Positions 1 through 60,533 of a stretch of DNA of 60,533 bases are shown piece by piece. Below the pieces are notes generated by a model. The model made no database searches. It was given only the letters and a program-made list of their open reading frames with translations, and was not told the DNA's origin. This stretch comes from a virus (lineage: Duplodnaviria; Caudoviricetes). The number at the start of each line of letters is the position of its first letter. Position 1 is the stretch's first letter. The stretch lies in the IMG/VR virus record IMGVR_UViG_3300021959_009735, positions 1 to 60,533 of that record; one strand, written 5' to 3'. The position numbers and the translations under genes were made by a program.

Positions 1-44
1 TTTGGTTTTAGGTTCCGGTATAAATAGCGGAGAGTATCCAAAAA

Positions 45-67
45 CTATCCAGTTGAGCTACAGGAGC
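45..67 (-). pseudogene. 5' fragment of a tRNA gene (tRNA-Arg-like start), interrupted after the D-loop
   Basis: Minus strand reads GCTCCTGTAGCTCAACTGGATAG (acceptor 5' strand, TA, D-stem GCTC, D-loop GG), then diverges into TTTTTGGATACTC instead of completing the D-stem. Starts 7 nt downstream of the intact tRNA. Confidence 0.55.
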
Positions 68-74
68 ATTTTTG

Positions 75-148
75 TACCCTTGGTAGGAGTCGAACCCACA
101 AACAGCAGACCCTAAATCTACCGGCTTTGCCAATTTGCCTACAAGGGT
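75..148 (-). tRNA. tRNA-Leu(UAG) with short variable loop; CCA not encoded
   Basis: Cloverleaf: acceptor ACCCTTG/CAAGGGT, D-arm GGC-AAATTGGCAAA-GCC, anticodon arm GTAGA-TT TAG GG-TCTGC, variable TGTTT, T-arm GTGGG-TTCGACT-CCTAC, discriminator A. Confidence 0.9.
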
Positions 149-173
149 GTAGTTAAGGCCCTTTTACCAGTTA

Positions 174-202
174 ATAATACGATCAATACCTTTGATAAGC
201 AA
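174..202 (-). promoter_or_regulatory. sigma70-like promoter for the tRNA
   Basis: TTGCTT-17 nt-TATTAT, 25 nt upstream of the tRNA 5' end. Confidence 0.65.
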
Positions 203-242
203 TACTCCTAGAGTAAGAATTGTCAAAGGTAAGATCAAGAAG

Positions 243-539
243 TTAAACATAGTTATCGTTATCAAAAAAGTTATTCAATTCGGAAACAACTTTATCGATT
301 GGAAGATAGCCAGCAACCTGATTATCAGGGTCACAACTACCCGCAAACATGGATGAAGTAACCGTCTCATCTCCTCGAGTAATCATTACTTCAAAAGTAT
401 CTTTCCCATCTCCGTAGGCCATCCCGCCTCCTATGATGGAGACGGAATAACCCTTTAAGTTAAGATGGAATCGGAGGTGATTCATTCCCTTAACCGGAGC
501 CATGTTTGAGAGAATTAGGTCTTTAGTAAACTGTATCAT
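243..539 (-). CDS. hypothetical protein
   Basis: 98-aa ORF abutting the upstream gene on the coding strand. Confidence 0.7.
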   Translation of the reverse strand: MIQFTKDLILSNMAPVKGMNHLRFHLNLKGYSVSIIGGGMAYGDGKDTFEVMITRGDETVTSSMFAGSCDPDNQVAGYLPIDKVVSELNNFFDNDNYV

Positions 540-1382
540 TTAAGCCACCATTTCGAGTGCGTAGTTGAACAATTCCTGATTTACTTTCAGGTCTTTCTCA
601 AAGCTTGCAATTGACCGAACCTTACGAGCTTTCTTTCCTGGGCGAAGAGAAGCAGTAAAGCCTCCATCAACCATAGACTCCTGGACTCGGTTAAAGACTC
701 GCCAGAGATCATCTCCTCGATCTTCTCGACGGATAGGTTCGAGAATTTCTTTGAGCGTATCTTCTGTCACTTCAATATCATGCTTTGTAGATCCAGTAGC
801 GATACCAGAGCGAAGAAGTACTGCCTGAAGAGCAAGATCGTACTGCTCCTGTTCTGTTAAGACACGTTCCTGCATCTTGTTCATGACAGTAACCTGCTCA
901 GGAAGAGCCTCTACAGTCTTGGCTACAATCTCACGAAGCTGGTCAAAGGTATATCCTTTGTGAGGAATACGGAACTTAGCAAAGTCTTCTGTCGAGACAA
1001 CCAATCCGTTAGAGCAAATCATACGGAAGAGTCCGACGTGGAACTTGAAAGCATTGAAGCCATCATGTGAGTTGGTTACAAGTAGCTGAGGATATACTTC
1101 GTCATCTCCGGTGATCTTGATATCCGGATTAGTAAAGACGACCATATGCTTGCTAAAGATCGTGCTATTCTTACGACGCTTACGCATCATAGCTCGAGTC
1201 GGATACCATCCAAGCTCGGCCAAGTCGTCGATGATCGTCTCTGTATCTGCGTGCTGGTATTGCTCGCTAAGGTCAGGATTGGTTGGTGCTTTCTCGAAGG
1301 CAACCGGACATACTTCCCGTACTTCGTCTTTAGACATGAACCGAAGTCCGCCTTCTTGATTCAGTGCTTGCATGTAATGCAT
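540..1382 (-). CDS. DUF932/DUF945-family phage/plasmid protein
   Basis: Motifs NSHDG..AFKFHVGLFRMICSNGLV and DLWRVFNRVQE; AGGAG upstream. Confidence 0.85.
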   Translation of the reverse strand: MHYMQALNQEGGLRFMSKDEVREVCPVAFEKAPTNPDLSEQYQHADTETIIDDLAELGWYPTRAMMRKRRKNSTIFSKHMVVFTNPDIKITGDDEVYPQLLVTNSHDGFNAFKFHVGLFRMICSNGLVVSTEDFAKFRIPHKGYTFDQLREIVAKTVEALPEQVTVMNKMQERVLTEQEQYDLALQAVLLRSGIATGSTKHDIEVTEDTLKEILEPIRREDRGDDLWRVFNRVQESMVDGGFTASLRPGKKARKVRSIASFEKDLKVNQELFNYALEMVA

Positions 1383-1415
1383 TGTAGATCTCCTTTGTTT
1401 TGATTACTTACATAA

Positions 1416-1446
1416 CAAATATAGACCCTAGATAGGTAGGTACCAA
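1416..1446 (-). promoter_or_regulatory. host-RNAP-type promoter
   Basis: TTGGTA-17 nt-TATATT; the extended TATATTTG also fits the Bacteroidota -7 consensus TAnnTTTG. Confidence 0.65.
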
Positions 1447-1472
1447 CTATGTTGTGTAAGTTAAACGAATCT

Positions 1473-1913
1473 TTAACTATAGTACCTAACCTTGACGCCT
1501 GCCTCGTTGAGCATGGTAAGGCTGCGTTGACCGGATTCAAGCCACTTATCCTGATGTGTCACTCTATCTCGCTTGCAGACGATTTCTCTGATGCCGCTAT
1601 TGATGATTCCCCTTGTACAGTCTGCGCATGGAATCTCACAGGATAGGTATATGGTGCATCCTTCGGTACTTGCTCCGATGAGAGCTGCATTGTAGATGGC
1701 GTTACGTTCTGCATGCTCGAACCAGAAATACTTCTCAGGTCTCTCCTGACGCTCTAAAACAGAATCATCTATACCTCTCGGAAAGGAATTGTACCCTGTA
1801 GAGACAATCTCTCTATTACGTCCTACAATTACAGCTCCAATCTGAGTAGATCTGTCTTTGGATTTGAGTTTAACCTGTTCGGCTATATTAAGAAAGTATT
1901 CGTCCCAGTTCAT
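1473..1913 (-). CDS. dCMP deaminase
   Basis: SKDRSTQIGAVIV, TGYN, HAERNAI, PCADC zinc motif. Confidence 0.93.
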   Translation of the reverse strand: MNWDEYFLNIAEQVKLKSKDRSTQIGAVIVGRNREIVSTGYNSFPRGIDDSVLERQERPEKYFWFEHAERNAIYNAALIGASTEGCTIYLSCEIPCADCTRGIINSGIREIVCKRDRVTHQDKWLESGQRSLTMLNEAGVKVRYYS

Positions 1914-2209
1914 GCTTTTTCTTTTATATCTCTAATCAATGTCCAAGTATCGATAGTTCTATCTACCATATCTACTTCTTGGAATCTTTCAAAGGCCGCT
2001 TCGAGTACACTGAGCCAATCTTTCTTAGGTACAACTATCTGGAAAGTATAGTCTACATCTTCTATAGCAATCTGAAATAGCTTGGCTTCTTTCTGACCTT
2101 CTCTGAAAGCTTCCTCTATACTATCGGTAGCTTCTAAGGAATACTTAATAGCTTCTCCAACGAAAGAGTTTCTAAAGTCTTCTGAACTCTCAAACGTAAG
2201 TTCTCTCAT
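1910..2209 (-). CDS. hypothetical protein
   Basis: 99-aa ORF overlapping its neighbours. Confidence 0.7.
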   Translation of the reverse strand: MRELTFESSEDFRNSFVGEAIKYSLEATDSIEEAFREGQKEAKLFQIAIEDVDYTFQIVVPKKDWLSVLEAAFERFQEVDMVDRTIDTWTLIRDIKEKA

Positions 2210-2522
2210 GTTCCTTTTTTCGTTCTTCTGGACGGACAGGATCTGGTCCGTAAATAATTTTGTTAGTACCTTCGTAGGGAACTATATCGTTCGTATGAAA
2301 TACATAGACAGGGCCAAAGTAGTCTACCGTTTCAATAGGATCTCCTTCAAGCCATCGACGGGGTGTACCGCCTACAGGACGAATCAGACGACGAGGTCCA
2401 TCGAAAGATCTAAACTCTCTTTCAGTTACTCTAATCCACTCTCCTAAAATAAAAGCCTCGCATACACTTGATGTATGAAAGTCGTATTCGAGCTTGATAA
2501 GATGTCCAGTCTTTTCTGACAT
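2190..2522 (-). CDS. hypothetical protein
   Basis: 110-aa ORF, EWIRVTEREFRSFDGPRR motif. Confidence 0.7.
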   Translation of the reverse strand: MSEKTGHLIKLEYDFHTSSVCEAFILGEWIRVTEREFRSFDGPRRLIRPVGGTPRRWLEGDPIETVDYFGPVYVFHTNDIVPYEGTNKIIYGPDPVRPEERKKEHERTYV

Positions 2523-2534
2523 GATCTTCTTAAT

Positions 2535-2891
2535 TTACTTCCAAAGGACTTGAATTGCAATAAGGGCCAAGCAAAGGACTAAACTTACTAGAGTCTTTAA
2601 CTCTATGCCTTCGTTGAAATGAAAGTTGACTAAAATAGCATAAAACAGGATTCCTATACTAAAGCCAATAAACCGGGCAGGCCATAGAAGTCCGTCCATT
2701 CCTGCTACAGTATACTTCGTACCCCAAATATAGAAAAACGAAATTATAATTCCTACTGCTGCAACCAGAAAAGTATTCTCTCTAAACCAATCTGTCTTCT
2801 CTAAGAACTGACCATTCAGCTGGTAGAAGGTAAGTAGGTGTGCTATCGAGAAGCTTCCTACTCCAAGTATGATATCGGGTACCTTAATCAA
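2535..2891 (-). CDS. small 4-TM membrane protein (DMT/SMR-like topology)
   Basis: Four hydrophobic segments in 118 aa. Confidence 0.65.
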   Translation of the reverse strand: MIKVPDIILGVGSFSIAHLLTFYQLNGQFLEKTDWFRENTFLVAAVGIIISFFYIWGTKYTVAGMDGLLWPARFIGFSIGILFYAILVNFHFNEGIELKTLVSLVLCLALIAIQVLWK

Positions 2892-2921
2892 CGTAAAACC
2901 TTTTTGTTTAAATCTACGAAC

Positions 2922-3461
2922 CTATCCTTCTAGGTTCAACTCGAAGCCGCCAAATCTTCTCATGTACGATGTCATCGTGACATTGTTACCGTCTCTGGCA
3001 ACCTTACCTGTACGTAGGAATGTCTTGACCTGCTGAGGTCCTACAAGATGTGCTGCTGCAAGCATACCGCTTTCGGTTACCTTGACCCCGTATACCTTTC
3101 TACCTTCGTAGTGTTTGATGTAGTTACGAAGAACGAACTTGTTATGTTCTAGAAGCTTCATCATAGCTTCTTCTTGCAGTTCTGGAGAGTTGAGAAACTC
3201 CTTTCGAGTTACATTGTAGCCAAGTCCTCTAAGAGTATCTCTACCGAACTGGTACCTGCCCATATAGCCGTATCGGTTTATTACCCAGTACCTATTTCCG
3301 GACTCTTGATATCCAAGAGCATCCAGGAACAAGGTAAGCTCACTTGGTGGCTGTTCTACTTGAGCAACAAGCTCTATAGTAGAATCGGCTCCAGTGGATA
3401 CTGATCCGGGGGTAATGAACGCAAGGGACAGTACCCATGCAACAATAAATGTTCTGTTCAT
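2922..3461 (-). CDS. exported lysozyme/transglycosylase-like peptidoglycan hydrolase
   Basis: N-terminal signal/TM; ALGYQESGNRY..N.YGYMGRYQFG (catalytic ES); AAAHLVG. Confidence 0.7.
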   Translation of the reverse strand: MNRTFIVAWVLSLAFITPGSVSTGADSTIELVAQVEQPPSELTLFLDALGYQESGNRYWVINRYGYMGRYQFGRDTLRGLGYNVTRKEFLNSPELQEEAMMKLLEHNKFVLRNYIKHYEGRKVYGVKVTESGMLAAAHLVGPQQVKTFLRTGKVARDGNNVTMTSYMRRFGGFELNLEG

Positions 3462-3483
3462 GTCTCTTACCGTCTAGTCTTAT

Positions 3484-3512
3484 AGTATAAGAAAGTTAAT
3501 GGCAGGAGGCAA
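3484..3512 (-). promoter_or_regulatory. sigma70-like promoter
   Basis: TTGCCT-17 nt-TATACT upstream of 2922..3461. Confidence 0.65.
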
Positions 3513-3520
3513 CTAGTTGA

Positions 3521-3673
3521 TTAAAACATATCAAGGAACCTGGGGTTGATCTTCTTCTCTCTAAGCTTCTCATTAAGCTCATGCTGCTTTACAAGCTGGT
3601 CGGCTACCTTTCTTTCGAGAGGCTTTCTACGCTTTCCTTTGAGTTCAGGTCGTTTTGGTTTCTTGTCTTCCAT
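3521..3673 (-). CDS. small basic protein, 50 aa (not in ORF track)
   Basis: MEDKKPKRPELKGKRRKPLERKVADQLVKQHELNEKLREKKINPRFLDMF; fills the gap; TATTTATA motif 4 nt upstream. Confidence 0.7.
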   Translation of the reverse strand: MEDKKPKRPELKGKRRKPLERKVADQLVKQHELNEKLREKKINPRFLDMF

Positions 3674-3689
3674 ATACTATAAATAGTAA

Positions 3690-4325
3690 CTAAACTTTAT
3701 AGGCTATGAATTCAGATCCAGATGGTGCAGTATCTTCATACAGATTTAGATCCCTTAGGTGGTCAATCATGTATTCATCTAGCTCCCAATCGGGTTCTAC
3801 CTTGTTCGGTTCTTCTTGATAATTCTCCATAGCATGAAGTTCTCTTCCTGAGAAGATATCTCCAACGTACAGAAAGTAACAATTGTAGCAAAGCAGTCCA
3901 AGATTGCTTAGCTGAAAGTTTATCTTGTCTCCATCTTTGAAATGGAGAATGAGAGGAGCTCTAGCATCAACTAGCCTTTGTTCTGTAAAGCCGCAATGGT
4001 GGCATTTCTCTTCGAGCAGACCTTCAGAGATAATCCTCTCCTTAAGTCTCTTTCGATCTACATACTTACTAGGTACTCTTCCTTCAATAATGTCCTCCAA
4101 AGGAGATTCCTCTCCTGCAAACTTTGGAATACCTTTACCGGCTTGGTTAAGATGAAGTTCGAATAAAGACTTTCCAGACTCTTCATCTTTATACATCTTA
4201 GCATACTTCTTATAGTGATTATAAGAAACATGAAGATATCGAGACGCTGCCTTGTTGGACTTCGTTCTAGCCTGAGCTGCTAAGATCTGCTCTTTGGTTA
4301 TTATTTTCTTTGGACGTCCTGCCAC
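3690..4325 (-). CDS. HTH + HNH-like domain protein
   Basis: N-terminal HTH-like segment; CHHCG..LILHFKDGDKINFQLSNLGLLCYNC. Confidence 0.75.
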   Translation of the reverse strand: MAGRPKKIITKEQILAAQARTKSNKAASRYLHVSYNHYKKYAKMYKDEESGKSLFELHLNQAGKGIPKFAGEESPLEDIIEGRVPSKYVDRKRLKERIISEGLLEEKCHHCGFTEQRLVDARAPLILHFKDGDKINFQLSNLGLLCYNCYFLYVGDIFSGRELHAMENYQEEPNKVEPDWELDEYMIDHLRDLNLYEDTAPSGSEFIAYKV

Positions 4326-4648
4326 TAGTCATCATCTTCAGAAGAACTTTGGATGTACGCTTCCTTACCTGTTGTAGATTCATCGTCATCTTCAAAACTT
4401 ACAATCTTTTTAGGAATCGTTCTAGGCTTTTTATGTCCTCTAGTTGATTCCAGACTAGTGATAGCTTCATACGCCTCTCTTTCCAATACTTCTATTTCGG
4501 TATGGATCTCTTCTCCTACCCCATAGGTTACCATTCTACCAGCTTTTGCTGTAACACTCGAGCATGCTACACAGGTAGTTGTATTAGGAAGGGCTTCCAA
4601 ACGTCCTGCAGGAATATCATTCCCGCATTTCACACATAACTTAGTCAT
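4325..4648 (-). CDS. TraR/DksA C4-type zinc finger protein
   Basis: CVKCGNDIPAGRLEALPNTTTCVAC. Confidence 0.85.
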   Translation of the reverse strand: MTKLCVKCGNDIPAGRLEALPNTTTCVACSSVTAKAGRMVTYGVGEEIHTEIEVLEREAYEAITSLESTRGHKKPRTIPKKIVSFEDDDESTTGKEAYIQSSSEDDD

Positions 4649-4651
4649 TCG

Positions 4652-5056
4652 TTATCCTAGCTTGTTTACTATTTTCCAAAGATCCTCTGGTGTTTTCAGA
4701 GGGTGTTCTTCTTTTTTACTCTGTACTTCTATCTCAACAACTCCATTGAAGTCTTCGTTCAAAGGAGCTTGATATACATAGTACATGATTAGCGAATGTT
4801 GCTCTTTATTAAAATGTAAGCTGAATAGGTTGTTGATTATGATAAGGAATTTCTCTTCATAGGTTGTTAGATCAATTCCTAATTCCTCTATTGCAAAAGC
4901 ACTTTCATCCTCTATCTGACGGAGGAGTTCGATGCACTGAATGAATAGTTTCTTCTCCAAAACTTCTTTTCCAAGTTCTTTTTTACGTACGGTTACCTTT
5001 CCTCCTATAGAGGAAATAATAATTTTACGAACTTCTCTAGGTGTTATCGTCCCCAT
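4652..5056 (-). CDS. hypothetical protein
   Basis: 134-aa ORF in operon context. Confidence 0.7.
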   Translation of the reverse strand: MGTITPREVRKIIISSIGGKVTVRKKELGKEVLEKKLFIQCIELLRQIEDESAFAIEELGIDLTTYEEKFLIIINNLFSLHFNKEQHSLIMYYVYQAPLNEDFNGVVEIEVQSKKEEHPLKTPEDLWKIVNKLG

Positions 5057-5405
5057 TTGCTACCCCCTTAAGAGCTTGTCTGATAATTCTGTCAATGTAT
5101 TCGATGTAGATGAAGAACCCGATAATTGTCTTATCTTTTAGGTTTCTATCTCTTTCAATTCGAATGCCATGCTTCGACAGACCATCCTCTAGCTTTGCTC
5201 CAAGTGCGATAGCAATGTCGTCTTGCTCAGTTTTGGTCAGTTGTCCAAAGTCTACAGGAAGAAACTGTACTTTGACTCCTTTCTTGTTTGGGTCTTCATT
5301 TACATCTACCTTCAGATAAAATTGATGACCCATAAAGTTTATTTTCACTGCCTCATTGAGTACAGTTTTGATTTCCTTCAAAAGGTATTCTCTAGCTTTA
5401 GACAT
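5037..5405 (-). CDS. hypothetical protein (start reassigned to MSKARE)
   Basis: ATG at 5405 lies just downstream of the TATTTATA motif at 5422-5429. Confidence 0.7.
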   Translation of the reverse strand: MSKAREYLLKEIKTVLNEAVKINFMGHQFYLKVDVNEDPNKKGVKVQFLPVDFGQLTKTEQDDIAIALGAKLEDGLSKHGIRIERDRNLKDKTIIGFFIYIEYIDRIIRQALKGVANGDDNT

Positions 5406-5430
5406 AGTTTGATAGGTTTTATATAAATAG

Positions 5431-5625
5431 TTACCCAAGTAAAAGACCGTTGCCGGAAACCGGACTGCTCTCTAGGATGTCGAAATGACTAACGTGGCGA
5501 GTTCGACGATACTCTTCCATGAGCTTATCAAAATCATCAGTAACCCATTCAACTACTCTAGTATGCGTCTCTCCTTGGCTATCAAATACCTCAAGCTTTA
5601 CTACGTATTTCTTTTTATTTTTCAT
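5431..5625 (-). CDS. hypothetical protein
   Basis: 64-aa ORF; TTGATT-17-TATATT promoter-like element at 5646-5674. Confidence 0.65.
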   Translation of the reverse strand: MKNKKKYVVKLEVFDSQGETHTRVVEWVTDDFDKLMEEYRRTRHVSHFDILESSPVSGNGLLLG

Positions 5626-5627
5626 AA

Positions 5628-6824
5628 TTAATCGAATAGGTTCTTAATATAAATAAGATCTTTTTTAGAATCAACTATCTGTCTAACTTCTATGATAAAG
5701 TTTTGAACTTTGAATTTGCTTCCTGTGTTACCTTGAGCATGGATGATATCTGGGAGTTGGTTTAGGATAGCAAAGTCTTGACCAGAGAAGGTCTTACCGT
5801 CGAGACGGTATATTATATCTCCTGTCTCTAGATCCTCTTCTTTATCTAATACTCTGTAGAGGAGTTGACTGTCCGTATTTTCCTGCTCCTTCTCAATATA
5901 AGGTCCAATAAGATTACTATCTACATAGATTCTATTACACCAAGGTTCTAGTGCTTCAAGTAGGTCAGGGGTTGCGTTTTCTAATACAATAGATGTATCT
6001 AGTTTAGGGCTGGTGATAGGTTCCATCATTGCTGTATGCTTTACTCCTGTTCCCCATTTGCGAATAAATTCACGAGTAGAGTTGTTCATCAGCTTTTGCC
6101 ACTCTTTATCTTTTTCACCTTGAACAGAGCCGTGCTGGAACTGTCCGCCTCGTCCTGTAAAGTGGTATACTAAAGAGCTCCATACCTGTCTAAACTCAAA
6201 ACCAGCTAACGAAAGTCTATTAAAGACATCAGAATCTTCTCGGGCAGATTTAAGAGCCGGGTCATGGCCTCCAATCTTTCTGTAGTCATCTTTGTACATC
6301 ATCCATGGAGCAAACACTCCACCTGTTACTCTCGTATCATTTAAGCTACCCTCAACAAATGCGTTGAAGCCTTTTTCTACAAACTCCTCTGGCCAAATGC
6401 CGAATGCTCGAATAATCTTTTCTCCGGCATTAGGATGAAGAGGAGGTTCGACTCTTGTAGAGCAGACTACCTTACCTTTTTCAAGCTGTTCGAATGCCTT
6501 TAAGTCAGCATCTTTTCCTAAAACCATATCAGCGTGGAAGATGCTAAAGATCTCTGTCTCACTATTGTAGATTAGGTAATCATAGGCTTTACCTATCCCA
6601 AATAATTTAGATCCTAAAAAAGGATTAATGTGAATATCGAGATCATACTTCTCTTTATTCTCTCTGAGCCATTTTACGGTACTGCGTTCTTCATCATCAG
6701 CATCTACAAAAACAGAGATAGCATGATCAAAGCGATGAGCATTATCTCGGATAGAAGGAATACAGAGCTTGAGATACTCTAGGTTATTCTTGCTCGGTAT
6801 ACAGTATGTAATTTTAGGTATCAT
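5628..6824 (-). CDS. glycosyltransferase family 2
   Basis: ITYCIPSKNN, FHADMV (DxD-like), GGHD..AREDSD, VYHF. Confidence 0.88.
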   Translation of the reverse strand: MIPKITYCIPSKNNLEYLKLCIPSIRDNAHRFDHAISVFVDADDEERSTVKWLRENKEKYDLDIHINPFLGSKLFGIGKAYDYLIYNSETEIFSIFHADMVLGKDADLKAFEQLEKGKVVCSTRVEPPLHPNAGEKIIRAFGIWPEEFVEKGFNAFVEGSLNDTRVTGGVFAPWMMYKDDYRKIGGHDPALKSAREDSDVFNRLSLAGFEFRQVWSSLVYHFTGRGGQFQHGSVQGEKDKEWQKLMNNSTREFIRKWGTGVKHTAMMEPITSPKLDTSIVLENATPDLLEALEPWCNRIYVDSNLIGPYIEKEQENTDSQLLYRVLDKEEDLETGDIIYRLDGKTFSGQDFAILNQLPDIIHAQGNTGSKFKVQNFIIEVRQIVDSKKDLIYIKNLFD

Positions 6825-7020
6825 AAGTCTTGTTTAGTTCATCTAGGTCTTTCTTAAGGCGGTCTAATGTTTTTTCTATAGTATAAATTCTACCCTTCAC
6901 GGTGGTTATAATGCTGTCTAGCTTCTCTTCCTTACCCTGCTCGCAGTTACAGAAGACAAACTCACCGTAAGCATCCTTATACGTTCCTCTATCTCTACAC
7001 TTTAAACATGCTACAGTCAT
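6814..7020 (-). CDS. small Zn-finger/coiled-coil protein
   Basis: CLKCRDRG..FCNC; AGGAG before the ATG at 7020. Confidence 0.65.
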   Translation of the reverse strand: MTVACLKCRDRGTYKDAYGEFVFCNCEQGKEEKLDSIITTVKGRIYTIEKTLDRLKKDLDELNKTYDT

Positions 7021-7886
7021 AGTATCTCCTTTCCTACCAAGCCGCAAATCATTCCGTAAGAATCAAATTTAGGAAGTCTTCCCCATTTTTCCAACCACTT
7101 CTTTATATTTTCTCTCTCGGCTTTAACTTGACGTTCTGAGCTTTGTCCGTTGTTCTCTTCGAGTCTATGACTTCCTCTAGCTCCAAAATGCCATACAACC
7201 GATTTAGTAGGCATTACAAACCTGATGTTCTGCTGAAGCATTCGAAGGAACAAGTCATGGTCGTCCCAACTTGCCGGAGCAAATCTTGGATCGTTTCCTC
7301 CTACTTCATCCCAAACATCCTTACGAATTAGTCCACTAACTCCTTCTCCCTTAGGTATCTCGGTATTCGGATTCATCTCTTTAAGCTGAGTGGCCCATTC
7401 CTCAAACCTGCTAGCATCAAAAGTATTCCAATATCCTCCGAAAGCATCAGGAGGTACAAGAGCAGTCCCTACTCTATCTGGAGAGTTAAACATGTTAGGT
7501 TCTACCCTGAAGGAGTTTACCCAAAGCTTTTCTTTCGGATACTTCTCGTGAACCTCTAATAGTCGGATATCCCAATCTTTGGTGACGTAAAAATCAGAAT
7601 GTAGAAAGTTAATAAACTTAGTCTGTACCTTGTCAGCACAGAAGTTCATGGATCCGCCAATCCCCTTGACGTTAGGATAGGTATCCTTTTCAGTGTATAC
7701 TTCTAAATTGAACCTGCTATGATTATTTTCTAACCATTCATTAGTACCATCTGTACAGTTCTCTGCGTGAATAACAAACGGTGCGTCTTTAAAGTAGCTA
7801 TTTTTGCGTACCGATTCTACTGCTATCTTTAAGTAATTGAGGTTATTGTACGTCCCTATACAGTGTGTTAATATGTGCTTTTTCAT
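7017..7886 (-). CDS. glycosyltransferase family 2
   Basis: IGTYNNLNYLK, ENCTDGT, FLHSDF, GGNDPRFAPASWDDHDLFLR. Confidence 0.9.
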   Translation of the reverse strand: MKKHILTHCIGTYNNLNYLKIAVESVRKNSYFKDAPFVIHAENCTDGTNEWLENNHSRFNLEVYTEKDTYPNVKGIGGSMNFCADKVQTKFINFLHSDFYVTKDWDIRLLEVHEKYPKEKLWVNSFRVEPNMFNSPDRVGTALVPPDAFGGYWNTFDASRFEEWATQLKEMNPNTEIPKGEGVSGLIRKDVWDEVGGNDPRFAPASWDDHDLFLRMLQQNIRFVMPTKSVVWHFGARGSHRLEENNGQSSERQVKAERENIKKWLEKWGRLPKFDSYGMICGLVGKEIL

Positions 7887-8539
7887 ATATCCAAAATCTC
7901 TACTGCTACTTGACAAATTGTAGTTCTAGCTAAAAACCGGTACTTAAATGAATCTAACCTAGCCTCACAGAACTCCATAAATGCTCTATATTCATGCATC
8001 CTATTATATATGTATTGAGGGTGGTCAGGAAAATGAGTTAGTTCATCAAACAGTAAAATAGTTCCAGGTACAAGAAGAGATGTAATGTTCTCAAGGACAA
8101 ATTTGGTAGAGGAGTAAAGATCAGCGTCCAGATGTATTATTTTTGCATACCAATTTTTATTCTTTTCTACGAATGTTGGAAGTGTGTCTTGAAATAAACC
8201 TACTTCAAATTCAACTTCTGGGAAATTGTTAATTATATTCTGAGGTGGTTTTCCGTTTGTAGAAAAGTGGCCCTGTGGGATTGTATGTTCCCCTAAGTCC
8301 CAACTTTCCGGAAGTCCGAAAAAGCTATCAAATCCTACTAATCTCGTTTCAGGATAGTTTGTACTAAACCATCCTATAGACGATCCGGAAGCAACTCCAA
8401 ATTCTAAAATAAACCCTCCAGTTAAAGTTACCGGCTTAACATACCTCTCCCACATCTTTTTACGGGCCCTTGGATTGGCTATCACCGGTACCTTTTCCAG
8501 TTGTTTCTCAAAAGGCGTATAAGATATAAGCTCCACCAT
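7883..8539 (-). CDS. SAM-dependent O-methyltransferase (TylF/MycF-like)
   Basis: LEFGVASG, GFDSFFGLPE, GLFQDTLP, HLDADLYSST, LFDEL. Confidence 0.85.
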   Translation of the reverse strand: MVELISYTPFEKQLEKVPVIANPRARKKMWERYVKPVTLTGGFILEFGVASGSSIGWFSTNYPETRLVGFDSFFGLPESWDLGEHTIPQGHFSTNGKPPQNIINNFPEVEFEVGLFQDTLPTFVEKNKNWYAKIIHLDADLYSSTKFVLENITSLLVPGTILLFDELTHFPDHPQYIYNRMHEYRAFMEFCEARLDSFKYRFLARTTICQVAVEILDI

Positions 8540-9330
8540 TACTCGACCTGTGCCTCTTTTTCCCAGTTAATAAAATACGACATCCATTTTTCCTCTGCGT
8601 GAGTTGAGAAAGAGGGAATAGGGCTTAAAAGGTATTTTCTCTTCTCCTTGAGCATTTTAAATGTACTACCTCCCATAGGAAGGGGCTTACCTGTATGTAA
8701 CTTAACCATATCCTCGTAGTCCTCTAAAAGATTTTTAGAGCTTGTAGCCCAGGTCATTGTTGTACTGCTTGTCCGTTTCCAATGAACGCTGGTTGAAATG
8801 TACACCCTGGTTTGCTCTCCCTTTGCGTAAAGGTGTTTCGGATATCTAACTCCTTCAGGGCTCTCCAGATCTACTCTTCCGTGTCCCCATTCGTATCTCT
8901 TATCTTTTAGATTTTGATACTTATCCGGATGATCGTAAAGGGTGACGTAATCGGCTTTTAGGTCCACAAAAGCTTCTCTCAAGATATGAGCCGCTCCTCT
9001 ACGATGAATATAATCATCCTCTACAAAGTAAAAAATGATTTCTTCTCTGCGGCTCTCCTCTACTTGTTCCAGAAGATTTTTGGCCAGTTCAAGGCTTGCA
9101 AGAAAGGTTCCTGTATTCCCGTTTTGACTTAGAAATACTTTCTCTTTATCGGCATACTTACATACCATGTTGTATGTCTCTTCCTCAACCTTGTCACAGA
9201 TAACATAAAGATTCTCTTTACCGAACTCCCTAACGAAGTTCTTTAGACAGTTTTCTTTAGAGGCGTACTCGGGCTTAACTTTTTCTGGATTGCTAAAATC
9301 GCTAATCCTATAAATCGGAACAATTGTCAT
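8539..9330 (-). CDS. putative GT-A fold glycosyltransferase
   Basis: YFVEDDYIH and VTLYDHPDKY motifs; island context. Confidence 0.7.
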   Translation of the reverse strand: MTIVPIYRISDFSNPEKVKPEYASKENCLKNFVREFGKENLYVICDKVEEETYNMVCKYADKEKVFLSQNGNTGTFLASLELAKNLLEQVEESRREEIIFYFVEDDYIHRRGAAHILREAFVDLKADYVTLYDHPDKYQNLKDKRYEWGHGRVDLESPEGVRYPKHLYAKGEQTRVYISTSVHWKRTSSTTMTWATSSKNLLEDYEDMVKLHTGKPLPMGGSTFKMLKEKRKYLLSPIPSFSTHAEEKWMSYFINWEKEAQVE

Positions 9331-10211
9331 TAGTTTCTATTTACGGTGAGGAAGTTCATCATTGCTCTTTGAGACTGTTCAGCATACTGCTTAAACACTT
9401 CATCGTCTCTTGTTGCGGATGTACCTACTCTCTTGTTTGGGTGTTTGTAGTTATGTCCTTTCAGTATTGATTTCACACATAGCTGAGAAATACCTTTTGA
9501 TCTGAAGAATTCTTGTGCACAAGTATCTTCTCTGACAAAATGCATATCTTCTGGAATGAAAGGATGAGGTAAGTCTCCGGAAAGACATAGAAGAGATCCA
9601 TCTACCTTCAACGGTACTTGTTGGATAGTGATTTCTCTACCTTCATTAAATTTATCTAATTCGTCTTGAGTAATCAAGTCTTTATACTTCCACGGAGCGT
9701 CTAAAAGTTCTATGCAGTCAGCTCGATGGTTATCTTCTGGGCATTGGCATGGTTTTGAATACCCTTGAAGCGCTTCATGAGTAACTACATCCCAGCTGTT
9801 ATCCCACATTGGGCGGGAGGCAAATGAAAGTACATGGGGTACATCTACATTAATCATCTCTAGAATTCTAAAGAACTCTCTTGGCATGATCGTATCTGTT
9901 TCACCCCACACATTATATTTAGCATCAGGATAGTACTCGTCTCTTCTCCAATCAGCTATATTGTAGAACGGATGAGCATCGTTCTTTTCAATAAATTCTA
10001 TCCTGGAGTAAAGGGGGTGGTTAACCAGCTCCCTAAGCGGATCGTTATGATCAAATCTATAATCGTATTTTTCTAAATAAGTCTGCCTGTTGAGGCAAAC
10101 TCTCAGTCGAACTTCTTCCTGAGCTAACTCTAGAGCATTCTGTACCGAGTTCAGACATTCGTTAATCATCTGATACTCGTACCACATAATATGTAGATTG
10201 TATATGGTCAC
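9330..10211 (-). CDS. putative GT-A fold glycosyltransferase
   Basis: WGETDT (ExD) and REDT motifs; context. Confidence 0.55.
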   Translation of the reverse strand: MTIYNLHIMWYEYQMINECLNSVQNALELAQEEVRLRVCLNRQTYLEKYDYRFDHNDPLRELVNHPLYSRIEFIEKNDAHPFYNIADWRRDEYYPDAKYNVWGETDTIMPREFFRILEMINVDVPHVLSFASRPMWDNSWDVVTHEALQGYSKPCQCPEDNHRADCIELLDAPWKYKDLITQDELDKFNEGREITIQQVPLKVDGSLLCLSGDLPHPFIPEDMHFVREDTCAQEFFRSKGISQLCVKSILKGHNYKHPNKRVGTSATRDDEVFKQYAEQSQRAMMNFLTVNRN

Positions 10212-11008
10212 AAATCTTCTAGAGCTATACGTTCAAATCTAACATCGGCCGGATTAGTATCAGATAAGATACGAACATTAATTTCATTTTCCAAGAACCA
10301 GTCGTACATTTCTTTTGTACAATCAATTGTGTTCTTCAACTCCTCGTACTCAGGACCTCCTCCTACATCTACTTTGTAGAGAGAAGTTGCATGTTGATCT
10401 ATCCAATTTTCGTCAACAGCCATTCTATCCTCAGAAGGATACTTTGAAAGGTCTCCGATGTCCCATCCGATCGTTACAATGTCTTTACATCCAAGATGCA
10501 TTGCAAGAGGAAATCCAGTCTCATACATGATGCCTGGTCCCCACACTGCCTTACCCTGTTCATAGAGCTTCCAGTTATCAAAATTACGAGAGAAGGATGT
10601 ACTCTGCTGCTTTGTAATCCAGGGGGTAGAGTAAACTGGGATAGCTAAGTTCATCTGATGATTCCAGTTTTTAATTCTTTCCAGCTCATTAGGCATGTTC
10701 ATTGCCGTTAGCTGCCAATGAATGATTGTGTCTTGAGAATAGTATTCGTATGGCTGGTAGTTATAGACGGAGATCAGATGGAAGTCGGCTACTTCTTTAA
10801 CATAATCGTAAGCTTGTTTACAAGTAATAACTAACTTACCGTCAAGCTTATCAAGCAGAGCTTGCCTATCGTGCGTAGTGAGGCTAGGTCCACATGTCAC
10901 CAAATAAGCTGTCTCGCCTCTATAGGCGTCTTTAAGTAACTTTATCCTTTCTAACGACTCTTCGACCGTTGTAATAAGTGTCTTAATCTTCCTGGTTTGC
11001 GAATTCAT
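10208..11008 (-). CDS. Maf/DUF115-like putative nonulosonate transferase
   Basis: AYLVTCGPSL and LGCKDIVTIGWD motifs; adjacent to NeuA; start reassigned to MNSQ. Confidence 0.7.
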   Translation of the reverse strand: MNSQTRKIKTLITTVEESLERIKLLKDAYRGETAYLVTCGPSLTTHDRQALLDKLDGKLVITCKQAYDYVKEVADFHLISVYNYQPYEYYSQDTIIHWQLTAMNMPNELERIKNWNHQMNLAIPVYSTPWITKQQSTSFSRNFDNWKLYEQGKAVWGPGIMYETGFPLAMHLGCKDIVTIGWDIGDLSKYPSEDRMAVDENWIDQHATSLYKVDVGGGPEYEELKNTIDCTKEMYDWFLENEINVRILSDTNPADVRFERIALEDL

Positions 11009-11678
11009 AGTATAGTTTTTCTGTAACCTTAAACTGCCAGGGTTCATCAATATCGAACGCTTCCAACTCAGGAACGTCAAATAGCTTAATTCCACCTGGT
11101 TCTTCAAACACACCCATAAACATATGCTCAGCGATTAAGTCTCGCCTAGAAGCATATAAACAGTGTGCTGCTTCAAAAGTAGGTTCTACTGCCTTTGTAT
11201 TCATTATCGTCTGTCCTTCTGGCCAAGGAGTGACTAAAGCACCGTTCATATTCCAATAGTAATTATGCTTTTTAATTACTCCAAATAAATTTTCTTCCTT
11301 CTGAAAGACGAACTGTTTAACAAATCGTTCAATCGTATCAATCTTAAGCAGAGGATTGCATCCAGAAATCAGAACTACATAGTCATGAGGGAGAAACTTG
11401 TGCCATTCGTATATAGTCCTTATGTCGTTATCATTATTAGCAGATTCATAAGACCTATGGTAAATTCTTACATCTTTTCCTGCTGCTATGTTTCTTAGCT
11501 CTTCTTCATGTACTGATGCGTAAATGTTACCGTTTGGGATTGCCTCACATTGAACAAGTTTATCTAAAACTAAATCAAACAGAGTAGTACCTGCGAAAGG
11601 TCTAACCATTTTACGAGGTACTCTTTCACTATTAAGTCTACTTTGAACAATAAAAGCAATATCTTTTATATTTTTCAT
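10983..11678 (-). CDS. neuA: CMP-nonulosonate (acylneuraminate) cytidylyltransferase
   Basis: SRLNSERVPRKMVRPF, CNPLL, FDIDEPWQF. Confidence 0.88.
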   Translation of the reverse strand: MKNIKDIAFIVQSRLNSERVPRKMVRPFAGTTLFDLVLDKLVQCEAIPNGNIYASVHEEELRNIAAGKDVRIYHRSYESANNDNDIRTIYEWHKFLPHDYVVLISGCNPLLKIDTIERFVKQFVFQKEENLFGVIKKHNYYWNMNGALVTPWPEGQTIMNTKAVEPTFEAAHCLYASRRDLIAEHMFMGVFEEPGGIKLFDVPELEAFDIDEPWQFKVTEKLYYEFANQED

Positions 11679-11750
11679 CTAATTAAAGTCTAGTTAAACT
11701 GCGGTAAAACTATCAACCAGAACTACATACATAAATAGAGTAAGGTCTAT

Positions 11751-12470
11751 CTACATTTTAATTAGTTCTTTCACTCTAGGTTCTAATGGAAATCTCTTTA
11801 GACTTATTTCTGTACCTATATTGTAGTCGAACCCTTCTCCTAAGTTCTGAAGAGTTCTGGTGTCTTGGTCTAGTTCGGCTAAAAATTCAAAAGCAGAGCA
11901 GAATACATTTCTATACGAATCAAAAGTTCCTTCATAAGTTCTTCTGGTATCAGTTGGTTTTAAGCCGGGATGTTTAGTAAAGGCATGTATGTTAGTAAAT
12001 TCTCTATTGAAACCATCTAGTCCAGAAAAATAAATTTTTTGAGCTTTGGCTATTACTCCAAGTACAATAAGTCTAAGAGCTGCTCCAGCTTTTTGAGCTA
12101 CACTGTACTCTTTATACGGAATAGGAATATCGGAAGCATACACAGGGTTGTTTAATTTAGAGGTAAAGTCTACGAATTCCTTACTAGCTTGTTTACCTCT
12201 ATAGTATACCGGTTCGTAAAAGGTAAATGTATTATCGGTATTTAGCTTGTTTACTAGGGTATCGTTATCTAAAGGTGTATTATGTCCTAGCATGTAAACT
12301 CCTATTGGTACATCTAACAAGCGCTGCTCCATAAAAAAGTCATTACAGGTCCATATAGAGTCTACCTCAAGATTCTCCCACCTAACATCTAGAGTAGACG
12401 TACCTCCTCCTAGAACTAAAATTTTCTTCCCTATAAAATCTTTCTCAAAATTAAGTATATTACTGCCCAT
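11751..12470 (-). CDS. sialyltransferase-like protein (Cst/Maf-like)
   Basis: ILVLGGGTS, WTCNDFF, KIYFSGLDGF. Confidence 0.6.
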   Translation of the reverse strand: MGSNILNFEKDFIGKKILVLGGGTSTLDVRWENLEVDSIWTCNDFFMEQRLLDVPIGVYMLGHNTPLDNDTLVNKLNTDNTFTFYEPVYYRGKQASKEFVDFTSKLNNPVYASDIPIPYKEYSVAQKAGAALRLIVLGVIAKAQKIYFSGLDGFNREFTNIHAFTKHPGLKPTDTRRTYEGTFDSYRNVFCSAFEFLAELDQDTRTLQNLGEGFDYNIGTEISLKRFPLEPRVKELIKM

Positions 12471-12478
12471 GTAGTTCT

Positions 12479-13192
12479 TTACTTCGATTCCATTATAGCC
12501 AGTAGAGCAGGTGCCTGTATCCCTCCTCTTATATCTAAGATATGAAAATGATCTTTAAACAACAACTCAAGAGACTTTTTGGTAAAATAGTGAAAATGTC
12601 CGTCAAAGTTGTCATCAGGGTTTCTTAATGCCCTGTTGATGGGAACTTCTATGATAAGGTATTTGCCGGTTACTTTGTGGGCTTTTACTGGGAATTCTTT
12701 TACGTTCTCAACATGCTCTAAGACATGCCAAGATGTAACTACATCGTATTTCTTCGGCAAGTCCATATGGGTAAAAGCTCCGTGGTAGGTCACATACCCA
12801 TCTTTCTTTAAATTGTCCACACACAGGTCACTTATTTCAGTTGCTTCTAACTCATCTATTCTACCTCGTAACTTGTTAAGAAATGTTCCGCCTCCGGCGC
12901 CTACATCAAGTAAGCTTTTACATTCTTGCAAGTAAGGTTCAATAGCCGCTACTCTCTTGTTACAGATTTCATTTCTACGTTCATGAAACTTGTTAGTAAA
13001 TCTACCCTCTTTAACTTCTCCTCCTCCTCGGCTACCTTCGTTGGACCCTTTACGATATAGTTCTTTATGGTAAAGTAGCCCATCGCCAGTGTAGTTAAGA
13101 AAAACATGTCCACATTCGTTACATTTGTAAGTCTTGTGTTTAATTAGTGGATTGTTACTCGAGTTACAAATCAAACAGTTTTTTTGAGACAT
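12479..13192 (-). CDS. class I SAM methyltransferase with N-terminal Zn ribbon
   Basis: CLIC..CNECG, LLDVGAGGG, WHVLEHV, IEVP. Confidence 0.88.
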   Translation of the reverse strand: MSQKNCLICNSSNNPLIKHKTYKCNECGHVFLNYTGDGLLYHKELYRKGSNEGSRGGGEVKEGRFTNKFHERRNEICNKRVAAIEPYLQECKSLLDVGAGGGTFLNKLRGRIDELEATEISDLCVDNLKKDGYVTYHGAFTHMDLPKKYDVVTSWHVLEHVENVKEFPVKAHKVTGKYLIIEVPINRALRNPDDNFDGHFHYFTKKSLELLFKDHFHILDIRGGIQAPALLAIMESK

Positions 13193-14247
13193 TCTTTTAT
13201 AAATTTATTAGATTGCTGATACCAGGAAGGGAGGTTTGTTTCTCTTAGATTATACCATTTACGAGCAAGCTCAGAATTCTTTTCTGTCAACAAGTAAATT
13301 TTTCGATCTAATTCTTCTCTCCAATTCTCTTCTCTTATATCTATGTTGTATTCTTCATACCCGTTCAGAATAGAAAAATCCAAAACTTTATCTTGAGTGC
13401 TTAAATAGATGCCGGGTATGTTCAAGCCTATAGACATAAGCTGACCGTGTCCTCTCATGGCTACAATATAATCTATTTTTTTATAGTTTTCTATAAATCT
13501 ATCTAGATTATCTGTTTTTTTGTATATGTCGAATTCTTGAGGAGAGCATATACTATTGAGCTTAAAGCTCTGAGCATCTCTTATTGTGTGGGGAAATGTA
13601 AGTCTTCCTATGCTTAGATTTTTGACAGTTTCTAAATTGTTATCATTTAAAAACCTATTATCGTTTATGTACTTACCAACGTTGATCGCTGGCTGAAATC
13701 CACCGGTGATTAGTTCTTCTTTCTCTGGAATGTTAAACCTGTCGAGAAACAATAGTCCGGGATCGGGTATAATAGGTACTTTAGAGACATCTAATCCTAC
13801 CCAGTCCCTCATCTTTTCGTATGATCCGTCATTACGTACGCTAAATCCGGAGCTGTAGTCTATAGTTTCTTGAATAGCCTTGACAGCTTCTTCCCCATAC
13901 CCGGTGTTACCGCGAAATACATTCAAACCTACTCCATGAAAAAATACCGGGACAGGGCAAGCTTCTAGTATTTCTCTATTAAAAGGAAGTTTGTAGTTAG
14001 TACCTTGGCCGTGGTAATCTTCTATTAAACCTCCTCCTCCAACTAAAACAGCATCTACTTTTCCGGAAAGGGATGAGAAAAATTTCTTACAGTATGCTAC
14101 ATCATTTTTTCTGGCCCAAAAACTTTCTATGTTTTTCTGTGACCATTCAATGTTGGGTACGATCTCATTCCAACTTCTTCTAGCATTGACTAGTGCTATA
14201 CTGTCTCCTATATTACGATCATATACTCCCAGGTGAAGAATTCTCAT
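13171..14247 (-). CDS. polysaccharide pyruvyltransferase family protein
   Basis: NIGDSI, VGGGGLI, SVRND, IPDPG, AMRGHG. Confidence 0.85.
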   Translation of the reverse strand: MRILHLGVYDRNIGDSIALVNARRSWNEIVPNIEWSQKNIESFWARKNDVAYCKKFFSSLSGKVDAVLVGGGGLIEDYHGQGTNYKLPFNREILEACPVPVFFHGVGLNVFRGNTGYGEEAVKAIQETIDYSSGFSVRNDGSYEKMRDWVGLDVSKVPIIPDPGLLFLDRFNIPEKEELITGGFQPAINVGKYINDNRFLNDNNLETVKNLSIGRLTFPHTIRDAQSFKLNSICSPQEFDIYKKTDNLDRFIENYKKIDYIVAMRGHGQLMSIGLNIPGIYLSTQDKVLDFSILNGYEEYNIDIREENWREELDRKIYLLTEKNSELARKWYNLRETNLPSWYQQSNKFIKECLKKTV

Positions 14248-14249
14248 AA

Positions 14250-15125
14250 CTACCCCCTCAGCTTTTTCCTTACTGGCAGTTCTGATTCTGTTACTTTAAT
14301 TTCTCCGTCTCCTAATGCTAGTTCAAGTTCTCTAACTCCTTTTACTAGCTTAATCAGTCCTTGAGGTTCGACCGATGATAAGTGATCACTTCCCCACATC
14401 GTACGGTCCAATGTGATATGCCTTTCGAGAATAGTGGCTCCCAAATAGACTGCTGCAACTGTTGTACCAAGTCTAAACTCATGACCAGAGTACCCTACCT
14501 CACATTTATAACGGTCTGCCAAGGTCATGATAGCCGCTAGGTTTAGCTCTTCAATTGGAGCTGGGTAGGTTGAGTTAGTGTGTAGCAGTGCATAAGAGGT
14601 AAGCTCTACTCCCTGGTCAAATCTGTACTTGTTCAGAACCTCTACAGCATGATCGATCTCCTCTACCGTGCTCATGCCGGTACTAAGAATTACTGTCTTA
14701 CCCTCTGCCCTTGCCGATGCCTTTAGTAGCTCATCATTGGTGAGCATAGCAGAAGGAATCTTAATAAACGGAATATCGTACTGTAGAAGAAACTCCAGCG
14801 AATCTAAATCCCAGGGTGAAGCCGACCATGCAATACCTTTTTCCTTACAGTAGCCATCGATTTCATCATACTCTTCTTTGCCGAATTCTACTCGGTACTT
14901 GTACTCCAGATAGGTCATTTCCCCCCAAGGAGTATCTCGCATTACGTTTTTCTGGTGCTCGGGTACGCAGACGTCTGGGTTTCTTTTCTGAAATTTTACT
15001 GCATTACATCCCGATAGAGCAGCAATGTCAATTAGCCGTTTAGCAATATCTAAATCGCCGTTGTGGTTGATGCCGATCTCGGCAATAATGTAAGTACCCT
15101 TCACTTCTTTTCCGTTGATGTACAT
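14250..15125 (-). CDS. neuB: NeuB-family nonulosonate (NeuAc/KDN) synthase, short form lacking the SAF domain
   Basis: IIAEIGINHNGD, AVKFQKR, LSTGMS, GYSGHE, ERHITLDRTMWGSDH. Confidence 0.95.
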   Translation of the reverse strand: MYINGKEVKGTYIIAEIGINHNGDLDIAKRLIDIAALSGCNAVKFQKRNPDVCVPEHQKNVMRDTPWGEMTYLEYKYRVEFGKEEYDEIDGYCKEKGIAWSASPWDLDSLEFLLQYDIPFIKIPSAMLTNDELLKASARAEGKTVILSTGMSTVEEIDHAVEVLNKYRFDQGVELTSYALLHTNSTYPAPIEELNLAAIMTLADRYKCEVGYSGHEFRLGTTVAAVYLGATILERHITLDRTMWGSDHLSSVEPQGLIKLVKGVRELELALGDGEIKVTESELPVRKKLRG

Positions 15126-15493
15126 TATAGTTCTTCGATTCGTTTAGCTTTATCGTCGATTACTAGATCAAAATGGGGCTTTGGATTAGGAGATGTTCCA
15201 GTAATAAGTTCATGAAACTTAGCTCCCCAACGGTAGAGTTGTTCTCTAGTATGTTCTGTATAATCTACTTTAGATACAGCACCTCTAGCGGTCCAGTATA
15301 CAATTCTCCACCCTTCATCGTATAGTTTATTAATCTTATTAATGTTTTGATAGTTAGGCTCTGATAGATCATATCTACGGTCGCCTGAGTAGAAGCAGAT
15401 AGTCTCATCGATATCTACTAAGGCTGTTCTAACTTCACCTGGATCGGAGAATCTTTTAGCGGTCTTGAATTCTAAATCTTTAGAGGCTGTCAT
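15125..15493 (-). CDS. HAD-superfamily phosphatase (capsule-biosynthesis type)
   Basis: DIDETIC, YWTARG, KP..IDDKA. Confidence 0.85.
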   Translation of the reverse strand: MTASKDLEFKTAKRFSDPGEVRTALVDIDETICFYSGDRRYDLSEPNYQNINKINKLYDEGWRIVYWTARGAVSKVDYTEHTREQLYRWGAKFHELITGTSPNPKPHFDLVIDDKAKRIEEL

Positions 15494-16115
15494 ATAATTT
15501 ATTCTGCTTTTCTTGACGTTCTATAGTCTTAGGATGCCTTAGGGAATAATCTTCTACTGCCGGTAACTGAGCTGTTGTTTTAAATCCTGTAATACGTTCA
15601 TGTACCTTTCCGGTCCATTCAATACCTTCTCTGTTCCGGTAAATACGTCCTTGCCAGTCTGGCCAATTGATAAATCCAAACTCATTGACGTGCCATCTCC
15701 ATTTTGCAATATGCTCATCTGTAATTCCTTCTACTGTATTTACTCGAGGTACCCAGTAAAGATCTACTTCTTGATTCATTTCTAATAGAGAAGGAAGCAT
15801 TACCATTAAGCTTGGTGATACTTTCTCGTCAGCATCTATCTGAAAGATATAATCTTTAGAGCAGTATGCATTAAGTTTATTCTTCCATTGGGCAAAATCG
15901 CCATCGAAGAACCCTCTCCAGATATGAAAGTTAGGAAATTTATTTAAGGGTTGCAACTCCTCAAAGAGTTCTTCATCTCCGTTTTTAAGATCAAAGAGTA
16001 CAACTATCTCATCGTGAGGTCTTTTATTTTCTCTTAAGAACCCAACCAGGCTTCTTATCTCTTCTCTCTCGTTGCAGACTGTTATCGCAAACGATATGGA
16101 AGGTGCCTTGCTCAT
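15480..16115 (-). CDS. glycosyltransferase family 2
   Basis: AITVCNE, FQIDADE, VHERI. Confidence 0.88.
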   Translation of the reverse strand: MSKAPSISFAITVCNEREEIRSLVGFLRENKRPHDEIVVLFDLKNGDEELFEELQPLNKFPNFHIWRGFFDGDFAQWKNKLNAYCSKDYIFQIDADEKVSPSLMVMLPSLLEMNQEVDLYWVPRVNTVEGITDEHIAKWRWHVNEFGFINWPDWQGRIYRNREGIEWTGKVHERITGFKTTAQLPAVEDYSLRHPKTIERQEKQNKLYDSL

Positions 16116-16549
16116 AATACAAAAAATTCAATTACATCCAAAGCATCCATAAAACTATACTGGTCAAAATACTGGATATTTTTCATATCCATCTTATGCG
16201 TCTGTTCCTCTGGGAACTTGGTTTTATCTTCTTCTAAAATTGGAACAGCTTTTGCGGCTGCCCATCTCCAGGCATTGGCATCTGTACCGTCCAAAAAAAC
16301 CATTCCCTTCTCTGGGACTGTCATTGTTGCCGGGTACCATACTTTAGTTTCTTCGTCTACAAACTTTAAGTCTTTGTAAAGTTCTGGCAGGTCCTCGGCA
16401 GTATTCTTAGCTAAGTCGCTTCCTTCTACCATGAGAGTAGAGGTGGAGAAGCCGCATGTAAAGCACATCCACGTCTTTGTAGTTTGATCAATCTCTTGCT
16501 GATAGCAGGCATTGCTACCGCATCTTGCACAATCGGTTAACTTATCCAT
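16112..16549 (-). CDS. Zn-ribbon hypothetical protein
   Basis: CARCGSNAC..CFTCG. Confidence 0.7.
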   Translation of the reverse strand: MDKLTDCARCGSNACYQQEIDQTTKTWMCFTCGFSTSTLMVEGSDLAKNTAEDLPELYKDLKFVDEETKVWYPATMTVPEKGMVFLDGTDANAWRWAAAKAVPILEEDKTKFPEEQTHKMDMKNIQYFDQYSFMDALDVIEFFVL

Positions 16550-17832
16550 TAATCTAATTTTTCTAGTTTTGGAAGCTGAAGGGATGGTAATTTGAGCTCA
16601 ATCTGCTTTGGAAACTCAGGAAGCTTTTCATCAAGTAGAATTCCAATCTCTTCCTTCATTGCCTGCAGGGAAAACTTTTTACTATTCTGTCTACCTAGAA
16701 TGTGAGAGCTCTTGAGGTAGTCTTTATACTTCTTAGCAACCTGTTTATAAACTGTACCAACCTGCGCATCGTCAGGCCTAAACCATTTAGCTTCTTTAAG
16801 GATAAGGTTGGGTAAGGTAGCTGTTGTATGAACATTATCTAATGTGCCTCCTACGAGAATACTAAGATCCGAGGGAAGAAAATCTAGATGTCCTGACCAT
16901 CCGGAGGCGATAACTGGCTTACCTGTAGCAACCCCGAACTCAAGTAAAGGTCTACCAAATCCTTCTCCCTTGGTAAAGCTTACAAGAGCTTTAATTTTAC
17001 GATGGTTATACAGCTGGTTTATTTCCTCATCGTAAAGCTCGCCATGGAGTAGGTATACGTTAGGTAGATTTCCCTTAACCGATCGTTTTATCTCTTCAAT
17101 CTTATTTAATACTGATTCTTGATCCTGAATTGAGCTACCTCCTTTTTGTACTTTAAGTAACAAGGCAGGAGCATTACGTCTGTTTTTGAAAGTTTCTAAA
17201 AACGTCTTAAGAGTATATCCAATATTTTTTCTATCTTCTCCTACTTTTCCCTGCATCCAGTGACCTATTACAAGGTAAACGAAATTCTCTTTTATTGAAG
17301 TAAGATCAAAAGATTTTTCATCCATTTTAAGCTGTCGGTACTTTGTAAGATCAACTCCCTCAAAAATAACAGCGGTATCCGTAGCAAGTTTAAATTCTTT
17401 TACGACCTGATCTGTTCTTTTATCTTTCTGCTCAAATGCACTATTTTTAAGAACTTCTATAGAATGCTTGCTAGAACCGATTATTAAGTCCATTCTATTA
17501 CAGCCTTCGAGCCAAGATGGATCGCATAAAGTAGTTTCTATACCAGCAGTTAATCCAATATTATACTTTCCAACAGGTTGAAATTCGTTAGGTACAGTAT
17601 GCTGTATCCATACATCTGGCACGGCGGTAAGGTTAGGTACTATAAGAGAGGCTAGTTGATGTTCCTCATGATCTTTTAAGTACCCAAATCTGGTGTTTCC
17701 CCATCTCTGAGAGAGGATCTGAATATCAAATCTATCCAGAGCAATAAGTGCTTTAATAAAATCTCTGGCTCTTGCTCCATACCCGCTGTAGGTATCTACC
17801 GGGCAAGAGATTGCTAACGTATTTTTACTCAT
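16549..17832 (-). CDS. GT-B glycosyltransferase (GT4-like)
   Basis: SGYG, RKNIG, GEGFGRPLLE, WSGHLDF. Confidence 0.88.
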   Translation of the reverse strand: MSKNTLAISCPVDTYSGYGARARDFIKALIALDRFDIQILSQRWGNTRFGYLKDHEEHQLASLIVPNLTAVPDVWIQHTVPNEFQPVGKYNIGLTAGIETTLCDPSWLEGCNRMDLIIGSSKHSIEVLKNSAFEQKDKRTDQVVKEFKLATDTAVIFEGVDLTKYRQLKMDEKSFDLTSIKENFVYLVIGHWMQGKVGEDRKNIGYTLKTFLETFKNRRNAPALLLKVQKGGSSIQDQESVLNKIEEIKRSVKGNLPNVYLLHGELYDEEINQLYNHRKIKALVSFTKGEGFGRPLLEFGVATGKPVIASGWSGHLDFLPSDLSILVGGTLDNVHTTATLPNLILKEAKWFRPDDAQVGTVYKQVAKKYKDYLKSSHILGRQNSKKFSLQAMKEEIGILLDEKLPEFPKQIELKLPSLQLPKLEKLD

Positions 17833-19288
17833 AACTATAGGTGTAGTCGATCAATTTGTGCTTAACATAGTTTACAGGACGAGGTCCGGTTTCAATGAGC
17901 TCATAAGAGTTTCTTGGAGTAAAGTTCTCGAACGCTTTGTCACAGCATTCAATTACCCTGTTAGCCATATTTTGAGCAGACATGTTTGACTCCTTTGATA
18001 GAACCCATTCTCTCCCTTTCAGACCCCTGCGCTCTCTTTCTTCCGGTCCTAATTCATATACCCATTTAAGGGCTGCTGCAACGTCTTCGGGCGAACATCT
18101 GTCGTCGTAGATGTACGGAGTAGCAGGAGATCCAGCAATACTAAGATTTGACGGAAATACTGCTGCTGCCCATTCGCCGCATTTGGTAAACGTTCTTCTA
18201 TGATTAGATGGGAAGTTAGCATCGAAGTCAATCCACTTTCCGTTATTATCTTCAAAGCGAGCCTGATCCTGCATACCGCCTGTAACGTTGAGAAGAATCA
18301 TCTTACCGGCCATCATAGACTCTGTAAGAGACAGTCCCCAGCCTTCATTTGACGAAATCAACATCGTAACATCTGCCACGTTATATAAAAGATTCATCTG
18401 AGCTGTCTGAAGAGGATCAGCAGAGAAGTATACGTTTACGTAGCTTGGATCACATAATGCTTCTTTTACTGCGTGAAGATCGGTTCCGTTATTATCCGAA
18501 GGTTGAGTATGCATAATGAGAGCACACTTCTTAGCCTTCTCTTCTCCAATCATATCGCAGAACATACGATAAGAGAGAACCACATCGGCAGGACGTTTGC
18601 GGTGAATGTTCCGAGAGTTCCAAAAAACTACAAAATCAATCTCTTTTCCTTTAAATAAGTCTTTTTTAAAGTCTTTGAACTTATCGAACGCTTCGTAATT
18701 CTCGTCGATCGGAAAGAAAAAATCTTCGTTGATTCCGTGAGGAACATATTCAATGATCTTATCCTCGGCATAGTCTCCTAAAACTAATTCATTAATGTTT
18801 TTAGTTTGCTTGGAGATAGCCATCAAAAGATCTACCGAACGATAGTACCCTCTATTATAAAGTGGTGATGGATAATCATCCCAAATGTTTAGGTAGAAGA
18901 TTGGAATCTTAGTTCTAATCTCTCTTTCCATGTCGAAGAGCCAGGACCAGTAGCGAGGGTCTGTAAAGATTAGAATCGCATCCGGCTTCTCTTCCTTGAG
19001 AAGCTTGCGAACCAACATAGAATCCCCATACCCGGTGTTGCCAAGAACTTTAACGGACGCGTCATTTATACCAGTAATATTGTTTACTTCGTCGGAAATG
19101 TCAAATCCTTTGCCGTGATCTGGATGCTTTACGGCACCTCCAACGTTTAGCCAGTTAAAGTGGTGGGCAGATCCTACCACAATCTCTCTAGCCATAGTTG
19201 CGACTCCGGAATGCATCCGAATATCATCGCATAGAAGCAGAATCTTTTTTCTATCCTTCTGCTCTAGATAGCGAAACTTATCTTTCAT
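17825..19288 (-). CDS. GT-B glycosyltransferase (GT4-like)
   Basis: HSGVA, VPHGI, RNIHRKR, NEGWGLSLTESM. Confidence 0.88.
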   Translation of the reverse strand: MKDKFRYLEQKDRKKILLLCDDIRMHSGVATMAREIVVGSAHHFNWLNVGGAVKHPDHGKGFDISDEVNNITGINDASVKVLGNTGYGDSMLVRKLLKEEKPDAILIFTDPRYWSWLFDMEREIRTKIPIFYLNIWDDYPSPLYNRGYYRSVDLLMAISKQTKNINELVLGDYAEDKIIEYVPHGINEDFFFPIDENYEAFDKFKDFKKDLFKGKEIDFVVFWNSRNIHRKRPADVVLSYRMFCDMIGEEKAKKCALIMHTQPSDNNGTDLHAVKEALCDPSYVNVYFSADPLQTAQMNLLYNVADVTMLISSNEGWGLSLTESMMAGKMILLNVTGGMQDQARFEDNNGKWIDFDANFPSNHRRTFTKCGEWAAAVFPSNLSIAGSPATPYIYDDRCSPEDVAAALKWVYELGPEERERRGLKGREWVLSKESNMSAQNMANRVIECCDKAFENFTPRNSYELIETGPRPVNYVKHKLIDYTYSYE

Positions 19289-19293
19289 GTAAC

Positions 19294-19476
19294 TTAGTCT
19301 ATTGTGATATCAATTTGATCATGTAGAAGCCTTCTATACTCTTCATCGGTAAGGTACAGAAATAAACTTCTATCAGCCAATTTTTGAAATGTGAATTTTC
19401 TCTTCACACATTCGACTTTAAATTTTTCAAAAAGGTCTTTTTCAACCTTTACGCTTGTCAACTTTTTACTATTCAT
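19294..19476 (-). CDS. ribbon-helix-helix-type DNA-binding protein
   Basis: LTSVKV beta-strand followed by two helices; two TATTTATA motifs upstream (19484-19491, 19497-19504). Confidence 0.6.
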   Translation of the reverse strand: MNSKKLTSVKVEKDLFEKFKVECVKRKFTFQKLADRSLFLYLTDEEYRRLLHDQIDITID

Positions 19477-19514
19477 AACAATATATAAATATATATTATA
19501 AATAGCCACTAGGC

Positions 19515-20450
19515 TTAAAAAGAAGGATTGCAGAGAGGGTTATCTTTAAATACGCAGAATCTACAATTATTCTTTGATGGCTTTTTCTGATATACCTTAT
19601 CGACGAATTGACCGGTACTATCAAAGCCTTCCTTAACAAACTCACCTATCTTTTTAAGAGCTCTTCCTCTATTAATCTTTCCAGCAGAAGGTTTGAATTC
19701 CTGTACTCTTCTTCCCATAGCCGGAAAGTCTGGATCTTTAGGAACTTTTCTTTTTACGATAAAGTACTCTACATCGATCTTATCTATGTCTGTGTCGAAT
19801 TGTTTGGCAAAGTACTCTTTGTATAAAAGCACCTGAGAGATCTTATCAGTATCCTTCTTGGCATAGTCTTTCCAGCCAGAAGTAGATGTTTTGATGTCAA
19901 CAATCCTGAATCGATCTGTATTCTTATTGTAGAATACGAGATCAATAAAGCCTTTAAAGTATAGATTCTCTTGAATTGGATAAAGGATTGGAGTCTCTAT
20001 TCCGGCTAGATAAGTTCCTTTGATCGGAAAATAAACGTTTCTCTTCTTCTTAAGATAGTCTAGAATCTGAATCCCATCTTCCAGGAAGGAGTCCAGTTCC
20101 TTTCCATCAGAGAAATGCTCATGGCCGTTTCTATACTTTTCTTTCTTATAGGTCTTGATCATACGCTCTCTTAAAAGCGCATGCAGATCTATTTCATCAG
20201 CCGCTTTAGCCGATTCAGAGTACATGACTTCCAGCCATTCCTGAACGGTCTCGTGTAGAGCTGTTCCGAAAGTTGTATAGATGGAAGGCTGGTATGGTGA
20301 TAAATTACGTACATAGGTTAAGTACCATTTGTGTGGACATTGGCTATACATATAGAACTGACTAAAAGAAATGTTCTTTTCATCTTCTTTTAACCGTCTA
20401 CCTTTAGCTTCCTGTATTAGTTTAACCTTCGGTGGGACCTTTTTCGGCAT
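19515..20450 (-). CDS. PD-(D/E)XK nuclease (RecB/Cas4-like)
   Basis: SFSQ..CPHKW, FGTALHE, GFIDLV, VDIKTS, QVLLY, CRFC..C. Confidence 0.88.
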   Translation of the reverse strand: MPKKVPPKVKLIQEAKGRRLKEDEKNISFSQFYMYSQCPHKWYLTYVRNLSPYQPSIYTTFGTALHETVQEWLEVMYSESAKAADEIDLHALLRERMIKTYKKEKYRNGHEHFSDGKELDSFLEDGIQILDYLKKKRNVYFPIKGTYLAGIETPILYPIQENLYFKGFIDLVFYNKNTDRFRIVDIKTSTSGWKDYAKKDTDKISQVLLYKEYFAKQFDTDIDKIDVEYFIVKRKVPKDPDFPAMGRRVQEFKPSAGKINRGRALKKIGEFVKEGFDSTGQFVDKVYQKKPSKNNCRFCVFKDNPLCNPSF

Positions 20451-20625
20451 ATTCTTCTTTTAACTTCTCGATATAGGCTGTAGCATCCATAAGCTCTTCC
20501 TGTAGGTGCTGTAGCCATTCTAGGATTGATAAGTCATCCCTTTCGAGAGTAACTCCATATTTTTCTTTTCCCTTAGCAGCTCGACTTCGAATCTGCTCTA
20601 TAACCTGTTCTTCAATTCTGCTCAT
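20422..20625 (-). CDS. small conserved phage protein (MazG-like helical motif)
   Basis: R..KGKEKYGVTLERDDL..WLQHLQEELMDA..Y. Confidence 0.65.
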   Translation of the reverse strand: MSRIEEQVIEQIRSRAAKGKEKYGVTLERDDLSILEWLQHLQEELMDATAYIEKLKEEYAEKGPTEG

Positions 20626-20864
20626 TATAGGTAACGTTTTCCTTTATTGTATTCTTTTTTCAATATCTTACCTCTTCTACCGTCTGATAGTAAGACATGA
20701 TACCATGATGGCGTCTTCTGTAAGATACGGACAATGTGAGGAGGTTCCAACTTTTCAGGTTCTACACTTACTTCCGGTTCAGTCTTTTCAGGTTCTATAC
20801 TTACCGGTTCTTCCTCAACAGGCTCTTGAACTTCTTCCCGAGGCGTTTCAACCTCGGGTTGGAC
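20625..20864 (-). CDS. -1 frame C-terminal extension (79 aa) of the membrane protein, reached by frameshift
   Basis: Open frame VQPEVETPREEVQEPVEEEPVSIEPEK...KRYL* begins right after A AAA AAG; its TAA overlaps the next ATG (TAATG). Confidence 0.75.
   Translation of the reverse strand, partial: VQPEVETPREEVQEPVEEEPVSIEPEKTEPEVSVEPEKLEPPHIVRILQKTPSWYHVLLSDGRRGKILKKEYNKGKRYL
20751..20804. repeat. 21-nt direct repeat, 33-nt period
   Basis: cttttcaggttcta(c/t)acttac at 20751 and 20784; encodes VS(I/V)EPEK twice in the -1 frame. Confidence 0.85.
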
Positions 20865-21784
20865 TTTTTTACGGCATCATCGACCTCCTCTTCCTCCTCG
20901 TAAGGAAGCTCTTTCTCCTTTGGAACCTCTAATGTTCCATCTTCATGTTCTAACTCTCCGTAAAGAGTTTCTTTTGGCCTAAGCTGTGCAAAAGCAAAGT
21001 TAGCCGCAATAACCAGAGAAATAGCTAAGGGGTCAAATACAAAGATAATAACAAGAAGTAGAATATTTACAATCCTACTCATTTCCCATCCTGTAACTTC
21101 ACTAATATACTTAAGCGGACCAAGCTCGGCAGCAATCTCTGAGTTTGATTCTAAGTCTAAGATTTGGATTTGAATCGATTGAAGTGAGTCTGCTGCGGTA
21201 GTTCTCTTAGCCTGTACCTCTCTTCTATTGGCTTCTTCAGAAGCAATCCGCTCTTGGGCAAGTCTAAGTTCGGCTGTTGATACGGTGTTTCTTAGCCCGG
21301 TAGCCGAGGTCGTATCTCTAACCTGAATCTGAGTAGCTCTAGCTTTAGAGAGCTCATTAATGGTAGTAGAGATACGTTCTAACTCCTGATCATAACGTGA
21401 GACATCTTCGGAAAAGAATGCTTCTTTCTGCTCTAGAAACTCTATACGCTTTTCTGATACCGTGTATGCGCTGTAGGTCTCTTGATAGGCTGCTGATAAG
21501 AATCCGTAGATCCCCATCGATGTAATTAAGACGAGTACAAAGGCTGCTACCGTTAGGTAAGTTCGTAGAATTTTATTTAACTTGTCCCAATACTGGTACA
21601 GAAGAGATGCTATTACGAGCTTAGATACTTCCAGCGAACCTGCCATGACAATGACCTGTAGCTGTGCTCCGGCAAAAAGCTTACTCAAACCGTAGACACT
21701 ATAGAATGCTGCTGATCCTGATACGGATAAAGCAGATAGAGCTATAATAATAGGTAGAGTTACCTTTTTTATCTTATCGTACAT
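20801..21784 (-). CDS. multi-pass membrane protein with long coiled coil (0-frame form 327 aa)
   Basis: 3 N-terminal TMs, coiled coil, C-terminal TM with VFDPLAI; start reassigned to MYDK. Confidence 0.8.
   Translation of the reverse strand: MYDKIKKVTLPIIIALSALSVSGSAAFYSVYGLSKLFAGAQLQVIVMAGSLEVSKLVIASLLYQYWDKLNKILRTYLTVAAFVLVLITSMGIYGFLSAAYQETYSAYTVSEKRIEFLEQKEAFFSEDVSRYDQELERISTTINELSKARATQIQVRDTTSATGLRNTVSTAELRLAQERIASEEANRREVQAKRTTAADSLQSIQIQILDLESNSEIAAELGPLKYISEVTGWEMSRIVNILLLVIIFVFDPLAISLVIAANFAFAQLRPKETLYGELEHEDGTLEVPKEKELPYEEEEEVDDAVKKSNPRLKRLGKKFKSLLRKNR
20837..20889 (-). promoter_or_regulatory. candidate programmed -1 ribosomal frameshift signal
   Basis: AGGAGGT, 12 nt, A AAA AAG (20870-20864), 5 nt, hairpin CCCGAGG/CCTCGGG. 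Confidence 0.7.
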
Positions 21785-21794
21785 CTTATCAATA

Positions 21795-21840
21795 TAAGAA
21801 AGAAAACCCCTAGAATCCACTATAAAGCTTCATCTAGGGG
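21795..21840 (-). terminator. hairpin + T-tract after the holin-like gene, overlapping a promoter-like TATATT
   Basis: CCCCTAGA...TCTAGGGG followed by TTTTCTTTCTT; large loop. Confidence 0.45.
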
Positions 21841-21847
21841 CTTTTTC

Positions 21848-22102
21848 TTAGGCTGCGTCTGTTTTTTCTGCTTCTTCAACAGGCTTTTTGGCGATAGAGA
21901 ATTTCTCTACGGCTGAGAATCCTAAGCCTGCTGCTACGAGGTAGAGCATACCATTATAAACGAACTCTTCTAAAGGAAGTGCAAAGAAGAGGTTAGCAAC
22001 AAATGCTACAAAGCATAGAGCTGCTGCAACTAGCGTAACTGTTCTTTTGGAGGATGCCTGTCCGTGGACGTCGGAAAGCATTTTATTGAGCCATTTTTTC
22101 AT
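21848..22102 (-). CDS. holin-like 2-TM protein
   Basis: SSKR motif, two TMs, charged C-tail; directly after the amidase. Confidence 0.65.
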   Translation of the reverse strand: MKKWLNKMLSDVHGQASSKRTVTLVAAALCFVAFVANLFFALPLEEFVYNGMLYLVAAGLGFSAVEKFSIAKKPVEEAEKTDAA

Positions 22103-22118
22103 GTTTCTTTGGGTTAAG

Positions 22119-22610
22119 TTATTCGCTAAGTGCTTTTACAAAAGCATCCCAGTCGAAGGCTGCTCCTGGGTCTGTTTTGCCTTTTCCTGCGCCTCTAACA
22201 TCATCTCCAGATACATCCGAGTGTCTTACTACTCTTTCTACAGGAATGTTGTACTCCTTCATCCACCATTTGCATACCTCTACAGCACAGTCGAACTGGG
22301 CTTGGGTGTATGTGCCAGGTGTCTCGATTGCTTTGGAGAATGTTCCGAAGTCATGTTCTCCGGGGACTAGTAGTTCGAATCCTAAGTAATGGCCGTTGAG
22401 CAATTCTAATCCCATATGAGCACTCTTTCCGGCATGAGCTGCCTTCTGAGTTGATTCAAGCATCTTGTCATACTTTCCATCTGGGGTGATAAATCCATGA
22501 ACGGAAAGCTTAACGGATTTGAGAAAATCTTTGGCCGGCTTAGGACCTTCTGGCAGCTTTAGAAACTCTGCCATAGAGTGAACGATTATACCTTTCGGTG
22601 TAAATGCCAT
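22119..22610 (-). CDS. N-acetylmuramoyl-L-alanine amidase (endolysin, Amidase_2)
   Basis: IIVHS, SVHGFI, AAHAG, GFEL, VVRHSDV, KTDPG. Confidence 0.9.
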   Translation of the reverse strand: MAFTPKGIIVHSMAEFLKLPEGPKPAKDFLKSVKLSVHGFITPDGKYDKMLESTQKAAHAGKSAHMGLELLNGHYLGFELLVPGEHDFGTFSKAIETPGTYTQAQFDCAVEVCKWWMKEYNIPVERVVRHSDVSGDDVRGAGKGKTDPGAAFDWDAFVKALSE

Positions 22611-22637
22611 TTAGAATAAAAGTTTTTAGGTTAAAAA

Positions 22638-23018
22638 TTAATCTTCGTCAGCACATGAGCAATGGTAAGGTGTTCCGCAATCATCACAGAATTTGCTCAT
22701 AGGTACTGGTTCTTCTACAACTTCTTCTAAGTCGTCTACTCCATCTACATCGTCGACGGCTTCTAGAAGTTTATTATCTCTTTCGGCGCTATTGAACCAG
22801 TAGTCAATAACTCTGTTATAGGAGCCAATGAAAGCACCAAGTACAAGTAGGAGTATTTCTTTCCACTCCTGAGCCATTCCTGCCATTGTATCAACGGGTC
22901 CAAGAAGAGCCCAGCCAATTCCTAAAACGATAACAAGAAAGGTTAACATGGTGAGCAATGTAATGCTCATTCTTCCTCTTTGCATCTTATTATAAATGTG
23001 TAATATGTTTTTGTCCAT
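22638..23018 (-). CDS. 2-TM membrane protein (holin/antiholin-like) with acidic, Cys-rich tail
   Basis: Two TMs, IDYWF motif, CDDCG..CSC; upstream of the amidase. Confidence 0.6.
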   Translation of the reverse strand: MDKNILHIYNKMQRGRMSITLLTMLTFLVIVLGIGWALLGPVDTMAGMAQEWKEILLLVLGAFIGSYNRVIDYWFNSAERDNKLLEAVDDVDGVDDLEEVVEEPVPMSKFCDDCGTPYHCSCADED

Positions 23019-23060
23019 TTGGGTTAAAAGTTATGTTACTTCTATCCCGTATAAATAGCT

Positions 23061-23090
23061 AAAAGAAAAGGGGCCCGAAGGCCCCTCTTC
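23061..23090 (-). terminator. intrinsic terminator
   Basis: AGGGGCC-TTCG-GGCCCCT followed by TTTCTTTT. Confidence 0.85.
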
Positions 23091-23135
23091 CCTACACCAC
23101 GTTTACCAGGCCCACCACAGCCTGGTCCCCGTTTT

Positions 23136-23387
23136 TTAAGCTGTAAATTCCTGTGTGCTAGGTTCTTGAATCTCTCGTGGAAGAAATTCTTTATTAACGT
23201 GATTGCACTTCAGGCAGGCAAAGACTGGAATTGGAATGTAGGATGGCATTCCGGTTCCGGTTACGAAGCCGGATGCTTTACGGATGTAGATTCCCTGCTG
23301 GAAATATTGATGTCCGCATTCATCGCATGTAGTCTCATCTGTCTGATCCAGGCTGATGTTGACTTGTGGTTGTTTATTAAATTCCAT
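23136..23387 (-). CDS. Zn-ribbon hypothetical protein
   Basis: CDECG..CLKCNH. Confidence 0.75.
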   Translation of the reverse strand: MEFNKQPQVNISLDQTDETTCDECGHQYFQQGIYIRKASGFVTGTGMPSYIPIPVFACLKCNHVNKEFLPREIQEPSTQEFTA

Positions 23388-23815
23388 TATGCATCTTTTT
23401 TAGATGGTCTCTTAGTTGTCTTTCGAGGTGTTGGTTTAGCCTTTGGCTTGGCAGCTGTCTTACGACGAGGTGTCTTTTTGACATCCTCTTTAGCGGACGC
23501 TTTTTTAGCTGCTGCTTTGTCGGCGGCTGTTACATGGCTTTTTTCGCCATCTGGGTCGGCTTTTTTAGCTGCTGGTTTACGTCCACGTCGTGGTTTGCCT
23601 GCTGCTGCATCTGCTACATCACCGACCTGCTTGGCAACCGTTTTAGTAGCTTTCACTACATCGGTTGCCTCCTCCTTAACACGACGAACACGTTTATCAA
23701 CAACATCCGGAATGTTATTGCCATCTTCGTCGGCAAGCTTACCTTTCTTGATAAGTACTCGGCCAACAACATATGCAACTGCAACAAGGGCTAGTAGAAT
23801 TAAAACTAGTTTCAT
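23387..23815 (-). CDS. membrane-anchored protein with histone-H1-like Lys/Ala-rich tail
   Basis: N-terminal TM, DEDGNNIPD, KPAAKK/TPRK repeats. Confidence 0.7.
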   Translation of the reverse strand: MKLVLILLALVAVAYVVGRVLIKKGKLADEDGNNIPDVVDKRVRRVKEEATDVVKATKTVAKQVGDVADAAAGKPRRGRKPAAKKADPDGEKSHVTAADKAAAKKASAKEDVKKTPRRKTAAKPKAKPTPRKTTKRPSKKDA

Positions 23816-23855
23816 TGTACAATTGTGTTTAGTTTATATAGAATAAATATAACCT

Positions 23856-24059
23856 TTAATACTTTACTCTACGAGAGTATCTCTTCGAGTTTGCTTTACG
23901 ACGCTTACGTTCTAAGCGGCGCTTAACGGAAGGTTTGGTGAACTCTTGCTTACTTTTGTATAAGTCAAGAATACCTGACTCGCGTACTTTGCGGCGAAAT
24001 CGTCCTAATGCTTTAAGGATGTTCTCCTTCTTACCAATCTTTACCCCAATTCCATTCAT
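23856..24059 (-). CDS. rpsU: 30S ribosomal protein bS21
   Basis: ENILKALGRFRRKVRESGIL..QEFTKPSVKRR. Confidence 0.9.
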   Translation of the reverse strand: MNGIGVKIGKKENILKALGRFRRKVRESGILDLYKSKQEFTKPSVKRRLERKRRKANSKRYSRRVKY

Positions 24060-24065
24060 ATAAAT

Positions 24066-24530
24066 TTATTTTGTGGTGTTCCACATCTCCAAGTTGTCGC
24101 GATATTTCACGCATGTTTCATAAAATTCTCTCGCCCCGCCTTCAAAGCCATCCGCCATCACCTTGTCTACCAGAGTATTGCCGAAGGCCATCCGCATACC
24201 GCTATCCAGCATCTCCATACGAGTAATCTCATAATTCATATGAGCCTCGCGGAGTTTTTTGATACGTTTGCTATAGACCCACTCGCGATCTCTTCGGAAG
24301 TTTCTAACGGTTTCAAACGAGGATCGGGGGTTTTTATCCATGTAATCTTCTACATCCTGCTCTAACATCTCGTATTCTTCTCCAATCATATTTTTCCATG
24401 GAGAGATATCGAAATTATCATGTTCGATCATTTGCAGGATAAGAGGACGGCTGTCGCCTTTTTTGGGACGAGTAAGAGGTTGTTTAGTTTTCTTCCCTCT
24501 CTGCCAATATGTAAACGGACTAAAACCCAT
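24066..24530 (-). CDS. hypothetical protein
   Basis: 154-aa ORF. Confidence 0.7.
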   Translation of the reverse strand: MGFSPFTYWQRGKKTKQPLTRPKKGDSRPLILQMIEHDNFDISPWKNMIGEEYEMLEQDVEDYMDKNPRSSFETVRNFRRDREWVYSKRIKKLREAHMNYEITRMEMLDSGMRMAFGNTLVDKVMADGFEGGAREFYETCVKYRDNLEMWNTTK

Positions 24531-24548
24531 AACTACAATATAACCTTT

Positions 24549-25001
24549 TTAGTTGATGTTTCCAACTACTCCGTCAAGCTTTTTACCGTAGAGAGTATTC
24601 TCAAATTTGTTATACCCTTCGGTATAGACATGAACAGAGGATGCTGCCGGGTGATTGTAGTCTTCGATGACTGCCCTTAGGAGGGCTTCATCATCATTAC
24701 GGCGCCCGGTCTTGCCAAGAAAAACATCGTACATGTAGTTTTGGTAGAACCAAACATGTCCAAGTGGTTTATCTCCTTCTTTGAAGAGGTAGGCCACACA
24801 TCCGTCTTTAATTCTCTCTTGAGCTTCAAGTAGCGTAAAAGAGTGTACCTGCCGTGTTTTATTCTCTAGATCGACAGAGTCCGCAAATGCTCGCATATTT
24901 GCCTCAAAGTTCTTCTCATTCACGTAAGTAAACGAGAGGTTGGGGCGGACTTTAGGAGTTTTAGTAAAACCTTTTTTGATAGTATAACGTGTGTCTTTCA
25001 T
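24549..25001 (-). CDS. hypothetical protein, GNAT-like fold possible
   Basis: PLGHVWF..YDVF..NKF..LY pattern. Confidence 0.5.
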   Translation of the reverse strand: MKDTRYTIKKGFTKTPKVRPNLSFTYVNEKNFEANMRAFADSVDLENKTRQVHSFTLLEAQERIKDGCVAYLFKEGDKPLGHVWFYQNYMYDVFLGKTGRRNDDEALLRAVIEDYNHPAASSVHVYTEGYNKFENTLYGKKLDGVVGNIN

Positions 25002-25024
25002 TTAGACCACCTTAGAAGGCGTTA

Positions 25025-25207
25025 TTATTTTTGTGTTTTTTCTTTCGTGTGTACTTCGTCTTGTCCGAATGACGTTTTGAAATCATCTTTCGGCCAATCT
25101 GGTAGGCTAGTTCTCGTTCTTTGTAGCCCTCCGGTAGCGGGTTCTTTTTGTTTGGCTGGCTCATTCCAACTCTCCTCGAAGTAAATGAAGTCGTTGCTGT
25201 AACTCAT
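25025..25207 (-). CDS. hypothetical protein
   Basis: 60-aa ORF with a promoter immediately upstream. Confidence 0.6.
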   Translation of the reverse strand: MSYSNDFIYFEESWNEPAKQKEPATGGLQRTRTSLPDWPKDDFKTSFGQDEVHTKEKTQK

Positions 25208-25209
25208 AT

Positions 25210-25242
25210 TATAAATATAGAACCTACTAGTCTAAAAGGCAA
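25210..25242 (-). promoter_or_regulatory. sigma70-like promoter overlapping a TATTTATA motif (near-leaderless mRNA)
   Basis: TTGCCT-17-TATATT ends 6 nt before the ATG. Confidence 0.65.
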
Positions 25243-25267
25243 CTGTTTGTAAAAATTCGCGCGTGGC

Positions 25268-25506
25268 TTATAGAAAGACGAGCCCCACATCTGCGCCCAC
25301 TACTATGCAGCCTAGATTATAAGCTGGCACGTAATAGGCATATCCGTACGGGTCGAGTACTTCCTCAAAGATTTTCTTTTGCAGCTCTGGTGAGTTTCCT
25401 GTTATGATCTTACCAGAGAAGAGCGGTATTCTGTAAGAATTGTAAAGCCAATCTTCTACAGCCTTAATGGCTTCTTCGTGGGTTAAGCCATGCAGATCAA
25501 TTTCCA

Positions 25507-25507
<1 letters not shown>
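25268..25507 (-). CDS. stand-alone Smr-domain protein
   Basis: IDLHGLTHEEA, IITGNS, NLG. Confidence 0.8.
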
Positions 25508-27435
<1,928 letters not shown>

Positions 27436-27439
<4 letters not shown>

Positions 27440-27615
27440 GATTCTGTTTCAAGAATGAGTGCTGCGATAAAATAGAATATGGTTGTAAAGGGGTTAGCGC
27501 AAATCAGGGCTACTGTTGCCAGTCTAATTACGGTAGGGTCTATGTCAACATACTCTGCTATTCCTTTGCAGACACCTAAAATCTTTCCAGTACGACTTCG
27601 ATAGATCCTTCTCAT
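27436..27615 (-). CDS. PspC-domain protein, 59 aa (not in ORF track)
   Basis: MRRIYRSRTGKILGVCKGIAEYVDIDPTVIRL...; ATGA overlap with groES. Confidence 0.85.
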
Positions 27616-27890
27616 AAACTTACGGCGTTAGTAATCTCTGATTTAATGTTATCGTATGTTTCGATATACTCTTTGAGCGATACTGTCTCGTTGCTCTTCT
27701 CGAGCATAAGCAATTCTGCTACTCTAGCTACAGCGTTTGAAAATGAACCGTAGTATCCTTTGCCGAGAGTGCTACCCTCTTTCATGATAGTATACTGCTT
27801 ATCGTCTTGAGTAAGGTAGTACGGAGCAAGGAACTCTTCTCGGATGATAACCCGAGTCTTAGTTTCACCTTTCTTACGTCCACGTGCCAT
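27612..27890 (-). CDS. hypothetical protein
   Basis: 92-aa ORF; TTTG..CGTATCTTT promoter-like element at ~27919-27948. Confidence 0.7.
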   Translation of the reverse strand: MARGRKKGETKTRVIIREEFLAPYYLTQDDKQYTIMKEGSTLGKGYYGSFSNAVARVAELLMLEKSNETVSLKEYIETYDNIKSEITNAVSL

Positions 27891-27947
27891 ATAAAAAACC
27901 TCTTTTGTTTGTATATCTAAAGATACGAAATATTATCAAGAAAGCAA

Positions 27948-28452
27948 ACCTTAGGGCAAGATTTTTTTACTTGATTTTAAGTGCTCTAGGCTTGGACTCT
28001 TCAGCGAATGGAATATCAATCAACAAGAGGCCATTATTAAATTTAGCATCTGCTTTCGATAGATCAAAGCGTGAGGAGAATCTGTAACCTAAGTTAAAAG
28101 ATCGACGGGAGATACCGTGAGCATGGTAGGTACGATCTCCAGTATCCTGGTCGTTAGCTTTTTCGTGTTTAATCCGAATGGATGAGTATTCGATCAGAAC
28201 TTCGATATCTTTCTTATCGATACCGGTACAGGCTACCTCGATGTGGATTCCATCGGGGTCTTCGTAGATGTCTACGGGATGTGAGATTTTCGTTTCTGCT
28301 GCGGGAGCGAAGGCTCCAGCGCTTTCGAAAAAGTTTCTTACGAGAATATCGAACGGAGTACGTTCGTGAAATCTTAATGCAGTCATGTCATTAATGGTTG
28401 CGGTACCCTGAGGTTACCTGGTTAATAAGTATATAACTACTTGCCCTAAGGT
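27948..28452. repeat. 13-bp perfect inverted repeat flanking hsp20
   Basis: accttagggcaag (27948-27960) and cttgccctaaggt (28440-28452). Confidence 0.85.
27967..28386 (-). CDS. small heat-shock protein Hsp20
   Basis: PVDIYE, GISRRSF, AKFNNGLLLIDIP. Confidence 0.92.
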   Translation of the reverse strand: MTALRFHERTPFDILVRNFFESAGAFAPAAETKISHPVDIYEDPDGIHIEVACTGIDKKDIEVLIEYSSIRIKHEKANDQDTGDRTYHAHGISRRSFNLGYRFSSRFDLSKADAKFNNGLLLIDIPFAEESKPRALKIK

Positions 28453-28482
28453 CGTTTCTTGAGTATATAAATATACGAACGT

Positions 28483-29148
28483 TTAAGAAAAGATCCAACC
28501 CTTTGAGTTGGCATGGTCGCAGTATATTCCTTTAACCTGGATCTCATCTTCAAACATGTAGATTCTTTTTAGATCTGTTCTTGTATGTATCCATTCCGAT
28601 ATTGCTCTAGGTCCGAATGGTTCGTACGGAATAGTAAGATCGGTAGACTTGAGAAGAGATCTTGCTTTTGCAAATTCGATTAGATCGAAAAAATGTCCTG
28701 GGTTCGAAAACAAAAGACAGTCGTCATTCATTCTCAAATTTACTTGTTTCTGACGAGGAAGTGTACGAACCGGAATAAAAATTTCAGGATATGGTTCATG
28801 TATTCTTTTTTCCGGCGGTATCGATCTACGGTAAGCTAACTTAACTTTCATGAGATCGTCTAATCCACGTCCCCGACTCCATGAAATATCTAAATCTACA
28901 TACCATCCACCTTGATCTGCTAAAATCAGATACTTAGCAAAATTATATTTGTTAATGAAAGAGTTAAGTGAGTTAAAATACTCTAACTCTTTATGTTTCT
29001 TTAGAAGACGGTCTACATCTTTCTCGGCCCACAAAATAGTAGTCCAGGTAGGATGCCTAGTAACAAAAGACTGATAGCAGTCTTGAAACGGTTTAGGAAA
29101 GCCTCCTATAGTAAGGAAATGGGCTGTACTGCTAACCTTTGGGTTCAT
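28483..29148 (-). CDS. DxD glycosyltransferase (GT32/OCH1-like)
   Basis: HPTW..LW, GGWYVDLD, FGP. Confidence 0.75.
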   Translation of the reverse strand: MNPKVSSTAHFLTIGGFPKPFQDCYQSFVTRHPTWTTILWAEKDVDRLLKKHKELEYFNSLNSFINKYNFAKYLILADQGGWYVDLDISWSRGRGLDDLMKVKLAYRRSIPPEKRIHEPYPEIFIPVRTLPRQKQVNLRMNDDCLLFSNPGHFFDLIEFAKARSLLKSTDLTIPYEPFGPRAISEWIHTRTDLKRIYMFEDEIQVKGIYCDHANSKGWIFS

Positions 29149-29551
29149 CCGGCTCTACCTTAATCCATTTATCTTCTGAGTCTAGTTTAAAAGCGCCGAT
29201 GAAGAATTGATTCCATTCATGCGGTGCAATCAAAGAGAGGAATAATGTTCTATTCTTTCTCTGATATAGGTAGTATGTATGTCCTTTTACGGGTATAAAT
29301 CGATAATCACTTTTATATACAAGCTTGTTCCATTCGAACTGTTCTATTAACTGACGGTACTCTTCTTTGATCTCTTCGTATTTAGTACGAAAATAATTAT
29401 TCGTCTTAACAGCCTGTTCTACTCTCCACCCTACAGTATCATCCGGCTTGATAGCCGGAGCTCCTACATTGCTTGCATACGGGAGGACACCCGGATTGTA
29501 TGCAACCATAGGATTGTCTGGGGAGCTTGTTTCTTCTTTCTTAGTGGCCAT
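29132..29551 (-). CDS. DUF2452-family protein
   Basis: LPYASNVGAPAI, PVKGHTYYLY, FLSLIAPHEW. Confidence 0.75.
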   Translation of the reverse strand: MATKKEETSSPDNPMVAYNPGVLPYASNVGAPAIKPDDTVGWRVEQAVKTNNYFRTKYEEIKEEYRQLIEQFEWNKLVYKSDYRFIPVKGHTYYLYQRKNRTLFLSLIAPHEWNQFFIGAFKLDSEDKWIKVEPDEPKG

Positions 29552-31856
29552 CTCTAAAGTTGTTTGCGATTTCAGGCGGAGCCTTAAGCGTTACGCCCGG
29601 TAGTACGAGATTAGTTTCCATAATCTCTTGAACGATAGGAGCAAAAGCCTCGGCCTGATCTTCGGCTACGTTAATGATTAACTGGTCATGAATCTGAGCT
29701 TGAACGATAGCATCGAAGCCAAGTTCTTTAGCCTTACGATTGATTTGAACAGCTGCACGGTTAACCACAGCAGCTGCTAAGCTCTGCAATTGAAAATTAA
29801 GCGTATTATTCAGACCGTTACGATAGTCTCGGTAGACCTGCATAACTTTCTCTTTGCCATACCGGCCGGTTAGTTCTTTACGGAAACGCCAGTCCATAAT
29901 CTGATCACCGAAGTGGCCATGAATTTTACGCACCTTATCAAGATGGCGGATACGGCCAACATAGTTAGTAATGAAGCCGTTAGACTTAACCTGTTTACGG
30001 GAGTTCTCTCTCCATTCCTTTAGCTGAGGAAATCCATCGAGGTAGCCAGCAACAAGCTTCTCAGCCTCTTTGGTAGGAATACCAAGTGTCATACCGAGAG
30101 CGTAGGCTTCCATGCCGTAGGCGATACCTAGCGAGTAAGCTTTAGCTTGATTACGCTTAACCGGATCAACCTTCTTAAGGAAGTTCGGAGCACTCTTATC
30201 GGCGGATACGCCCTGAAGTTTCTCGGTCTGAATAGCTACAGTAGAATAGAAGTCGTAGCCTTTGTTGAAGATCTCCTGCAGCTTAACGTCCCCGGTGACG
30301 GAGGCAAAGCAATGCGGCTCTAGAGATTCGTAGTCAGAGTCGATAACTTTACGGCCTTTGCCTGCGATCAGGAAGGCTCGAACAAGGTTATTATACCGGA
30401 CAACGATAGGAGCATCTTCACCGTCTTCCTTCGGCTTAGGTAGCTGCTGTGCATCAGAGCCGTATCGGCCGGAGACGGTACCATTCTGCTTGAAGTAGAA
30501 GTAGTATCGGCCGTCTTCGTGACCAAAGAGGAAACGCTCTACGTAGGTAGACTTGATCTTCAGCAGCTTATTGTAGATGCGAAGGTTTTCAGCCCACTCG
30601 TACTTCTTAGAAAGCTCCTCAAGCTGATCCATATCGAACTTATCACGGCCAGTCTTAGTCTTCGTAGTAGCTTTCTCGCCCATATAGTCGAAGACAATCT
30701 CACCAAGGTGGAGCTTAGACTGAATATTAACCCAATCGCCGTCGTTAGAGTCTTTCCACATCGAGGTAGAGATGCGAAGGATCTCGTTAGCCTCTAGATG
30801 CTCAAGCTTACCATCTTGCAAGAAGCTTTTGACCGGAGAGTCTTCTAACGTTTCGATATTCTTCTGAGTAAGAGAATGCTTGCCGGTCTTTTCGCTTCGA
30901 GGTAGAGGTAGAGAGTAACGCTTTACAAGCTCTTGAGCCCAGTTACCTTTATTCGAAGGAGGAAAGTTTTTAAGAGCAGTATCTACTACCCAGGCTTCTC
31001 CTTCTTTCGTACCGATAAGAGACTTGATCACGATCTCTTTATTCTTCTCAAGATCGGCCGTAATTTCATCATACGTTTTCTGAAGCAGCTCTAGGTCAAC
31101 CTCGACGCCGTACTCTTCCATAGGCACAGTTACCTCTCGGTAGATCGGCATAACCTCTTCTTCGAAGAAAAACTCCCACAAGCCTTCTTCTTTAAGCTGC
31201 GGAAGATAGAGGTTGCAGATACGAAGGGTAAGGTCGGTATCGGCAGATGCGTACTTAGATAGGATCTCAAGATCAGCTTTGTAGATCTGAAAGTCAGTCT
31301 TAGTTACGCTGCCTCCGTTGGCTTTGATCGACTCTTTGAGTTCGATCTGCTCTTTGTTAGCAGCCTCTTCGACATCCAGCCCTAGAGCCTCCTGGTTCAT
31401 AATCGCAATCGATTTCAAACCGAAAGGAGGACCAAAGCCAAAGGCACCGTCTTCTTTTACCGTATGAACAAGCATGGCGGTATCGACCCAGAGACTCGGA
31501 AGAAGATCAACTCCGTAGAAGTTTTTCGTATACCTCGTATCAAACGAGGCATTATGCATCACAAGCCTCTTACCTTCGAGTAGGGAGATGATTTTTCTCG
31601 CAATAGTATGAGCAGGTTTACCCTCTATTGACGTCTCAAGTAGCTCTTGCTGCTCAGGGTCCCACACCATAGTCGTCATATAGAAGCCGATGCCTTCTTC
31701 GCCGGAGACGGAGAAGCCTATGATCTGACCTTTACGCATATTAAGCGAGTCAGTCTCGGTATCGTAAGCAATTATATCTGAGGAGTTGATGTGTTGAATC
31801 AGGAGGTCGACGGTCTCTTTAGAGTCGACGGTATAGTATTTCTTTTCTAGCTGCAT
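29541..31856 (-). CDS. polA: family A DNA polymerase with 3'-5' exonuclease
   Basis: YDTET, HNASFD, YASAD; motif A DYESLE, motif B RNQAKAYSLGIAYGM, motif C IHDQ. Confidence 0.95.
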   Translation of the reverse strand: MQLEKKYYTVDSKETVDLLIQHINSSDIIAYDTETDSLNMRKGQIIGFSVSGEEGIGFYMTTMVWDPEQQELLETSIEGKPAHTIARKIISLLEGKRLVMHNASFDTRYTKNFYGVDLLPSLWVDTAMLVHTVKEDGAFGFGPPFGLKSIAIMNQEALGLDVEEAANKEQIELKESIKANGGSVTKTDFQIYKADLEILSKYASADTDLTLRICNLYLPQLKEEGLWEFFFEEEVMPIYREVTVPMEEYGVEVDLELLQKTYDEITADLEKNKEIVIKSLIGTKEGEAWVVDTALKNFPPSNKGNWAQELVKRYSLPLPRSEKTGKHSLTQKNIETLEDSPVKSFLQDGKLEHLEANEILRISTSMWKDSNDGDWVNIQSKLHLGEIVFDYMGEKATTKTKTGRDKFDMDQLEELSKKYEWAENLRIYNKLLKIKSTYVERFLFGHEDGRYYFYFKQNGTVSGRYGSDAQQLPKPKEDGEDAPIVVRYNNLVRAFLIAGKGRKVIDSDYESLEPHCFASVTGDVKLQEIFNKGYDFYSTVAIQTEKLQGVSADKSAPNFLKKVDPVKRNQAKAYSLGIAYGMEAYALGMTLGIPTKEAEKLVAGYLDGFPQLKEWRENSRKQVKSNGFITNYVGRIRHLDKVRKIHGHFGDQIMDWRFRKELTGRYGKEKVMQVYRDYRNGLNNTLNFQLQSLAAAVVNRAAVQINRKAKELGFDAIVQAQIHDQLIINVAEDQAEAFAPIVQEIMETNLVLPGVTLKAPPEIANNFRDGH

Positions 31857-32225
31857 TTACCTGTAGTCCTTTCTAATAAAGTCTTTCTCATCGTACGATT
31901 TCAAAATATGGCACTGCTTACACACAAGCTGATAGTTAGAAGGCTGCTCACCTTCTTCCGTATGTTTAATATCGGAATTAATATGATCAACATCAAGTAG
32001 AGTTGACAACTCTTTGAGTGGTCTTTCCGGAAAATACTCTCTAGGATCATACCCACATTCCTCGCATACTAAGTCTCCAGCTACTACTTTCTCTACCTTG
32101 TAATGAAGCCAAGGACGAACTGGTGCGTTCGGACCGTAAATCTTGTACTGGGCATGTACGTCGCAGTACTTGGCGAAATGATGTTGACTGGTGATCGGAC
32201 GGTTACACCATTTAACGTGACACAT
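31857..32225 (-). CDS. HNH endonuclease-like protein
   Basis: CEECG, DVDHIN, NYQLVCKQCH. Confidence 0.8.
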   Translation of the reverse strand: MCHVKWCNRPITSQHHFAKYCDVHAQYKIYGPNAPVRPWLHYKVEKVVAGDLVCEECGYDPREYFPERPLKELSTLLDVDHINSDIKHTEEGEQPSNYQLVCKQCHILKSYDEKDFIRKDYR

Positions 32226-32305
32226 AACCTTCTTTCTTGATGTACTTTATAATAGCACCTAAAAGGTTACGATCAAACAAGTTAGTAGGCTTTTTAATAC
32301 CTCCA

Positions 32306-32551
32306 TCAAAATTCTCCATATAAATCCCAGATTTCTTTCTCTGGTTCAGGAGCATCCTCGAGCTTGATAACATAGAGCTTGCCTCCAAGAGGATCTAATC
32401 TATACTCTCCTTTGAATCCTGTCTTGCGTAGGTAGTTTGTCAGAGCCTGTACTAGGCCTTCTACTACTGTAGTTTTGTCGATAAACAGTCTCCAGTTATC
32501 TCCCGGAGGTACACGTTCGGCGATTTGCTCTAAGATTTCTTCTTTCATCAA
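32306..32551 (-). CDS. hypothetical protein
   Basis: 81-aa ORF. Confidence 0.7.
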   Translation of the reverse strand: MMKEEILEQIAERVPPGDNWRLFIDKTTVVEGLVQALTNYLRKTGFKGEYRLDPLGGKLYVIKLEDAPEPEKEIWDLYGEF

Positions 32552-33135
32552 AACAGTTTAGAATATAGTCCTATTGAAACTCCAACTTTATCAGCCCCTA
32601 CTACTCCATAGGTTGCCGTTAGCATCTTGGATGATTTGGTTTTAAATCCAATCGATGGACCAAAATATGAAAAGTCCGTCTGAGTTCCACCTGCCATGAG
32701 TCCAATGTAAAACTCTCTTTTACGTTTTGGTGGAAGCTGGATTGTGGTTGTAATTGTTTCTCTGATGGAAGGAATTCTATAATCCCATACAACCGATCTT
32801 TCTACGATTTTATTCTCAGTTACCGTATCGGTAATGTATCCGAATCCAAGGCTGTCTACCTTGAGAGTATCGCTGTAGATGTATCTTGCAAAATAATCTT
32901 CGATGATTGCAAGGGTATCAACATCGAGAGGCATCTCAACCGTATCCCGAACCACCCTATCAATGTACTTCGGTACATACTTTGGAACTTCTTTTAGAAC
33001 TTCTGTAAATACGGTATCAATTTCTGTAACCGTTGTAATAATTGGCTCCTGAGGTTCTGGGTCAGGAGTGAAGAAGAGGATATAAACGCCGATAAAGATG
33101 ACTAGACCGGCGATGATCATGTCTTTTAGTTTCAT
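32548..33135 (-). CDS. spanin-like membrane protein
   Basis: N-terminal TM, DTV-rich stalk, C-terminal amphipathic beta strands ending YSKLF. Confidence 0.55.
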   Translation of the reverse strand: MKLKDMIIAGLVIFIGVYILFFTPDPEPQEPIITTVTEIDTVFTEVLKEVPKYVPKYIDRVVRDTVEMPLDVDTLAIIEDYFARYIYSDTLKVDSLGFGYITDTVTENKIVERSVVWDYRIPSIRETITTTIQLPPKRKREFYIGLMAGGTQTDFSYFGPSIGFKTKSSKMLTATYGVVGADKVGVSIGLYSKLF

Positions 33136-33136
33136 T

Positions 33137-33727
33137 TTACTTGCAAGCTATTTCTGATTCTTCCCATTCTTTTTCTGGACGAACGTTAGGGAAGTAAAAG
33201 CACTTTTTCTGTCCAGAAGTCTCCCATGTAATGTTCTTAAAAAAGCCGGTTGGAACATGTCCGCCCGTTTCTAAGATTTCATGACCATCTTTAAACTCTA
33301 CTACGATTTCTATAAGAAGGTTATCTTCATCATCCCATTTTCTTTCTTCAGCTTCCAATAGTCTCCATTCTCCTCTGTTCAGATTTTTATGCTGGAGTGT
33401 TGAGTTTAGGTACGAGAATGTTGTTTTGATATTCTCTTTGGAGTCCGAGAAATGGGCTGCAGGAGCCATGTGTCCCTTATCCCAAACATTTCCGTAGTAG
33501 TCGTTGTTGTCCGATGTATGGTAGTCTTTCTCTTTATAGAAGTTCATCGATCCTCTATCGGCATTTTTCGGACGATTGCTTGCCCTATATGTTACCCTTA
33601 GAGGCTGTTCACGTTCTTGAGAATACTCAACTACGTAGATACCTTTATCAACGGTTACTACATCCTGACCTTGGGCCAGGTTGATGAAAAAGGCTGTAAA
33701 GAATACAGTAAGAATAAGTCTTCGCAT
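33137..33727 (-). CDS. exported DNA/RNA non-specific endonuclease (NucA/EndoG family)
   Basis: Signal peptide; DKGHMAPAA, TFSYLN, LNRGEWRLLE, VPTGF. Confidence 0.9.
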   Translation of the reverse strand: MRRLILTVFFTAFFINLAQGQDVVTVDKGIYVVEYSQEREQPLRVTYRASNRPKNADRGSMNFYKEKDYHTSDNNDYYGNVWDKGHMAPAAHFSDSKENIKTTFSYLNSTLQHKNLNRGEWRLLEAEERKWDDEDNLLIEIVVEFKDGHEILETGGHVPTGFFKNITWETSGQKKCFYFPNVRPEKEWEESEIACK

Positions 33728-33751
33728 TGGCTTTTTTATTATATAAATAGC

Positions 33752-34660
33752 CTACTGCCTCAAGGTCTTATCCAACCTGATGTCCATATCTGTAAATACG
33801 TCTGGGATCCTATGAGCATGAGTTGCTCGCACCGGATTAATATCGATACCTCCTCTTCGAGTATACAGACAAGCAACCATTAGCTCATCTGGCTTATATG
33901 CTTCCATGAGATGGATAAATGTCATTTCGCAAACCTCCTCATGAAAATGATTTACCTTTCTATGACTTACAATATACTTTGCCAGAGAGGCTGGGTCTGG
34001 TATGAGAGAGGATCTAATGCTAATATAAATGTCTCCCCAATCCGGCTGGTTTGTAACACGGCAGTTTGATCTTAGAAGATCAGATTTGAACTTTGTGCTG
34101 AGGGGTGCGTCTAGAACTTCTTTAACTTTAAGCTGCGAAGCATCGGATTTGTATGAGTTAAACTCTAGACTATCTAGATCAACCAAGCTGCCTAGGTCCA
34201 TGAATCCGTATAGACCTTGAGATGCTTCAAAGATGGTTGTAAAAAGTTTTGCTTCAGCTTTAGTCTCTAAGAGTTCGGATAGATCTTTAGATACTCTTGT
34301 CTCAATCTCTCGAATAACCTCAGCAGTACTATCTCCCATTACCGTCATGTTAAACGAATTGAGATAGAGCTTGATCGACTTAGATTCTACATGGTATTGA
34401 GAATCGGCCGGACACCAGATCTTAAGCATACCTGAGACTGGAAGACCTTTGGAGGTGAGAGCCGAAACCTCGTATGCATTCCAAACATCTCCTCCTACGA
34501 AAGGCAGATTGTTTTCTTCGATGCCGTATGCTTCTCGATTGAGAATACGAGGAATCTTAACTAGAAGTTCTGGATCGTAGCTGTCTTTGTATCCGGCTCC
34601 GCCTACCTGGCCTAGGTGCTTTGCTGCAATTTCTGATACTGCGTTGTAATTATCTGACAT
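33752..34660 (-). CDS. queF: NADPH-dependent preQ0 reductase QueF (two-T-fold type)
   Basis: WNAYEVS, VESKSIKLYLNSFN, RSNCRVTNQPDWG, FHEE, YTRRGGIDINP. Confidence 0.95.
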   Translation of the reverse strand: MSDNYNAVSEIAAKHLGQVGGAGYKDSYDPELLVKIPRILNREAYGIEENNLPFVGGDVWNAYEVSALTSKGLPVSGMLKIWCPADSQYHVESKSIKLYLNSFNMTVMGDSTAEVIREIETRVSKDLSELLETKAEAKLFTTIFEASQGLYGFMDLGSLVDLDSLEFNSYKSDASQLKVKEVLDAPLSTKFKSDLLRSNCRVTNQPDWGDIYISIRSSLIPDPASLAKYIVSHRKVNHFHEEVCEMTFIHLMEAYKPDELMVACLYTRRGGIDINPVRATHAHRIPDVFTDMDIRLDKTLRQ

Positions 34661-34664
34661 AATT

Positions 34665-34817
34665 TTATTTTGTTTGTTTGTCGTAGATCGTCAGAGAAAT
34701 TCCCCAACGGAGCCATTGAAATTCAAGATAGAGGTACCACTTTGGCTCTGTAGTAATATAGAGAGCCGGTAGTATTTACCACTGATTTGAATAGGTGAAT
34801 GTTTCAAGTCTTCTCAT
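34665..34817 (-). pseudogene. small ORF interrupted by an in-frame TAA
   Basis: MRRLETFTYSNQW*ILPALYITTEPKWYLYLEFQWLRWGISLTIYDKQTK*; fills the gap; internal stop at 34776-34778. Confidence 0.55.
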
Positions 34818-35055
34818 TTTCTTCATCTAGTTTCTCCAAATATGCTTCGTAGATTCTATCAAAGTTTTCTTCTAAAAACCAAAACGGATAAGTCTTAACT
34901 TTTCCCTGATAGGTTTTATTGTGTACATACCTATCTTCCCACCTAACTTTCATTCTTTTCGCCTCCTTGAATACAGCAAGACCTACATTCGGTCCTGCCG
35001 GGGTGGTTAGATATTCGGCGAGACTGTACATCCTTTCCGGCTCTTCGTAATACAT
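34804..35055 (-). CDS. hypothetical protein
   Basis: 83-aa ORF. Confidence 0.7.
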   Translation of the reverse strand: MYYEEPERMYSLAEYLTTPAGPNVGLAVFKEAKRMKVRWEDRYVHNKTYQGKVKTYPFWFLEENFDRIYEAYLEKLDEENEKT

Positions 35056-35056
35056 T

Positions 35057-35575
35057 TCATTTAATATATTCCAAAATCTGATTTACTCTTTGCATAGGAG
35101 ATCCAGATACCGTTAAGAATCTATCTCCGTAATACTCTTTCAAAAGCCGTAGGAAAGTTTCATCAGCTAGCTTTCTCCAATCTTCATTCGTACTTCTTTC
35201 TCCATCATCTACGCTTGCAAACTCAATCGGAAAATAAACCAAATGAGTATATTCGTCTTTTACCTCTTCAAAGCAATCTTTTACATAGTTTAGCGTCTTA
35301 TCCTCTACATCTGTAATCAAGCTATATACTAGAGTATCAAGCATACACCTATCTAGTACAAGATTGAAAGGCATTAGAAGAGCCTTGAGGTGAAAAGCTA
35401 AGATAGCAAGCTGAGTCTCATCTGTACCTTCTTCATTGATCGGATATCCATACCGCATCACCGTACGAGTACTCTCGTTGATAAACTCGTACTTAGGAAG
35501 TTTATTCTTGAGAAGCTCATATACAGTCGTCTTCCCCGTACTAGATGAGCCTACTAATGCAATACGTTTAATCAT
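35057..35575 (-). CDS. P-loop nucleotide-kinase-like protein (AAA_28/NadR-like)
   Basis: GSSSTGKTT, LDRCMLD, DDGER. Confidence 0.85.
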   Translation of the reverse strand: MIKRIALVGSSSTGKTTVYELLKNKLPKYEFINESTRTVMRYGYPINEEGTDETQLAILAFHLKALLMPFNLVLDRCMLDTLVYSLITDVEDKTLNYVKDCFEEVKDEYTHLVYFPIEFASVDDGERSTNEDWRKLADETFLRLLKEYYGDRFLTVSGSPMQRVNQILEYIK

Positions 35576-35583
35576 AATACTTA

Positions 35584-35612
35584 AATATAAGATTAATCCA
35601 ATACAAAATCAA
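35584..35612 (-). promoter_or_regulatory. sigma70-like promoter
   Basis: TTGATT-17-TATATT, 8 nt before the kinase ATG. Confidence 0.6.
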
Positions 35613-35823
35613 CATTTGCATCTATTAAATTCCTACGAAACTCTTCTCTAACAGTAATAAAAGTATTGATTTCATCCTCTGAGTATTTTTCGAGGTTGTG
35701 TTTAACTTCATTGCGTAAGTATTGATCATAGTTCCATAATGCCGAAGCAATACTCAATCCCTTGGAGGCAAGTTGAAACTCTCTTTCTTCTTCTGGTAAG
35801 TTGAATTCTAGTGTTGCTTTCAT
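35593..35823 (-). CDS. conserved phage hypothetical protein
   Basis: MKATLEFNLPEE start; reassigned. Confidence 0.75.
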   Translation of the reverse strand: MKATLEFNLPEEEREFQLASKGLSIASALWNYDQYLRNEVKHNLEKYSEDEINTFITVREEFRRNLIDANVDFVLD

Positions 35824-35824
35824 A

Positions 35825-36346
35825 TTAATCCCACCATCCTCTGATTCCGGATCCATCTTCTTTGCCGGATCCAATAATTACTTTCCACATCTTATCAAAA
35901 ATCTCTTCTTCTATCTCATCGGCTCGTTTGAATACAGCTTTCGTATGAGGATCTTCGTTCGATAGGTATAGAAAGTTACCGTCCTCCTGCTTTTCAAACC
36001 ATTCTTCGAAAGGTCTGGGTTTCATAGGGCCGAGTTCTTTTTCTGCTAATTCTACAGCGTTGTCCATATTCTGAACGTACCAGACAAACAGTCTCATGGA
36101 ATTGACTCGTTTCTCTCTCATGTCTTCAACCTCGTTGACATACTTCTCTATCGCATCTGCGGTTAATTCTATTGAACGAGAGAACAGATTGAGATTGAAC
36201 CTATAGTCCCATGTTCTGAAGTTCCATACTTCTTTCCTAAAATGCCAGAAATTGCTCAGGCTGTAATATAGAGACTTGAAGAATATTTTCACTTTATTCC
36301 TTTTTACCAGTTTTTCTAGCTTTTTTATATCTAGATCCGACTTCAC
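35825..36346 (-). CDS. hypothetical protein
   Basis: WNFRTWDY..GWWD. Confidence 0.7.
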   Translation of the reverse strand: MKSDLDIKKLEKLVKRNKVKIFFKSLYYSLSNFWHFRKEVWNFRTWDYRFNLNLFSRSIELTADAIEKYVNEVEDMREKRVNSMRLFVWYVQNMDNAVELAEKELGPMKPRPFEEWFEKQEDGNFLYLSNEDPHTKAVFKRADEIEEEIFDKMWKVIIGSGKEDGSGIRGWWD

Positions 36347-36347
36347 T

Positions 36348-36896
36348 TTAACTACCTAAGTGTTTTTCTAAAAAGGCTGTCCATAGTCCGTGAGACAGCT
36401 TAGATAATATATGAAAAGTTCCGTCCATATCCAACCCTTCTCCTCTAACTGCCGCCTGTGCTATAATTCTACCTTCGTCTACACCTTCAGAGACATTATG
36501 CAGTACTGATCCAATCCATTCGTAGTTGCCCATCCAGGCCCTCATTTGAGGATCTTTTCCTTTGAGTTCTGGGTAGAGGGTGATGAGTCCGGGATGACCG
36601 TTGTATATGTCATAATTCTCGCACATCCACGGCGACATAATTCTAAGCCATCCATGTAACGTAATGATGGGATTGTAGTATCCGTAGAGTACGGCTCGTA
36701 ACTCTTCGTCCGAAGGTCGGTTAGAAACTTTGATAATTTCACCAGGATACTCCTCAATTAACTTAGGGTTGATTGTCCGAAGGTCTTCCGGACGTTCGTT
36801 TGTTATAATTAGGTCCGGCCAGTAGTCTAAATCTCTGGCTAGATTTCTAATCTCTGTACCGGTCTGGCTAAAGAAGGTTATCCAAGGTCGCTTCAT
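36348..36896 (-). CDS. PurN-like formyltransferase, probable preQ1 formyltransferase (DpdN-like)
   Basis: FFSQTG, HGWLRI, NGHPGLI, GSVLHNV..GVDEGRII; ATGA-coupled to the DpdA-like gene. Confidence 0.8.
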   Translation of the reverse strand: MKRPWITFFSQTGTEIRNLARDLDYWPDLIITNERPEDLRTINPKLIEEYPGEIIKVSNRPSDEELRAVLYGYYNPIITLHGWLRIMSPWMCENYDIYNGHPGLITLYPELKGKDPQMRAWMGNYEWIGSVLHNVSEGVDEGRIIAQAAVRGEGLDMDGTFHILSKLSHGLWTAFLEKHLGS

Positions 36897-37720
36897 ACTA
36901 CCGGATCAATCAAATCAAGAGTTCCGTTTACAAACCATCTGAATCTCTGCATATTGTACTTCATCATCTGAAGCTGTTCGTAAGATACCTCTGAGTTGAT
37001 GAGAGTGAAGAGCTTTTCAGACGCTTTATCCCACAGTCCTTGATCAGAGTACTCAATATGCTTGAGACCGTGTACAACCGGGTTGGATGTATCTAGGGAA
37101 TAAATCCAATCCATGTCATCCGCCTCTTTGTAGAACATAAACTCTTGAGGTAGAGAACATCCAAGAAGGTGGTGCTTACGGTTTGTATTGATTACTCCGT
37201 TAGCCTTGAGTTTGCTTAGTAGAGTAACCCTACCGAGCATCCAGCTTACAAGCTTATTAGAATGCGGGACTAGATCTTCATAGAGAGAAAAATCAAACGG
37301 GAATGCAATCATATCGATATCAAGCTTATCAAACTCCTGATACAGGCTTGCAATCTCAATATAGGATTGACCTTGGATGACCGCTATCTTTTTGCCCGGA
37401 AGATCAGAATACTTCTCCATCCACGTTCTAACGTTTCTCAAAGTACCAGAAGAATCTTCTAGAACATCTGGAATGATATACCAGGTCGGTCTAAACTTCT
37501 CAATCCACTCTGCATACCGATCCATATCGAATGCAGTACCGAGTTCGAAAATTGAGTTATCTAGAATAATTTCTCGACCGGCATCTCTAGCTTTTTCGAA
37601 CATAGCCAGATATTCTGGACTTTCGTCGAAGAGGTGAACTAGAGCGTAATCGTAGTCTGTAAACTTTTGAACTTCTTCAAAAACACTTATTGTGCTCTCA
37701 TGAGCAATCTTAATCGGCAT
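36893..37720 (-). CDS. TGT-fold 7-deazaguanine transglycosylase (DpdA-like)
   Basis: ILDNSIFE, PDV, AVIQG, HHLLG, SLDTS motifs; inside the Que cluster. Confidence 0.78.
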   Translation of the reverse strand: MPIKIAHESTISVFEEVQKFTDYDYALVHLFDESPEYLAMFEKARDAGREIILDNSIFELGTAFDMDRYAEWIEKFRPTWYIIPDVLEDSSGTLRNVRTWMEKYSDLPGKKIAVIQGQSYIEIASLYQEFDKLDIDMIAFPFDFSLYEDLVPHSNKLVSWMLGRVTLLSKLKANGVINTNRKHHLLGCSLPQEFMFYKEADDMDWIYSLDTSNPVVHGLKHIEYSDQGLWDKASEKLFTLINSEVSYEQLQMMKYNMQRFRWFVNGTLDLIDPVV

Positions 37721-37922
37721 CTTCTATATCTAATTCTGAAATGGAGTTAATTGAGTCTGTGTACTCTTTAGTGACTTTATCAAGAGCACTGAGAGCCTCT
37801 TGCAGCTGTTGAGATAAAATCGAGTTAATTGCCTCTACCGCTACCTTATACGGAACTACGTCTATATTGAGAGTAGGGTGATGAATTTTATTCTCTTCTA
37901 AAGTTTTGTATACGTCATTCAT
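37710..37922 (-). CDS. hypothetical protein
   Basis: 70-aa ORF overlapping both neighbours. Confidence 0.65.
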   Translation of the reverse strand: MNDVYKTLEENKIHHPTLNIDVVPYKVAVEAINSILSQQLQEALSALDKVTKEYTDSINSISELDIEDAD

Positions 37923-38440
37923 TTGATTTGGCTGAGTTCTTCTTCGGTAAAGAATTGACTCAGATTAGGTGAAAAGTAATTGATGCTTTTCATAACCTTC
38001 TTATCTCGAGTACGATATACAATGTAGTATTCGCCTACTTTCTCGAAGTGGCAAGGCTCACCTTGCTGTTCGGCTCGTACACGTACTGTCTCTTCTGCTT
38101 CTTCTACCGAGGTACAAACTTTACTCATATTGGAGGCCTGTACTTCGGCGTAAGCCGGAAGCAGCTTATCCTTCAGTCCAAATGCCATGGTAGCATTACC
38201 TACTGCAACATACAGTAGATCGCAAATAGCATCTAGTACCGATACGATGTCTTTTTCTTGGACTGCCTCAGCCAACTCCTCAGTTTCTTCTTTGATGAAG
38301 TTGATAACGAAGTCAGTGATTTTCTGTTCTGGTACAATAGCCCGATAGTAATTAGGCTTGCCGAAAGTGTGATTAAAGATTTCAACTTCATCGACGAATG
38401 GTACGTTAGGGTTGGTTGGTAGTGTTTTCTGTTCTGTCAT
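37919..38440 (-). CDS. MazG-like nucleoside-triphosphate pyrophosphohydrolase
   Basis: EETEEL..LDAICDLLYV, EVQASNMSK. Confidence 0.85.
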   Translation of the reverse strand: MTEQKTLPTNPNVPFVDEVEIFNHTFGKPNYYRAIVPEQKITDFVINFIKEETEELAEAVQEKDIVSVLDAICDLLYVAVGNATMAFGLKDKLLPAYAEVQASNMSKVCTSVEEAEETVRVRAEQQGEPCHFEKVGEYYIVYRTRDKKVMKSINYFSPNLSQFFTEEELSQIK

Positions 38441-38771
38441 AATCATCTTGTAATCTTACAATGTCATCTTCACCAAAATACGAACCAGTTTGCACTTCTA
38501 CAAATGCTGCGGGAATATTTCCTTTATTCCAAGCTCGGTGATGCACACCTAGTCCAATCTCGATGGTATCTCCATCAACTAAAGTGAATTCATGACCTTG
38601 ACGGATAACTGTCAAGGTTCCTCCAACACAGGTCCAGACTTCTTTTCGCTTAGTATGGTACTGGTAGGAGAGTCTCTGACCTGGGTTGACGAAGATCTCT
38701 TTTACCTTACAATACGTAGTATCGTGAAGGACTGTAAAGAATCCCCAGGGTCGCTGTTCTAGTTTCGACAT
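38406..38771 (-). CDS. cupin, mannose-6-phosphate isomerase type II-like
   Basis: RPWG, PGQRLSYQYH, EVQTGSYFGEDDIVR. Confidence 0.85.
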   Translation of the reverse strand: MSKLEQRPWGFFTVLHDTTYCKVKEIFVNPGQRLSYQYHTKRKEVWTCVGGTLTVIRQGHEFTLVDGDTIEIGLGVHHRAWNKGNIPAAFVEVQTGSYFGEDDIVRLQDDYDRTENTTNQP

Positions 38772-39475
38772 TTTCCTGCTAGTTCGATGTTCTTATAAAA
38801 TTCTGCTCTAGCACTATCTTCATCTAGGAAGCACCCCGAAAGCTGTGCCGTTTGCATAGAAGCTCCCTGGTGCTTAACCCCTCGGCATGAGACGCAGTTG
38901 TGTGTAGCATCTACCATGACGGCTACTCCAAGATTATTTTCACAAATCTTATCGATTGCGTTATGGATGGCAACCGTAAGCTGCTCTTGGATTGCTCCTC
39001 GACGGGCAAAGTGCTCTACAATTCGATTGAGCTTAGATAGTCCAACTACCTTACCATCTTTGTTCGGCACATAAGCTACGCTTACATGACCTTTGATGGT
39101 CTGGTGATGATGTGAGCACATCGATGTAATCGGAATATTAGATTCCTGAACAAGGCCGGTATATCCATCTGCCGGGAAAGCTGTAATCGCATCTAGAGGT
39201 TCGAATCGACCTCTCCATAGATCGTTTACATATGCTTTTGCAACCCGAGTAGGAGTATCGGCCGAGTTCGGATCATTTTTCCAATCGCATCCTAGAGCTT
39301 CTAGAAAGCGTCCGAAATGAACGGCTGCCTCTCTAATAATTTCATCTTTTTCTTCGGTAGAAAGATGGGCATTCTCTCTTTGATCTGAAAGCTGCCTGTA
39401 TTTGAGTTGAGTACTGATACCGTTTGCAAAGCCGGCAGGTACAATCTCTGTATCTGATATAAACTTTTTAGCCAT
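38759..39475 (-). CDS. folE: GTP cyclohydrolase I
   Basis: DTPTRVAK, SMCSHH, VGLSKLNR, IQE, HNCVSCRG. Confidence 0.95.
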   Translation of the reverse strand: MAKKFISDTEIVPAGFANGISTQLKYRQLSDQRENAHLSTEEKDEIIREAAVHFGRFLEALGCDWKNDPNSADTPTRVAKAYVNDLWRGRFEPLDAITAFPADGYTGLVQESNIPITSMCSHHHQTIKGHVSVAYVPNKDGKVVGLSKLNRIVEHFARRGAIQEQLTVAIHNAIDKICENNLGVAVMVDATHNCVSCRGVKHQGASMQTAQLSGCFLDEDSARAEFYKNIELAGKCRN

Positions 39476-39476
39476 A

Positions 39477-39668
39477 TTAATCTTTCAATAACGTTTTATC
39501 GGATGATCCGGTATACGTGTCAGTTGATATATTATACGAAATATTCTCGTCTAATACAACTGATTGTAGTTTTTCTTTCAGTTCATCCCACTGTTTAGGT
39601 GTGGTCGTATAGTCGTTGCATGCGGCTACAAATCCTTGCATCCACAAGACAAATTCTCTAGGTGTCAT
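39477..39668 (-). CDS. hypothetical protein
   Basis: MTPREFVLWMQGF phage-type N-terminus. Confidence 0.7.
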   Translation of the reverse strand: MTPREFVLWMQGFVAACNDYTTTPKQWDELKEKLQSVVLDENISYNISTDTYTGSSDKTLLKD

Positions 39669-39670
39669 CT

Positions 39671-40447
39671 TTAAACCTCTCTTTGAGTATCAAATGCGAT
39701 GATATGTGGACGTCCGGTAAACCTGTACTGATGCTTTGTACACCAGTCCATCACCATCGGATAGATTCGGATAAGCTCCTCTCTTTCATCTCCAGGAGGC
39801 ATGATCCAAATCCGCTCTCTTGGTACATTCAGTTCAGCCATAAATTCCTGAATCTCATTCCAGGTATCAGGATCTTCTACCGGATTGACAACTACCTTCA
39901 TATGGTAGTTATCATGATACTCGATAGATTGCTTGATAGATTCTTTATTCAGCCTGAACTTATTATGCACTTTAACAAATCGTTCATCTACGACTTGTCC
40001 TTGAGGAGTTATAGCTCCAATTTCCGGTACACTGTTGCTAAACTTCGGAGAGAAGGAAACTAGGTCTAACGGGTAGTCTGTCTCTAGGAAATGACTACCT
40101 TCGGTCTCCATCGTAATGATAATTCCTCTTTCGTTAGCAAAATGAGTAAGCTCATTTACTAGAGCACCATGCATAGAAGGCGAACCTCCCGTTAGCATCA
40201 TCTCCGTAATGTGGGGATATTCATCGTAGATGTCGATAATATCTTGAAAGGTATATTTACCCTTCTCTGGATGGATGCTGGTGTACCAGCTATCGCACCA
40301 TCCTCCTTCTCCGAAAAAGCACCGGTGTGTACATCCGGTAGTTCTTACTGCGATTGTTGGTAGCCCTGCTCTACTACCTTCTGATTGGATGCAGGCATAA
40401 AGTTCAACGATAGGGAGAACTTTAGAGTAGTCTTCTATTCTATTCAT
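39671..40447 (-). CDS. queE: 7-carboxy-7-deazaguanine synthase (radical SAM)
   Basis: IQSEG..G, RTTGC, CDS, TGG, ETEG, SPK; Cys motif CX3CX7C. Confidence 0.92.
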   Translation of the reverse strand: MNRIEDYSKVLPIVELYACIQSEGSRAGLPTIAVRTTGCTHRCFFGEGGWCDSWYTSIHPEKGKYTFQDIIDIYDEYPHITEMMLTGGSPSMHGALVNELTHFANERGIIITMETEGSHFLETDYPLDLVSFSPKFSNSVPEIGAITPQGQVVDERFVKVHNKFRLNKESIKQSIEYHDNYHMKVVVNPVEDPDTWNEIQEFMAELNVPRERIWIMPPGDEREELIRIYPMVMDWCTKHQYRFTGRPHIIAFDTQREV

Positions 40448-40450
40448 ATG

Positions 40451-40480
40451 GTTGTTTTTAAAGTGGTGCTACGACACTCT
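40451..40480 (-). ncRNA. preQ1-I-like riboswitch aptamer
   Basis: AGAGTG-TCGTAGCAC-CACTTT-AAAAACAAC: P1 stem, UCGUAG..C loop, A-rich tail able to pseudoknot; 3 nt before the queE ATG. Confidence 0.7.
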
Positions 40481-40483
40481 GTC

Positions 40484-40948
40484 TTAGGGTTGATAAATAG
40501 CTGAGTTTTTGTTATGCTCGTAGAATTCTAGCTTTTTCACTCTAACTCTACCCTCAGTTTCTTTATCTACGAAGGTATTAATCTTCTCGTATAAATATTC
40601 GGCGAACCTCTCTGCTCCTACGGCCGGGACGACTCTTAGTTGAATGATTCCTTGTTCGTCTAGAAGTTTAAATCTTCCAAGAGCCGGATCATCGTCGGCA
40701 ATAATAACTGTATGGTCTAGCAAATGGTCAAACCATTCTTTAGGAGACATGCCTTCAATTTTATTGACTGCACGTTTCATTCCTCCAAAATCCCAGACCC
40801 AGTTTCGATGATCTAAATCACCTTCAAACCATACCCGGAAAGAAACTCCGTAACCGTGTAGGTATTTGCAATGTGTTGTTACTGCCTTCCATTGACGAAA
40901 GCAAGTAGAAAATCCGTCGAATAACTTAGTAGATGTGAATTTTGCCAT
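40484..40948 (-). CDS. queD: 6-carboxytetrahydropterin synthase
   Basis: CKYLHGY, DFGG, LDH, GAERFA, FYEH. Confidence 0.92.
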   Translation of the reverse strand: MAKFTSTKLFDGFSTCFRQWKAVTTHCKYLHGYGVSFRVWFEGDLDHRNWVWDFGGMKRAVNKIEGMSPKEWFDHLLDHTVIIADDDPALGRFKLLDEQGIIQLRVVPAVGAERFAEYLYEKINTFVDKETEGRVRVKKLEFYEHNKNSAIYQP

Positions 40949-40954
40949 AACTGA

Positions 40955-41833
40955 TTATTTTAATTCTTTAATATAAGAACGAAGTCTATCTTGAGGCAAC
41001 CATTCAAGGTGTTTTAGTGAATCATCTGACTCACGTAATGTCTCCTGGTAGTTACCTTTCTGGTTCGGAACGTATACTTTTTTACATCCAAATCTTTCAA
41101 TGAACATATCTGCTACTTCATTAATAGAGTAGTTATGACCGGTCCCTAGTTCCCATTCAAAAATATCTTCCGGAAGTACTCCTAGACCAATACGAAGTAA
41201 CCCTTGTACAATATCGTCAACGTGTGTAAAATCTCTTCTCTGCTCTCCATCTCCGACAATAGTAATAGGTTCTTCGGTGTTGACCTGATGTCTCCACTTT
41301 CCTATAACCGCCGCGAAAGGATCGTCAACGAGTTCTCCTTCACCGTACACGTTGTAGAATCTAGCAATCTGGGCATCTACTCCGTATACGGTTCTGTACA
41401 TTTTGCATAGATCTTCCCCTACTTTTTTTGCAGTAGCATAAGGGGAAATTTCCGGGTCATGCCATCTAGAGGAAGAACCTGCGTATACAACTCTAGCATT
41501 TCCTATCATTCGAGCAAAGTCTAAGACCTCTTGAGTGCCGGTAGCATTAACTCTAAAGAACTCTGATGGATCATCGAACGATGGTTGAATACGGCTGAGA
41601 GCAGCCAGGTGGAAGATAACATCGTACCTATCGTGTGCCCGATGCCTATGAAAAAATTCTAGATCGAAAATCTCTTCTATATCTCCGTAAAAGTATTTAC
41701 AAAGTTTGTTTTTGGGAAGAGTGCTGGGGTGAGATCTATCATCCAAGCTATGGACATCGTAACCTGATTTAACCAGGGCGTTAACGAGGTGCTTACCTAT
41801 AAAGCCTTCACCGCCCGTAACTAAAACCTTCAA
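40955..41833 (-). CDS. NAD-dependent epimerase/dehydratase
   Basis: TGGEGFIG, HLAA, YATAK, RFYNVYG, RDFTHV; TTG start at 41833. Confidence 0.9.
   Translation of the reverse strand: MKVLVTGGEGFIGKHLVNALVKSGYDVHSLDDRSHPSTLPKNKLCKYFYGDIEEIFDLEFFHRHRAHDRYDVIFHLAALSRIQPSFDDPSEFFRVNATGTQEVLDFARMIGNARVVYAGSSSRWHDPEISPYATAKKVGEDLCKMYRTVYGVDAQIARFYNVYGEGELVDDPFAAVIGKWRHQVNTEEPITIVGDGEQRRDFTHVDDIVQGLLRIGLGVLPEDIFEWELGTGHNYSINEVADMFIERFGCKKVYVPNQKGNYQETLRESDDSLKHLEWLPQDRLRSYIKELK
40970..40999 (-). promoter_or_regulatory. sigma70-like promoter for queD, embedded in the epimerase 3' end
   Basis: TTGCCT-18-TATATT. Confidence 0.5.
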
Positions 41834-41835
41834 TC

Positions 41836-42390
41836 TTAATCCTCTAGATAATTTAAAAGTTTGTCGCCGTCTTCCGATTCTACGGCTAAGTCTCCGTCGA
41901 AATCTGCTCTCCATATTACACACTCAAACGTTTCTGGGTAAACTGTTCTTACGTTAATAGTATTGTTTGCAATGTTTCTGATTTGAATAATATCGTAGGG
42001 TGTTATACCGTCCATCTCGATATCGCCTACAATGCCGGGACATTCTTGAGTATGGTAGAGATTAACCGTTGGTGCGTTCATATACCATTGGAAGTAAGCA
42101 TCCGCATCCTTGTCGGTTACAGTCCCATCTCCATCGTAATCGGCCCTCCAAAGAGCGCATGCATATTCAACTCCGCTTTGAGCTACTCCTTCAACGCTAT
42201 TACCTAAAGATAGGTCTAATATCAAGGAAGCATTAAAGACTCCGTGATTCTTATTTGAAGGAGAAGGTTTACCGAGGTCAACTCTCTGTACGGTGGGACA
42301 GTCTTCTGGTCCTACTTCTTTATCCTCTGAGTTAACTGAGTCGCATGCTACGAGGCCACAAATGGAAAGGATGAGCAATAACTTTTTCAT
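41836..42390 (-). CDS. lipoprotein with dockerin/EF-hand-like repeats
   Basis: Lipobox LVAC; ADYDGDGTVTDKD, GDIEMDGITPYD, ADFDGDLAVESED. Confidence 0.78.
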   Translation of the reverse strand: MKKLLLILSICGLVACDSVNSEDKEVGPEDCPTVQRVDLGKPSPSNKNHGVFNASLILDLSLGNSVEGVAQSGVEYACALWRADYDGDGTVTDKDADAYFQWYMNAPTVNLYHTQECPGIVGDIEMDGITPYDIIQIRNIANNTINVRTVYPETFECVIWRADFDGDLAVESEDGDKLLNYLED

Positions 42391-42429
42391 AACAAGTAAT
42401 TTTATTATAAATAGCACTGCTTTACCTCT

Positions 42430-42702
42430 TTATCTACGGTGATCGGTTAAAATCGCATGAATAGACTTATATGTCATATTGATGACAATTGCAGCTCCAA
42501 GACCAAGTACGAATGGAACTTCTGATAGATCAAAGACAACAAGTCCAGCCGCTGTGTAGATTGCTGTAAAGATCAAATCAACGAATACCCCTCCTAGAGC
42601 CATCTGCATACCCTCTTTGGGCTTCTTCTGGCTATAGATAATAATTACTGCGTTAATTGGTACGAGAAAAAAGAGCAGTCCTACCCCTACGAAAAAACTC
42701 AT
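42430..42702 (-). CDS. 3-TM membrane protein
   Basis: Three hydrophobic helices. Confidence 0.65.
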   Translation of the reverse strand: MSFFVGVGLLFFLVPINAVIIIYSQKKPKEGMQMALGGVFVDLIFTAIYTAAGLVVFDLSEVPFVLGLGAAIVINMTYKSIHAILTDHRR

Positions 42703-42803
42703 TGATCACTCCATGTAGATTTATCTTGGTTTACATACCAGATAGCCCAGATACTGATACCTGCGGCGAAGATAATTGCTCCTACTATGATTGCTGCGTA
42801 CAT
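42699..42803 (-). CDS. 34-aa single-TM protein (not in ORF track)
   Basis: MYAAIIVGAIIFAAGISIWAIWYVNQDKSTWSDQ; abuts thyX, ATGA overlap downstream. Confidence 0.6.
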   Translation of the reverse strand: MYAAIIVGAIIFAAGISIWAIWYVNQDKSTWSDQ

Positions 42804-43436
42804 TTAATATTCTAAAGCTTTTGAAATGATTGGAAATTGTTCTTTGAAGATAGCTTTTATTGCTTTGGCTACCTCTTGAATTTCTTTTTGAGCATGACCA
42901 TCGTCTCTTAGCTCGAGAAAATGAATCCAAGAACGAATAGATCCGGTCATATGAATTTTTGTTTTGGTGGCAAGTGGAAGAACAAAACGGGCTGTCTCTC
43001 TTGCTACACCTGATGCGATTAATGCGCTGTATAATTCTGAGGCTGCACCGAAATGTAGCTTAACCATTTCGTCAATAATCTGTTCCCTCTCGGGATCAAA
43101 ACGGGTAGTAGAAGACTGCCGGTTATCTTCGGCCTGCTTTCTAAACTCGATTGGCTCAAAAATATCTTTTAGAAGATTAACATCTTGATACCTCTGAGAG
43201 AATTCCTGAAATGTAAAAGAACGATGGCGGATCAGCTGAATGCCGATAGCTTTTGAGGTGTCAATCTCTACGGTCATATAGGAATGCTCAAATGGAGACC
43301 AATGTCGATGTTTGATCAGATAGTTTAGAAGCCCTTCCGGCTGTCCTCTTTTATCTTCTCTTTTCGATGATACTCGAGCAACCTCCACAATATGTTCTTC
43401 CGCCTGTGGAGTGGTGGCCATAAGCTTTACGTTCAT
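42804..43436 (-). CDS. thyX: FAD-dependent thymidylate synthase
   Basis: HWSPFEH, QLIRHRSFTFQEFSQRY, ETARFVLP, HAQKEI. Confidence 0.96.
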   Translation of the reverse strand: MNVKLMATTPQAEEHIVEVARVSSKREDKRGQPEGLLNYLIKHRHWSPFEHSYMTVEIDTSKAIGIQLIRHRSFTFQEFSQRYQDVNLLKDIFEPIEFRKQAEDNRQSSTTRFDPEREQIIDEMVKLHFGAASELYSALIASGVARETARFVLPLATKTKIHMTGSIRSWIHFLELRDDGHAQKEIQEVAKAIKAIFKEQFPIISKALEY

Positions 43437-43582
43437 ACTAATTCCTCCCAAATTCCTACTAACTCGCTTAGTACTAGTACACCGGCACCGATAACTAAAT
43501 CAAACGGAAGGAGGACGTATGCAACAATCCTCACTCCCGATTTGATAAAGCTAACAATCTGGTGCCATTTCTGATTCGGCAT
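43433..43582 (-). CDS. 49-aa membrane protein (not in ORF track)
   Basis: MPNQKWHQIVSFIKSGVRI...ELVGIWEELV; GGAG SD; ATGA overlap with thyX. Confidence 0.7.
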   Translation of the reverse strand: MPNQKWHQIVSFIKSGVRIVAYVLLPFDLVIGAGVLVLSELVGIWEELV

Positions 43583-43595
43583 TTTCTCCAGATTC

Positions 43596-44474
43596 TTATC
43601 CTGCATATCCTGCTAGCACCTCCTCTGCATGAGCTTTGGCTACTTCCCAAGAGACCGGACCAGTTTCGTCTTCGTACTGTACCGGGTCTGGGCGTCCAAG
43701 TTTAATAAAAGCTTCGATGCGTTCTACCGAAGAAGCCGACTTATAGTCAGAGTTTCCGGATGGGAACGGCTTATAGGAAGTGTTAGTCAGAGAATATACC
43801 GTATCGAAATCTAATCCAAGATTTTCACAGCATGCTAGACCATCTTCCAGAATGGTAAACTTATCTCCATCAAGGTAGGGAGTAGAATACGTTACCTTGT
43901 CTGAATCCCAGTTTCCGACCAGGAAGGCTTCGTAATCTGCATCTCTAAACTCTTGACGGCAGTCTGGATAGATTGCATGGTCTCCGGCATGAATACCGAG
44001 TGCGATTTCAACCGGACAATCCCATTCGTTTGCAATCGAAAGAGCTACGGACTGGATGATAGAAGAGAAGATCTTATTCCGGTTCGGTACAACCGTTGCC
44101 TTCATATTGTCTTCGGCGTAATGCCCTTCAGGTACATCTTCTCCGCCAGAGACTAGATTAGAATTTAAAAGATCAGATAGCCCATCCAGCTTGATAATCT
44201 GATGCTTAATTGGATAGAACATTCTCTTACCGGGATTCTGCTCTAATGCATGTCCATTCAGGTAACGTACAAGATCGGAAGCTCGGTTTAGTTCTACTCT
44301 ATGTTTCTGTCCGTAATCAAAGGATAGGGCTGTTACGTCATATCCTGCGTTAAGGAGGTGTAAGAGTAGGGTGGAGGAGTCCATCCCTCCGCTAAGACTT
44401 AGTACTGCTTTTTTTGGAAATAAATCGGCTTGCATTTGTTTAACCGTTGGTGAGTCAGTATTGTGATATTGCAT
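43596..44474 (-). CDS. queC: 7-cyano-7-deazaguanine synthase
   Basis: SGGMDSS, FDYGQKH, VPNRN, HAGDHAIYPDCR. Confidence 0.95.
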   Translation of the reverse strand: MQYHNTDSPTVKQMQADLFPKKAVLSLSGGMDSSTLLLHLLNAGYDVTALSFDYGQKHRVELNRASDLVRYLNGHALEQNPGKRMFYPIKHQIIKLDGLSDLLNSNLVSGGEDVPEGHYAEDNMKATVVPNRNKIFSSIIQSVALSIANEWDCPVEIALGIHAGDHAIYPDCRQEFRDADYEAFLVGNWDSDKVTYSTPYLDGDKFTILEDGLACCENLGLDFDTVYSLTNTSYKPFPSGNSDYKSASSVERIEAFIKLGRPDPVQYEDETGPVSWEVAKAHAEEVLAGYAG

Positions 44475-44506
44475 AGACTCCTAATGCATATGAGAATGTA
44501 CGAACG

Positions 44507-44776
44507 TTACTGTAAAGATTCAACTGCATCTACAAGATCAGACTTTTTCATGGGTCCGATTACGGTTGCGTATGTTTCCATATTTTCTTTGAGAAATACT
44601 GTGGTAGGAATGCTTTTAATTCCGTACTTCTCCGATAGCCCTTCAGTGTCTTCATCTATATCGATAGTTTCAAAAACTACTCCGGTATCGGACATTTGCT
44701 TTTGAACTTCGTCAAAAACTGGTTTATAAATTCGGCATGGTCCGCACCATGAGGCTGTAAATCTAAGTACTTTCAT
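44507..44776 (-). CDS. thioredoxin
   Basis: WCGPC, IPT. Confidence 0.93.
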   Translation of the reverse strand: MKVLRFTASWCGPCRIYKPVFDEVQKQMSDTGVVFETIDIDEDTEGLSEKYGIKSIPTTVFLKENMETYATVIGPMKKSDLVDAVESLQ

Positions 44777-44781
44777 ATTTT

Positions 44782-45486
44782 TTATTCTCTTATTCCGATG
44801 AATGTGTATGTGGCTCCGACTCCCAAGAGAGGGGCAAAGCCGTCTAAGGTGTAACCATATCCTCCGAATAAGCCTAGACCTAGACGAGGTTTTTTAGCAC
44901 GGTGTGCATTTTTAATATTGTAGGGCGGTCCTTGAATATCTGTGATCCGAACGTTAGGGTACATCGAGAATACCCCTACCTTGAGGGTATGATCTGTAAT
45001 ATTGATATCTGTAGCAACGTTTAGGTTCACACTTGCTTCAGAAAACTCGAAATCAAAGTCTTTCGGAACATCTAAATCGTAATCCCACCTAAATTTTGTA
45101 ATTCCTTTAACTCGAAGTGCTCCTTGACGATCCGTATCTACAAGCGTGAATGGAATTTCATGAAACTTATCTGCATCCGCTCCACCAACCGTAACCCGGA
45201 CTGTGTCTCGAACAATGACAGTATCTCGTTTAACGACTACTTTAGGGGGTAGGTAAACTACTCTAGGCTTTTTTAAGCTGAGTTCATTATACCTCAGTTC
45301 GGCTACGACCAGAGAATCTTCTAACTCTACGACATAATCTTCAAAAAGCCTTTCGACCTCTTTAGCTTCGTCAAGTTGAGCGTTCAAGTCGGTGATTTCT
45401 GTATTTCGATCTTGAATAGTAGTATAGGCGTAGAACGGTATAACTATTAATGCAATACCTAGAATAAACGCTGCAAATTTTTTCAT
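44782..45486 (-). CDS. spanin-like membrane protein
   Basis: N-terminal TM, coiled coil, RDTV repeats, C-terminal GLGLFGGYG..GVGATY hairpin. Confidence 0.55.
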   Translation of the reverse strand: MKKFAAFILGIALIVIPFYAYTTIQDRNTEITDLNAQLDEAKEVERLFEDYVVELEDSLVVAELRYNELSLKKPRVVYLPPKVVVKRDTVIVRDTVRVTVGGADADKFHEIPFTLVDTDRQGALRVKGITKFRWDYDLDVPKDFDFEFSEASVNLNVATDINITDHTLKVGVFSMYPNVRITDIQGPPYNIKNAHRAKKPRLGLGLFGGYGYTLDGFAPLLGVGATYTFIGIRE

Positions 45487-45490
45487 AACC

Positions 45491-45958
45491 TTAGAATATC
45501 AGTTTATCTACTTCTGTAAAACTTTCGTCTACCGTTTTCTTAATTAAGTTTAGAAGGATTGAGTTTGCAAAATCTTCCTCACTCTCTATCATAGAGTAGA
45601 AATTAGACCTTACAGATTTGGTAATCAAGGACCGCTGGTTTAAATTTTGTGTAAAATCATTCTTATGATCTACAAAAGTTATCTCCATGGTAAGAGCTAC
45701 GTCTTCGTTCCTTGCTTTAAATATAGCAAAAGAAAGTCCGGTATCAAACCGTTCGTAGGAAATAAATTTTGGATATACATGAACATCAGCCTCAGAAGGA
45801 TCGCTTACAATGCGTACGTTAGGAATATCTTGAACGTATTCTTCTAGAAGTATCTGGGTAGTTCTAGATACTAGAGCGTTACTGAAGATTGCTTCATCAC
45901 TTTCATTGGTTGCAGGATGAACAAAGATAGAAATTATAGAGAGAAGGATAGCTAACAT
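45491..45958 (-). CDS. exported protein, CsgG/LptE/TolB-N-like alpha/beta fold possible
   Basis: Signal-like N-terminus; helix-EAD-strands-helix pattern. Confidence 0.45.
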   Translation of the reverse strand: MLAILLSIISIFVHPATNESDEAIFSNALVSRTTQILLEEYVQDIPNVRIVSDPSEADVHVYPKFISYERFDTGLSFAIFKARNEDVALTMEITFVDHKNDFTQNLNQRSLITKSVRSNFYSMIESEEDFANSILLNLIKKTVDESFTEVDKLIF

Positions 45959-46893
45959 TAGAATAAGTATTTAGCTCCCAGTAGAACACCCGGAGATGTA
46001 AATTCTCTACTATCTGTGCGGTAGTTTATACTGGCAGCAAGGTTTAAGCCAAAGGTTGGTGATAACTTCCATGTAAACGATAGGTTTGGATTTACCTTAA
46101 CATGATCTTCAAACCAGTAACTTAACTTAAAAACCTTCACATAATAAATATAAGATAGAACTAGTGTAGAATTGATTGAAAAGTATGGATTTGAATACAG
46201 TTTATTAGACACGCCTACAATAAGAGACGTGTCCTGAAACCTGTAGTTATTCAAGATCCCAAAAGTAACTGAGTTAAATGCAAAGCCGCTCAGCTTTCTA
46301 GTCTTGTAGTATACGCCGTTAAACAAATTACCTAGAAAATCACCCTCAATATACAGGCCTCCAAAGCTTTCTACTCGATTCCACTTCTCATTTAGCGGCT
46401 TCATTCTATAATACCCTAGAGCCGACTTCTGACTATTTCCAAAACTGGATAAAGCTCCGTACTTAAGACCTGTTTTGAGATTTTGAGTAGAGTATCCAGA
46501 ACCAGCTCTAAACTCTGATGGAGAGAAGTAAGCTAAATCTGAGCTTAGTACTAGAAGAGGTGCTCCGAGTTCAACTTCTCCTGAATCAGCAATTCTTTTT
46601 GACGAAGAGGTTACTAACTCCTGTATTTCTGCACACGGGTAGTATTCATTCCAAAGCCTATTAACTTTATCCATCCAAGCAATATACGTACCGTCTTGCA
46701 TTTCAAATCTGTTGAACGTCTCCGATTCACCAAAAAAGAAAACAGTAAAGGTGTCGTTTTTCTGCGACACCTCTACCTGAACAGTTCGATTCTGCTCAGT
46801 ACAAATTTCTCTGTACCTGTACTTAAAAAAGGTCTGTCCGCTGGACGGACTACTCCATAGGACCAGTAATATAACAGTTAGAAGAAACCGCAT
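45958..46893 (-). CDS. predicted outer-membrane beta-barrel protein
   Basis: Signal peptide; alternating aromatic beta strands; C-terminal beta-signal LLGAKYLF. Confidence 0.65.
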   Translation of the reverse strand: MRFLLTVILLVLWSSPSSGQTFFKYRYREICTEQNRTVQVEVSQKNDTFTVFFFGESETFNRFEMQDGTYIAWMDKVNRLWNEYYPCAEIQELVTSSSKRIADSGEVELGAPLLVLSSDLAYFSPSEFRAGSGYSTQNLKTGLKYGALSSFGNSQKSALGYYRMKPLNEKWNRVESFGGLYIEGDFLGNLFNGVYYKTRKLSGFAFNSVTFGILNNYRFQDTSLIVGVSNKLYSNPYFSINSTLVLSYIYYVKVFKLSYWFEDHVKVNPNLSFTWKLSPTFGLNLAASINYRTDSREFTSPGVLLGAKYLF

Positions 46894-46898
46894 TCATT

Positions 46899-47585
46899 TT
46901 ACAACCAGCCTCTTCTCTGAGCTCTTCTTATAAGATTTACCGTTGCTGTCTCTAAAGACTTCTGGGTAGCCATACCTACGGTGGATTGGTCAAACTTCAT
47001 ATCCGGGTTGGTTAAGAAGCCTGTACCTTTCTGGGTAGATTGTCCCAGGCCAGAAGCAACAATGTATTCTCCATTTTCTACGCTAACGAGTCTGATCTGA
47101 AAGCCAACGTTTGTCGTGTTGGTAACTTCAGAGCTTAATCTCTCTACAGATTCGTTTGTAGAAGTGGAGAACTCATAAAGCTCAGCATATACGAAGAATT
47201 TAGGAAGTACGAGAGCACCGGTTTTGAGTTCGGTACCTGCAGCACCGATTCCGGCATCCGAAAGATCCCATTGATCGAGCATCTTGTTTAAGATTTCTTC
47301 TTTTTCTTCTGTATATCTGAAGAAGCCAGTCTCTTCGAAGTTTTCAAGAATACGGTTTGTAAGTCCAAGTCCGACTCTCTTCTCAGCTAGAGCTGGGTAC
47401 TGATCTACGATCTCTTTTGTTACAGAAATGTTCATCACCTGAATCGGTGTTCTTTCTCCTGTATTGTAGTCTAGATCATAGATCGACTGCTGTTTTTCGT
47501 AATCTGCTTGATAATCTTCAACCTGCACTGTAGAAGCACAGCCTGTTAATAGAAACGGAATTAAGAGTAAAATAAGTTTTTTCAT
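46899..47585 (-). CDS. CsgG/HfaB-family lipoprotein
   Basis: Lipobox LTGC; GLTNRILENFEETGFF..E, FVYAELYEF, FQIRLVSVENGEYI..G.G. Confidence 0.75.
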   Translation of the reverse strand: MKKLILLLIPFLLTGCASTVQVEDYQADYEKQQSIYDLDYNTGERTPIQVMNISVTKEIVDQYPALAEKRVGLGLTNRILENFEETGFFRYTEEKEEILNKMLDQWDLSDAGIGAAGTELKTGALVLPKFFVYAELYEFSTSTNESVERLSSEVTNTTNVGFQIRLVSVENGEYIVASGLGQSTQKGTGFLTNPDMKFDQSTVGMATQKSLETATVNLIRRAQRRGWL

Positions 47586-47589
47586 AGGT

Positions 47590-47937
47590 TTAGTTCTTTT
47601 TTCTACGTGCAAGTAATCTATCTTTAGCCGAAGGAGGTGGAGCTGGTTCTTCAACTACCTCTTCCTTCTTTTCTTCTTTAGCAGGCACCTCTACTACTCT
47701 CTCACGAATAATCTGAGGAGGTGGAGCTGTCTGGGTCTGAGTATTATTATTTTCGATTACGATTGTTGGCATAACGGGCTGTTGTACTACCTGTTCGGTT
47801 TGAGCAGGTTCGTCACCGCCGCCAATAAGGTTCTCAAACTGCGTAACGACTACGCCGCCGGCTGCCGTCAAAACAGTTGCAAGAACCCCAATTACGGTTT
47901 TTTTGAGGTCACTTCCTCCGTTTTCTTCTTCGCTCAT
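47590..47937 (-). CDS. membrane-anchored Q/P/E-rich protein
   Basis: Single TM followed by a low-complexity segment. Confidence 0.65.
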   Translation of the reverse strand: MSEEENGGSDLKKTVIGVLATVLTAAGGVVVTQFENLIGGGDEPAQTEQVVQQPVMPTIVIENNNTQTQTAPPPQIIRERVVEVPAKEEKKEEVVEEPAPPPSAKDRLLARRKKN

Positions 47938-47941
47938 TTTT

Positions 47942-49891
47942 CTATTTGATTAAGTGAATTGGTTGTGTGCTAACTGTTGAACCGGCAACCAGTCTAACAA
48001 AGTAAGTTCCGCTTACAAGATTGTCTGCGTCTAATCTTATTCTGTAGACATTTCCGGCCATAACAATACTATCGTAGAGAGTTTTCACTTCTCTACCCAT
48101 GATATCATAAACCTTTACTGTAGCATATTCCGTATTTCCAGCCTCAATCTCTACCGTAGTAGTTGGATTGAATGGGTTCGGGTAGACACTACTAATTTTT
48201 ATGCCCTCTGGAAGGGTATCGTCTCTTTCTGCATTCACGCCTGAAGCATTATTATTTGCAATAAAGACGGCTCCGTTTGCAGAAACCGGGATGTCGTCTC
48301 CGTTAATATCTCCCGCTGTGTTCTTAGATCCGAACTCTAGGGCAGACTGTTGGTCATTTCCTGCAAGTACCTGAAAGTATAATCTAATTAGAATTAAATC
48401 GTCGTTTGTAATAATAGGGAAGTTTCCGCCGCTACCATCCATCCCGCCGTAATCCAAAAATCCGTCACCAGGATTGAAATAAAGCATCCATGAGTTAGAT
48501 AAGACGGGGGAGTCCGCCGACAGGAAAGTTAGAATATCTTTGTCGTACTCTAGTCTTAATCCGAATGAGCTAATATTCTGCTCTTTGGTATTAAAGTAAA
48601 CTGGTACCTCGACAACTGCACCGGGAGCAGCTTCTGTATTAGGAACAAATACGGTAATACTATCCCCGTTAGCAAACATCGAGTTGCTCGAAGAACGCTT
48701 ACCTCCTCCTGGAACCGAACCTCCTAGAGAAGTCTGGTTAACGTCTCCGAGAATGACTGTGTAGAAATCCTCCGTCATATCGCTCTGTCCGTTGTAATTG
48801 GCTAGAACGTATGTCCAGTTTGTCCCCTGAGGTTCGAATCCAAGAGGTCCAACCCCAAGAGCTGTGGTAGTTGTAGAGTCTGAGTCTAGGACGTATTTAA
48901 CTGTTTCCGGTTTTACGATCATAAGATCTCTATATCCGCCCTGGCCTAGAGTAGACCAGTTGGTAAACCTGTTTGCATGATATGCATAGTTTGTATATGC
49001 ATCGGCGATCGTAGATGTATGCGAGTGGTTAACGTCAGAGGCAAGAAGCTGTGTGGACGTGTACGTTGTTTTACCGTTTGCATATAGAAGCTGTTTGTAT
49101 GAGTCTGTTGTTGAGAGAGCATTATCAGAATCGATGTCTTCTGTCTTAAATATAAAAGAGAACTCCGTAGTTCCGTCTACAAAGTAACCGTAGTAGTACT
49201 CATAGTATACCATCTCATAATATCCGGAAGTGTTTGTCTTAGTTGGATTACCTCCTAAAACTGTAGTAATATACGTACTTCCTTTATAAAGCTGATATTC
49301 TAAGTTTGTAATACCTTTTTCGGTAGCAATATCTTTAACGTATCCGTAATACTTTCTATGAGGAATATTGACAGCTCCGCCGTGAGATGTAGATCCAATT
49401 GAGATGTCGGCTCCTTGGGCGTTGGACCCAACAGGAGAGTAGGTACCAAAAGAAAAAGCCGTTATGTTAGCTTCATTACTGTACAGGAGGCTATTATGAA
49501 TATTCTTGAATCTTAAACGAACGATAGAGGTATCCGGGAAGGATGTCGTGGTTGAAGCTCCTGTATATACTACACTGACAAGGACCTCATCGTTTGTGGT
49601 ATCGTCGTTGTATGAAATTGTATAGCTTGATCCTATAAGATTTTCAACTTCGTATACGTTTTCAAAAGTATCTCCATCATACGAAATCTTAAACTGAACC
49701 GAGGTAACGTATCCGGTGTATGCCGAACCGTCAAAATAAACTTCTACTTTTGTAGTATCGTTGAACGGAGATGTATCGTATTCATCCGTTAGAACGACCC
49801 ATGGCTTACTCTGGCCGTTTCCTGAGGTTTGAGCGAGTGCTCCAAGTGGTCCTAGGGTAAGCAGTAGGACAAGGGATAAAAATTTTTTCAC
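47942..49891 (-). CDS. secreted cohesin/dockerin-domain protein with T9SS-type C-terminal sorting domain
   Basis: Signal peptide; cohesin-like VTSVQFKISYD and VEVPVY..ISSFGLRLEYDKDILTF; dockerin-like DNALSTTD and ASDVNHSHTSTIADA; CTD YPNPFNPTT..KVYDIMGREV..SGTYFVRL. Confidence 0.82.
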   Translation of the reverse strand: MKKFLSLVLLLTLGPLGALAQTSGNGQSKPWVVLTDEYDTSPFNDTTKVEVYFDGSAYTGYVTSVQFKISYDGDTFENVYEVENLIGSSYTISYNDDTTNDEVLVSVVYTGASTTTSFPDTSIVRLRFKNIHNSLLYSNEANITAFSFGTYSPVGSNAQGADISIGSTSHGGAVNIPHRKYYGYVKDIATEKGITNLEYQLYKGSTYITTVLGGNPTKTNTSGYYEMVYYEYYYGYFVDGTTEFSFIFKTEDIDSDNALSTTDSYKQLLYANGKTTYTSTQLLASDVNHSHTSTIADAYTNYAYHANRFTNWSTLGQGGYRDLMIVKPETVKYVLDSDSTTTTALGVGPLGFEPQGTNWTYVLANYNGQSDMTEDFYTVILGDVNQTSLGGSVPGGGKRSSSNSMFANGDSITVFVPNTEAAPGAVVEVPVYFNTKEQNISSFGLRLEYDKDILTFLSADSPVLSNSWMLYFNPGDGFLDYGGMDGSGGNFPIITNDDLILIRLYFQVLAGNDQQSALEFGSKNTAGDINGDDIPVSANGAVFIANNNASGVNAERDDTLPEGIKISSVYPNPFNPTTTVEIEAGNTEYATVKVYDIMGREVKTLYDSIVMAGNVYRIRLDADNLVSGTYFVRLVAGSTVSTQPIHLIK

Positions 49892-49989
49892 GTTTGCTAA
49901 TAGTCTATTAAGTGTAACAGGCTATAACTTTTTTAGCAAACCTTTAAGCGAAACTATCAGCTTATAAATAGAGTATATATTCCGACTAA

Positions 49990-51714
49990 TTAGTTTTCTC
50001 TCCTTTCATGTCCTTCGTAGTACTGTATTCTATCATGTTTGATAGGCGAAGCTAGTAGTACTCCTCCTTTAATCTTTTTTCTAAACGTTTCTTGAAAGAT
50101 ATGGGACATCCAGGTCTGTTCAAACGGATGATCGAATCTAGTATCGATAAACATTTTTCTGTTACCCTCCTTAGACACAATCACAGGCCAGTTACAATAG
50201 TATACTTCTCCAACTGCATATCCAAGTCCTTCGTAATTCTCTATCCGATCAAACTTAGTTCTAGGAGCGTTTGGATCTGCGCCTGCTTCTGGTAGCTTGT
50301 CGTAATCTGGCCATATCAGGCTTCTAATGTTTTGAGGTACGTTATACCAACTGGTCTGGATGTTATTATCCCAGAAAAGTTCCGTAAATGACAATTTGAG
50401 AAAATCTAATCCTTCTTTTTCTATAATCGTATGAGCCTTACTGAATAGGTCTTCGATAAACATTCTGAATCCCATTCTGCAGAATTTCCCGCTTTGGTCT
50501 ATACCGTTTACTGTCATATCGTCTTCAAAGAAGATCATATAATCAGCATCTGATTCGTTGAAATGATCTGCGGCGATTTGCCTGCCTCCACATATTCCCG
50601 TATTCTTTTCCTGCCCAAGGTACGTAAATCCTCTCGTTTTGCATATCTTCTCATTAGTTCTCTTAGCGTCTACTTCGTTAGAATTATCTATCACGTAAAC
50701 ATTGGATTTTTCGATCCAATCGGGAGTTTTGTCGAACGACTCTAAGACATGTTCTAGCTGTTCGGGAAAGTTGAACGTTAGTATGTAGGTACTTGTTTTA
50801 AGGTTGGTAAGGCTTTTTCTCTTTTTTGCGTACCTTTTACCAGTAGTCTCTATCTCGTGGTCTGAATCTCCTCTGTTTATTCCCTCTTTGGTAGCAACTG
50901 CAAGCCCGTTCTTTACATTTTCAAAAAAAGTAGATAAAAGGCCATTTTGGTCTATATCAAAATAATCAACCGTCGAACTATGTCGATAAACTAGTATAGA
51001 GAAAATAGATTCCTCCGTACCCATTAATCCTTCACTTAGAGATCTATTAAGATATCCATAGTAGAGATTATTTATTTCCTCTACCGTGTCTTTAGGGCCT
51101 CCAAAAAATCCTCCTCTGGCTACTCTTTTGACAGTTGCTCCAGCATACTCATTTAACTTATCGTACTCAAAACCATGTACCTCTTTATTAGCCTCGTACG
51201 GAAAACAAATGAAGGAAAACTTAGAGACTATGCTTGGTATTTTTTCAAGAACTTTATCGTGGGTAAAATACCCCGGATGCACTGTATTCGCTATACCGGC
51301 GTCAATCCAAAATAGGTACTCTGAGTTGAACTTTTCTAGAATTCTAGCATCGTTAAGAAGAAACATTTTCGACATAACAACCGGATTGTACATATCCAGT
51401 TGTGCCTGGGTTGAGTCTGGAAGCCAGGAAGCTTGATTATACCATTTAGGATCTGTTCTAATTTTTTGAATTCGGTCGTAGAAAGATTCCTTAAACCAGT
51501 CGAGTTTTCTGAGTATGAACTGAGTATTGTGGGGTACTCTTCTCTCTTCTACAAAACTCTTTAGGTGCTCATCTCCAAATATAATAAAATTACAATCTGT
51601 CTCTAGAAGCGAACTTAGACGGTTATAATACTGGTTACGAGAGCGTGCCCAATCTTTCGATAACTCACCTCTACCAATATCCCAAAAACCTGTTACCAGT
51701 GTAACTTTACTCAT
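49990..51714 (-). CDS. HtrL/YibB(WlaTC)-family domain fused to a GT-A domain
   Basis: LVTGFWDIGR, YNPVVMSK, WIDAG, GGFFGG; C-terminal IDNS, FFEDD. Confidence 0.75.
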   Translation of the reverse strand: MSKVTLVTGFWDIGRGELSKDWARSRNQYYNRLSSLLETDCNFIIFGDEHLKSFVEERRVPHNTQFILRKLDWFKESFYDRIQKIRTDPKWYNQASWLPDSTQAQLDMYNPVVMSKMFLLNDARILEKFNSEYLFWIDAGIANTVHPGYFTHDKVLEKIPSIVSKFSFICFPYEANKEVHGFEYDKLNEYAGATVKRVARGGFFGGPKDTVEEINNLYYGYLNRSLSEGLMGTEESIFSILVYRHSSTVDYFDIDQNGLLSTFFENVKNGLAVATKEGINRGDSDHEIETTGKRYAKKRKSLTNLKTSTYILTFNFPEQLEHVLESFDKTPDWIEKSNVYVIDNSNEVDAKRTNEKICKTRGFTYLGQEKNTGICGGRQIAADHFNESDADYMIFFEDDMTVNGIDQSGKFCRMGFRMFIEDLFSKAHTIIEKEGLDFLKLSFTELFWDNNIQTSWYNVPQNIRSLIWPDYDKLPEAGADPNAPRTKFDRIENYEGLGYAVGEVYYCNWPVIVSKEGNRKMFIDTRFDHPFEQTWMSHIFQETFRKKIKGGVLLASPIKHDRIQYYEGHERREN

Positions 51715-52963
51715 CGACGTTTACTTTGATAGATACAACTTCTCTTTTGCCCCACCCTTTAGATTTACTATGAGGCCACACAACCCAGCGGTCAGGAAGT
51801 TCACCTATGAACTCTCTGTAAATTGTGACGAACTCTCCAGATTTTTTAAGTAATCTGTTAATTTCTTTTTCATCAGCATCTTTTCGATATATGGGTGTGC
51901 CGTCTTCTTTTTCGAAAACGACTGCCCAGAAATCATAGTCATCCTCCGGAAAGATACTTTTATGGACATCTAAATAGTGGGCAAACCTCTTAAGGAAAGA
52001 TGCATCGTATTCCTCTTCTGTTTCAAACGTAGGGTTAGGTGGATATTCGAACTCAAGAGTATGTTGCTGGACGCTTCGGTCTTTGAATCTTATCCCAGCA
52101 TATCTTTCGTAATCCTGTATAGTTCGGTCTGTTCCGAGACCATACTTTTCTAGAGGAATAGGAGTACCTGTATCAACTCCTAAAAGTTCTCTCATTTTTT
52201 TATGGGTAGCTTTATTTTTTTCTACCCATTCATTATCGTCCCAGTGCTTAGTTCTACCTTCTCTGGTGTATTCATGCCAGGCAATAATCTTATGTGGATG
52301 GTAGATATCGTATCCGTGCGTATACGATCTAAGCGCTAGAGAAATTTCCTCGCCGTGGAAGTAGTATTCAGGATCATGAGGCACTTCTCTGCAATGAGTT
52401 CCGGATGTAAACGTAAAATGAGCTGAGTAAAATCTCCCAGGAACAGGCTTATCTATTTCGTCCCACTCTTCAATAGTGCCAGGTCTGAAAAATACTACCC
52501 CTTCTGGGGTAAATCTATCGAAATGCATCTTCCAAGGATGTTCGGATCTTCCTAGAGGGTCATTTTTAGGATCGTAAGAAGGGATATAGGCAGTAAGAAG
52601 TGGTTTTTCAACACCATCTTTTCGTAGACCTTCGTACATATTAATTAATTCAGTATCCCAACCTTGGATAAATCTATGGTGAGAATCCAGCTGTAGAGTG
52701 TATTTCTGACCTCTGTACTGCTGTTGAATTAAATTGCGGGCCCAGCAGGCACCCTCTGATTCAGAGTAGGGAATATCTAAAATAATCACTCTTTCATCAT
52801 TAACATATTCATCTAACGTATCCCATTTGTCGTCAGAAGAGTGCTGCCAGGCCACGCAAACTTTAAGATTGTCAGGTTTATCTGCTTTCTCAAACAGATC
52901 TTTTAGAGTTGGCCTGAGTTCAGGGTCTCTATAACTGGCAATCTGTACAAATATTTTACTCAT
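51707..52963 (-). CDS. GlcNAc-transferase (GT60/Gnt1-like)
   Basis: IFVQIASYRDPEL, GACWAR, LQLDSHHRF, FHGEEI. Confidence 0.85.
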   Translation of the reverse strand: MSKIFVQIASYRDPELRPTLKDLFEKADKPDNLKVCVAWQHSSDDKWDTLDEYVNDERVIILDIPYSESEGACWARNLIQQQYRGQKYTLQLDSHHRFIQGWDTELINMYEGLRKDGVEKPLLTAYIPSYDPKNDPLGRSEHPWKMHFDRFTPEGVVFFRPGTIEEWDEIDKPVPGRFYSAHFTFTSGTHCREVPHDPEYYFHGEEISLALRSYTHGYDIYHPHKIIAWHEYTREGRTKHWDDNEWVEKNKATHKKMRELLGVDTGTPIPLEKYGLGTDRTIQDYERYAGIRFKDRSVQQHTLEFEYPPNPTFETEEEYDASFLKRFAHYLDVHKSIFPEDDYDFWAVVFEKEDGTPIYRKDADEKEINRLLKKSGEFVTIYREFIGELPDRWVVWPHSKSKGWGKREVVSIKVNVDE

Positions 52964-53868
52964 AAAAACAGTTTATAGAATGAATCGCTACCTGGGGGTG
53001 CTCCAAGATGGTTAGGTTCATCAGGCTCATCGTGACTCCAGTAATTGAAAGGTAGATATCCCTGATCAGAGAAATTATCCACAAACACTCCAGAAAGTAC
53101 TTCTTCTTCTAAAGATAAGACATCTTCATCAAATAGGCAATCTACAACTTTATTAACTTTTTCACAAAATTCAACTACAGTTTTTTTCCTACCACCGAAC
53201 AATCCTCCAACAATATGAGTTACCTTTTCCTTATCGAAAAAATTCGTCAGCTCCGCTGGGCGATGGTACCAGCCATCTAATCCTAGAAATGTTAAATCTT
53301 TAGAAGTTTTTTTTAAAAGTTTAGGAAAGAAATCAGGGTTACTGATAGAGCTTTTATTCTGTGGCCATAATCTGGTCTCATCTGGTTTAGTATGGAGTTC
53401 CATTCCTCCAAGACTATATGGAATAAGTCCGTGATGAAATAGTCCCCCATCTACCCAGTAGAAGTACTCTGTGTCAAAAAGCCCTTCTTTAATAGTACGG
53501 TCTAAAAACTGTGTCTTAGAAAGACAGATATGATGGTTCCTGTCGTTACGTATATACGGTACACCTTCTATTAAACCTTTCTTATCTATAATGCCTTGTT
53601 TTTCTTTAAGGTTGTAAATACTATTAGAATGCCTATATGTGTTAAGATCGTGTATGATTATTTTATAATTTGTAAAATCATGTATCTTAAAATATTCTTG
53701 AAGTTGTTCACCTGTATGTTTCTCCGTAAATACAACAATATTAGAATTTAAAAAGAGTAGGTTGGTAAACGGTGCCAGATAGTGGTCCCAACTGTAACCT
53801 CTTCCTCCAATCCTAGAATAGGGAGAACAGTTATACAAACAAGTGACTATAGTTGTGTTCTTAGTCAT
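52960..53868 (-). CDS. HtrL/YibB-family protein
   Basis: IVTCLY, LSK, YWVDGG, GGLFGG, EE. Confidence 0.7.
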   Translation of the reverse strand: MTKNTTIVTCLYNCSPYSRIGGRGYSWDHYLAPFTNLLFLNSNIVVFTEKHTGEQLQEYFKIHDFTNYKIIIHDLNTYRHSNSIYNLKEKQGIIDKKGLIEGVPYIRNDRNHHICLSKTQFLDRTIKEGLFDTEYFYWVDGGLFHHGLIPYSLGGMELHTKPDETRLWPQNKSSISNPDFFPKLLKKTSKDLTFLGLDGWYHRPAELTNFFDKEKVTHIVGGLFGGRKKTVVEFCEKVNKVVDCLFDEDVLSLEEEVLSGVFVDNFSDQGYLPFNYWSHDEPDEPNHLGAPPGSDSFYKLFL

Positions 53869-53886
53869 ATAAAAAAGAAGTACCTA

Positions 53887-55740
53887 TTAAACTACTTCAC
53901 ATCCATCGGCTGCACAGGCAAGCTCTCCAGACAAATCTGTATTGTCTGTAAGTTCGACGATCTTGGTTAGATCTACAGCCTTGAGATGTGTAATTAGCTC
54001 ATCGTATGTTTCTTTATCCGTATCTTCGAATGGAGCCTGTTTGTAAGTTCCACCGTGATAGGGAAGTACTGAGAGTCCGTTGAAGGTTTCTCTGTTCTCC
54101 CAAATCCATTTTCCGACCAAATCCCATTCGTCATCTTTAACCGAAATGGTTGCAGAAACATTATGGGTATTTTGACCGTCGATGTGTCCGGGACGGACCC
54201 ACTCTGTATTCCATCTCTTAACTCTTTCGAGGAAGTCTACGACTTCTTCTGTACGAAGAATGGAACCCTCTGGTGCTTTCTGCGGAATAGAAATAACGGC
54301 CTGATCGTGCGGGCGGAAGAATTCATCTTCTACAAGCTCCGGATGGTTATCGGCCAGGTACTGGTAGATCGATTCGTTCTTTCCAACTCTAATTCTACGG
54401 ATGTAGTAGTCGTTATGCCATGCATGAATACCTGAGGAGCTACCGAGAACAAGGCTAGATGTACCGGACGGCTTAACCGTAGTAGTACGTGCTGCAGGAT
54501 TAATCTCTACAATCTCTGCAATTCTCTGATTCTCTTCTTTTACATGCTCGGCTGCTTCTGTAAGGTCAAGATCGGCACATTTATTTGAACCAATACCGGT
54601 CATACCTACTCCGATGAGAGCATCCTTTTCTGTAGTTCTCTTCCAAATGTTTCTCAGGTAGTGGAAGTCTGTATAGGTAGCCTGAAGTGTTCCGATGAAT
54701 GCTGCAGCTCTTGCTCTTGCATTTAGATCTTCCTGATCAACGACTGTAGAAGCATTGATCTCTGTTAGGTTACAAAACTGGTAAGGGCGAAGTCCGATCT
54801 CACAGCATGGGTTTGTACCCCAATCTTTATCGTATGAGAAGTAGAGACCGGGTTCTCCCGAACCACTATTTTTAACTTTCTCCCAAATCTCTAAGAATCT
54901 TTCGTGAGTGATCTTATGACGAAGGATAACAGCGGAGTTATTTGATCTTCCTCTCTGAGCGTTTGTCTCCCACCAGTTTCCAAACTTGCAGGTGAGCATA
55001 TCTTCATCATCGATGGAGAATAAAGAAATGAGAGCAGCGCGGCGGATCCCTCCGGCTAAGACTGCGTCCGCAATGTAGCAGACGATATCGTGTACCTCTA
55101 GGGTTGTTAGTTTATCTCCTACCTCTTTAGCATCCAGTACACTTTTTATATTGTGGATACAGTCTTTGAGGGGCTGTGGACCGGGGGCTTTTCCGCCGCT
55201 TGTTACCAGAATCGCACCTTTTGGGCGAATATCAGAGAAGTCAAAGAGGGGAGTCGACTTGCCTTCAAAGTAAGCACGGAACAATACTTTGATTGCATCG
55301 GCCCAGCCTTCGATAGAATCTCCGATCAAGAAGCGTCTAGTCCTGTCTAGAGGCTTTCTGATTACTGGTAGCTGCTCTACATGATGCTTCTGGACGGAGT
55401 ACCCTACTCCTGTTCCGCCAAGAAGCAAAAACATAATCTCAGGAAATACATCAATATGATCGATGGGTGCATACGCACAATTATATACTCTGTTCGGAGA
55501 AATTTCAATCGGCTTGCCGCCAAACTGAAGAGATCTCATTGAGGGTAGCACTTTCTTATCGTATACAAACTTGTATACTTCTTCGATCTCATCCTTGAGC
55601 TGTGGATGAGTATTTTGGTGCATTTCTTTATTTCGCGTAACAAGTTCATTCCAGTCTTCTCTGCGCTGCAGGTATGGGTTGTACTTTGCGTACTTCATGT
55701 AGACTGTGATGTCCGATAAGATCTGGCTGCTAATTTCCAT
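53887..55740 (-). CDS. nrdJ: class II (B12-dependent) ribonucleotide reductase
   Basis: LPSMRSL, YNC, TNPCCEI, FCNL, VKPSGT, C-terminal CAADGC; no beta subunit in the window. Confidence 0.9.
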   Translation of the reverse strand: MEISSQILSDITVYMKYAKYNPYLQRREDWNELVTRNKEMHQNTHPQLKDEIEEVYKFVYDKKVLPSMRSLQFGGKPIEISPNRVYNCAYAPIDHIDVFPEIMFLLLGGTGVGYSVQKHHVEQLPVIRKPLDRTRRFLIGDSIEGWADAIKVLFRAYFEGKSTPLFDFSDIRPKGAILVTSGGKAPGPQPLKDCIHNIKSVLDAKEVGDKLTTLEVHDIVCYIADAVLAGGIRRAALISLFSIDDEDMLTCKFGNWWETNAQRGRSNNSAVILRHKITHERFLEIWEKVKNSGSGEPGLYFSYDKDWGTNPCCEIGLRPYQFCNLTEINASTVVDQEDLNARARAAAFIGTLQATYTDFHYLRNIWKRTTEKDALIGVGMTGIGSNKCADLDLTEAAEHVKEENQRIAEIVEINPAARTTTVKPSGTSSLVLGSSSGIHAWHNDYYIRRIRVGKNESIYQYLADNHPELVEDEFFRPHDQAVISIPQKAPEGSILRTEEVVDFLERVKRWNTEWVRPGHIDGQNTHNVSATISVKDDEWDLVGKWIWENRETFNGLSVLPYHGGTYKQAPFEDTDKETYDELITHLKAVDLTKIVELTDNTDLSGELACAADGCEVV

Positions 55741-55800
55741 TTAGTATAGTATTATTAAGGTTGCAAATGCTTGATTGGGTTTAATAAATAGAATATATAT

Positions 55801-57153
55801 CTAACCTTGAGCCTGTTCTAGAGAGAAAAATTTTCGTGCTACTTCCTGGTATGGTTTTTCCTCTTTATTCAAGAGATTATCCATATCCATCTCACCTAGA
55901 AGGTTAATATGCCCATTGTTTGTATCCATCTCAAGGTCGTATGTCATACCGTCCATGCCGTATCGATTTTTCATAACATGCATGCGGCCTGTTCCCAGAA
56001 CCTTGTCTTCTTTCTTTCTTGAAAGAGATAGACAGATATCAGCAACCATCATCTTATCGTATGATCCTGCCGCCTTGTCGCCCTCGATCACATCGTCCTT
56101 AGCACCCATACGGTTAACCTGGGAAGGTGTTAGGACTGGTATTTTTAATTCTTTGGCGAGACCTTTAGTTGCGATAAACACATCATCGATCTCATCCTTG
56201 CGTTCGGAAAACTTTCTATTTTTAGAAGGAGCTCTCAGGTAATCTACATAGTCGATAATAATCATATCTGGCTTATGTTCCATGTCAACACATTTTTGAA
56301 CGTGAGCCTTGATAGTGCTGATACCTGCAGATTTAGGAGCATACTCTTTTACGATCAAGCTACCTTTAAGATTGTCTACCTGATAATGAACTTCATCTCG
56401 ATGTTTATTCACAATATCAATACTATGTCCGGTAAAGTAGCAGTCAAAGCGCTTTCCAACGTAGTCTTCTCCTAGCTCTAGAGTATAGTAGTTCACCTTG
56501 AACCCTAGCTTGACCGCATGAGCTGCTGCTGCAACCATGAGCCAGGACTTGCCTGCGCCTGGGTTACCGAACATAATAATGAGGTCTCCAGGTCCCCAAC
56601 CACCTTGGGTTGCTTTATTGACCAAAGGCCAAGGAGACGGTACAGCTGGACGGTAGTCCACTCTATATCGAGACTCAATATCTTTATTATATTCGTGGCC
56701 GATATTTTTATCCATACCGGCTTTCATAGCAGATTCAATACGGGACCGGATAGAATCGTAATCTCCTGCATTGAGAAGCTCGGCACTCTCCAAAAGAGCT
56801 TGCTTAAGTTCCTGATTCTTGCAGAAGGTAGTAAACTCTTCTTCAACATACTCTAGATCATCCTGAGATGCTTGGTAGGAGTTGCGTAACTCTTCTTTGA
56901 CGGCTACTTGAAGTACCTCGTTTTCGATCTTTTGAAGTTCTACCTTGAGAACGTCCATGGTGATCGTAGTATGGTATTTATCAAAGTAGGCGTTTACCTG
57001 CTCAATAATCCATTTATGTGAATCGGAATCGAAATAATCTGGTCTGAGTACATCTCTTACGTTGAGCAAAAAGCCTTTGTCCGTAAGAAGAGCACCTAAT
57101 ACTTTTATCTGAAAACCTTTTCCGTACTGCGTTAATTTTTGCAGAGCTGCCAT
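55801..57153 (-). CDS. DnaB-like replicative helicase
   Basis: GNPGAGKS, TLEL, IIDYVD, SQVNR, KNRYG. Confidence 0.93.
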   Translation of the reverse strand: MAALQKLTQYGKGFQIKVLGALLTDKGFLLNVRDVLRPDYFDSDSHKWIIEQVNAYFDKYHTTITMDVLKVELQKIENEVLQVAVKEELRNSYQASQDDLEYVEEEFTTFCKNQELKQALLESAELLNAGDYDSIRSRIESAMKAGMDKNIGHEYNKDIESRYRVDYRPAVPSPWPLVNKATQGGWGPGDLIIMFGNPGAGKSWLMVAAAAHAVKLGFKVNYYTLELGEDYVGKRFDCYFTGHSIDIVNKHRDEVHYQVDNLKGSLIVKEYAPKSAGISTIKAHVQKCVDMEHKPDMIIIDYVDYLRAPSKNRKFSERKDEIDDVFIATKGLAKELKIPVLTPSQVNRMGAKDDVIEGDKAAGSYDKMMVADICLSLSRKKEDKVLGTGRMHVMKNRYGMDGMTYDLEMDTNNGHINLLGEMDMDNLLNKEEKPYQEVARKFFSLEQAQG

Positions 57154-57190
57154 TTATTTATCCTTTGTTCATAACTTTTAATTTAAAACC

Positions 57191-57868
57191 TTATATTGCG
57201 TATCTCCAACCAAATCCCCCAGATGTTTTACACTTTCCGGAAAGTACTGCTTGAATAGCATGTGGATTATAACCATCGTTCCTAGTGTCAATAATCATCT
57301 CATAACGTTTAAGTACCTGTCCTGTAGTCTTATCAAGTTTTTCAATAGCCTTTCGATTATAGGTACGTGGTACTCCTTTTCTGACCGCTGATAGAGCCTT
57401 TTTGTGGGTGTCGGAAAAAGATTTACCTTTCAAGGCACTTGAGATCTTAATCTTAGTAAGTTCCGAATGAGAGCAGTCTTTTTTTGAAAGCCGTTCTTTC
57501 TGTATGTCCGAGAGAAGTTCGCGAGTTTGTTGTGTATGTTTCTTACCTATAGAACTACGTCTTATTTTATCTCGATGCTCTTTTGATAGCGGCTTTCCCT
57601 GTCTGCATGGAGTAATAGTGTCGATAATATTATAGAAATTATCATCTGATTTGCATTGTAGTTTTTTTAACCAAAATACCTCTCGATTATTAAGTTCGTC
57701 AAGATTAGAGCAGTATTCGATAATTTCCTTTTCAAAGTTATTCTTACCGTATTTTTTTATTGCCGCTTTCAAATATTTTCCAGAACCCAAATACGATTCT
57801 CTATTTTTGCTATCTTTTCCTAAATACTTTTTTCCGTTTACTAGGTTAGTTGTTATGTAAATGACCAT
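57191..57868 (-). mobile_element. free-standing GIY-YIG homing endonuclease with NUMOD3/NUMOD1-like repeats
   Basis: VIYITTNLVNGKKYLG, YLGSG, FYN; HTQQTR/HSELTKIKIS repeats; GGFGWRY end. Confidence 0.85.
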
Positions 57869-57913
57869 ATTTTTACTAATATATAGTCACTGTCTTAATT
57901 TCTGTAGGGTCAT

Positions 57914-58948
57914 TTATAACTCTCTTGCTCTAAAACCTGTTAATGGTCGGAAGGTCTCTAACCAAGCTTCCGTATTCTTGGTTATGCCTTCAATTTTATC
58001 GTTATCTAAATAATGTAAGAAAGTACCTGTCTGTAGTCTCGGTGCAGGCTCTTTCAATACATCTAATATAATGTCTAATTCCCTATCGTCCAACGTCGAC
58101 TCCTGAATATTCATCAACTCATAGTTGGTTTTTACTTTATCCCAATCGTAGATAATTTTAGCAAAGATCTTTTTACCTTCAATGTTCTCTTCGCAAACAT
58201 CGTAGATATAGTCTAAAGTGATTCCAGGTTGTTCTACGATCAAAGGAAACTCTTTGAGGAGAGTTTTAATTCCTAGACCTTTTACGCCTGCCAGGTTATC
58301 TGAGTTATCCCCAAGAAGTGCTTTTGCTATAAGATAATTCGAAGGGGGCATCTTAAGCTCTTCTTCAATATTATCTCTAGTAAAAACTTTCTTCTTAACC
58401 GGAGCATAAACTTCGATGTTAGGGTCGATTATCTGTAGAAAGTCTTTATCCGAAGAAACGATAGTTGATTTTTTTCCGTATCTCGATGCATTGATCGCTA
58501 TAACAGAAATAATATCATCTGCTTCTAATTTGTCCATCATTATCATATGGACTGGAAGACATTCTAGATAATCTATTAGGCGGTTGAGCTGGGCTGTAAT
58601 CGATTCGCTTTCTTCTTTTTTGGTATCGAACAGGCCCCAGTTTGTAATCTTAGTATGTTCTCGCTGTGCTTTGTATTCCGGATTTATATTTTTCCGGTTC
58701 ATACTTCCGCCCAGTCCGTCGAATACGCAGATTACTTTTGTAGGATCGAACGTACGTACAAGGTAGCCTAACGACCTAAGGAACCCCACAAGGCCACCGA
58801 TATGGTGGCCCTGCGGAGTCATGGTCTTAAGTATAGAAAAGCTACGGATGAGTGTATTCATCGAGTCGATGATCAAGAGATGATCATTCTCTCCTCTAGG
58901 AGGACGCTCCTCTATTTTGTTTAGGATGTTATCGTACTTACTCGCCAT
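57914..58948 (-). CDS. 5'-3' exonuclease / RNase H (FEN-like)
   Basis: IIDSMN, VFDG, EYKAQR, EADD, SSDKDF, GDNSDNLAGVKGLG. Confidence 0.93.
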   Translation of the reverse strand: MASKYDNILNKIEERPPRGENDHLLIIDSMNTLIRSFSILKTMTPQGHHIGGLVGFLRSLGYLVRTFDPTKVICVFDGLGGSMNRKNINPEYKAQREHTKITNWGLFDTKKEESESITAQLNRLIDYLECLPVHMIMMDKLEADDIISVIAINASRYGKKSTIVSSDKDFLQIIDPNIEVYAPVKKKVFTRDNIEEELKMPPSNYLIAKALLGDNSDNLAGVKGLGIKTLLKEFPLIVEQPGITLDYIYDVCEENIEGKKIFAKIIYDWDKVKTNYELMNIQESTLDDRELDIILDVLKEPAPRLQTGTFLHYLDNDKIEGITKNTEAWLETFRPLTGFRAREL

Positions 58949-60011
58949 TGGTCAGTCCTATATCTCTAAAATCTTCCTCTAAGTCCCCTTCCTCAATGAG
59001 ATCAAAATCGACTGAGCCTAGTAGCGATAGCCACGTATCCTTATGTTGGTCCTTGTACTTATCAATAGCTTTCTTATCGTCCGGAATAAACCCGTGAGTT
59101 GTCATAACGATACGTCCTCTGGTAGTCACACCGCTGATATGGTTCTTTTCTACCTGAATATTCGTACGTTTTGCAAACTCTACCTGCTTTCCGTTCTTGA
59201 TAGCCTTGATCTTAGACGTACCCGGATTGGTAATATTACCGAAGGTTACTACTAAAGTGGCATCATACCACATAGACATACCTCCCTTATTGAGAATCTT
59301 GGGCTGTCCCATAGGAGATTCAGGCTTCATAGTCCAAACTTTGTTGATCGCAACAAGAGTATTGGTATACTTAGAAGAAGCCTTTCTCGATAGTAGAATC
59401 TTCTGATTAAGGTTATTGCCAAACTGGGTAGACATAGCACCTGCGTTCCATTCGTTATTGTTCTTGTTAGAACGAACGGATAGCTCACACGGCACCGAGC
59501 CAATACTATCCCAGAAGAAACATAGATCGTAAGGTAGATTGCCTTTGTTCTGCTCATCGATAAGATCGGCAATGAATACTGCTACATCTTCAATCGTATT
59601 CAGAGAACCACGATCTGCGTATAAGAAGAATCCTTGATAGTCTTCTATTTCACCACTATCGCCTCTAACCTCTTCGAACTGGAGACCCATCTCCCGGGCA
59701 TGTTCCCAAGACCATTTCATCTCTGTGATGATGAAGACCGGTAGAATGCCCATCTTCTGGGTGCTTACAGCTGCTTCGATGAGTGCTGTAGTCTTTCCGG
59801 TATCACTATGCCCCCGAAGGAGTGTGATATGGCCTGTAGGAATGCCTGGAATAGATGTGATCTCCTGGAATGCTTCCGATAGAGGAATCCATCCTTGATC
59901 TTTGAACTTTACAGACGTACTGGCAAAACCTTTCTTTTTCTTGAATGCGCCAAGATTGAAGTTACCCTTGACGATATCTTCAGCCTTAGCTTTAGTTTTT
60001 GATTTAGCCAT
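58938..60011 (-). CDS. RecA/UvsX-like recombinase
   Basis: GHSDTGKT, WDSIGS, KGG, VEKNH. Confidence 0.9.
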   Translation of the reverse strand: MAKSKTKAKAEDIVKGNFNLGAFKKKKGFASTSVKFKDQGWIPLSEAFQEITSIPGIPTGHITLLRGHSDTGKTTALIEAAVSTQKMGILPVFIITEMKWSWEHAREMGLQFEEVRGDSGEIEDYQGFFLYADRGSLNTIEDVAVFIADLIDEQNKGNLPYDLCFFWDSIGSVPCELSVRSNKNNNEWNAGAMSTQFGNNLNQKILLSRKASSKYTNTLVAINKVWTMKPESPMGQPKILNKGGMSMWYDATLVVTFGNITNPGTSKIKAIKNGKQVEFAKRTNIQVEKNHISGVTTRGRIVMTTHGFIPDDKKAIDKYKDQHKDTWLSLLGSVDFDLIEEGDLEEDFRDIGLTNGE

Positions 60012-60533
60012 TAATCGTTAAAGAGTTCATCGAATTTAGAGACAGGGTCGGACTTTACTGCAGACTTATTCTCAAGAGAGAAGTCAGTGCTTTCTTTTTT
60101 CTCCCAAGAAAACTTTCCAGTCTCTCTAAAGTTCTTATCCTCTGCATCCGAAGATGTAGATTCAGTAGCTTGAGGAGCCGGGGTTGTCTCTTCTTCGTCC
60201 GAGGTACCGTTTACGTAGTTATGAAGCTGTCTTTTGATAAAGTCGTAATCGTACTGGGAGAACGATGTTTTAGGTTCTGGCTGTTCTTTAAGCCATGTCT
60301 CTACCAAATTATTATCACTATGCAGCTCTGTCATCTTAGGTTTAATACGAACTGTAGTTACTGGGTAGGGATTACCTTCCGTAACTTCAACTACCATATC
60401 GAAACCGTTTACTACGTCTGTGTAGTCTCCGATGTCTTCGTCTTCGGCAAGCGATAGAAGTGCTTTGTAAACGGTCTTACTAAAGCCCCAAAGACGAACA
60501 CCTTTGTCTTCCTCACCACGTACCACAACGGGT
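60011..60533 (-). CDS. gp32-like single-stranded DNA-binding protein (5'-truncated by window edge)
   Basis: PVVVRGEEDKGVRLWGF, GDYTD..GFD, acidic tail FDELFND. Confidence 0.8.
   Translation of the reverse strand, partial: PVVVRGEEDKGVRLWGFSKTVYKALLSLAEDEDIGDYTDVVNGFDMVVEVTEGNPYPVTTVRIKPKMTELHSDNNLVETWLKEQPEPKTSFSQYDYDFIKRQLHNYVNGTSDEEETTPAPQATESTSSDAEDKNFRETGKFSWEKKESTDFSLENKSAVKSDPVSKFDELFND

Follow-up and report, generated by a model that had tools for sequence, protein, structure and literature searches.

What a phage membrane-protein gene encodes beyond its apparent end is the question raised by the locus examined here. The window, a metagenome-assembled viral contig of 60,533 nt estimated to be 37% complete, carries on its minus strand a membrane-protein gene whose stop codon is followed by a 175-nt gap before the next gene, and this gap is filled by the −1 frame. 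A sequence-only reading had attributed the arrangement to a dnaX-style programmed −1 frameshift. Its sequence statements, namely the Shine-Dalgarno (SD)-like motif, the heptamer, the hairpin, the 20-residue basic tail, the 79-codon −1 frame and the TAATG end, all hold on the minus strand. From comparisons with related sequences, we favor with moderate confidence a programmed −1 ribosomal frameshift specific to one lineage.

Reading frames and genomic neighborhood

The region of interest reads GAG GAG GTC GAT GAT GCC GTA AAA AAG TCC AAC CCG AGG on the minus strand, and the features around it are listed in Table 1. A GTG at 21820 offers an alternative start for the 0 frame, giving 339 aa; homologs in the family begin at the position matching the ATG. 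The −1 frame runs for 79 codons without a stop (20864–20628, minus strand), and a product of 386 aa is predicted from it. The 33-nt-period repeat previously noted in this frame corresponds to two 29-nt copies with 86% identity, 33 nt apart (20743–20771 and 20776–20804), and Tandem Repeats Finder gives the same array with a 15-nt period. The basic character of the 0-frame tail is largely a consequence of acidic codons rich in GAA and GAG being read out of frame. Because gene callers truncate the gene and leave a 175-nt "intergenic" gap, the C-terminal domain is missing from protein catalogs.

Table 1 Features of the locus (6/6, clade DNA sequences; 23/23, clade protein clusters)
Feature	Position	Strand	Remarks
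Next gene, 67 aa	20422..20625	minus	Matches only PHROGs of unknown function; same-position counterpart in phage immuto annotated as DUF3310
−1-frame stop TAA	20625..20627	minus	One-base overlap with ATG of next gene (TAATG); kept in 6/6
−1-frame C-terminal domain, 39 codons	20628..20744	minus	PPHIVRILQKTPSWYHVLLSDGRRGKILKKEYNKGKRYL; homologous to in-frame C-terminus of continuous homologs
−1-frame linker, 40 codons	20745..20864	minus	Acidic, proline-rich, VQPEVETPREEV...EPEKLE; contains 33-nt-spaced repeat; open in 6/6
0-frame stop TAA	20801..20803	minus	TAG two codons further on; kept in 6/6
0-frame tail, 20 residues	20804..20863	minus	SNPRLKRLGKKFKSLLRKNR; basic, weakly amphipathic; 9/20 are K or R; same length in 23/23
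Membrane-protein gene, 0-frame ORF	20801..21784	minus	327 aa from ATG 21784
Stem-loop, 8 bp, 6-nt loop	20837..20858	minus	CCCGAGGU-UGAAAC-GCCUCGGG; 5 nt (TCCAA) downstream of heptamer
Slippery heptamer A AAA AAG	20864..20870	minus	In phase (GTA AAA AAG at 20864–20872); A6 run at 20865–20870
−1-frame TGA	20877..20879	minus	Shuts −1 frame 3 codons before slip site; kept in 6/6
SD-like AGGAGGT	20883..20889	minus	Made of Glu codons (GAG GAG GTC); 12 nt upstream of heptamer; identical in 6/6
84-aa two-helix membrane ORF	21848..22102	minus	Between amidase gene and frameshift gene; holin candidate by position only
N-acetylmuramoyl-L-alanine amidase (endolysin)	22119..22610	minus	Amidase_2, E 5e-15

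The membrane protein matched no family in Pfam, PHROGs or a relaxed Pfam search, and its ESM Atlas matches were unnamed viral clusters only. No description of this protein family or of the site was found in full-text searches. The family is abundant and restricted to viruses, with at least 8000 candidates at E <= 1e-20 (all 8000 scored passed). It adjoins holin and endolysin genes in 6 of the 12 loci examined, which were chosen as distinct lineages, and in phage immuto a holin and a chitinase-type enzyme are encoded close to the family member. In the window, the gene had been placed downstream of amidase and holin-like genes; the amidase assignment stands, whereas the "holin-like" label does not, since the sole match of the 84-aa membrane ORF is a PHROG "membrane protein" family (E 0.0097). 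The neighbors (the amidase, small membrane ORFs, the DUF3310-like gene, a PD-(D/E)XK nuclease and glycosyltransferase-like ORFs) include no tail genes, in agreement with the proposal that the site lies outside the tail-chaperone context.

The frame break is shared by a clade

The DNA set for the clade comprised six sequences, the window and five metagenome contigs, with 85–94% nucleotide identity and representing about four independent lineages in all. All six share the A6 run, the heptamer, the hairpin, the upstream −1-frame TGA, the 0-frame TAA, the open −1 frame and the TAATG end. At the protein level, 23 of 23 clusters at 90–100% identity, derived from JGI, ENA and Logan assemblies, are 326–339 aa long and carry [V/A]KKSNPRLKRLGKK and a 20-residue tail with the KKSNPR junction. 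Exact-pattern scans of viral contigs for the slip region gave no match, and near relatives may be absent from that collection.

A homopolymer sequencing or assembly error would be suggested by the position of the break in an A6 run of a metagenome-assembled contig. However, the same break recurs in all 23 protein clusters from the three data sources and in all five related contigs reaching the site, and these relatives carry substitutions on both sides of it. In addition, a contig from an independent DNA run spans 20300–21744 with 0 differences and 0 gaps, with the A6 run present. The break is real, and we reject an error in the window contig, the probability of which is practically negligible.

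The slip site and its surroundings

The heptamer lies in phase with an A at codon position 3, in agreement with the X XXY YYZ pattern of a −1 frameshift signal. This phase is not independent evidence, because an in-frame GTA AAA AAA GTC that lost a single A would automatically become an in-phase A_AAA_AAG needing a −1 shift. A shift is possible only within a 75-nt interval open in both frames, whose upstream limit is the −1-frame TGA and which contains a single slippery heptamer. Across the 77 long ORFs of the window, there are nine in-phase A_AAA_AAG heptamers, among which only that of the membrane-protein gene is followed by a long −1 frame (79 codons versus 1–21); it also has the strongest downstream hairpin (−15.1 kcal/mol versus 0 to −8.7 for the other eight).

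The hairpin, originally given as 7 bp, was extended to 8 bp by RNAfold and is the minimum-free-energy structure in both 61-nt and 141-nt contexts. Stimulatory structures of dnaX/IS3-type signals lie about 5–9 nt past the heptamer, and the spacer here is 5 nt. The energy of the hairpin alone is unexceptional (z = −1.28; equaled or bettered by 18 of 200 shuffles). It is 100% identical in the six clade sequences and consequently provides no covariation. A possible pseudoknot is indicated by the loop sequence UUGAA, which could pair with a downstream UUCAA located where the conserved block ends.

This conserved block covers 92 nt, from −45 to +46 around the slip site and hairpin, and contains 2 variable columns; it lies inside a hypervariable linker, with dense variation on either side. 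Of the third codon positions, 1 of 25 varies in the signal core and 150 of 365 vary elsewhere (Fisher p = 7e-5); counting all positions, the core has 2 variable sites in 74 and the linker flanking it 41 in 173 (p = 1.5e-5). Synonymous variation is suppressed around the signal, which is conserved throughout the clade.

Selection on the two frames

For the C-terminal domain, pN/pS summed over six sequence pairs was 0.12 in the −1 frame, whereas the two remaining frames gave 0.73 and 5.39, at a pairwise synonymous divergence of approximately 0.39. The value for the −1 frame resembles that of the gene body (0.09–0.11), and these ratios indicate that the domain is under purifying selection in the −1 frame. 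Past the 0-frame stop, variable columns are distributed 11/5/23 over −1-frame codon positions 1/2/3. The −1 linker differs, with pN/pS of 0.45–0.78 and, between the 0-frame stop and the domain, variable columns of 5/3/6 without codon-position bias. Where the two frames overlap, the 0 frame has the lower pN/pS (0.30, versus 0.78 for the −1 frame). The −1 frame is stop-free from the slip site in all six sequences, which is a weak test, as a rough hand estimate puts the number of stops that neutral change would have created at approximately 1.2.

Continuous homologs and origin of the break

The next relatives, with at most 72% identity, are continuous and longer, the seven ranking next measuring 369–580 aa. 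In distant homologs, the C-terminal domain that is found in the −1 frame of the window forms part of the single continuous frame. The homolog in Flavobacterium phage immuto is continuous and ends ...SPTIVKILKMNPNRLKAEMSDGTTQWIAKKDF...KITYL, and the −1 tail was also matched to the continuous homolog P0026 (...VVRILQKTPSKRRVKFDDGSTGWIDKGDEDKIIYM) and to the similar P0076. No recoding site was found outside the clade, every complete relative being continuous among 33 viral and 64 metagenome loci. The suggestion that homologs be aligned for slip-site conservation therefore had a divided outcome: close relatives keep the site, whereas distant homologs are continuous and lack it. A tblastn search of the 80-aa −1 tail against the 33 loci L001–L033 gave no match at E <= 1, and the homology of the tail to distant relatives is seen only by eye and via closer homologs. 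The frame break probably arose when a continuous ancestor lost one A of an A7 run.

An AlphaFold2 model of P0026 (mean pLDDT 62.5) contains four hydrophobic helices with a long helical hairpin, and its C-terminal domain is a three-stranded beta unit. A Foldseek search of this model against the PDB returned nothing at E <= 0.001, with generic long-helix matches reaching a target-side TM-score of up to 0.46. The domain is tethered to the membrane body in every examined continuous homolog that has it, and it was not found as a separate gene at any locus examined. Some family members (L059, L060, L065, L067 and L068) have natural 28-residue tails, so the short form may suffice alone.

Alternative explanations for the open −1 frame

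The deletion may simply have split the gene, with a clade-fixed one-base loss and separate synthesis of the C-terminal domain from a TTG just before EPPHIV (41 aa, 20625–20750). The −1 ORF has no other canonical start, and this TTG is kept in all six sequences; hosts that do not use SD sequences need no ribosome-binding motif. Strong selection on the domain combined with relaxed selection on the linker also fits such an arrangement. It leaves unexplained, however, the near-invariant block around the heptamer and hairpin, and it is at odds with the tethering of the domain in the examined continuous homologs and with the absence of any locus having it free-standing; the open frame from the slip site onward also speaks against it, within the limits of that weak test. 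We consider a split gene rather unlikely. If instead the truncated protein were the sole functional product and the −1 ORF an undecayed relic, the short-tailed family members would find a ready explanation, as would a relative (L042) with a second frame break, a 2-nt deletion in the same membrane gene, which counts against the frameshift reading. Such a tolerated mutation is nevertheless highly improbable, given that the domain is as constrained as the gene body at the synonymous divergence noted above and that all six sequences have preserved the −1 ORF together with its stop and the TAATG overlap.

The 386-aa protein could also arise if RNA polymerase lengthened the A6 run by one A in some mRNAs and these were translated normally; at the protein level the result would be indistinguishable from that of a ribosomal shift. 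The homopolymer coincides with the frame junction, and in the RNA library X15 two contigs stop 4–9 nt from the run; the break where they meet (20874–20879), however, coincides with a GCC/GCT polymorphism at 20873, and the X15 contig containing the run shows A6. Among contigs from the RNA libraries X15, X16 and X17, none spans the run with at least 31 nt on both sides, and those of X16 and X17 miss the slip site. Efficient transcriptional slippage in bacteria needs runs of about nine or more A/T, a length that the A6 run does not reach, and slippage of this kind makes no use of a downstream hairpin such as the conserved one here. Transcriptional slippage is accordingly a quite improbable source of the longer product.

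A model of the frameshift and use of the upstream element

Under the ribosomal frameshift that we favor, ribosomes on the membrane-protein mRNA would arrive at GTA AAA AAG, delayed by the stem-loop, and a fraction of them would slip one base back on the two lysine codons. Non-slipping ribosomes would terminate 20 codons on, producing the 327-aa protein with its short basic tail, while slipping ribosomes would read 79 more codons to produce the 386-aa protein. The latter would contain the acidic linker, a small C-terminal domain rich in beta structure and the terminal ...RYL, a form that is continuous in related phages. As this clade of uncultured marine phages keeps a one-base break at a classic slippery site, the gene probably yields two proteins, a short one with a basic tail and a long one with an acidic tail; we infer that the slip takes place on the ribosome, that both products are made and that both matter.

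Whether the SD-like AGGAGGT contributes depends on the host, which is probably a Bacteroidia. SD motifs upstream of the window's ORFs occur at background level (14 of 76 versus 12% expected for 4-mers; 5 of 76 versus 3.2% for 5-mers). In Bacteroidia, ribosomes do not ordinarily base-pair with SD sequences (PMC10798248). On both grounds the element is doubtful as a stimulator; it is probably inert and may add nothing if the host is indeed a Bacteroidia. The site would in that case be informative on −1 frameshifting by ribosomes that ignore SD sequences and on the slipperiness of A_AAA_AAG there.

As for function, the frameshift might set the ratio of two antagonistic, functional isoforms. In the short form, a cationic and amphipathic tail would lie on the membrane, and the long form would bear the acidic linker, the beta domain and the aromatic C-terminus conserved in the family. 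These would constitute a holin/antiholin-like or lysis-timing switch operated by recoding, not by dual starts. The hints are the lower pN/pS of the 0 frame in the overlap, the mostly conservative changes of the 0-frame tail across the 23 clusters (F/L/I, R/K, S/N), its hydrophobic moment, which was reached or exceeded by 432 of 10,000 shuffles, and the neighboring holin and endolysin genes. We regard this role as speculative and unlikely; if it were true, the SD-like block would act otherwise at the RNA level or would be a sign that SD pairing takes place during elongation on the SD-blind ribosomes of the probable Bacteroidia hosts. The fixed ratio of isoforms and the part in lysis proposed in the sequence-only reading are conjectural.

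Comparison with known systems

The resemblance to E. coli dnaX is partial. In dnaX, an SD-like sequence lies approximately 10–13 nt upstream of the heptamer and a stem-loop a few nt downstream; here, the identical A AAA AAG is accompanied by an SD-like sequence at 12 nt and a stem-loop at 5 nt. The shifted ribosome stops almost at once in dnaX and a shorter product results, whereas the shift here lengthens the product, in a different gene family and probably without use of the SD-like sequence. The heptamer and the downstream hairpin are present and conserved, whereas the SD component of the description "dnaX-style" is doubtful and the effect on product length is the opposite one. The gene itself is not dnaX, since the protein matches no Pfam or PHROG family and the shift lengthens it.

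Among phages, tail assembly chaperones are the standard frameshift case in the account given with PRFect (PMC10885494). Other phage genes reported there to frameshift are the T7 and phage A2 capsid proteins, lysins, methyltransferases, polymerases and Cro (PMC10885494), so that tail chaperones are not the only phage genes with a −1 shift. The main text of the same paper names no membrane protein of this family, the word "membrane" occurring 0 times in it (PMC10885494). Well-supported phage −1 frameshift sites outside tail-chaperone and capsid genes are few, and the site described here is located in an abundant, virus-only membrane-protein family that recurs beside the lysis genes of marine phages.

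Two further comparisons concern the outcome of the shift. Lambda S105/S107 is a holin-antiholin pair produced from two start codons at the N-terminus. It offers a functional analogy only, as a lysis-cassette membrane gene with two isoforms differing in terminal charge; here the difference would be C-terminal and arise by frameshifting, and a holin/antiholin role is putative. In giving the longer product by the shift, the locus would resemble IS3 orfA/orfAB (IS911, IS150) and lambda G/GT, in which a −1 shift at a heptamer near the end of the upstream ORF gives a C-terminally extended fusion, made in a set proportion to the short form. Unlike these, the gene is that of a membrane protein beside an amidase, neither a transposase nor part of a tail module, and a G/GT tail assembly chaperone was ruled out because the neighbors are not tail tube or tape measure genes. 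G/GT frameshifting is near-universal among tailed phages, whereas the shift here is confined to one clade of its family; because the proposed recoding replaced a continuous frame in a single clade, the derived state can be compared directly with the ancestral one.

Slip site, hairpin and the two reading frames

The membrane-protein gene reads GAG GAG GTC GAT GAT GCC GTA AAA AAG TCC AAC CCG AGG on the minus strand, as the sequence-only reading had it. Counted from the ATG at 21784, the 0-frame product has 327 aa and ends in a tail of 20 residues (SNPRLKRLGKKFKSLLRKNR); the -1 frame stays open for 79 codons, giving 386 aa, and the last A of its TAA stop is the A of the next gene's ATG at 20625. 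The 33-nt-spaced repeat claimed for this frame is real (two 29-nt copies, 86% identical), and the Amidase_2 gene and 84-aa membrane ORF described as lying directly upstream were both found.

Elements of the putative frameshift signal
Feature	Position	Strand	Sequence
Shine-Dalgarno (SD)-like element	20889-20883	minus	AGGAGGT
In-phase heptamer	20870-20864	minus	A AAA AAG
Spacer	between heptamer and inverted repeat	minus	TCCAA
Inverted repeat	20858-20837	minus	CCCGAGG...CCTCGGG
0-frame stop	20803-20801	minus	TAA

The hairpin was borne out by RNAfold, which predicted 8 bp and a 6-nt loop in 61-nt and 141-nt contexts alike, with energies that are not unusual (z = -1.28 and -1.07, respectively). The motif A_AAA_AAG is common in this A-rich genome, occurring in phase nine times across the window's 77 long ORFs. 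After the heptamer studied here the -1 frame runs open for 79 codons, versus 1-21 codons after the others, and the downstream hairpin reaches -15.1 kcal/mol versus 0 to -8.7 kcal/mol; only this one of the nine combines a long open -1 frame with a strong hairpin.

A possible pseudoknot (20815-20858, minus strand) would pair the hairpin loop UUGAA with UUCAA, six nt (AAGAAG) past the stem. UUCAA is the exact end of the conserved nucleotide block described below, and none of the candidate pseudoknot's bases varies. At the other end of the gene, 12 codons before ATG 21784 (21785-21820), the window has a GTG start and several close relatives have an ATG (MDSRG...), so that the clade of these relatives, unlike the rest of the family, may use the longer start (339 and 398 aa).

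The frame break is shared by close relatives

In a homologue search of 5.8 billion proteins, the best 23 clusters (90-100% identity; JGI, ENA and Logan sources) were all 326-339 aa long, and all 23 end in [V/A]KKSNPRLKRLGKK followed by a tail of the identical 20-residue length. No continuous cluster was found within this identity range, and the next matches fall to 72% identity or less. Five metagenomic contigs of this clade (L036, L037, L038, L039 and L042), with 85-94% nucleotide identity to the window, span the site; they represent about four lineages, since L037-L039 are nearly identical among themselves. The heptamer, hairpin, AGGAGGT, 0-frame TAA, open -1 frame and TAATG end are kept in all five, as is a -1-frame TGA three codons upstream of the slip site. 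A contig from X11, an independent DNA run, spans 20300-21744 with 0 differences and 0 gaps, and the stretch is present in 20 runs from 14 studies, nine of these rows possibly being the source sample. That the break is an assembly artefact is excluded by its recurrence in the 23 clusters, the five contigs and the gap-free X11 contig.

Contig L042 carries an additional 2-nt deletion (GAAGAAG to GA--AAG; alignment columns 569-570) about 360 nt upstream of the slip site, at a non-slippery place in the helical-hairpin part of the gene; this deletion reflects decay in the L042 lineage or else an error of assembly. In X17, an RNA library, depth spikes to ~1026 at 21004-21067, owing to a 37-nt match between the conserved last membrane helix and an unrelated, very abundant contig; from this match, a related phage gene may be highly represented in the sample.

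Continuous homologues and the ancestral state

Conservation of the slip site and hairpin among homologues, on which the sequence-only reading depended, holds within the close clade but not beyond it, where every complete relative among 33 viral and 64 metagenome loci has a single continuous ORF. This distribution indicates that the frame break is derived and that the 386-aa product represents the ancestral architecture. The homologue of Flavobacterium phage vB_FspM_immuto (immuto) is one 381-aa ORF ending in ...SPTIVKILKMNPNRLKAEMSDGTTQWIAKKDFGNNENKITYL, which can be aligned by eye to the -1 tail of the window, ...PPHIVRILQKTPSWYHVLLSDGRRGKILKKEYNKGKRYL; metagenomic homologues with a continuous ORF and 62-72% identity are nearer to that tail. 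Two of these homologues, P0026 and P0076, end in ...KKVVRILQKTPSKRRVKFDDGSTGWIDKGDEDKIIYM and ...VKILQKGPSSHRVLYSDGEERKVKKDDLTIKYL, respectively, and the window's -1 product ends in ...GKRYL. Natural 28-residue tails occur in a few family lineages among these loci.

In most homologues with a continuous ORF the C-terminus is a conserved ...[DN]xTITY[FLMN] (e.g. ...TITYF), preceded by highly variable acidic linkers. Homologue P0025 (580 aa) contains an internal tandem duplication running from the helical hairpin's second arm through the last membrane helix to the linker start. Protein P0039 (328 aa), whose middle is a near-exact match to the frameshifting clade and whose N-terminus and tail differ, looks like a recombinant between lineages.

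Selection by reading frame and a conserved nucleotide block

Summed over six sequence pairs, pN/pS of the 39-codon C-terminal domain is 0.12 in the -1 frame and 0.73 and 5.39 in the other two; the N-terminal body gives 0.09-0.11 in the 0 frame. Past the 0-frame stop, variable columns number 11/5/23 at -1-frame codon positions 1/2/3. The -1-frame pN/pS and this codon-position bias indicate a functional domain whose translation is in the -1 frame. The -1-frame linker past the stop is relaxed (pN/pS 0.45; 5/3/6 variable columns by codon position), as family linkers are throughout. In the overlap, pN/pS is 0.30 in the 0 frame and 0.78 in the -1 frame, small counts hinting that the basic 0-frame tail is also constrained.

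From -45 to +46, counted from the GTA of GTA AAA AAG, variation is confined to two columns, one with GCC/GCT at -1 and one with TCC/TCG at +11, against four variable columns in the preceding 15 nt and seven in the following 12 nt. Third codon positions vary at 1 of 25 in the core versus 150 of 365 elsewhere (p = 7e-5), and all positions at 2 of 74 versus 41 of 173 for the flanking linker (p = 1.5e-5). When the dual-coded overlap is divided into halves, the one holding the heptamer and hairpin has 1 variable position out of 36 and the other has 7 out of 36 (two-sided p = 0.055). Such a low-variation block is the signature expected for an RNA-level signal; the hairpin shows no covariation because its stem is without any variation.

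Protein, gene neighbourhood and likely host

Pfam and PHROG searches returned no family for the membrane protein, and the ESM Atlas only unnamed viral clusters. An AlphaFold2 model of continuous P0026 (72-sequence alignment, mean pLDDT 62.5) predicts helices at residues 2-34, 41-64 and 71-158, the last building a long helical hairpin together with helices 170-213 and 235-268, followed by disorder (268-331) and a three-stranded beta unit (335-359). Foldseek found no match to this model in the PDB at E <= 0.001.

Twelve loci picked as distinct lineages divide evenly, six having the family gene by endolysin or holin genes and six by ribonucleotide reductase genes. An endolysin gene lies shortly upstream in L003, L006, L029 and L036, with a Pfam holin gene (L003, L029) or a small unassigned ORF (L006, L036) in between, and an amidase gene directly follows in L057 and L086. 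In L001, L005, L012, L015, L018 and L021 the family gene adjoins ribonucleotide reductase genes or is found shortly downstream of them. Phage immuto encodes a chitinase-type enzyme and a holin a few genes upstream of its homologue.

The window, an IMG/VR viral contig estimated by CheckV to be 37% complete, has Flavobacterium phages vB_FspM_immuto as its closest cultured relatives, and shares with immuto the order homologue, DUF3310 gene, PD-(D/E)XK nuclease, short hypothetical gene, glycosyltransferase. The minus strand carries 75 of 76 long ORFs. The sequence upstream of the ORFs is A-rich, and SD motifs occur there at background frequency (4-mers 14/76 versus 12%; 5-mers 5/76 versus 3.2%), a pattern that fits, and does not prove, a Bacteroidia host. 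One tRNA-Leu gene lies at 74-148.

Mechanism, alternatives and known systems

Of the readings weighed, a programmed -1 frameshift has the best support, and we consider it probable, with moderate confidence. The simplest account would be a hairpin-stimulated -1 ribosomal shift at A_AAA_AAG, giving one short product and one extended at the C-terminus. Most simply, the site would have arisen when GTA AAA AAA GTC lost one A; any such loss by itself leaves a heptamer that is in phase and calls for a -1 correction, so that neither phase nor direction counts as separate evidence. The basic nature of the 0-frame tail largely reflects GAA/GAG-rich codons read out of frame.

The constraint on the C-terminal domain speaks against the -1 ORF being a decaying relic. 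Separate initiation at a TTG preceding the domain, which would leave the low-variation block unexplained, and transcriptional slippage are further alternatives, and we rate both below a programmed -1 frameshift. As to its components, the conserved SD-like element is made of Glu codons, and its role in the shift is unproven because F. johnsoniae ribosomes normally dispense with pairing to SD sequences; this extends to the prfB frameshift site, at which ~7% shifting takes place in the absence of such pairing (excerpts of Naeem et al., PMC10798248).

The known dnaX frameshift signal combines a heptamer, a hairpin and an SD element, and in IS3 orfAB and lambda G/GT a shift gives a longer product. 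Other frameshifting phage genes, according to excerpts of the PRFect paper (PMC10885494), include capsids, lysins, methyltransferases, polymerases, transposases and Cro, and those excerpts do not mention this membrane-protein family. The sequence-only reading's label 'dnaX-style' suits the window's signal as far as the heptamer, the hairpin and the spacing of the SD-like element go, but does not extend to a proven part for that element. In outcome, the proposed shift resembles IS3 orfAB and lambda G/GT, since it would likewise yield a longer product.

Follow-up and report, generated by a model that had tools for sequence, protein, structure and literature searches.

An immuto-type DpdA3 cluster predicted to replace guanine with fdPreQ1 in an uncultured phage genome, with hints of a nucleotide-level route

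The analyzed stretch of DNA (60,533 nt, hereafter the window) very probably encodes an immuto-type DpdA3 system, predicted from its genes to substitute 7-(formylamino)methyl-7-deazaguanine (fdPreQ1) for the guanine of the phage DNA. This identification relies on orthology and common gene order with Flavobacterium phage immuto, whose DNA is fully fdPreQ1-substituted. The joint reading that we prefer, an immuto-type system that exchanges the base on free nucleotides ahead of replication, has a probability of roughly 0.45.

Gene content and predicted product

The virus, which is uncultured, is related to Flavobacterium phage immuto. ORF calls, Pfam, and PHROGs place the guanine-replacement cluster at positions 33752–44474 of the minus strand. 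The genes named in the initial annotation (FolE, QueD, QueE, QueC, QueF, a TGT-fold enzyme, and a formyltransferase) are all recovered there, as are the P-loop kinase and the MazG-like hydrolase inside the cluster. The cluster and its surroundings comprise:

29541..31856, minus: family A DNA polymerase with 3'-5' exonuclease (PolA), downstream of the cluster; Pfam DNA_pol_A 4.1e-55
33137..33727, minus: non-specific DNA/RNA endonuclease, adjoining QueF; Endonuclease_NS 1.3e-22
33752..34660, minus: bimodular QueF, preQ0 to preQ1 reductase, 302 aa; QueF_N 1.6e-32, QueF 2.7e-17; motif ESKSIKLY and Cys200 present
35057..35575, minus: AAA_28 P-loop nucleoside/nucleotide-type kinase, 172 aa; Pfam AAA_28 4.5e-14
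36348..36896, minus: DpdN, PurN-like formyltransferase, 182 aa; Pfam Formyl_trans_N 1.3e-08
36893..37720, minus: DpdA3, minimal TGT-fold 7-deazaguanine transglycosylase, 275 aa; phrog_19058 7.3e-45 and structure match
37919..38446, minus: MazG/HisE-like NTP pyrophosphohydrolase, 175 aa; PRA-PH 1.7e-08, MazG 0.0034, phrog_671 5.9e-29
38406..38771, minus: cupin (mannose-6-P isomerase C-terminal type); Pfam MannoseP_isomer 8e-28
38759..39475, minus: FolE, GTP cyclohydrolase I, 238 aa; Pfam GTP_cyclohydroI 5.3e-44
39671..40447, minus: QueE, radical-SAM CDG synthase, 258 aa; phrog_2076 (QueE-like) 1.8e-48, the Radical_SAM match (7e-06, 26.7 bits) falling under Pfam's cut-off
40484..40948, minus: QueD, CPH4 synthase, 154 aa; Pfam PTPS 4.7e-15, phrog_2389 2.1e-37
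40955..41923, minus: NAD-dependent sugar epimerase/dehydratase; Pfam Epimerase 6.4e-45
42804..43451, minus: ThyX, flavin-dependent thymidylate synthase; Pfam Thy1 1e-49
43596..44474, minus: QueC, preQ0 synthase, 292 aa; Pfam QueC 4.5e-36, phrog_1550 2e-42; PP-loop SGGMDS
53887-55740: class II-like ribonucleotide reductase (RNR)

From the epimerase gene through an 83-aa ORF, neighbors overlap or stand at most 36 nt apart; the proposed coupling of the formyltransferase is seen as an overlap of its start with the DpdA3 stop (ATGA). Several further small or lineage-specific ORFs are embedded in the cluster. In immuto-like phages, the surrounding genes (ThyX, thioredoxin, RNR, PolA) all serve replication or nucleotide metabolism.

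Judging by their families, FolE, QueD, QueE, and QueC would convert GTP to preQ0 and QueF would convert preQ0 to preQ1; DpdA3 would put the deazaguanine in place of guanine at a deoxyribose, and DpdN would add formyl to the aminomethyl group. The fdPreQ1 product anticipated by the initial annotation is well supported: according to Cui et al. (2023; PMC10516641), the DNA of immuto, which carries the orthologous cluster, has all G replaced by fdPreQ1 (345,000 per 10^6 nt, dG peak absent). Identity with the immuto proteins is 59.6% for DpdA3, 53.7% for DpdN, 64.2% for QueF, and 62% for the kinase (immuto gp68; 28% with CP220 gp057).

The embedded cupin (16 of 71 related loci) and the sugar epimerase (homolog in 2/80) probably lie outside the pathway. 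The endonuclease adjoining QueF, with a homolog in 38/80 related loci, possibly supplies dNMPs out of host DNA. Family A polymerase is found in 52 of the 53 related loci having sufficient flank.

DpdA3 and the linked kinase

A Pfam scan of DpdA3 gives no matches, the TGT family included. For its AF2 model (pLDDT 96.1), the best 50 Foldseek PDB matches listed are all TGTs (top E 1.1e-6), and VIA-align, bacterial DpdA 7ui4 included, gives Z of 17.3–18.3 over ~235 residues, against chains of 360–413 residues in bacterial TGT and DpdA. Neither D54 nor D85 varies in either alignment (A1 or A2); D210, likewise invariant in A1, is conserved in A2 at 90% or more. The large Ins8 insertion of bacterial DpdA has been linked to DNA handling (PMC10164549). 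DpdA3 has no counterpart of it, since just ~235 residues align, ~65 follow the putative nucleophile, and there is a single Cys; the protein is a pared-down TGT barrel. Fusions of DpdA3 are found with DpdN and with QueF, none with the kinase, a partner choice uninformative on a DNA versus a nucleotide substrate.

The Que genes are also those of the tRNA queuosine pathway, hence the cluster might serve tRNA (queuosine-type) modification or supply preQ1 to the host, rather than act on DNA. This is very improbable, given that a DNA modification has been measured for the orthologous cluster of immuto (PMC10516641), that DpdA3 is far from tRNA TGTs (10–14% identity, Pfam TGT match absent), and that queuosine synthesis has no role for DpdN.

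DpdN matches PurN structures (best 2.6e-08), and its N-x-H and D line up with theirs. The AF2 model of the kinase (pLDDT 93.7) is nearest to small-molecule nucleoside/nucleotide kinases: NadR RNK (Z 18.2), human dGK (16.2), dNK (15.4), and TMPKs (14–16).

The type of the cluster is already known and is common, at least 518 viral contigs carrying it. In a comparison set of 80 related viral loci, with per-gene denominators counting only loci with enough flank, the kinase is present in 64/64 (metagenomic loci), QueF in 59/59, MazG in 69/74, DpdN in 67/72, and FolE in 67/71; the kinase accompanies DpdA3 more consistently than DpdN does. Further, a small P-loop kinase adjoins DpdA3 in all cultured lineages examined: AAA_28 in immuto, CC_R7, and CP220 (gp057, in an island among structural genes, distant from the Que genes); AAA_18 in phiST (CGPG_00066) and MA9V-3; and a protein with Walker A only in BSP7 (BSP7_056). 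By hhalign, the phiST kinase shows no relation to the AAA_28 group beyond the P-loop.

By a Walker-A small-ORF heuristic, a kinase-like ORF lies within 3 kb of DpdA3 in 54 of 55 loci and near DpdA1 in 0 of 17, the latter being a small set with many loci near-identical to 9g. A Pfam scan of seven cluster proteins of 9g (DpdA1) and VH7D (DpdA2) reveals no kinase or MazG family. MazG linkage is looser than that of the kinase; in PA5oct, MazG is ~40 kb off DpdA3. The strict linkage across lineages, the absence of the kinase beside DpdA1/DpdA2, and the minimal TGT barrel lend support to the view that DpdA3 and the kinase are functionally linked.

Exchange before or after replication

In the preferred route, exchange would occur on free nucleotides, before replication. 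MazG would turn dGTP into dGMP, removing the competitor and supplying the substrate; DpdA3 would exchange guanine for preQ1 on dGMP or deoxyguanosine; DpdN would formylate the product; the AAA_28 kinase would phosphorylate the modified nucleotide; and host NDK and phage PolA would complete the process. GAR, the normal substrate of DpdN's family, likewise has an aminomethyl group on ribose-5-phosphate. As a precedent for the MazG step, the conversion of dGTP to dGMP was shown experimentally for S-2L MazZ, of the MazG-HisE fold, in a nucleotide-level pathway (PMC8342488). In Cui et al. (PMC10516641), 100% replacement is reported only for DpdA3 phages, versus at most 30% for the other DpdA types, and the ADG nucleoside is detected in the cytoplasm of CP220-infected cells. 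Against this route, the characterized members of the TGT/DpdA superfamily are known to act on polynucleotides, and none is known to act on mononucleotides; the bacterial DpdA paper (PMC10164549) is consistent with this. The kinase and MazG could also be general-purpose genes, because their neighborhood in immuto-like phages is one of nucleotide and replication metabolism. The hints of a pre-replicative route in the initial annotation are strengthened by the comparison, short of proof.

Alternatively, and quite possibly at somewhat below even odds, fdPreQ1 DNA is made post-replicatively, with DpdA3 swapping guanine in replicated DNA at near-complete efficiency. The inserted base would be preQ1 or formyl-preQ1, with DpdN acting either on the base while still free or on it once in DNA; MazG and the kinase would have separate roles in general nucleotide supply, or the P-loop protein might be a DpdB-like, ATP-using DpdA3 helper. 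Post-replicative exchange is proposed for all DpdA families by Cui et al. (2023; PMC10516641); DpdA3 has the TGT fold, and three conserved aspartates that it retains match, in order and spacing, the catalytic residues of bacterial DpdA, an enzyme that has a DNA substrate and requires the DpdB ATPase (PMC10164549); the cluster sits within a replication/nucleotide-metabolism region; and MazG genes are widespread in phages. However, this leaves unexplained the kinase beside DpdA3 in all lineages examined, even in the isolated CP220 island, and not beside DpdA1/DpdA2; the occupancy of its place by non-homologous kinases; the absence of the DNA-handling insertion; and the failure of DpdA3 alone to modify DNA in the E. 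coli assay of Cui et al. (PMC10516641).

Free-base salvage, in which a phosphoribosyltransferase (PRTase) makes the preQ1 ribonucleotide, kinases and RNR lead to the dNTP, and DpdA3 clears residual G or acts otherwise, is improbable. PRTases are encoded in the immuto cluster (gp60, Pribosyltran 1e-08), in phiST (CGPG_00045, ~17 kb from its DpdA3), in PA5oct, and in 59/80 related loci, and the window has the class II-like RNR; however, tblastn with immuto gp60 and Pfam scans of ORFs reveal no PRTase in the window (record ~37% complete), a PRTase could equally well recycle released guanine, and the universally conserved component is DpdA3.

Comparison with known systems

Every component is orthologous to that of immuto, and the common order is QueD, QueE, FolE, NTP pyrophosphatase, DpdA3, DpdN, kinase, QueF, PolA, with GroES/GroEL beyond PolA in both genomes; nucleotide-level similarity between immuto and the window was not found. 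The window adds the cupin, the sugar epimerase, two ORFs of 173 and 193 aa, and an HNH gene (common to 0–16 related loci), while the PRTase and DUF4494 genes at this place in immuto are missing from it; QueC and ThyX adjoin the cluster in the window. The modification is measured in immuto and predicted for the lineage of the window.

In Campylobacter phage CP220 and Cellulophaga phage phiST, the DpdA3 homolog (38% and 18% identity, respectively) likewise has a small P-loop kinase and a nucleotide phosphohydrolase as its neighbors. Unlike the window, both systems end at CDG-derived bases, without QueF and DpdN; the phiST kinase is of the AAA_18 family, not AAA_28; and the CP220 hydrolase is an HD–AAA_33 fusion, not a MazG. 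This CP220 protein (gp055), which has the domain layout of HD-Pnk end-healing enzymes, may be something other than a dGTPase. For both phages (dADG in CP220, dDG in phiST), 100% replacement is reported in PMC10516641.

Bacterial DpdA/DpdB and phage DpdA1/DpdA2 are post-replicative DNA transglycosylases (PMC10164549, PMC6884629). DpdA3 has the same TGT TIM-barrel fold as bacterial DpdA (7ui4, Z 17.3, 235 residues aligned), with 275 aa versus 413 residues in the 7ui4 chain, 317 aa in 9g DpdA1, and 458 aa in VH7D DpdA2. The DpdA1/DpdA2 loci examined, unlike those of DpdA3, are without a kinase neighbor.

The T4 hmC route consists of the gp56 dCTPase, the gp42 dCMP hydroxymethylase, and the gp1 kinase; the S-2L dZ system, of DatZ, MazZ, and PurZ (PMC8342488). 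The window follows the same gene logic: an NTP pyrophosphatase (MazG-HisE type), a base-remaking enzyme, a nucleotide kinase, and an adjoining phage polymerase. A search for a sequence relation between the window MazG and S-2L MazZ detected none, and, unlike in T4 and S-2L, the base-remaking enzyme belongs to a family known only with polynucleotide substrates. By analogy, the proposed nucleotide-level route would parallel the T4 hmC and S-2L systems.

Gene content of the deazaguanine cluster

Every gene except one in the window, a 60.5-kb IMG/VR virus record that is ~37% complete according to CheckV, lies on the minus strand. The order of genes in the cluster is as follows.

Gene order in the cluster (33752–44474, minus strand), read from 44474 to 33752
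Start: QueC, 57-aa ORF, ThyX
After ThyX: small ORFs and a 193-aa lipoprotein-like ORF, NAD-dependent sugar epimerase, QueD, QueE
After QueE: 63-aa ORF, FolE, cupin, MazG/HisE-like pyrophosphatase, 70-aa ORF
After the 70-aa ORF: 275-aa protein without a Pfam family, PurN-like formyltransferase, 173-aa ORF, 93-aa ORF
Last part: AAA_28 P-loop kinase, 83-aa ORF, bimodular QueF (33752 end)
Downstream of QueF: non-specific endonuclease, HNH gene, family A DNA polymerase

The cluster genes listed in the initial annotation are all real, as judged by Pfam and PHROG matches, motifs, an ATGA overlap, and tight spacing. [quoted passage not shown] Genes of the core overlap or are separated by at most 36 nt, and the stop of the 275-aa gene overlaps the start of the formyltransferase gene as ATGA. 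The endonuclease adjoining QueF could supply dNMPs from host DNA.

Other features of the window
5628–19288 and 49990–53868: two large glycan-synthesis gene blocks with several family 1 and 2 glycosyltransferases, NeuB (2.3e-74), a CMP-sugar-type cytidylyltransferase, a polysaccharide pyruvyl transferase, methyltransferases, HtrL/YibB-like proteins, and a GlcNAc transferase
23856–24059: phage-encoded ribosomal protein S21 (4.3e-12)
25507–27439 and 27967–28386: GroEL and GroES homologs (as in the Flavobacterium phage immuto) and an Hsp20 small heat-shock protein
47942–49891: 649-aa protein that has a cohesin domain and, at its C terminus, a Por/T9SS sorting domain
53887–55740, 1473–1913, and 44507–44776: RNR-like protein with a B12-dependent RNR insertion domain, dCMP deaminase, thioredoxin
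74–148: single tRNA-Leu (anticodon TAG) at the record edge

The sorting domain of the 649-aa protein indicates a Bacteroidota host. The cupin and the epimerase, located within the deazaguanine cluster, may be members of the glycan-synthesis blocks.

Predicted structures of DpdA3 and its partner enzymes

The 275-aa protein (DpdA3) has no match in Pfam, and the hit of its family profile to bacterial DpdA 7ui4 among PDB sequences is non-significant (E 0.88). The AlphaFold2 model built from 105 sequences (pLDDT 96.1) is more informative. In a Foldseek search against PDB it yields a top E of ~1e-6 with TMq 0.64, and the best 50 matches listed are all TGTs. The model's best PDB matches comprise tRNA-guanine transglycosylases together with archaeosine TGT and bacterial DpdA, with VIA-align placing ~235 residues at Z 17.3–18.3 and rmsd ~3 Å. 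By its model, the protein is predicted to be a (β/α)8 TGT barrel of the TGT/DpdA superfamily. Among the 105 representatives, D54 and D85 are invariant, while D210 is invariant in alignment A1 and conserved in at least 90% of sequences in alignment A2. By order and spacing, with the same non-significant HMM match to 7ui4, these residues putatively match Asp95, Asp130, and Asp256 of the bacterial DpdA active site, where the aspartates serve as general acid/base, in base recognition, and as nucleophile (PMC10164549).

The model aligns to ~235 of the 413 residues of 7ui4, and the large insertion after β8 is absent from DpdA3. In TGTs, the insertion at this place is the Zn subdomain. In bacterial DpdA it is Ins8 (residues 256–383, 128 residues), which follows β8 and handles the polynucleotide (PMC10164549). 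Only ~65 residues follow D210 and the whole protein has one Cys; nothing in DpdA3 thus corresponds to the 128 residues of Ins8.

Charge was considered as a clue to DNA binding and dropped: the pI of DpdA3 is 4.78, but DpdA1 of phage 9g (5.64) and the PolA of the window (5.53) are likewise acidic. Complex prediction for DpdA3 with the formyltransferase (DpdN), using alignments A2 and A3, gave a score of 0.00 and has no bearing either way.

The AF2 model of the kinase (pLDDT 93.7) was aligned against 48,161 PDB representatives, and the best 50 matches were considered. Here, the NadR ribosylnicotinamide-kinase domain (Z 18.2 and 17.4) is followed by human deoxyguanosine kinase (Z 16.2, with the 172 residues of the model aligned in full), thymidylate kinases (13.8–16.0), Drosophila dNK (15.4), and deoxyadenosine kinases (15.0 and 14.4). 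The best matches of the model are thus all small-molecule nucleoside or nucleotide kinases; polynucleotide kinases do not occur among these 50, where an unlisted family may still match. The modelled fold fits a salvage-type step better than a DNA ATPase helper.

The pyrophosphatase of the window has PRA-PH/HisE and MazG matches in Pfam. It is of the same fold class as MazZ of phage S-2L, which was shown experimentally to convert dGTP to dGMP, feeding a nucleotide-level base-replacement pathway (PMC8342488). Searches of PDB sequences with the protein and with its 40-sequence profile give nothing significant, hence no link to S-2L MazZ.

DpdN matches Formyl_trans_N (1.3e-08); its N99, H101, and D140, aligned to the PurN catalytic motif N-x-H and D, are invariant in 41 sequences, as is the N-terminal loop FFSQTG-E. 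The substrate of PurN is a primary amine on ribose-5-phosphate, so a nucleotide would, purely by analogy, be a chemically natural substrate for DpdN. Natural fusions of DpdA3 with DpdN (P0169 and P0214, 447 aa) and with QueF (P0271, P0272, and P0274, 531–568 aa) argue that base synthesis, exchange, and formylation are closely coupled, and do not discriminate between DNA and nucleotides as the substrate. Apart from QueF fusions, the longer DpdA3 relatives include an intein form with LAGLIDADG domains (P0273, 634 aa) and no kinase fusion; a search for longer relatives of the window kinase gives none at E ≤ 1e-5, which is weak evidence.

Gene linkage and the level of base exchange

Within the immuto clade, we considered the best 80 related viral loci (DpdA3 identity 52–63%), with counts restricted to loci having enough flank.

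Homologs of window genes in related loci
Kinase: 64/64
QueF: 59/59
PolA: 52/53
MazG: 69/74
FolE: 67/71
DpdN: 67/72
Cupin: 16/71
Epimerase: 2/80
173-aa, 193-aa, 93-aa, 90-aa, 70-aa, 69-aa, 195-aa, and HNH ORFs: 0/80

The kinase accompanies the cluster as constantly as QueF does, and more constantly than DpdN. The cupin and the epimerase are accessory, as are the lineage-specific ORFs. In all five loci without DpdN, a GNAT-type gene lies between DpdA3 and QueF. In two of them (L072:5528-7054 and L081:6918-8444) it encodes a 508-aa GNAT protein (Acetyltransf_1, ~3e-11) followed by a Glyoxalase_4 protein; the third (L079:3327-4853) matches these two by ORF sizes and order only. In the other two, an AAA_28 kinase is fused to a weak GNAT domain (L085:6123-7079), and the kinase gene's end is overlapped by a weak GNAT ORF (L092:10554-11009). 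This pattern suggests that a GNAT acyltransferase replaces the missing DpdN, and would yield an undescribed N-acyl, perhaps acetyl, preQ1 DNA base; it also links amine tailoring with the kinase.

The linkage extends across lineages. A P-loop kinase adjoins DpdA3 in all six cultured lineages examined: immuto, CP220, CC_R7, phiST, MA9V-3, and BSP7. In CP220, a three-gene island of gp055, gp056 (DpdA3, 38% identical to that of the window), and gp057 (AAA_28, 28% identical to the window kinase) lies between the tail-sheath and tail-tube genes, kilobases away from the Que genes. The product of gp055 (L010:10862-11893), encoded directly upstream of DpdA3, joins an HD domain to an AAA_33 kinase domain; it could be a combined dGTP hydrolase and kinase, or else an end-healing enzyme of the HD-Pnk type. 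The order is QueC, DpdA3, AAA_28 kinase, polymerase in CC_R7; MazG (CGPG_00068), DpdL, CGPG_00066, DpdA3 in phiST; and a 187-aa Walker-A protein directly before DpdA3, then PolA, in BSP7. In the Chryseobacterium phage MA9V-3, an AAA_18 kinase (L096:4528-4998) adjoins DpdA3, with a dCTP-deaminase/dUTPase-like gene upstream. CGPG_00066 (L013:18382-18861), whose function is left unexplained by Cui et al. (2023, PMC10516641), matches the AAA_18 P-loop kinases (9.4e-07, at the Pfam cut-off). It shows no relationship to the AAA_28 group outside the P-loop, hence different kinases occupy the same place.

A control heuristic, which sought ORFs of 130–260 aa that lie within 3 kb on the same strand and carry an N-terminal Walker A motif, is positive at 54 of 55 DpdA3 loci vs. 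none of 17 DpdA1 loci, many of the latter near-identical to 9g. No kinase or MazG family is seen in seven proteins scanned from the clusters of 9g (DpdA1) and VH7D (DpdA2), i.e., both DpdAs together with QueD and four neighbours. The controls are the thinner part of the comparison.

The DpdA3 proteins listed by Cui et al. for PA5oct and SE131 are undetected by the A1 profile. That of PA5oct (QCG76197, L118:16986-18608), known from annotation, has 540 aa and no Pfam match; its neighbours are a weak GT1-like protein, DpdL, a short epimerase-like protein, and a phosphoribosyltransferase (PRTase).

These comparisons strengthen the pre-replicative route hinted at in the initial annotation, which is plausible, if unproven. 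We assign a probability of roughly 0.45 to exchange by DpdA3 at the nucleotide or nucleoside level. Here, DpdA3 would swap guanine for a 7-deazaguanine on dGMP or dG, the pathway comprising MazG or an HD hydrolase, DpdA3, an optional tailoring enzyme, the kinase, and then the polymerase. Several points favour this: the linkage to a nucleoside/nucleotide-type kinase, which holds throughout and includes non-orthologous displacement; the frequent NTP pyrophosphatase; the pared-down barrel of DpdA3; complete replacement, which according to Cui et al. (2023, PMC10516641) occurs only in the DpdA3 phages immuto, phiST, and CP220; and the failure of DpdA3 alone in E. coli, where, per the same paper, it could not be made to work. 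A further favourable point is the ADG nucleoside in the cytoplasm of CP220-infected cells, as reported there.

The same source proposes a post-replicative origin, i.e., exchange in DNA, for all 7-deazaguanine DNA modifications, and we regard this as only slightly less likely than exchange at the nucleotide level. Several observations weigh against the nucleotide-level route. The immuto-like neighbourhood is a nucleotide and replication module anyway; MazG is sometimes non-adjacent (~40 kb from DpdA3 in PA5oct); the control sets are small; and a kinase fusion is not found in our search. CP220 gp055, moreover, presumably resembles an HD-Pnk end-healing enzyme rather than a dGTPase. Mononucleotide use is not known for any TGT-family enzyme.

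A salvage route through a PRTase and RNR is improbable. A small PRTase of immuto (gp60, L001:9840-10235) is encoded between QueE and FolE, its homologs occur in 59 of 80 related loci, and PRTases are present in phiST (away from the cluster) and in PA5oct; none is found in the window. Such an enzyme could recycle the released guanine or synthesize the preQ1 ribonucleotide. Other readings share the remaining odds.

That DpdA3 would be the first TGT-superfamily enzyme acting on a free deoxynucleotide or deoxynucleoside, with complete 7-deazaguanine genomes (fdPreQ1, dDG, dADG) made pre-replicatively, is a tentative proposal, not far below an even chance. The literature searched contains no published nucleotide-level model, proposed or tested, for DpdA3, and the term itself occurs there only in Cui et al. 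(2023), apart from unrelated yeast papers. The main value of the cluster is mechanistic, namely how a phage replaces every G. If DpdA3 acts on nucleotides, this would be a new substrate class for the TGT superfamily, the published post-replicative model of complete 7-deazaguanine genomes would be wrong, and MazG, DpdA3, the kinase, and the Que genes would be a candidate toolkit for fully deazaguanine-substituted DNA in vivo.

Relation to the immuto fdPreQ1 system

According to Cui, Hutinet et al. (2023, PMC10516641), who coined the names DpdA3 for the subfamily and DpdN for the formyltransferase, immuto DNA contains no dG and has instead 7-(formylamino)methyl-7-deazaguanine (fdPreQ1), at 345,000 per 10^6 nt; sheet DS1 classes the immuto transglycosylase as DpdA3. 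Identities between immuto and the window are 59.6% for DpdA (96% of length), 53.7% for the formyltransferase (gp67), 62% for the kinase, and 64.2% for QueF. The order common to both is QueD, QueE, FolE, NTP pyrophosphatase, DpdA, formyltransferase, "thymidylate kinase", QueF, PolA. At the nucleotide level there is no match to immuto; comparing the entire cluster by megablast with 50,697 phage records finds nothing.

Orthology and the common gene order identify the window cluster as an uncultured member of the known system. The formyl-preQ1 DNA proposed in the initial annotation is supported by this orthology, and fdPreQ1, measured in immuto alone, is a well-supported prediction from sequence for the window phage. 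The cluster is carried by at least 518 viral contigs; the DpdA3 family resolves into 3515 protein clusters at 90% identity and, at 50%, into 1379 representatives, and one protein cluster, 96% identical to the window protein, occurs on 22 contigs. The window cluster is thus an ordinary, widespread relative of the characterised system, and fdPreQ1 genomes are to be expected more widely in uncultured marine and freshwater phages.

Follow-up and report, generated by a model that had tools for sequence, protein, structure and literature searches.

Type II members of the class I preQ1 riboswitches (preQ1-I) are characterized by the dinucleotide AC before the 3′ strand of the stem P1, a conserved floor G-C pair, a C·G-C ceiling triple and an A-rich L3; in preQ1-I riboswitches this L3 lies docked in the minor groove of P1 (PMC11625349). 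Types I and III share the ligand and the same general idea of an H-type pseudoknot. Type I, which binds two ligands, carries UC before the P1 3′ strand and UU after the 5′ strand, and type III carries UU after the 5′ strand and buries an AAGG sequence (PMC11625349). Translational riboswitches that operate without a Shine-Dalgarno (SD) sequence have been predicted and are said to escape current searches (PMC11625349). As to DNA modification, the DNA of phage immuto carries fdPreQ1, which its PF00551 protein, DpdN, has been proposed to make (paper defining the immuto and phiST modifications). The words 'riboswitch' and 'regulat' are absent from that paper, and the literature searched yielded no riboswitch linked to 7-deazaguanine DNA-modification genes.

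In the 60,533-nucleotide stretch of Caudoviricetes DNA analysed here (IMG/VR record IMGVR_UViG_3300021959_009735; hereafter the window), a gap of 36 nt on the minus strand (40448-40483) separates the queD stop codon (UAA, 40486-40484) from the queE start codon (Table 1). Its RNA reads, 5′ to 3′, GAC AGAGUG UCGUAGCAC CACUUU AAAAACAAC CAU, followed by AUG, where AAAAACAAC comprises AAAAA and CAAC. The sequence and length of the gap are those given in the original prediction, except that GAC, its first three bases, was missing there. The 6-bp P1 closing on G-C that was claimed there (A-U, G·U, A-U, G-C, U-A, G-C) was found in the sequence and is also predicted by RNAfold. Overall, the element is an RNA hairpin of ~30 bases with an A-rich tail, located between two phage genes.

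Table 1. Coordinates of the queD-queE element, the pathway genes and the promoter-like site in the window.
Feature	Position	Strand	Evidence or remark
queE (7-carboxy-7-deazaguanine synthase), putatively gated gene	39671..40447	-	70% DNA identity to annotated QueE of immuto; Radical_SAM below cut-off
queD (PTPS), upstream gene	40484..40948	-	PF01242, 56 bits
folE (GTP cyclohydrolase I), downstream, same gene string	38759..39475	-	PF01227, 150 bits
queC	43596..44474	-	PF06508, 125 bits
Small membrane-like ORF, 57 aa	43433..43606	-	no Pfam or PHROG family
queF (preQ0 to preQ1 reductase)	33752..34660	-	PF14819, 113 bits; PF14489, 63 bits
DpdA3-like DNA guanine transglycosylase	36893..37720	-	59.6% identity to immuto protein annotated DNA guanine transglycosylase
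Formyltransferase-like protein (DpdN-like)	36348..36896	-	PF00551, 35 bits
Promoter-like site TTGCCT-18-TATATT upstream of queD	40970..40999	-	consensus match only: 3 sites vs 4.2 expected in shuffles
P1 5′ strand AGAGUG	40475..40480	-	fold; compensatory changes at 3/4 core pairs across loci
Conserved 4-bp core of P1, 5′ side, AGUG	40475-40478		G 40475 belongs to the invariant closing G-C
Candidate aptamer loop UCGUAGCAC	40466..40474	-	same loop in viral contigs and bacterial queC/queD leaders
Loop parts			U5 C6, L1; G7 U8 A9 G10, candidate P2 5′ strand; C11 A12 C13, L2
Candidate ligand-specifying C	40466	-	preceded by A 40467
P1 3′ strand CACUUU	40460..40465	-	fold and alignment; core CACU 40462-40465
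A-tract AAAAA (L3 equivalent)	40455..40459	-	A run invariant in alignments A1 and A2
Candidate P2 3′ strand CAAC	40451..40454	-	C 40454 is the invariant C, could pair with loop G 40469
queE start codon AUG	40445..40447	-	6 nt after C 40454

As a lone sequence the hairpin is unremarkable and no more stable than shuffled sequence: its folding energy is -3.2 kcal/mol, the shuffles average -2.85 (z -0.21), and 76 of 200 shuffles folded equally well. The window contains a single match to the pattern AGTG-N8-12-CACTWWAAAAA, against an expectation of 0 from 100 shuffles. A long-range helix, CUAUUUAU/AUGAAUAG, which would bury the start codon (66-nt fold, z -1.91), was set aside because the upstream strand belongs to the queD coding sequence and is absent from the other loci.

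An Infernal search with the Rfam PreQ1 model (RF00522), named as a check in the original prediction, was negative. The window gave no match at the gathering score (39 bits), and none was obtained at E ≤ 10 in a 251-nt search or across the whole 60.5-kb record, for which 15 candidates were scored; the B. subtilis genome, used as a control, does give a match. RF00522 also failed to match the bacterial copies of the motif described below, so that by the curated model neither these nor the window element are members of the family. Since both phage and proteobacterial copies are missed, this compact form may be under-counted. The best RF00522 matches in five bacterial genomes (17-25 bits) were chance-like, located elsewhere and rejected. 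Rfam scans of the related viral loci and of the bacterial loci assigned no family to the motif.

Comparison across loci supports a real element. Loop and tail, with the stem left free, were found in more than 100 viral contigs, and 119 matches to this loop-plus-tail pattern were examined for downstream genes. The stem pairs at all four positions in 84 of the 119. In 80 of these 84, the invariant C lies 5-11 nt upstream of the start codon of a 7-deazaguanine ORF, and three of the other four are truncated by the locus end; none of the 35 matches with three or fewer stem pairs has a 7-deazaguanine gene downstream. The ORF behind the 80 linked copies is most often the small ORF (69), followed by FolE (8), QueD (2) and QueE (1, this window), so that homologues of the small membrane-like ORF are the commonest genes directly behind the aptamer in other phages. 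Selecting viral loci by FolE similarity alone, we found the element directly upstream of folE in 49 of 80. Several phage contigs carry two copies, each before a different operon, and the cultured Flavobacterium phage immuto carries one, which ends 3 nt before folE, in the folE leader at MW353175.1 32361-32399. The window queE has 36 viral relatives, with QueE identities of 51-71% among related loci. Neither model R1 (fewer candidates per genome scored than in its positive control, which gave 4/4) nor RF00522 (0/151) detected anything in 151 sampled Bacteroidota genomes; the likely host phylum thus supplies no supporting copy.

With the loop constant, the stem falls into AGUG/CACU (84), CCUG/CAGG (49), UGAG/CUCA (17), GGUG/CACC (6), GGAG/CUCC (4) and UGUG/CACA (1), and the compensatory changes, seen at three of the four core pairs, represent few independent events because there are only these six variant classes. 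Pair 1 occurs as four pair types and pairs 2 and 3 as two each; the closing G-C never varies, being present in 79/79 sequences of alignment A1, which was chosen for pairing and is 100% paired by selection, and in 26/26 of alignment A2, the distinct FolE-anchored copies fitted to the model. In A2 the stem is 99% paired, and its two variable pairs are distributed as GC 11, UA 10 and AU 4, and as UA 14 and AU 12. Conservation before four different pathway genes, combined with compensatory stem changes, thus answers favourably the covariation check that had been proposed. Invariant loop bases in the 26 FolE-anchored copies are U, G7, A9, G10, A12 and C13, and the AC before the P1 3′ strand (A 40467 and C 40466 in the window) is found in 26/26. 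At least four A's follow P1 invariantly in A1 and A2, the loop and tail invariance of A1 being partly built in by search patterns that fixed those bases.

The second helix, P2, is an unproven candidate. Pairing of CAAC with the loop GUAG, as originally proposed, can be drawn in the window (G-C, U-A, one A·A and G-C), but this register is not conserved across the family. The pair between loop G and tail C can form in 79/79 sequences of A1, where the search patterns fixed both bases, and the tail C in 24/26 of the unbiased set. Beyond this G-C, P2 cells are paired in 37% of cases in a continuous register and in 58% in a register like that of Thermoanaerobacter tengcongensis (Tte), with no clear covariation. 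The single exception, observed in 8 distinct sequences, is a C at loop position 8, which is always accompanied by a G at tail position 28. Chance pairing with U comes easily to A-rich tails.

Loop and tail also occur in identical form, one copy per genome, before queC in Thalassospira and Leucothrix and before queD in Vibrio, Marinomonas and Thaumasiovibrio. This proteobacterial leader motif, CCUG-UCGUAGCAC-CAGG-UWAAAAACAC, has the loop, tail core and stem length of the phage element and differs from it in stem sequence; unlike the phage element, it is followed by SD-containing leaders or extra hairpins. The leaders of Vibrio and Marinomonas contain, further downstream, a GUGCUGC that might base-pair with the loop. 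The bacterial copies score 42-50 bits with model R1, which was itself partly trained on them. With one deletion, the loop agrees in eight of its nine bases with that of the Tte preQ1-I aptamer, UCGCAGUAAC (Tte sequence from PMC10639078).

A second form, type B, precedes queE in phages and reads AGUG-A[A/C]NG[A/U]A..AAC-CACU-UWAAAAAAUUAAC. All 60 queE-linked copies have the stem AGUG/CACU and hence offer no covariation. Model R1 fails to detect type B copies, and QueF was not seen in phages that carry type B before queE. Type B may be a sister form with a remodelled pocket, possibly sensing another 7-deazapurine, for example preQ0 or CDG.

The FolE, QueD, QueE, QueC, QueF, DpdA3-like and formyltransferase proteins of the window constitute the gene set reported for immuto; the DpdA3-like protein has relatives in Campylobacter phages. 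Given QueC, QueF, the transglycosylase and the formyltransferase, preQ1 is the free end product of the pathway. Of 64 ORFs, 14 are preceded by an SD-like 4-mer (background 0.19), and A is abundant in upstream regions: the genome uses no SD sequences, in agreement with the A-rich, SD-less queE leader that had been described. Among the distinct upstream regions of other copies, 82 of 92 contain an exact TATATT with a conserved GTTG ~20 nt before it. This GTTG-N20-TATATT signature is absent upstream of the window's element. The TATTTAT singled out earlier as a possible promoter does lie 12 nt upstream of the stem, within the 3′ end of queD (40499-40493), but lacks the signature preceding most other copies and finds no support as a promoter. 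A promoter-like TATATT site is found upstream of queD instead and is the likely start of a queD-queE transcript, so that the window's element probably lies inside this transcript.

The element is probably a compact type II-like preQ1-I riboswitch that most likely represses queE translation within an SD-less leader. The core of the original prediction, that a preQ1-I-like aptamer gates queE in a phage pathway for DNA modification, is supported by conservation, bacterial counterparts and likeness to Tte; ligand identity, the second helix and the effect on translation we infer. The gap RNA would fold into a very small H-type pseudoknot with a 4-6-bp stem, closed by G-C, and the loop UCGUAGCAC, in which the last loop C would pair with the ligand, the A-tract would lie in the minor groove of the stem, and a pair between C 40454 and loop G 40469 would roof the pocket. 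Accumulation of free preQ1, or of its precursor preQ0, in the infected cell would lock the pseudoknot, which would then occupy all of the A-rich stretch between about -34 and -4 relative to the start codon of queE. Since the genome makes no use of SD sequences, this stretch would be the landing site of the ribosome. Translation of queE would drop, providing feedback on the precursor supply for 7-deazaguanine DNA modification. Since many related phages have this element as well, the phage probably uses it to throttle its own supply of modified guanine.

At 5-11 nt across the 80 linked copies, the spacing between the invariant C and the start codon is short and fixed, which suggests control of initiation and speaks against a genuine preQ1 or preQ0 riboswitch acting on transcription or RNA fate, be it through pseudoknot-stabilised pausing, Rho-dependent termination within queE or altered decay. 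Action at this level would have a precedent in Bsu preQ1-I, for which pausing is ligand-dependent and pseudoknot-stabilised and needs no terminator (PMC11625349), and it would fit the window in that no expression platform is visible beyond the aptamer. No intrinsic terminator follows the aptamer either, the sole terminator-like match in 39500-41100 lying inside queD, which is a further point against this explanation; we judge it unlikely. Single hairpins that adjoin start codons and have conserved loops are typically protein operators. The hairpin and A-tract match this description and might constitute an operator for a phage or host RNA-binding protein, a repressor or activator of the 7-deazaguanine genes, instead of a small-molecule sensor; a second helix without covariation support and the lack of an Rfam PreQ1 match would suit such a role. 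A shared protein partner is, however, unlikely, because the same loop stands before queC and queD in Alpha- and Gammaproteobacteria as well as in phages, with different downstream platforms. Furthermore, the loop is nearly identical to that of the Tte aptamer, and the invariant bases are those responsible for ligand contact or pocket formation in preQ1-I (PMC11625349), which makes an operator improbable.

A chance hairpin in an A-rich gap would agree with the chance-level stability, and membership of the DUF805 RNA family (RF03081) with the sole Rfam match of the element, which spans GUG...CACUUUAAAAAC...AUAUGA (15.7 bits, E 1.7) and reflects a GUG...CAC hairpin followed by UUAAAAAC, as in these Bacteroidota leader RNAs. 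Chance is contradicted by conservation, gene linkage and covariation among loci that are not near-identical recent copies. DUF805 membership was rejected, the score being far under the 51.1-bit cut-off: DUF805 RNAs proper, taken from 8 Bacteroidota genomes and scoring 76-88 bits, contain GGGGCG...CCGAAAAGCC and GAGUAGGA modules and a different loop, and the window lacks the GGGGCG...GCC and GAGUAGGA modules. We consider either origin highly improbable.

If the preferred reading of a translational preQ1-I riboswitch is real, the phage gauges a free precursor base and thereby adjusts a pathway by which, in relatives, every G of the genome is replaced, and the element would be a natural translational riboswitch without an SD sequence. 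To our knowledge, few riboswitches are known in phages. For Streptococcus phage Dp-1, considered as another possible carrier of a preQ1 riboswitch, we found neither an annotation in the record nor an Rfam match in the first 5 kb. It is conceivable, albeit tentative, that phage-borne preQ1-I-like aptamers of ~30 nt, acting by SD-independent occlusion in Bacteroidota-type leaders, form the first riboswitch regulon governing DNA base hypermodification. The copy in the cultured phage immuto makes the idea directly testable.

With respect to types I and III of preQ1-I, the phage element differs in having AC before the P1 3′ strand and UC after the 5′ strand, and it lacks AAGG. Compared with type II, its loop is shorter (9 nt, not 10-12), as is L3 (~5-7 nt, not 8-9), and the stem core is 4 bp; CAAC or CACN replaces CAAGG or CUAAGG, leaving no SD bases in the tail to bury, and RF00522 misses the element. 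Nevertheless, it shares with type II, as seen in Tte and the B. subtilis queC leader, a short stem closing on G-C, the NNAG segment and the AC before the 3′ strand, as well as an A-rich tract followed by a C able to pair with a loop G. It also has the UC of Tte after the 5′ strand and, like the translational Tte switch, abuts the start codon. The association with queC, queD, queE and folE is likewise common to both, whereas the phage element resides in a phage genome and belongs to a DNA-modification pathway instead of tRNA queuosine.

The minus strand carries every gene around the 36-nt queD-queE gap, which reads GAC AGAGUG UCGUAGCAC CACUUU AAAAACAAC CAU. The original prediction, a preQ1-I-like riboswitch gating queE, gave a gap sequence that matches the window with the first three bases, GAC, left out. 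A 6-bp stem (P1) was predicted in the gap by RNAfold; the isolated hairpin folds weakly, at -3.2 kcal/mol, and does not stand out (z -0.21), 76 of 200 shuffles folding equally well. The window contains one copy of the putative aptamer (46.9 bits), the next-best match scoring 10.7 bits.

Genes next to the element, and further features of the window
Feature	Position	Strand	Remarks
queD	40484-40948	-	PF01242; UAA stop at 40486-40484
queE	39671-40447	-	AUG at 40447-40445; DNA 70% identical to annotated QueE of Flavobacterium phage immuto
NAD-dependent epimerase/dehydratase	40955-41923	-	interleaved with 7-deazaguanine genes
Cupin/mannose-6-phosphate-isomerase-like protein	38406-38771	-	interleaved with 7-deazaguanine genes
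MazG/PRA-PH-like pyrophosphohydrolase	37919-38446	-	interleaved with 7-deazaguanine genes
Small ORF	43433-43606	-	57 aa; follows queC
tRNA gene	75-148	-	53.8 bits; sole Rfam 15 match at gathering score

QueE similarity yielded 36 viral loci for comparison, five of which carry AGUG-N9-10-CACU-WWAAAAA near 7-deazaguanine genes. The 26-nt core of one compared locus, L013, is identical to that of the window, but stands before an unassigned, membrane-like small ORF heading a sORF-queD-queE string. A pattern scan of IMG/VR returned 103 stretches; the ATG that closes almost every one of them is the start of QueE, the small ORF, QueD or FolE. These copies take two forms. Type A, which includes the window element, has the loop UCGUAGCAC, UCACAGCAC or UCGUAGAAC and the tail UWAAAAAC; type B has an A-rich 10-nt loop ending in AAC between AGUG and CACU, then UWAAAAAAUUAAC(A)AUAUG, and occurs before queE only. 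A rescan in which the stem could vary, with loop and tail held fixed, gave 119 matches, 84 of which have all four stem pairs. Among these 84, a pathway ORF begins 5-11 nt downstream in 80: most commonly the small ORF at the head of sORF-queD-queE strings (69 copies), then FolE (8), QueD (2) and QueE (1, the window). Three of the other four are truncated at the locus end. None of the 35 matches with three or fewer stem pairs has a 7-deazaguanine pathway gene downstream. Two uncultured contigs carry two aptamer copies apiece, and Cellulophaga phage phiST carries none. L386 (NYWG01000135.1, 5922 bases) has one copy before a small-ORF homologue and another before folE; it looks like a phage fragment despite its binning in a Verrucomicrobiales MAG.

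The loop is unchanged across the stem classes AGUG/CACU (84), CCUG/CAGG (49), UGAG/CUCA (17), GGUG/CACC (6), GGAG/CUCC (4) and UGUG/CACA (1). In 79 distinct sequences, pair 1 is AU 45, CG 19, UA 9 or GC 6 times, pair 2 GC 60 or CG 19 times, pair 3 UA 69 or AU 10 times, and the closing pair is always GC. Because this set had been selected for pairing, we took a motif-blind sample, namely the 80 top-ranking relatives of FolE in IMG/VR. A model (R1), built with P1 as the sole helix from the alignment of the 79 stem-paired sequences (A1), matched 49 of the 80 loci, all on the coding strand and directly upstream of folE. The 26 distinct copies among them, in an alignment fitted to R1, have stems that are 99% paired, with variable pairs of GC 11, UA 10 and AU 4, and of UA 14 and AU 12; loop positions U5, G7, A9, G10, A12 and C13 never vary, C6 is kept in 24 and position 8 is variable. 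Independent compensatory events are few, since the variant stems group into no more than about six classes. A chance hairpin is ruled out by the comparative data across loci.

Type B copies occupy the queD-queE gap at L014:529-564, L016:1455-1491, L019:1459-1494, L020:1456-1491 and some 70 further viral loci. They went undetected by R1 and show no covariation, because all 60 queE-linked copies share AGUG/CACU. At loci of at least 9 kb, QueF was seen in 0 of 42 type B versus 10 of 41 type A loci, and a DpdN-like formyltransferase in 0 of 42 versus 13 of 41. Type B may represent a decayed aptamer or a variant that binds a different ligand.

A scan of species-representative genomes returned 56 stretches, 49 of them with CCUG-UCGUAGCAC-CAGG-UWAAAAACA. 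Copies precede queC in Thalassospira, Leucothrix and two Gammaproteobacteria-like contigs, and queD in Vibrio, Marinomonas and Thaumasiovibrio; each of four genomes tested has a single copy. In the queD leaders of L364, L367, L390, L363, L375 and L381 the aptamer is followed by a variable hairpin and then by conserved GUGCUGCAUUGUU...AGGACAAUGCA a short way upstream of the queD AUG. Downstream of the aptamer, bacterial queD leaders hold a conserved GUGCUGC whose complementarity to loop GUAGCAC suggests a switching expression platform. The proteobacterial copies may already have been counted among type II preQ1-I riboswitches.

Comparison with the Rfam PreQ1 model, proposed as a check in the original prediction, did not bear it out: RF00522 scored 15 candidates across the 60.5-kb record and matched none at E<=10, and the bacterial CCUG/CAGG copies were likewise unmatched. 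At gathering score, Rfam 15 returned no riboswitch family across the whole window, the tRNA alone being found. A 251-nt search at E<=10 gave a single match, DUF805 RNA (RF03081; 15.7 bits versus a cut-off of 51.1), an identity we rejected as the modules of genuine members (76-88 bits) are missing from the window element. The predicted GUAG/CAAC register of a second helix, P2, between loop and 3' tail is workable in the window; across the family, a continuous register pairs at 37% and one like that of Thermoanaerobacter tengcongensis (Tte) at 58%. P2 is a candidate helix in the family, not an established one; the one sign that it covaries is that loop position 8, when C, is always accompanied by G at tail position 28 (eight distinct sequences).

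The window also encodes FolE, QueC and QueF of the 7-deazaguanine pathway. Another of its proteins, 59.6% identical to the annotated DNA guanine transglycosylase of immuto and with relatives in Campylobacter phages, fits in these respects a DpdA3-like pattern by the Hutinet preprint; a PF00551 formyltransferase gene adjoins it. The same preprint reports fdPreQ1 in place of every G in immuto DNA, and by it immuto has the same gene set as the window, from which we infer by analogy that free preQ1, or preQ0, would be the natural signal. Members of the small ORF family (e.g. L013:424-663) have 57-107 aa, a conserved PDPKLHQxISFIKSGIRI and a hydrophobic tail, and matched no Pfam or PHROG family.

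Counted from the queE AUG, the aptamer extends from about -34 to -4, and a ligand-locked pseudoknot would deprive queE of its A-rich ribosome landing region; Shine-Dalgarno-independent translational switches of this kind are predicted in a 2024 review (PMC11625349). SD-like 4-mers precede 14 of the 64 long ORFs of the window (background 0.19), and upstream regions are A-rich, consistent with the hosts of the nearest cultured relatives being of Bacteroidota type. Control could possibly be exerted on transcription instead of translation. TATATT is present in 82 of 92 distinct upstream regions of type A copies, most copies being preceded by a promoter-like GTTG-N20-TATATT. In type A viral loci (e.g. 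L423-L502, about 340-365), a conserved (A)GTTG-N20-(c)TATATT lies 0-23 nt before the aptamer; aptamer-less related folE leaders retain TATATT. The GTTG-N20-TATATT signature was not found before the window's aptamer and a promoter-like TTGCCT-18-TATATT lies upstream of queD, which argues that the switch is probably internal to the queD-queE mRNA. The recurrence of one loop in phages and in two proteobacterial classes makes it unlikely that the element serves as an operator for a protein.

A full-text literature search, covering few subscription journals, found no riboswitch linked to phage 7-deazaguanine genes, and the Hutinet preprint contains neither 'riboswitch' nor 'regulat'.

By analogy, the phage element would work like a type II preQ1-I riboswitch, a class in which the curated model does not place it. 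According to PMC11625349, type II is recognised by a floor pair that is a conserved G-C, a ceiling made of a C.G-C triple, 'AC' preceding the 3' P1 strand and an L3 (the tract after P1) that is rich in A, and Tte structures have been solved with both preQ1 and preQ0. In the window, the floor pair of the pocket would correspond to G 40475-C 40465, the specificity base to C 40466, the ceiling to C 40473 with G 40469-C 40454, and L3 to A 40455-40459. In the Tte RNA, as printed in PMC10639078, the loop UCGCAGUAAC is flanked by CUGGG and CCCAG and followed by UUAACAAAAC AAGG; the window loop agrees with it at eight of nine bases, with one deletion.
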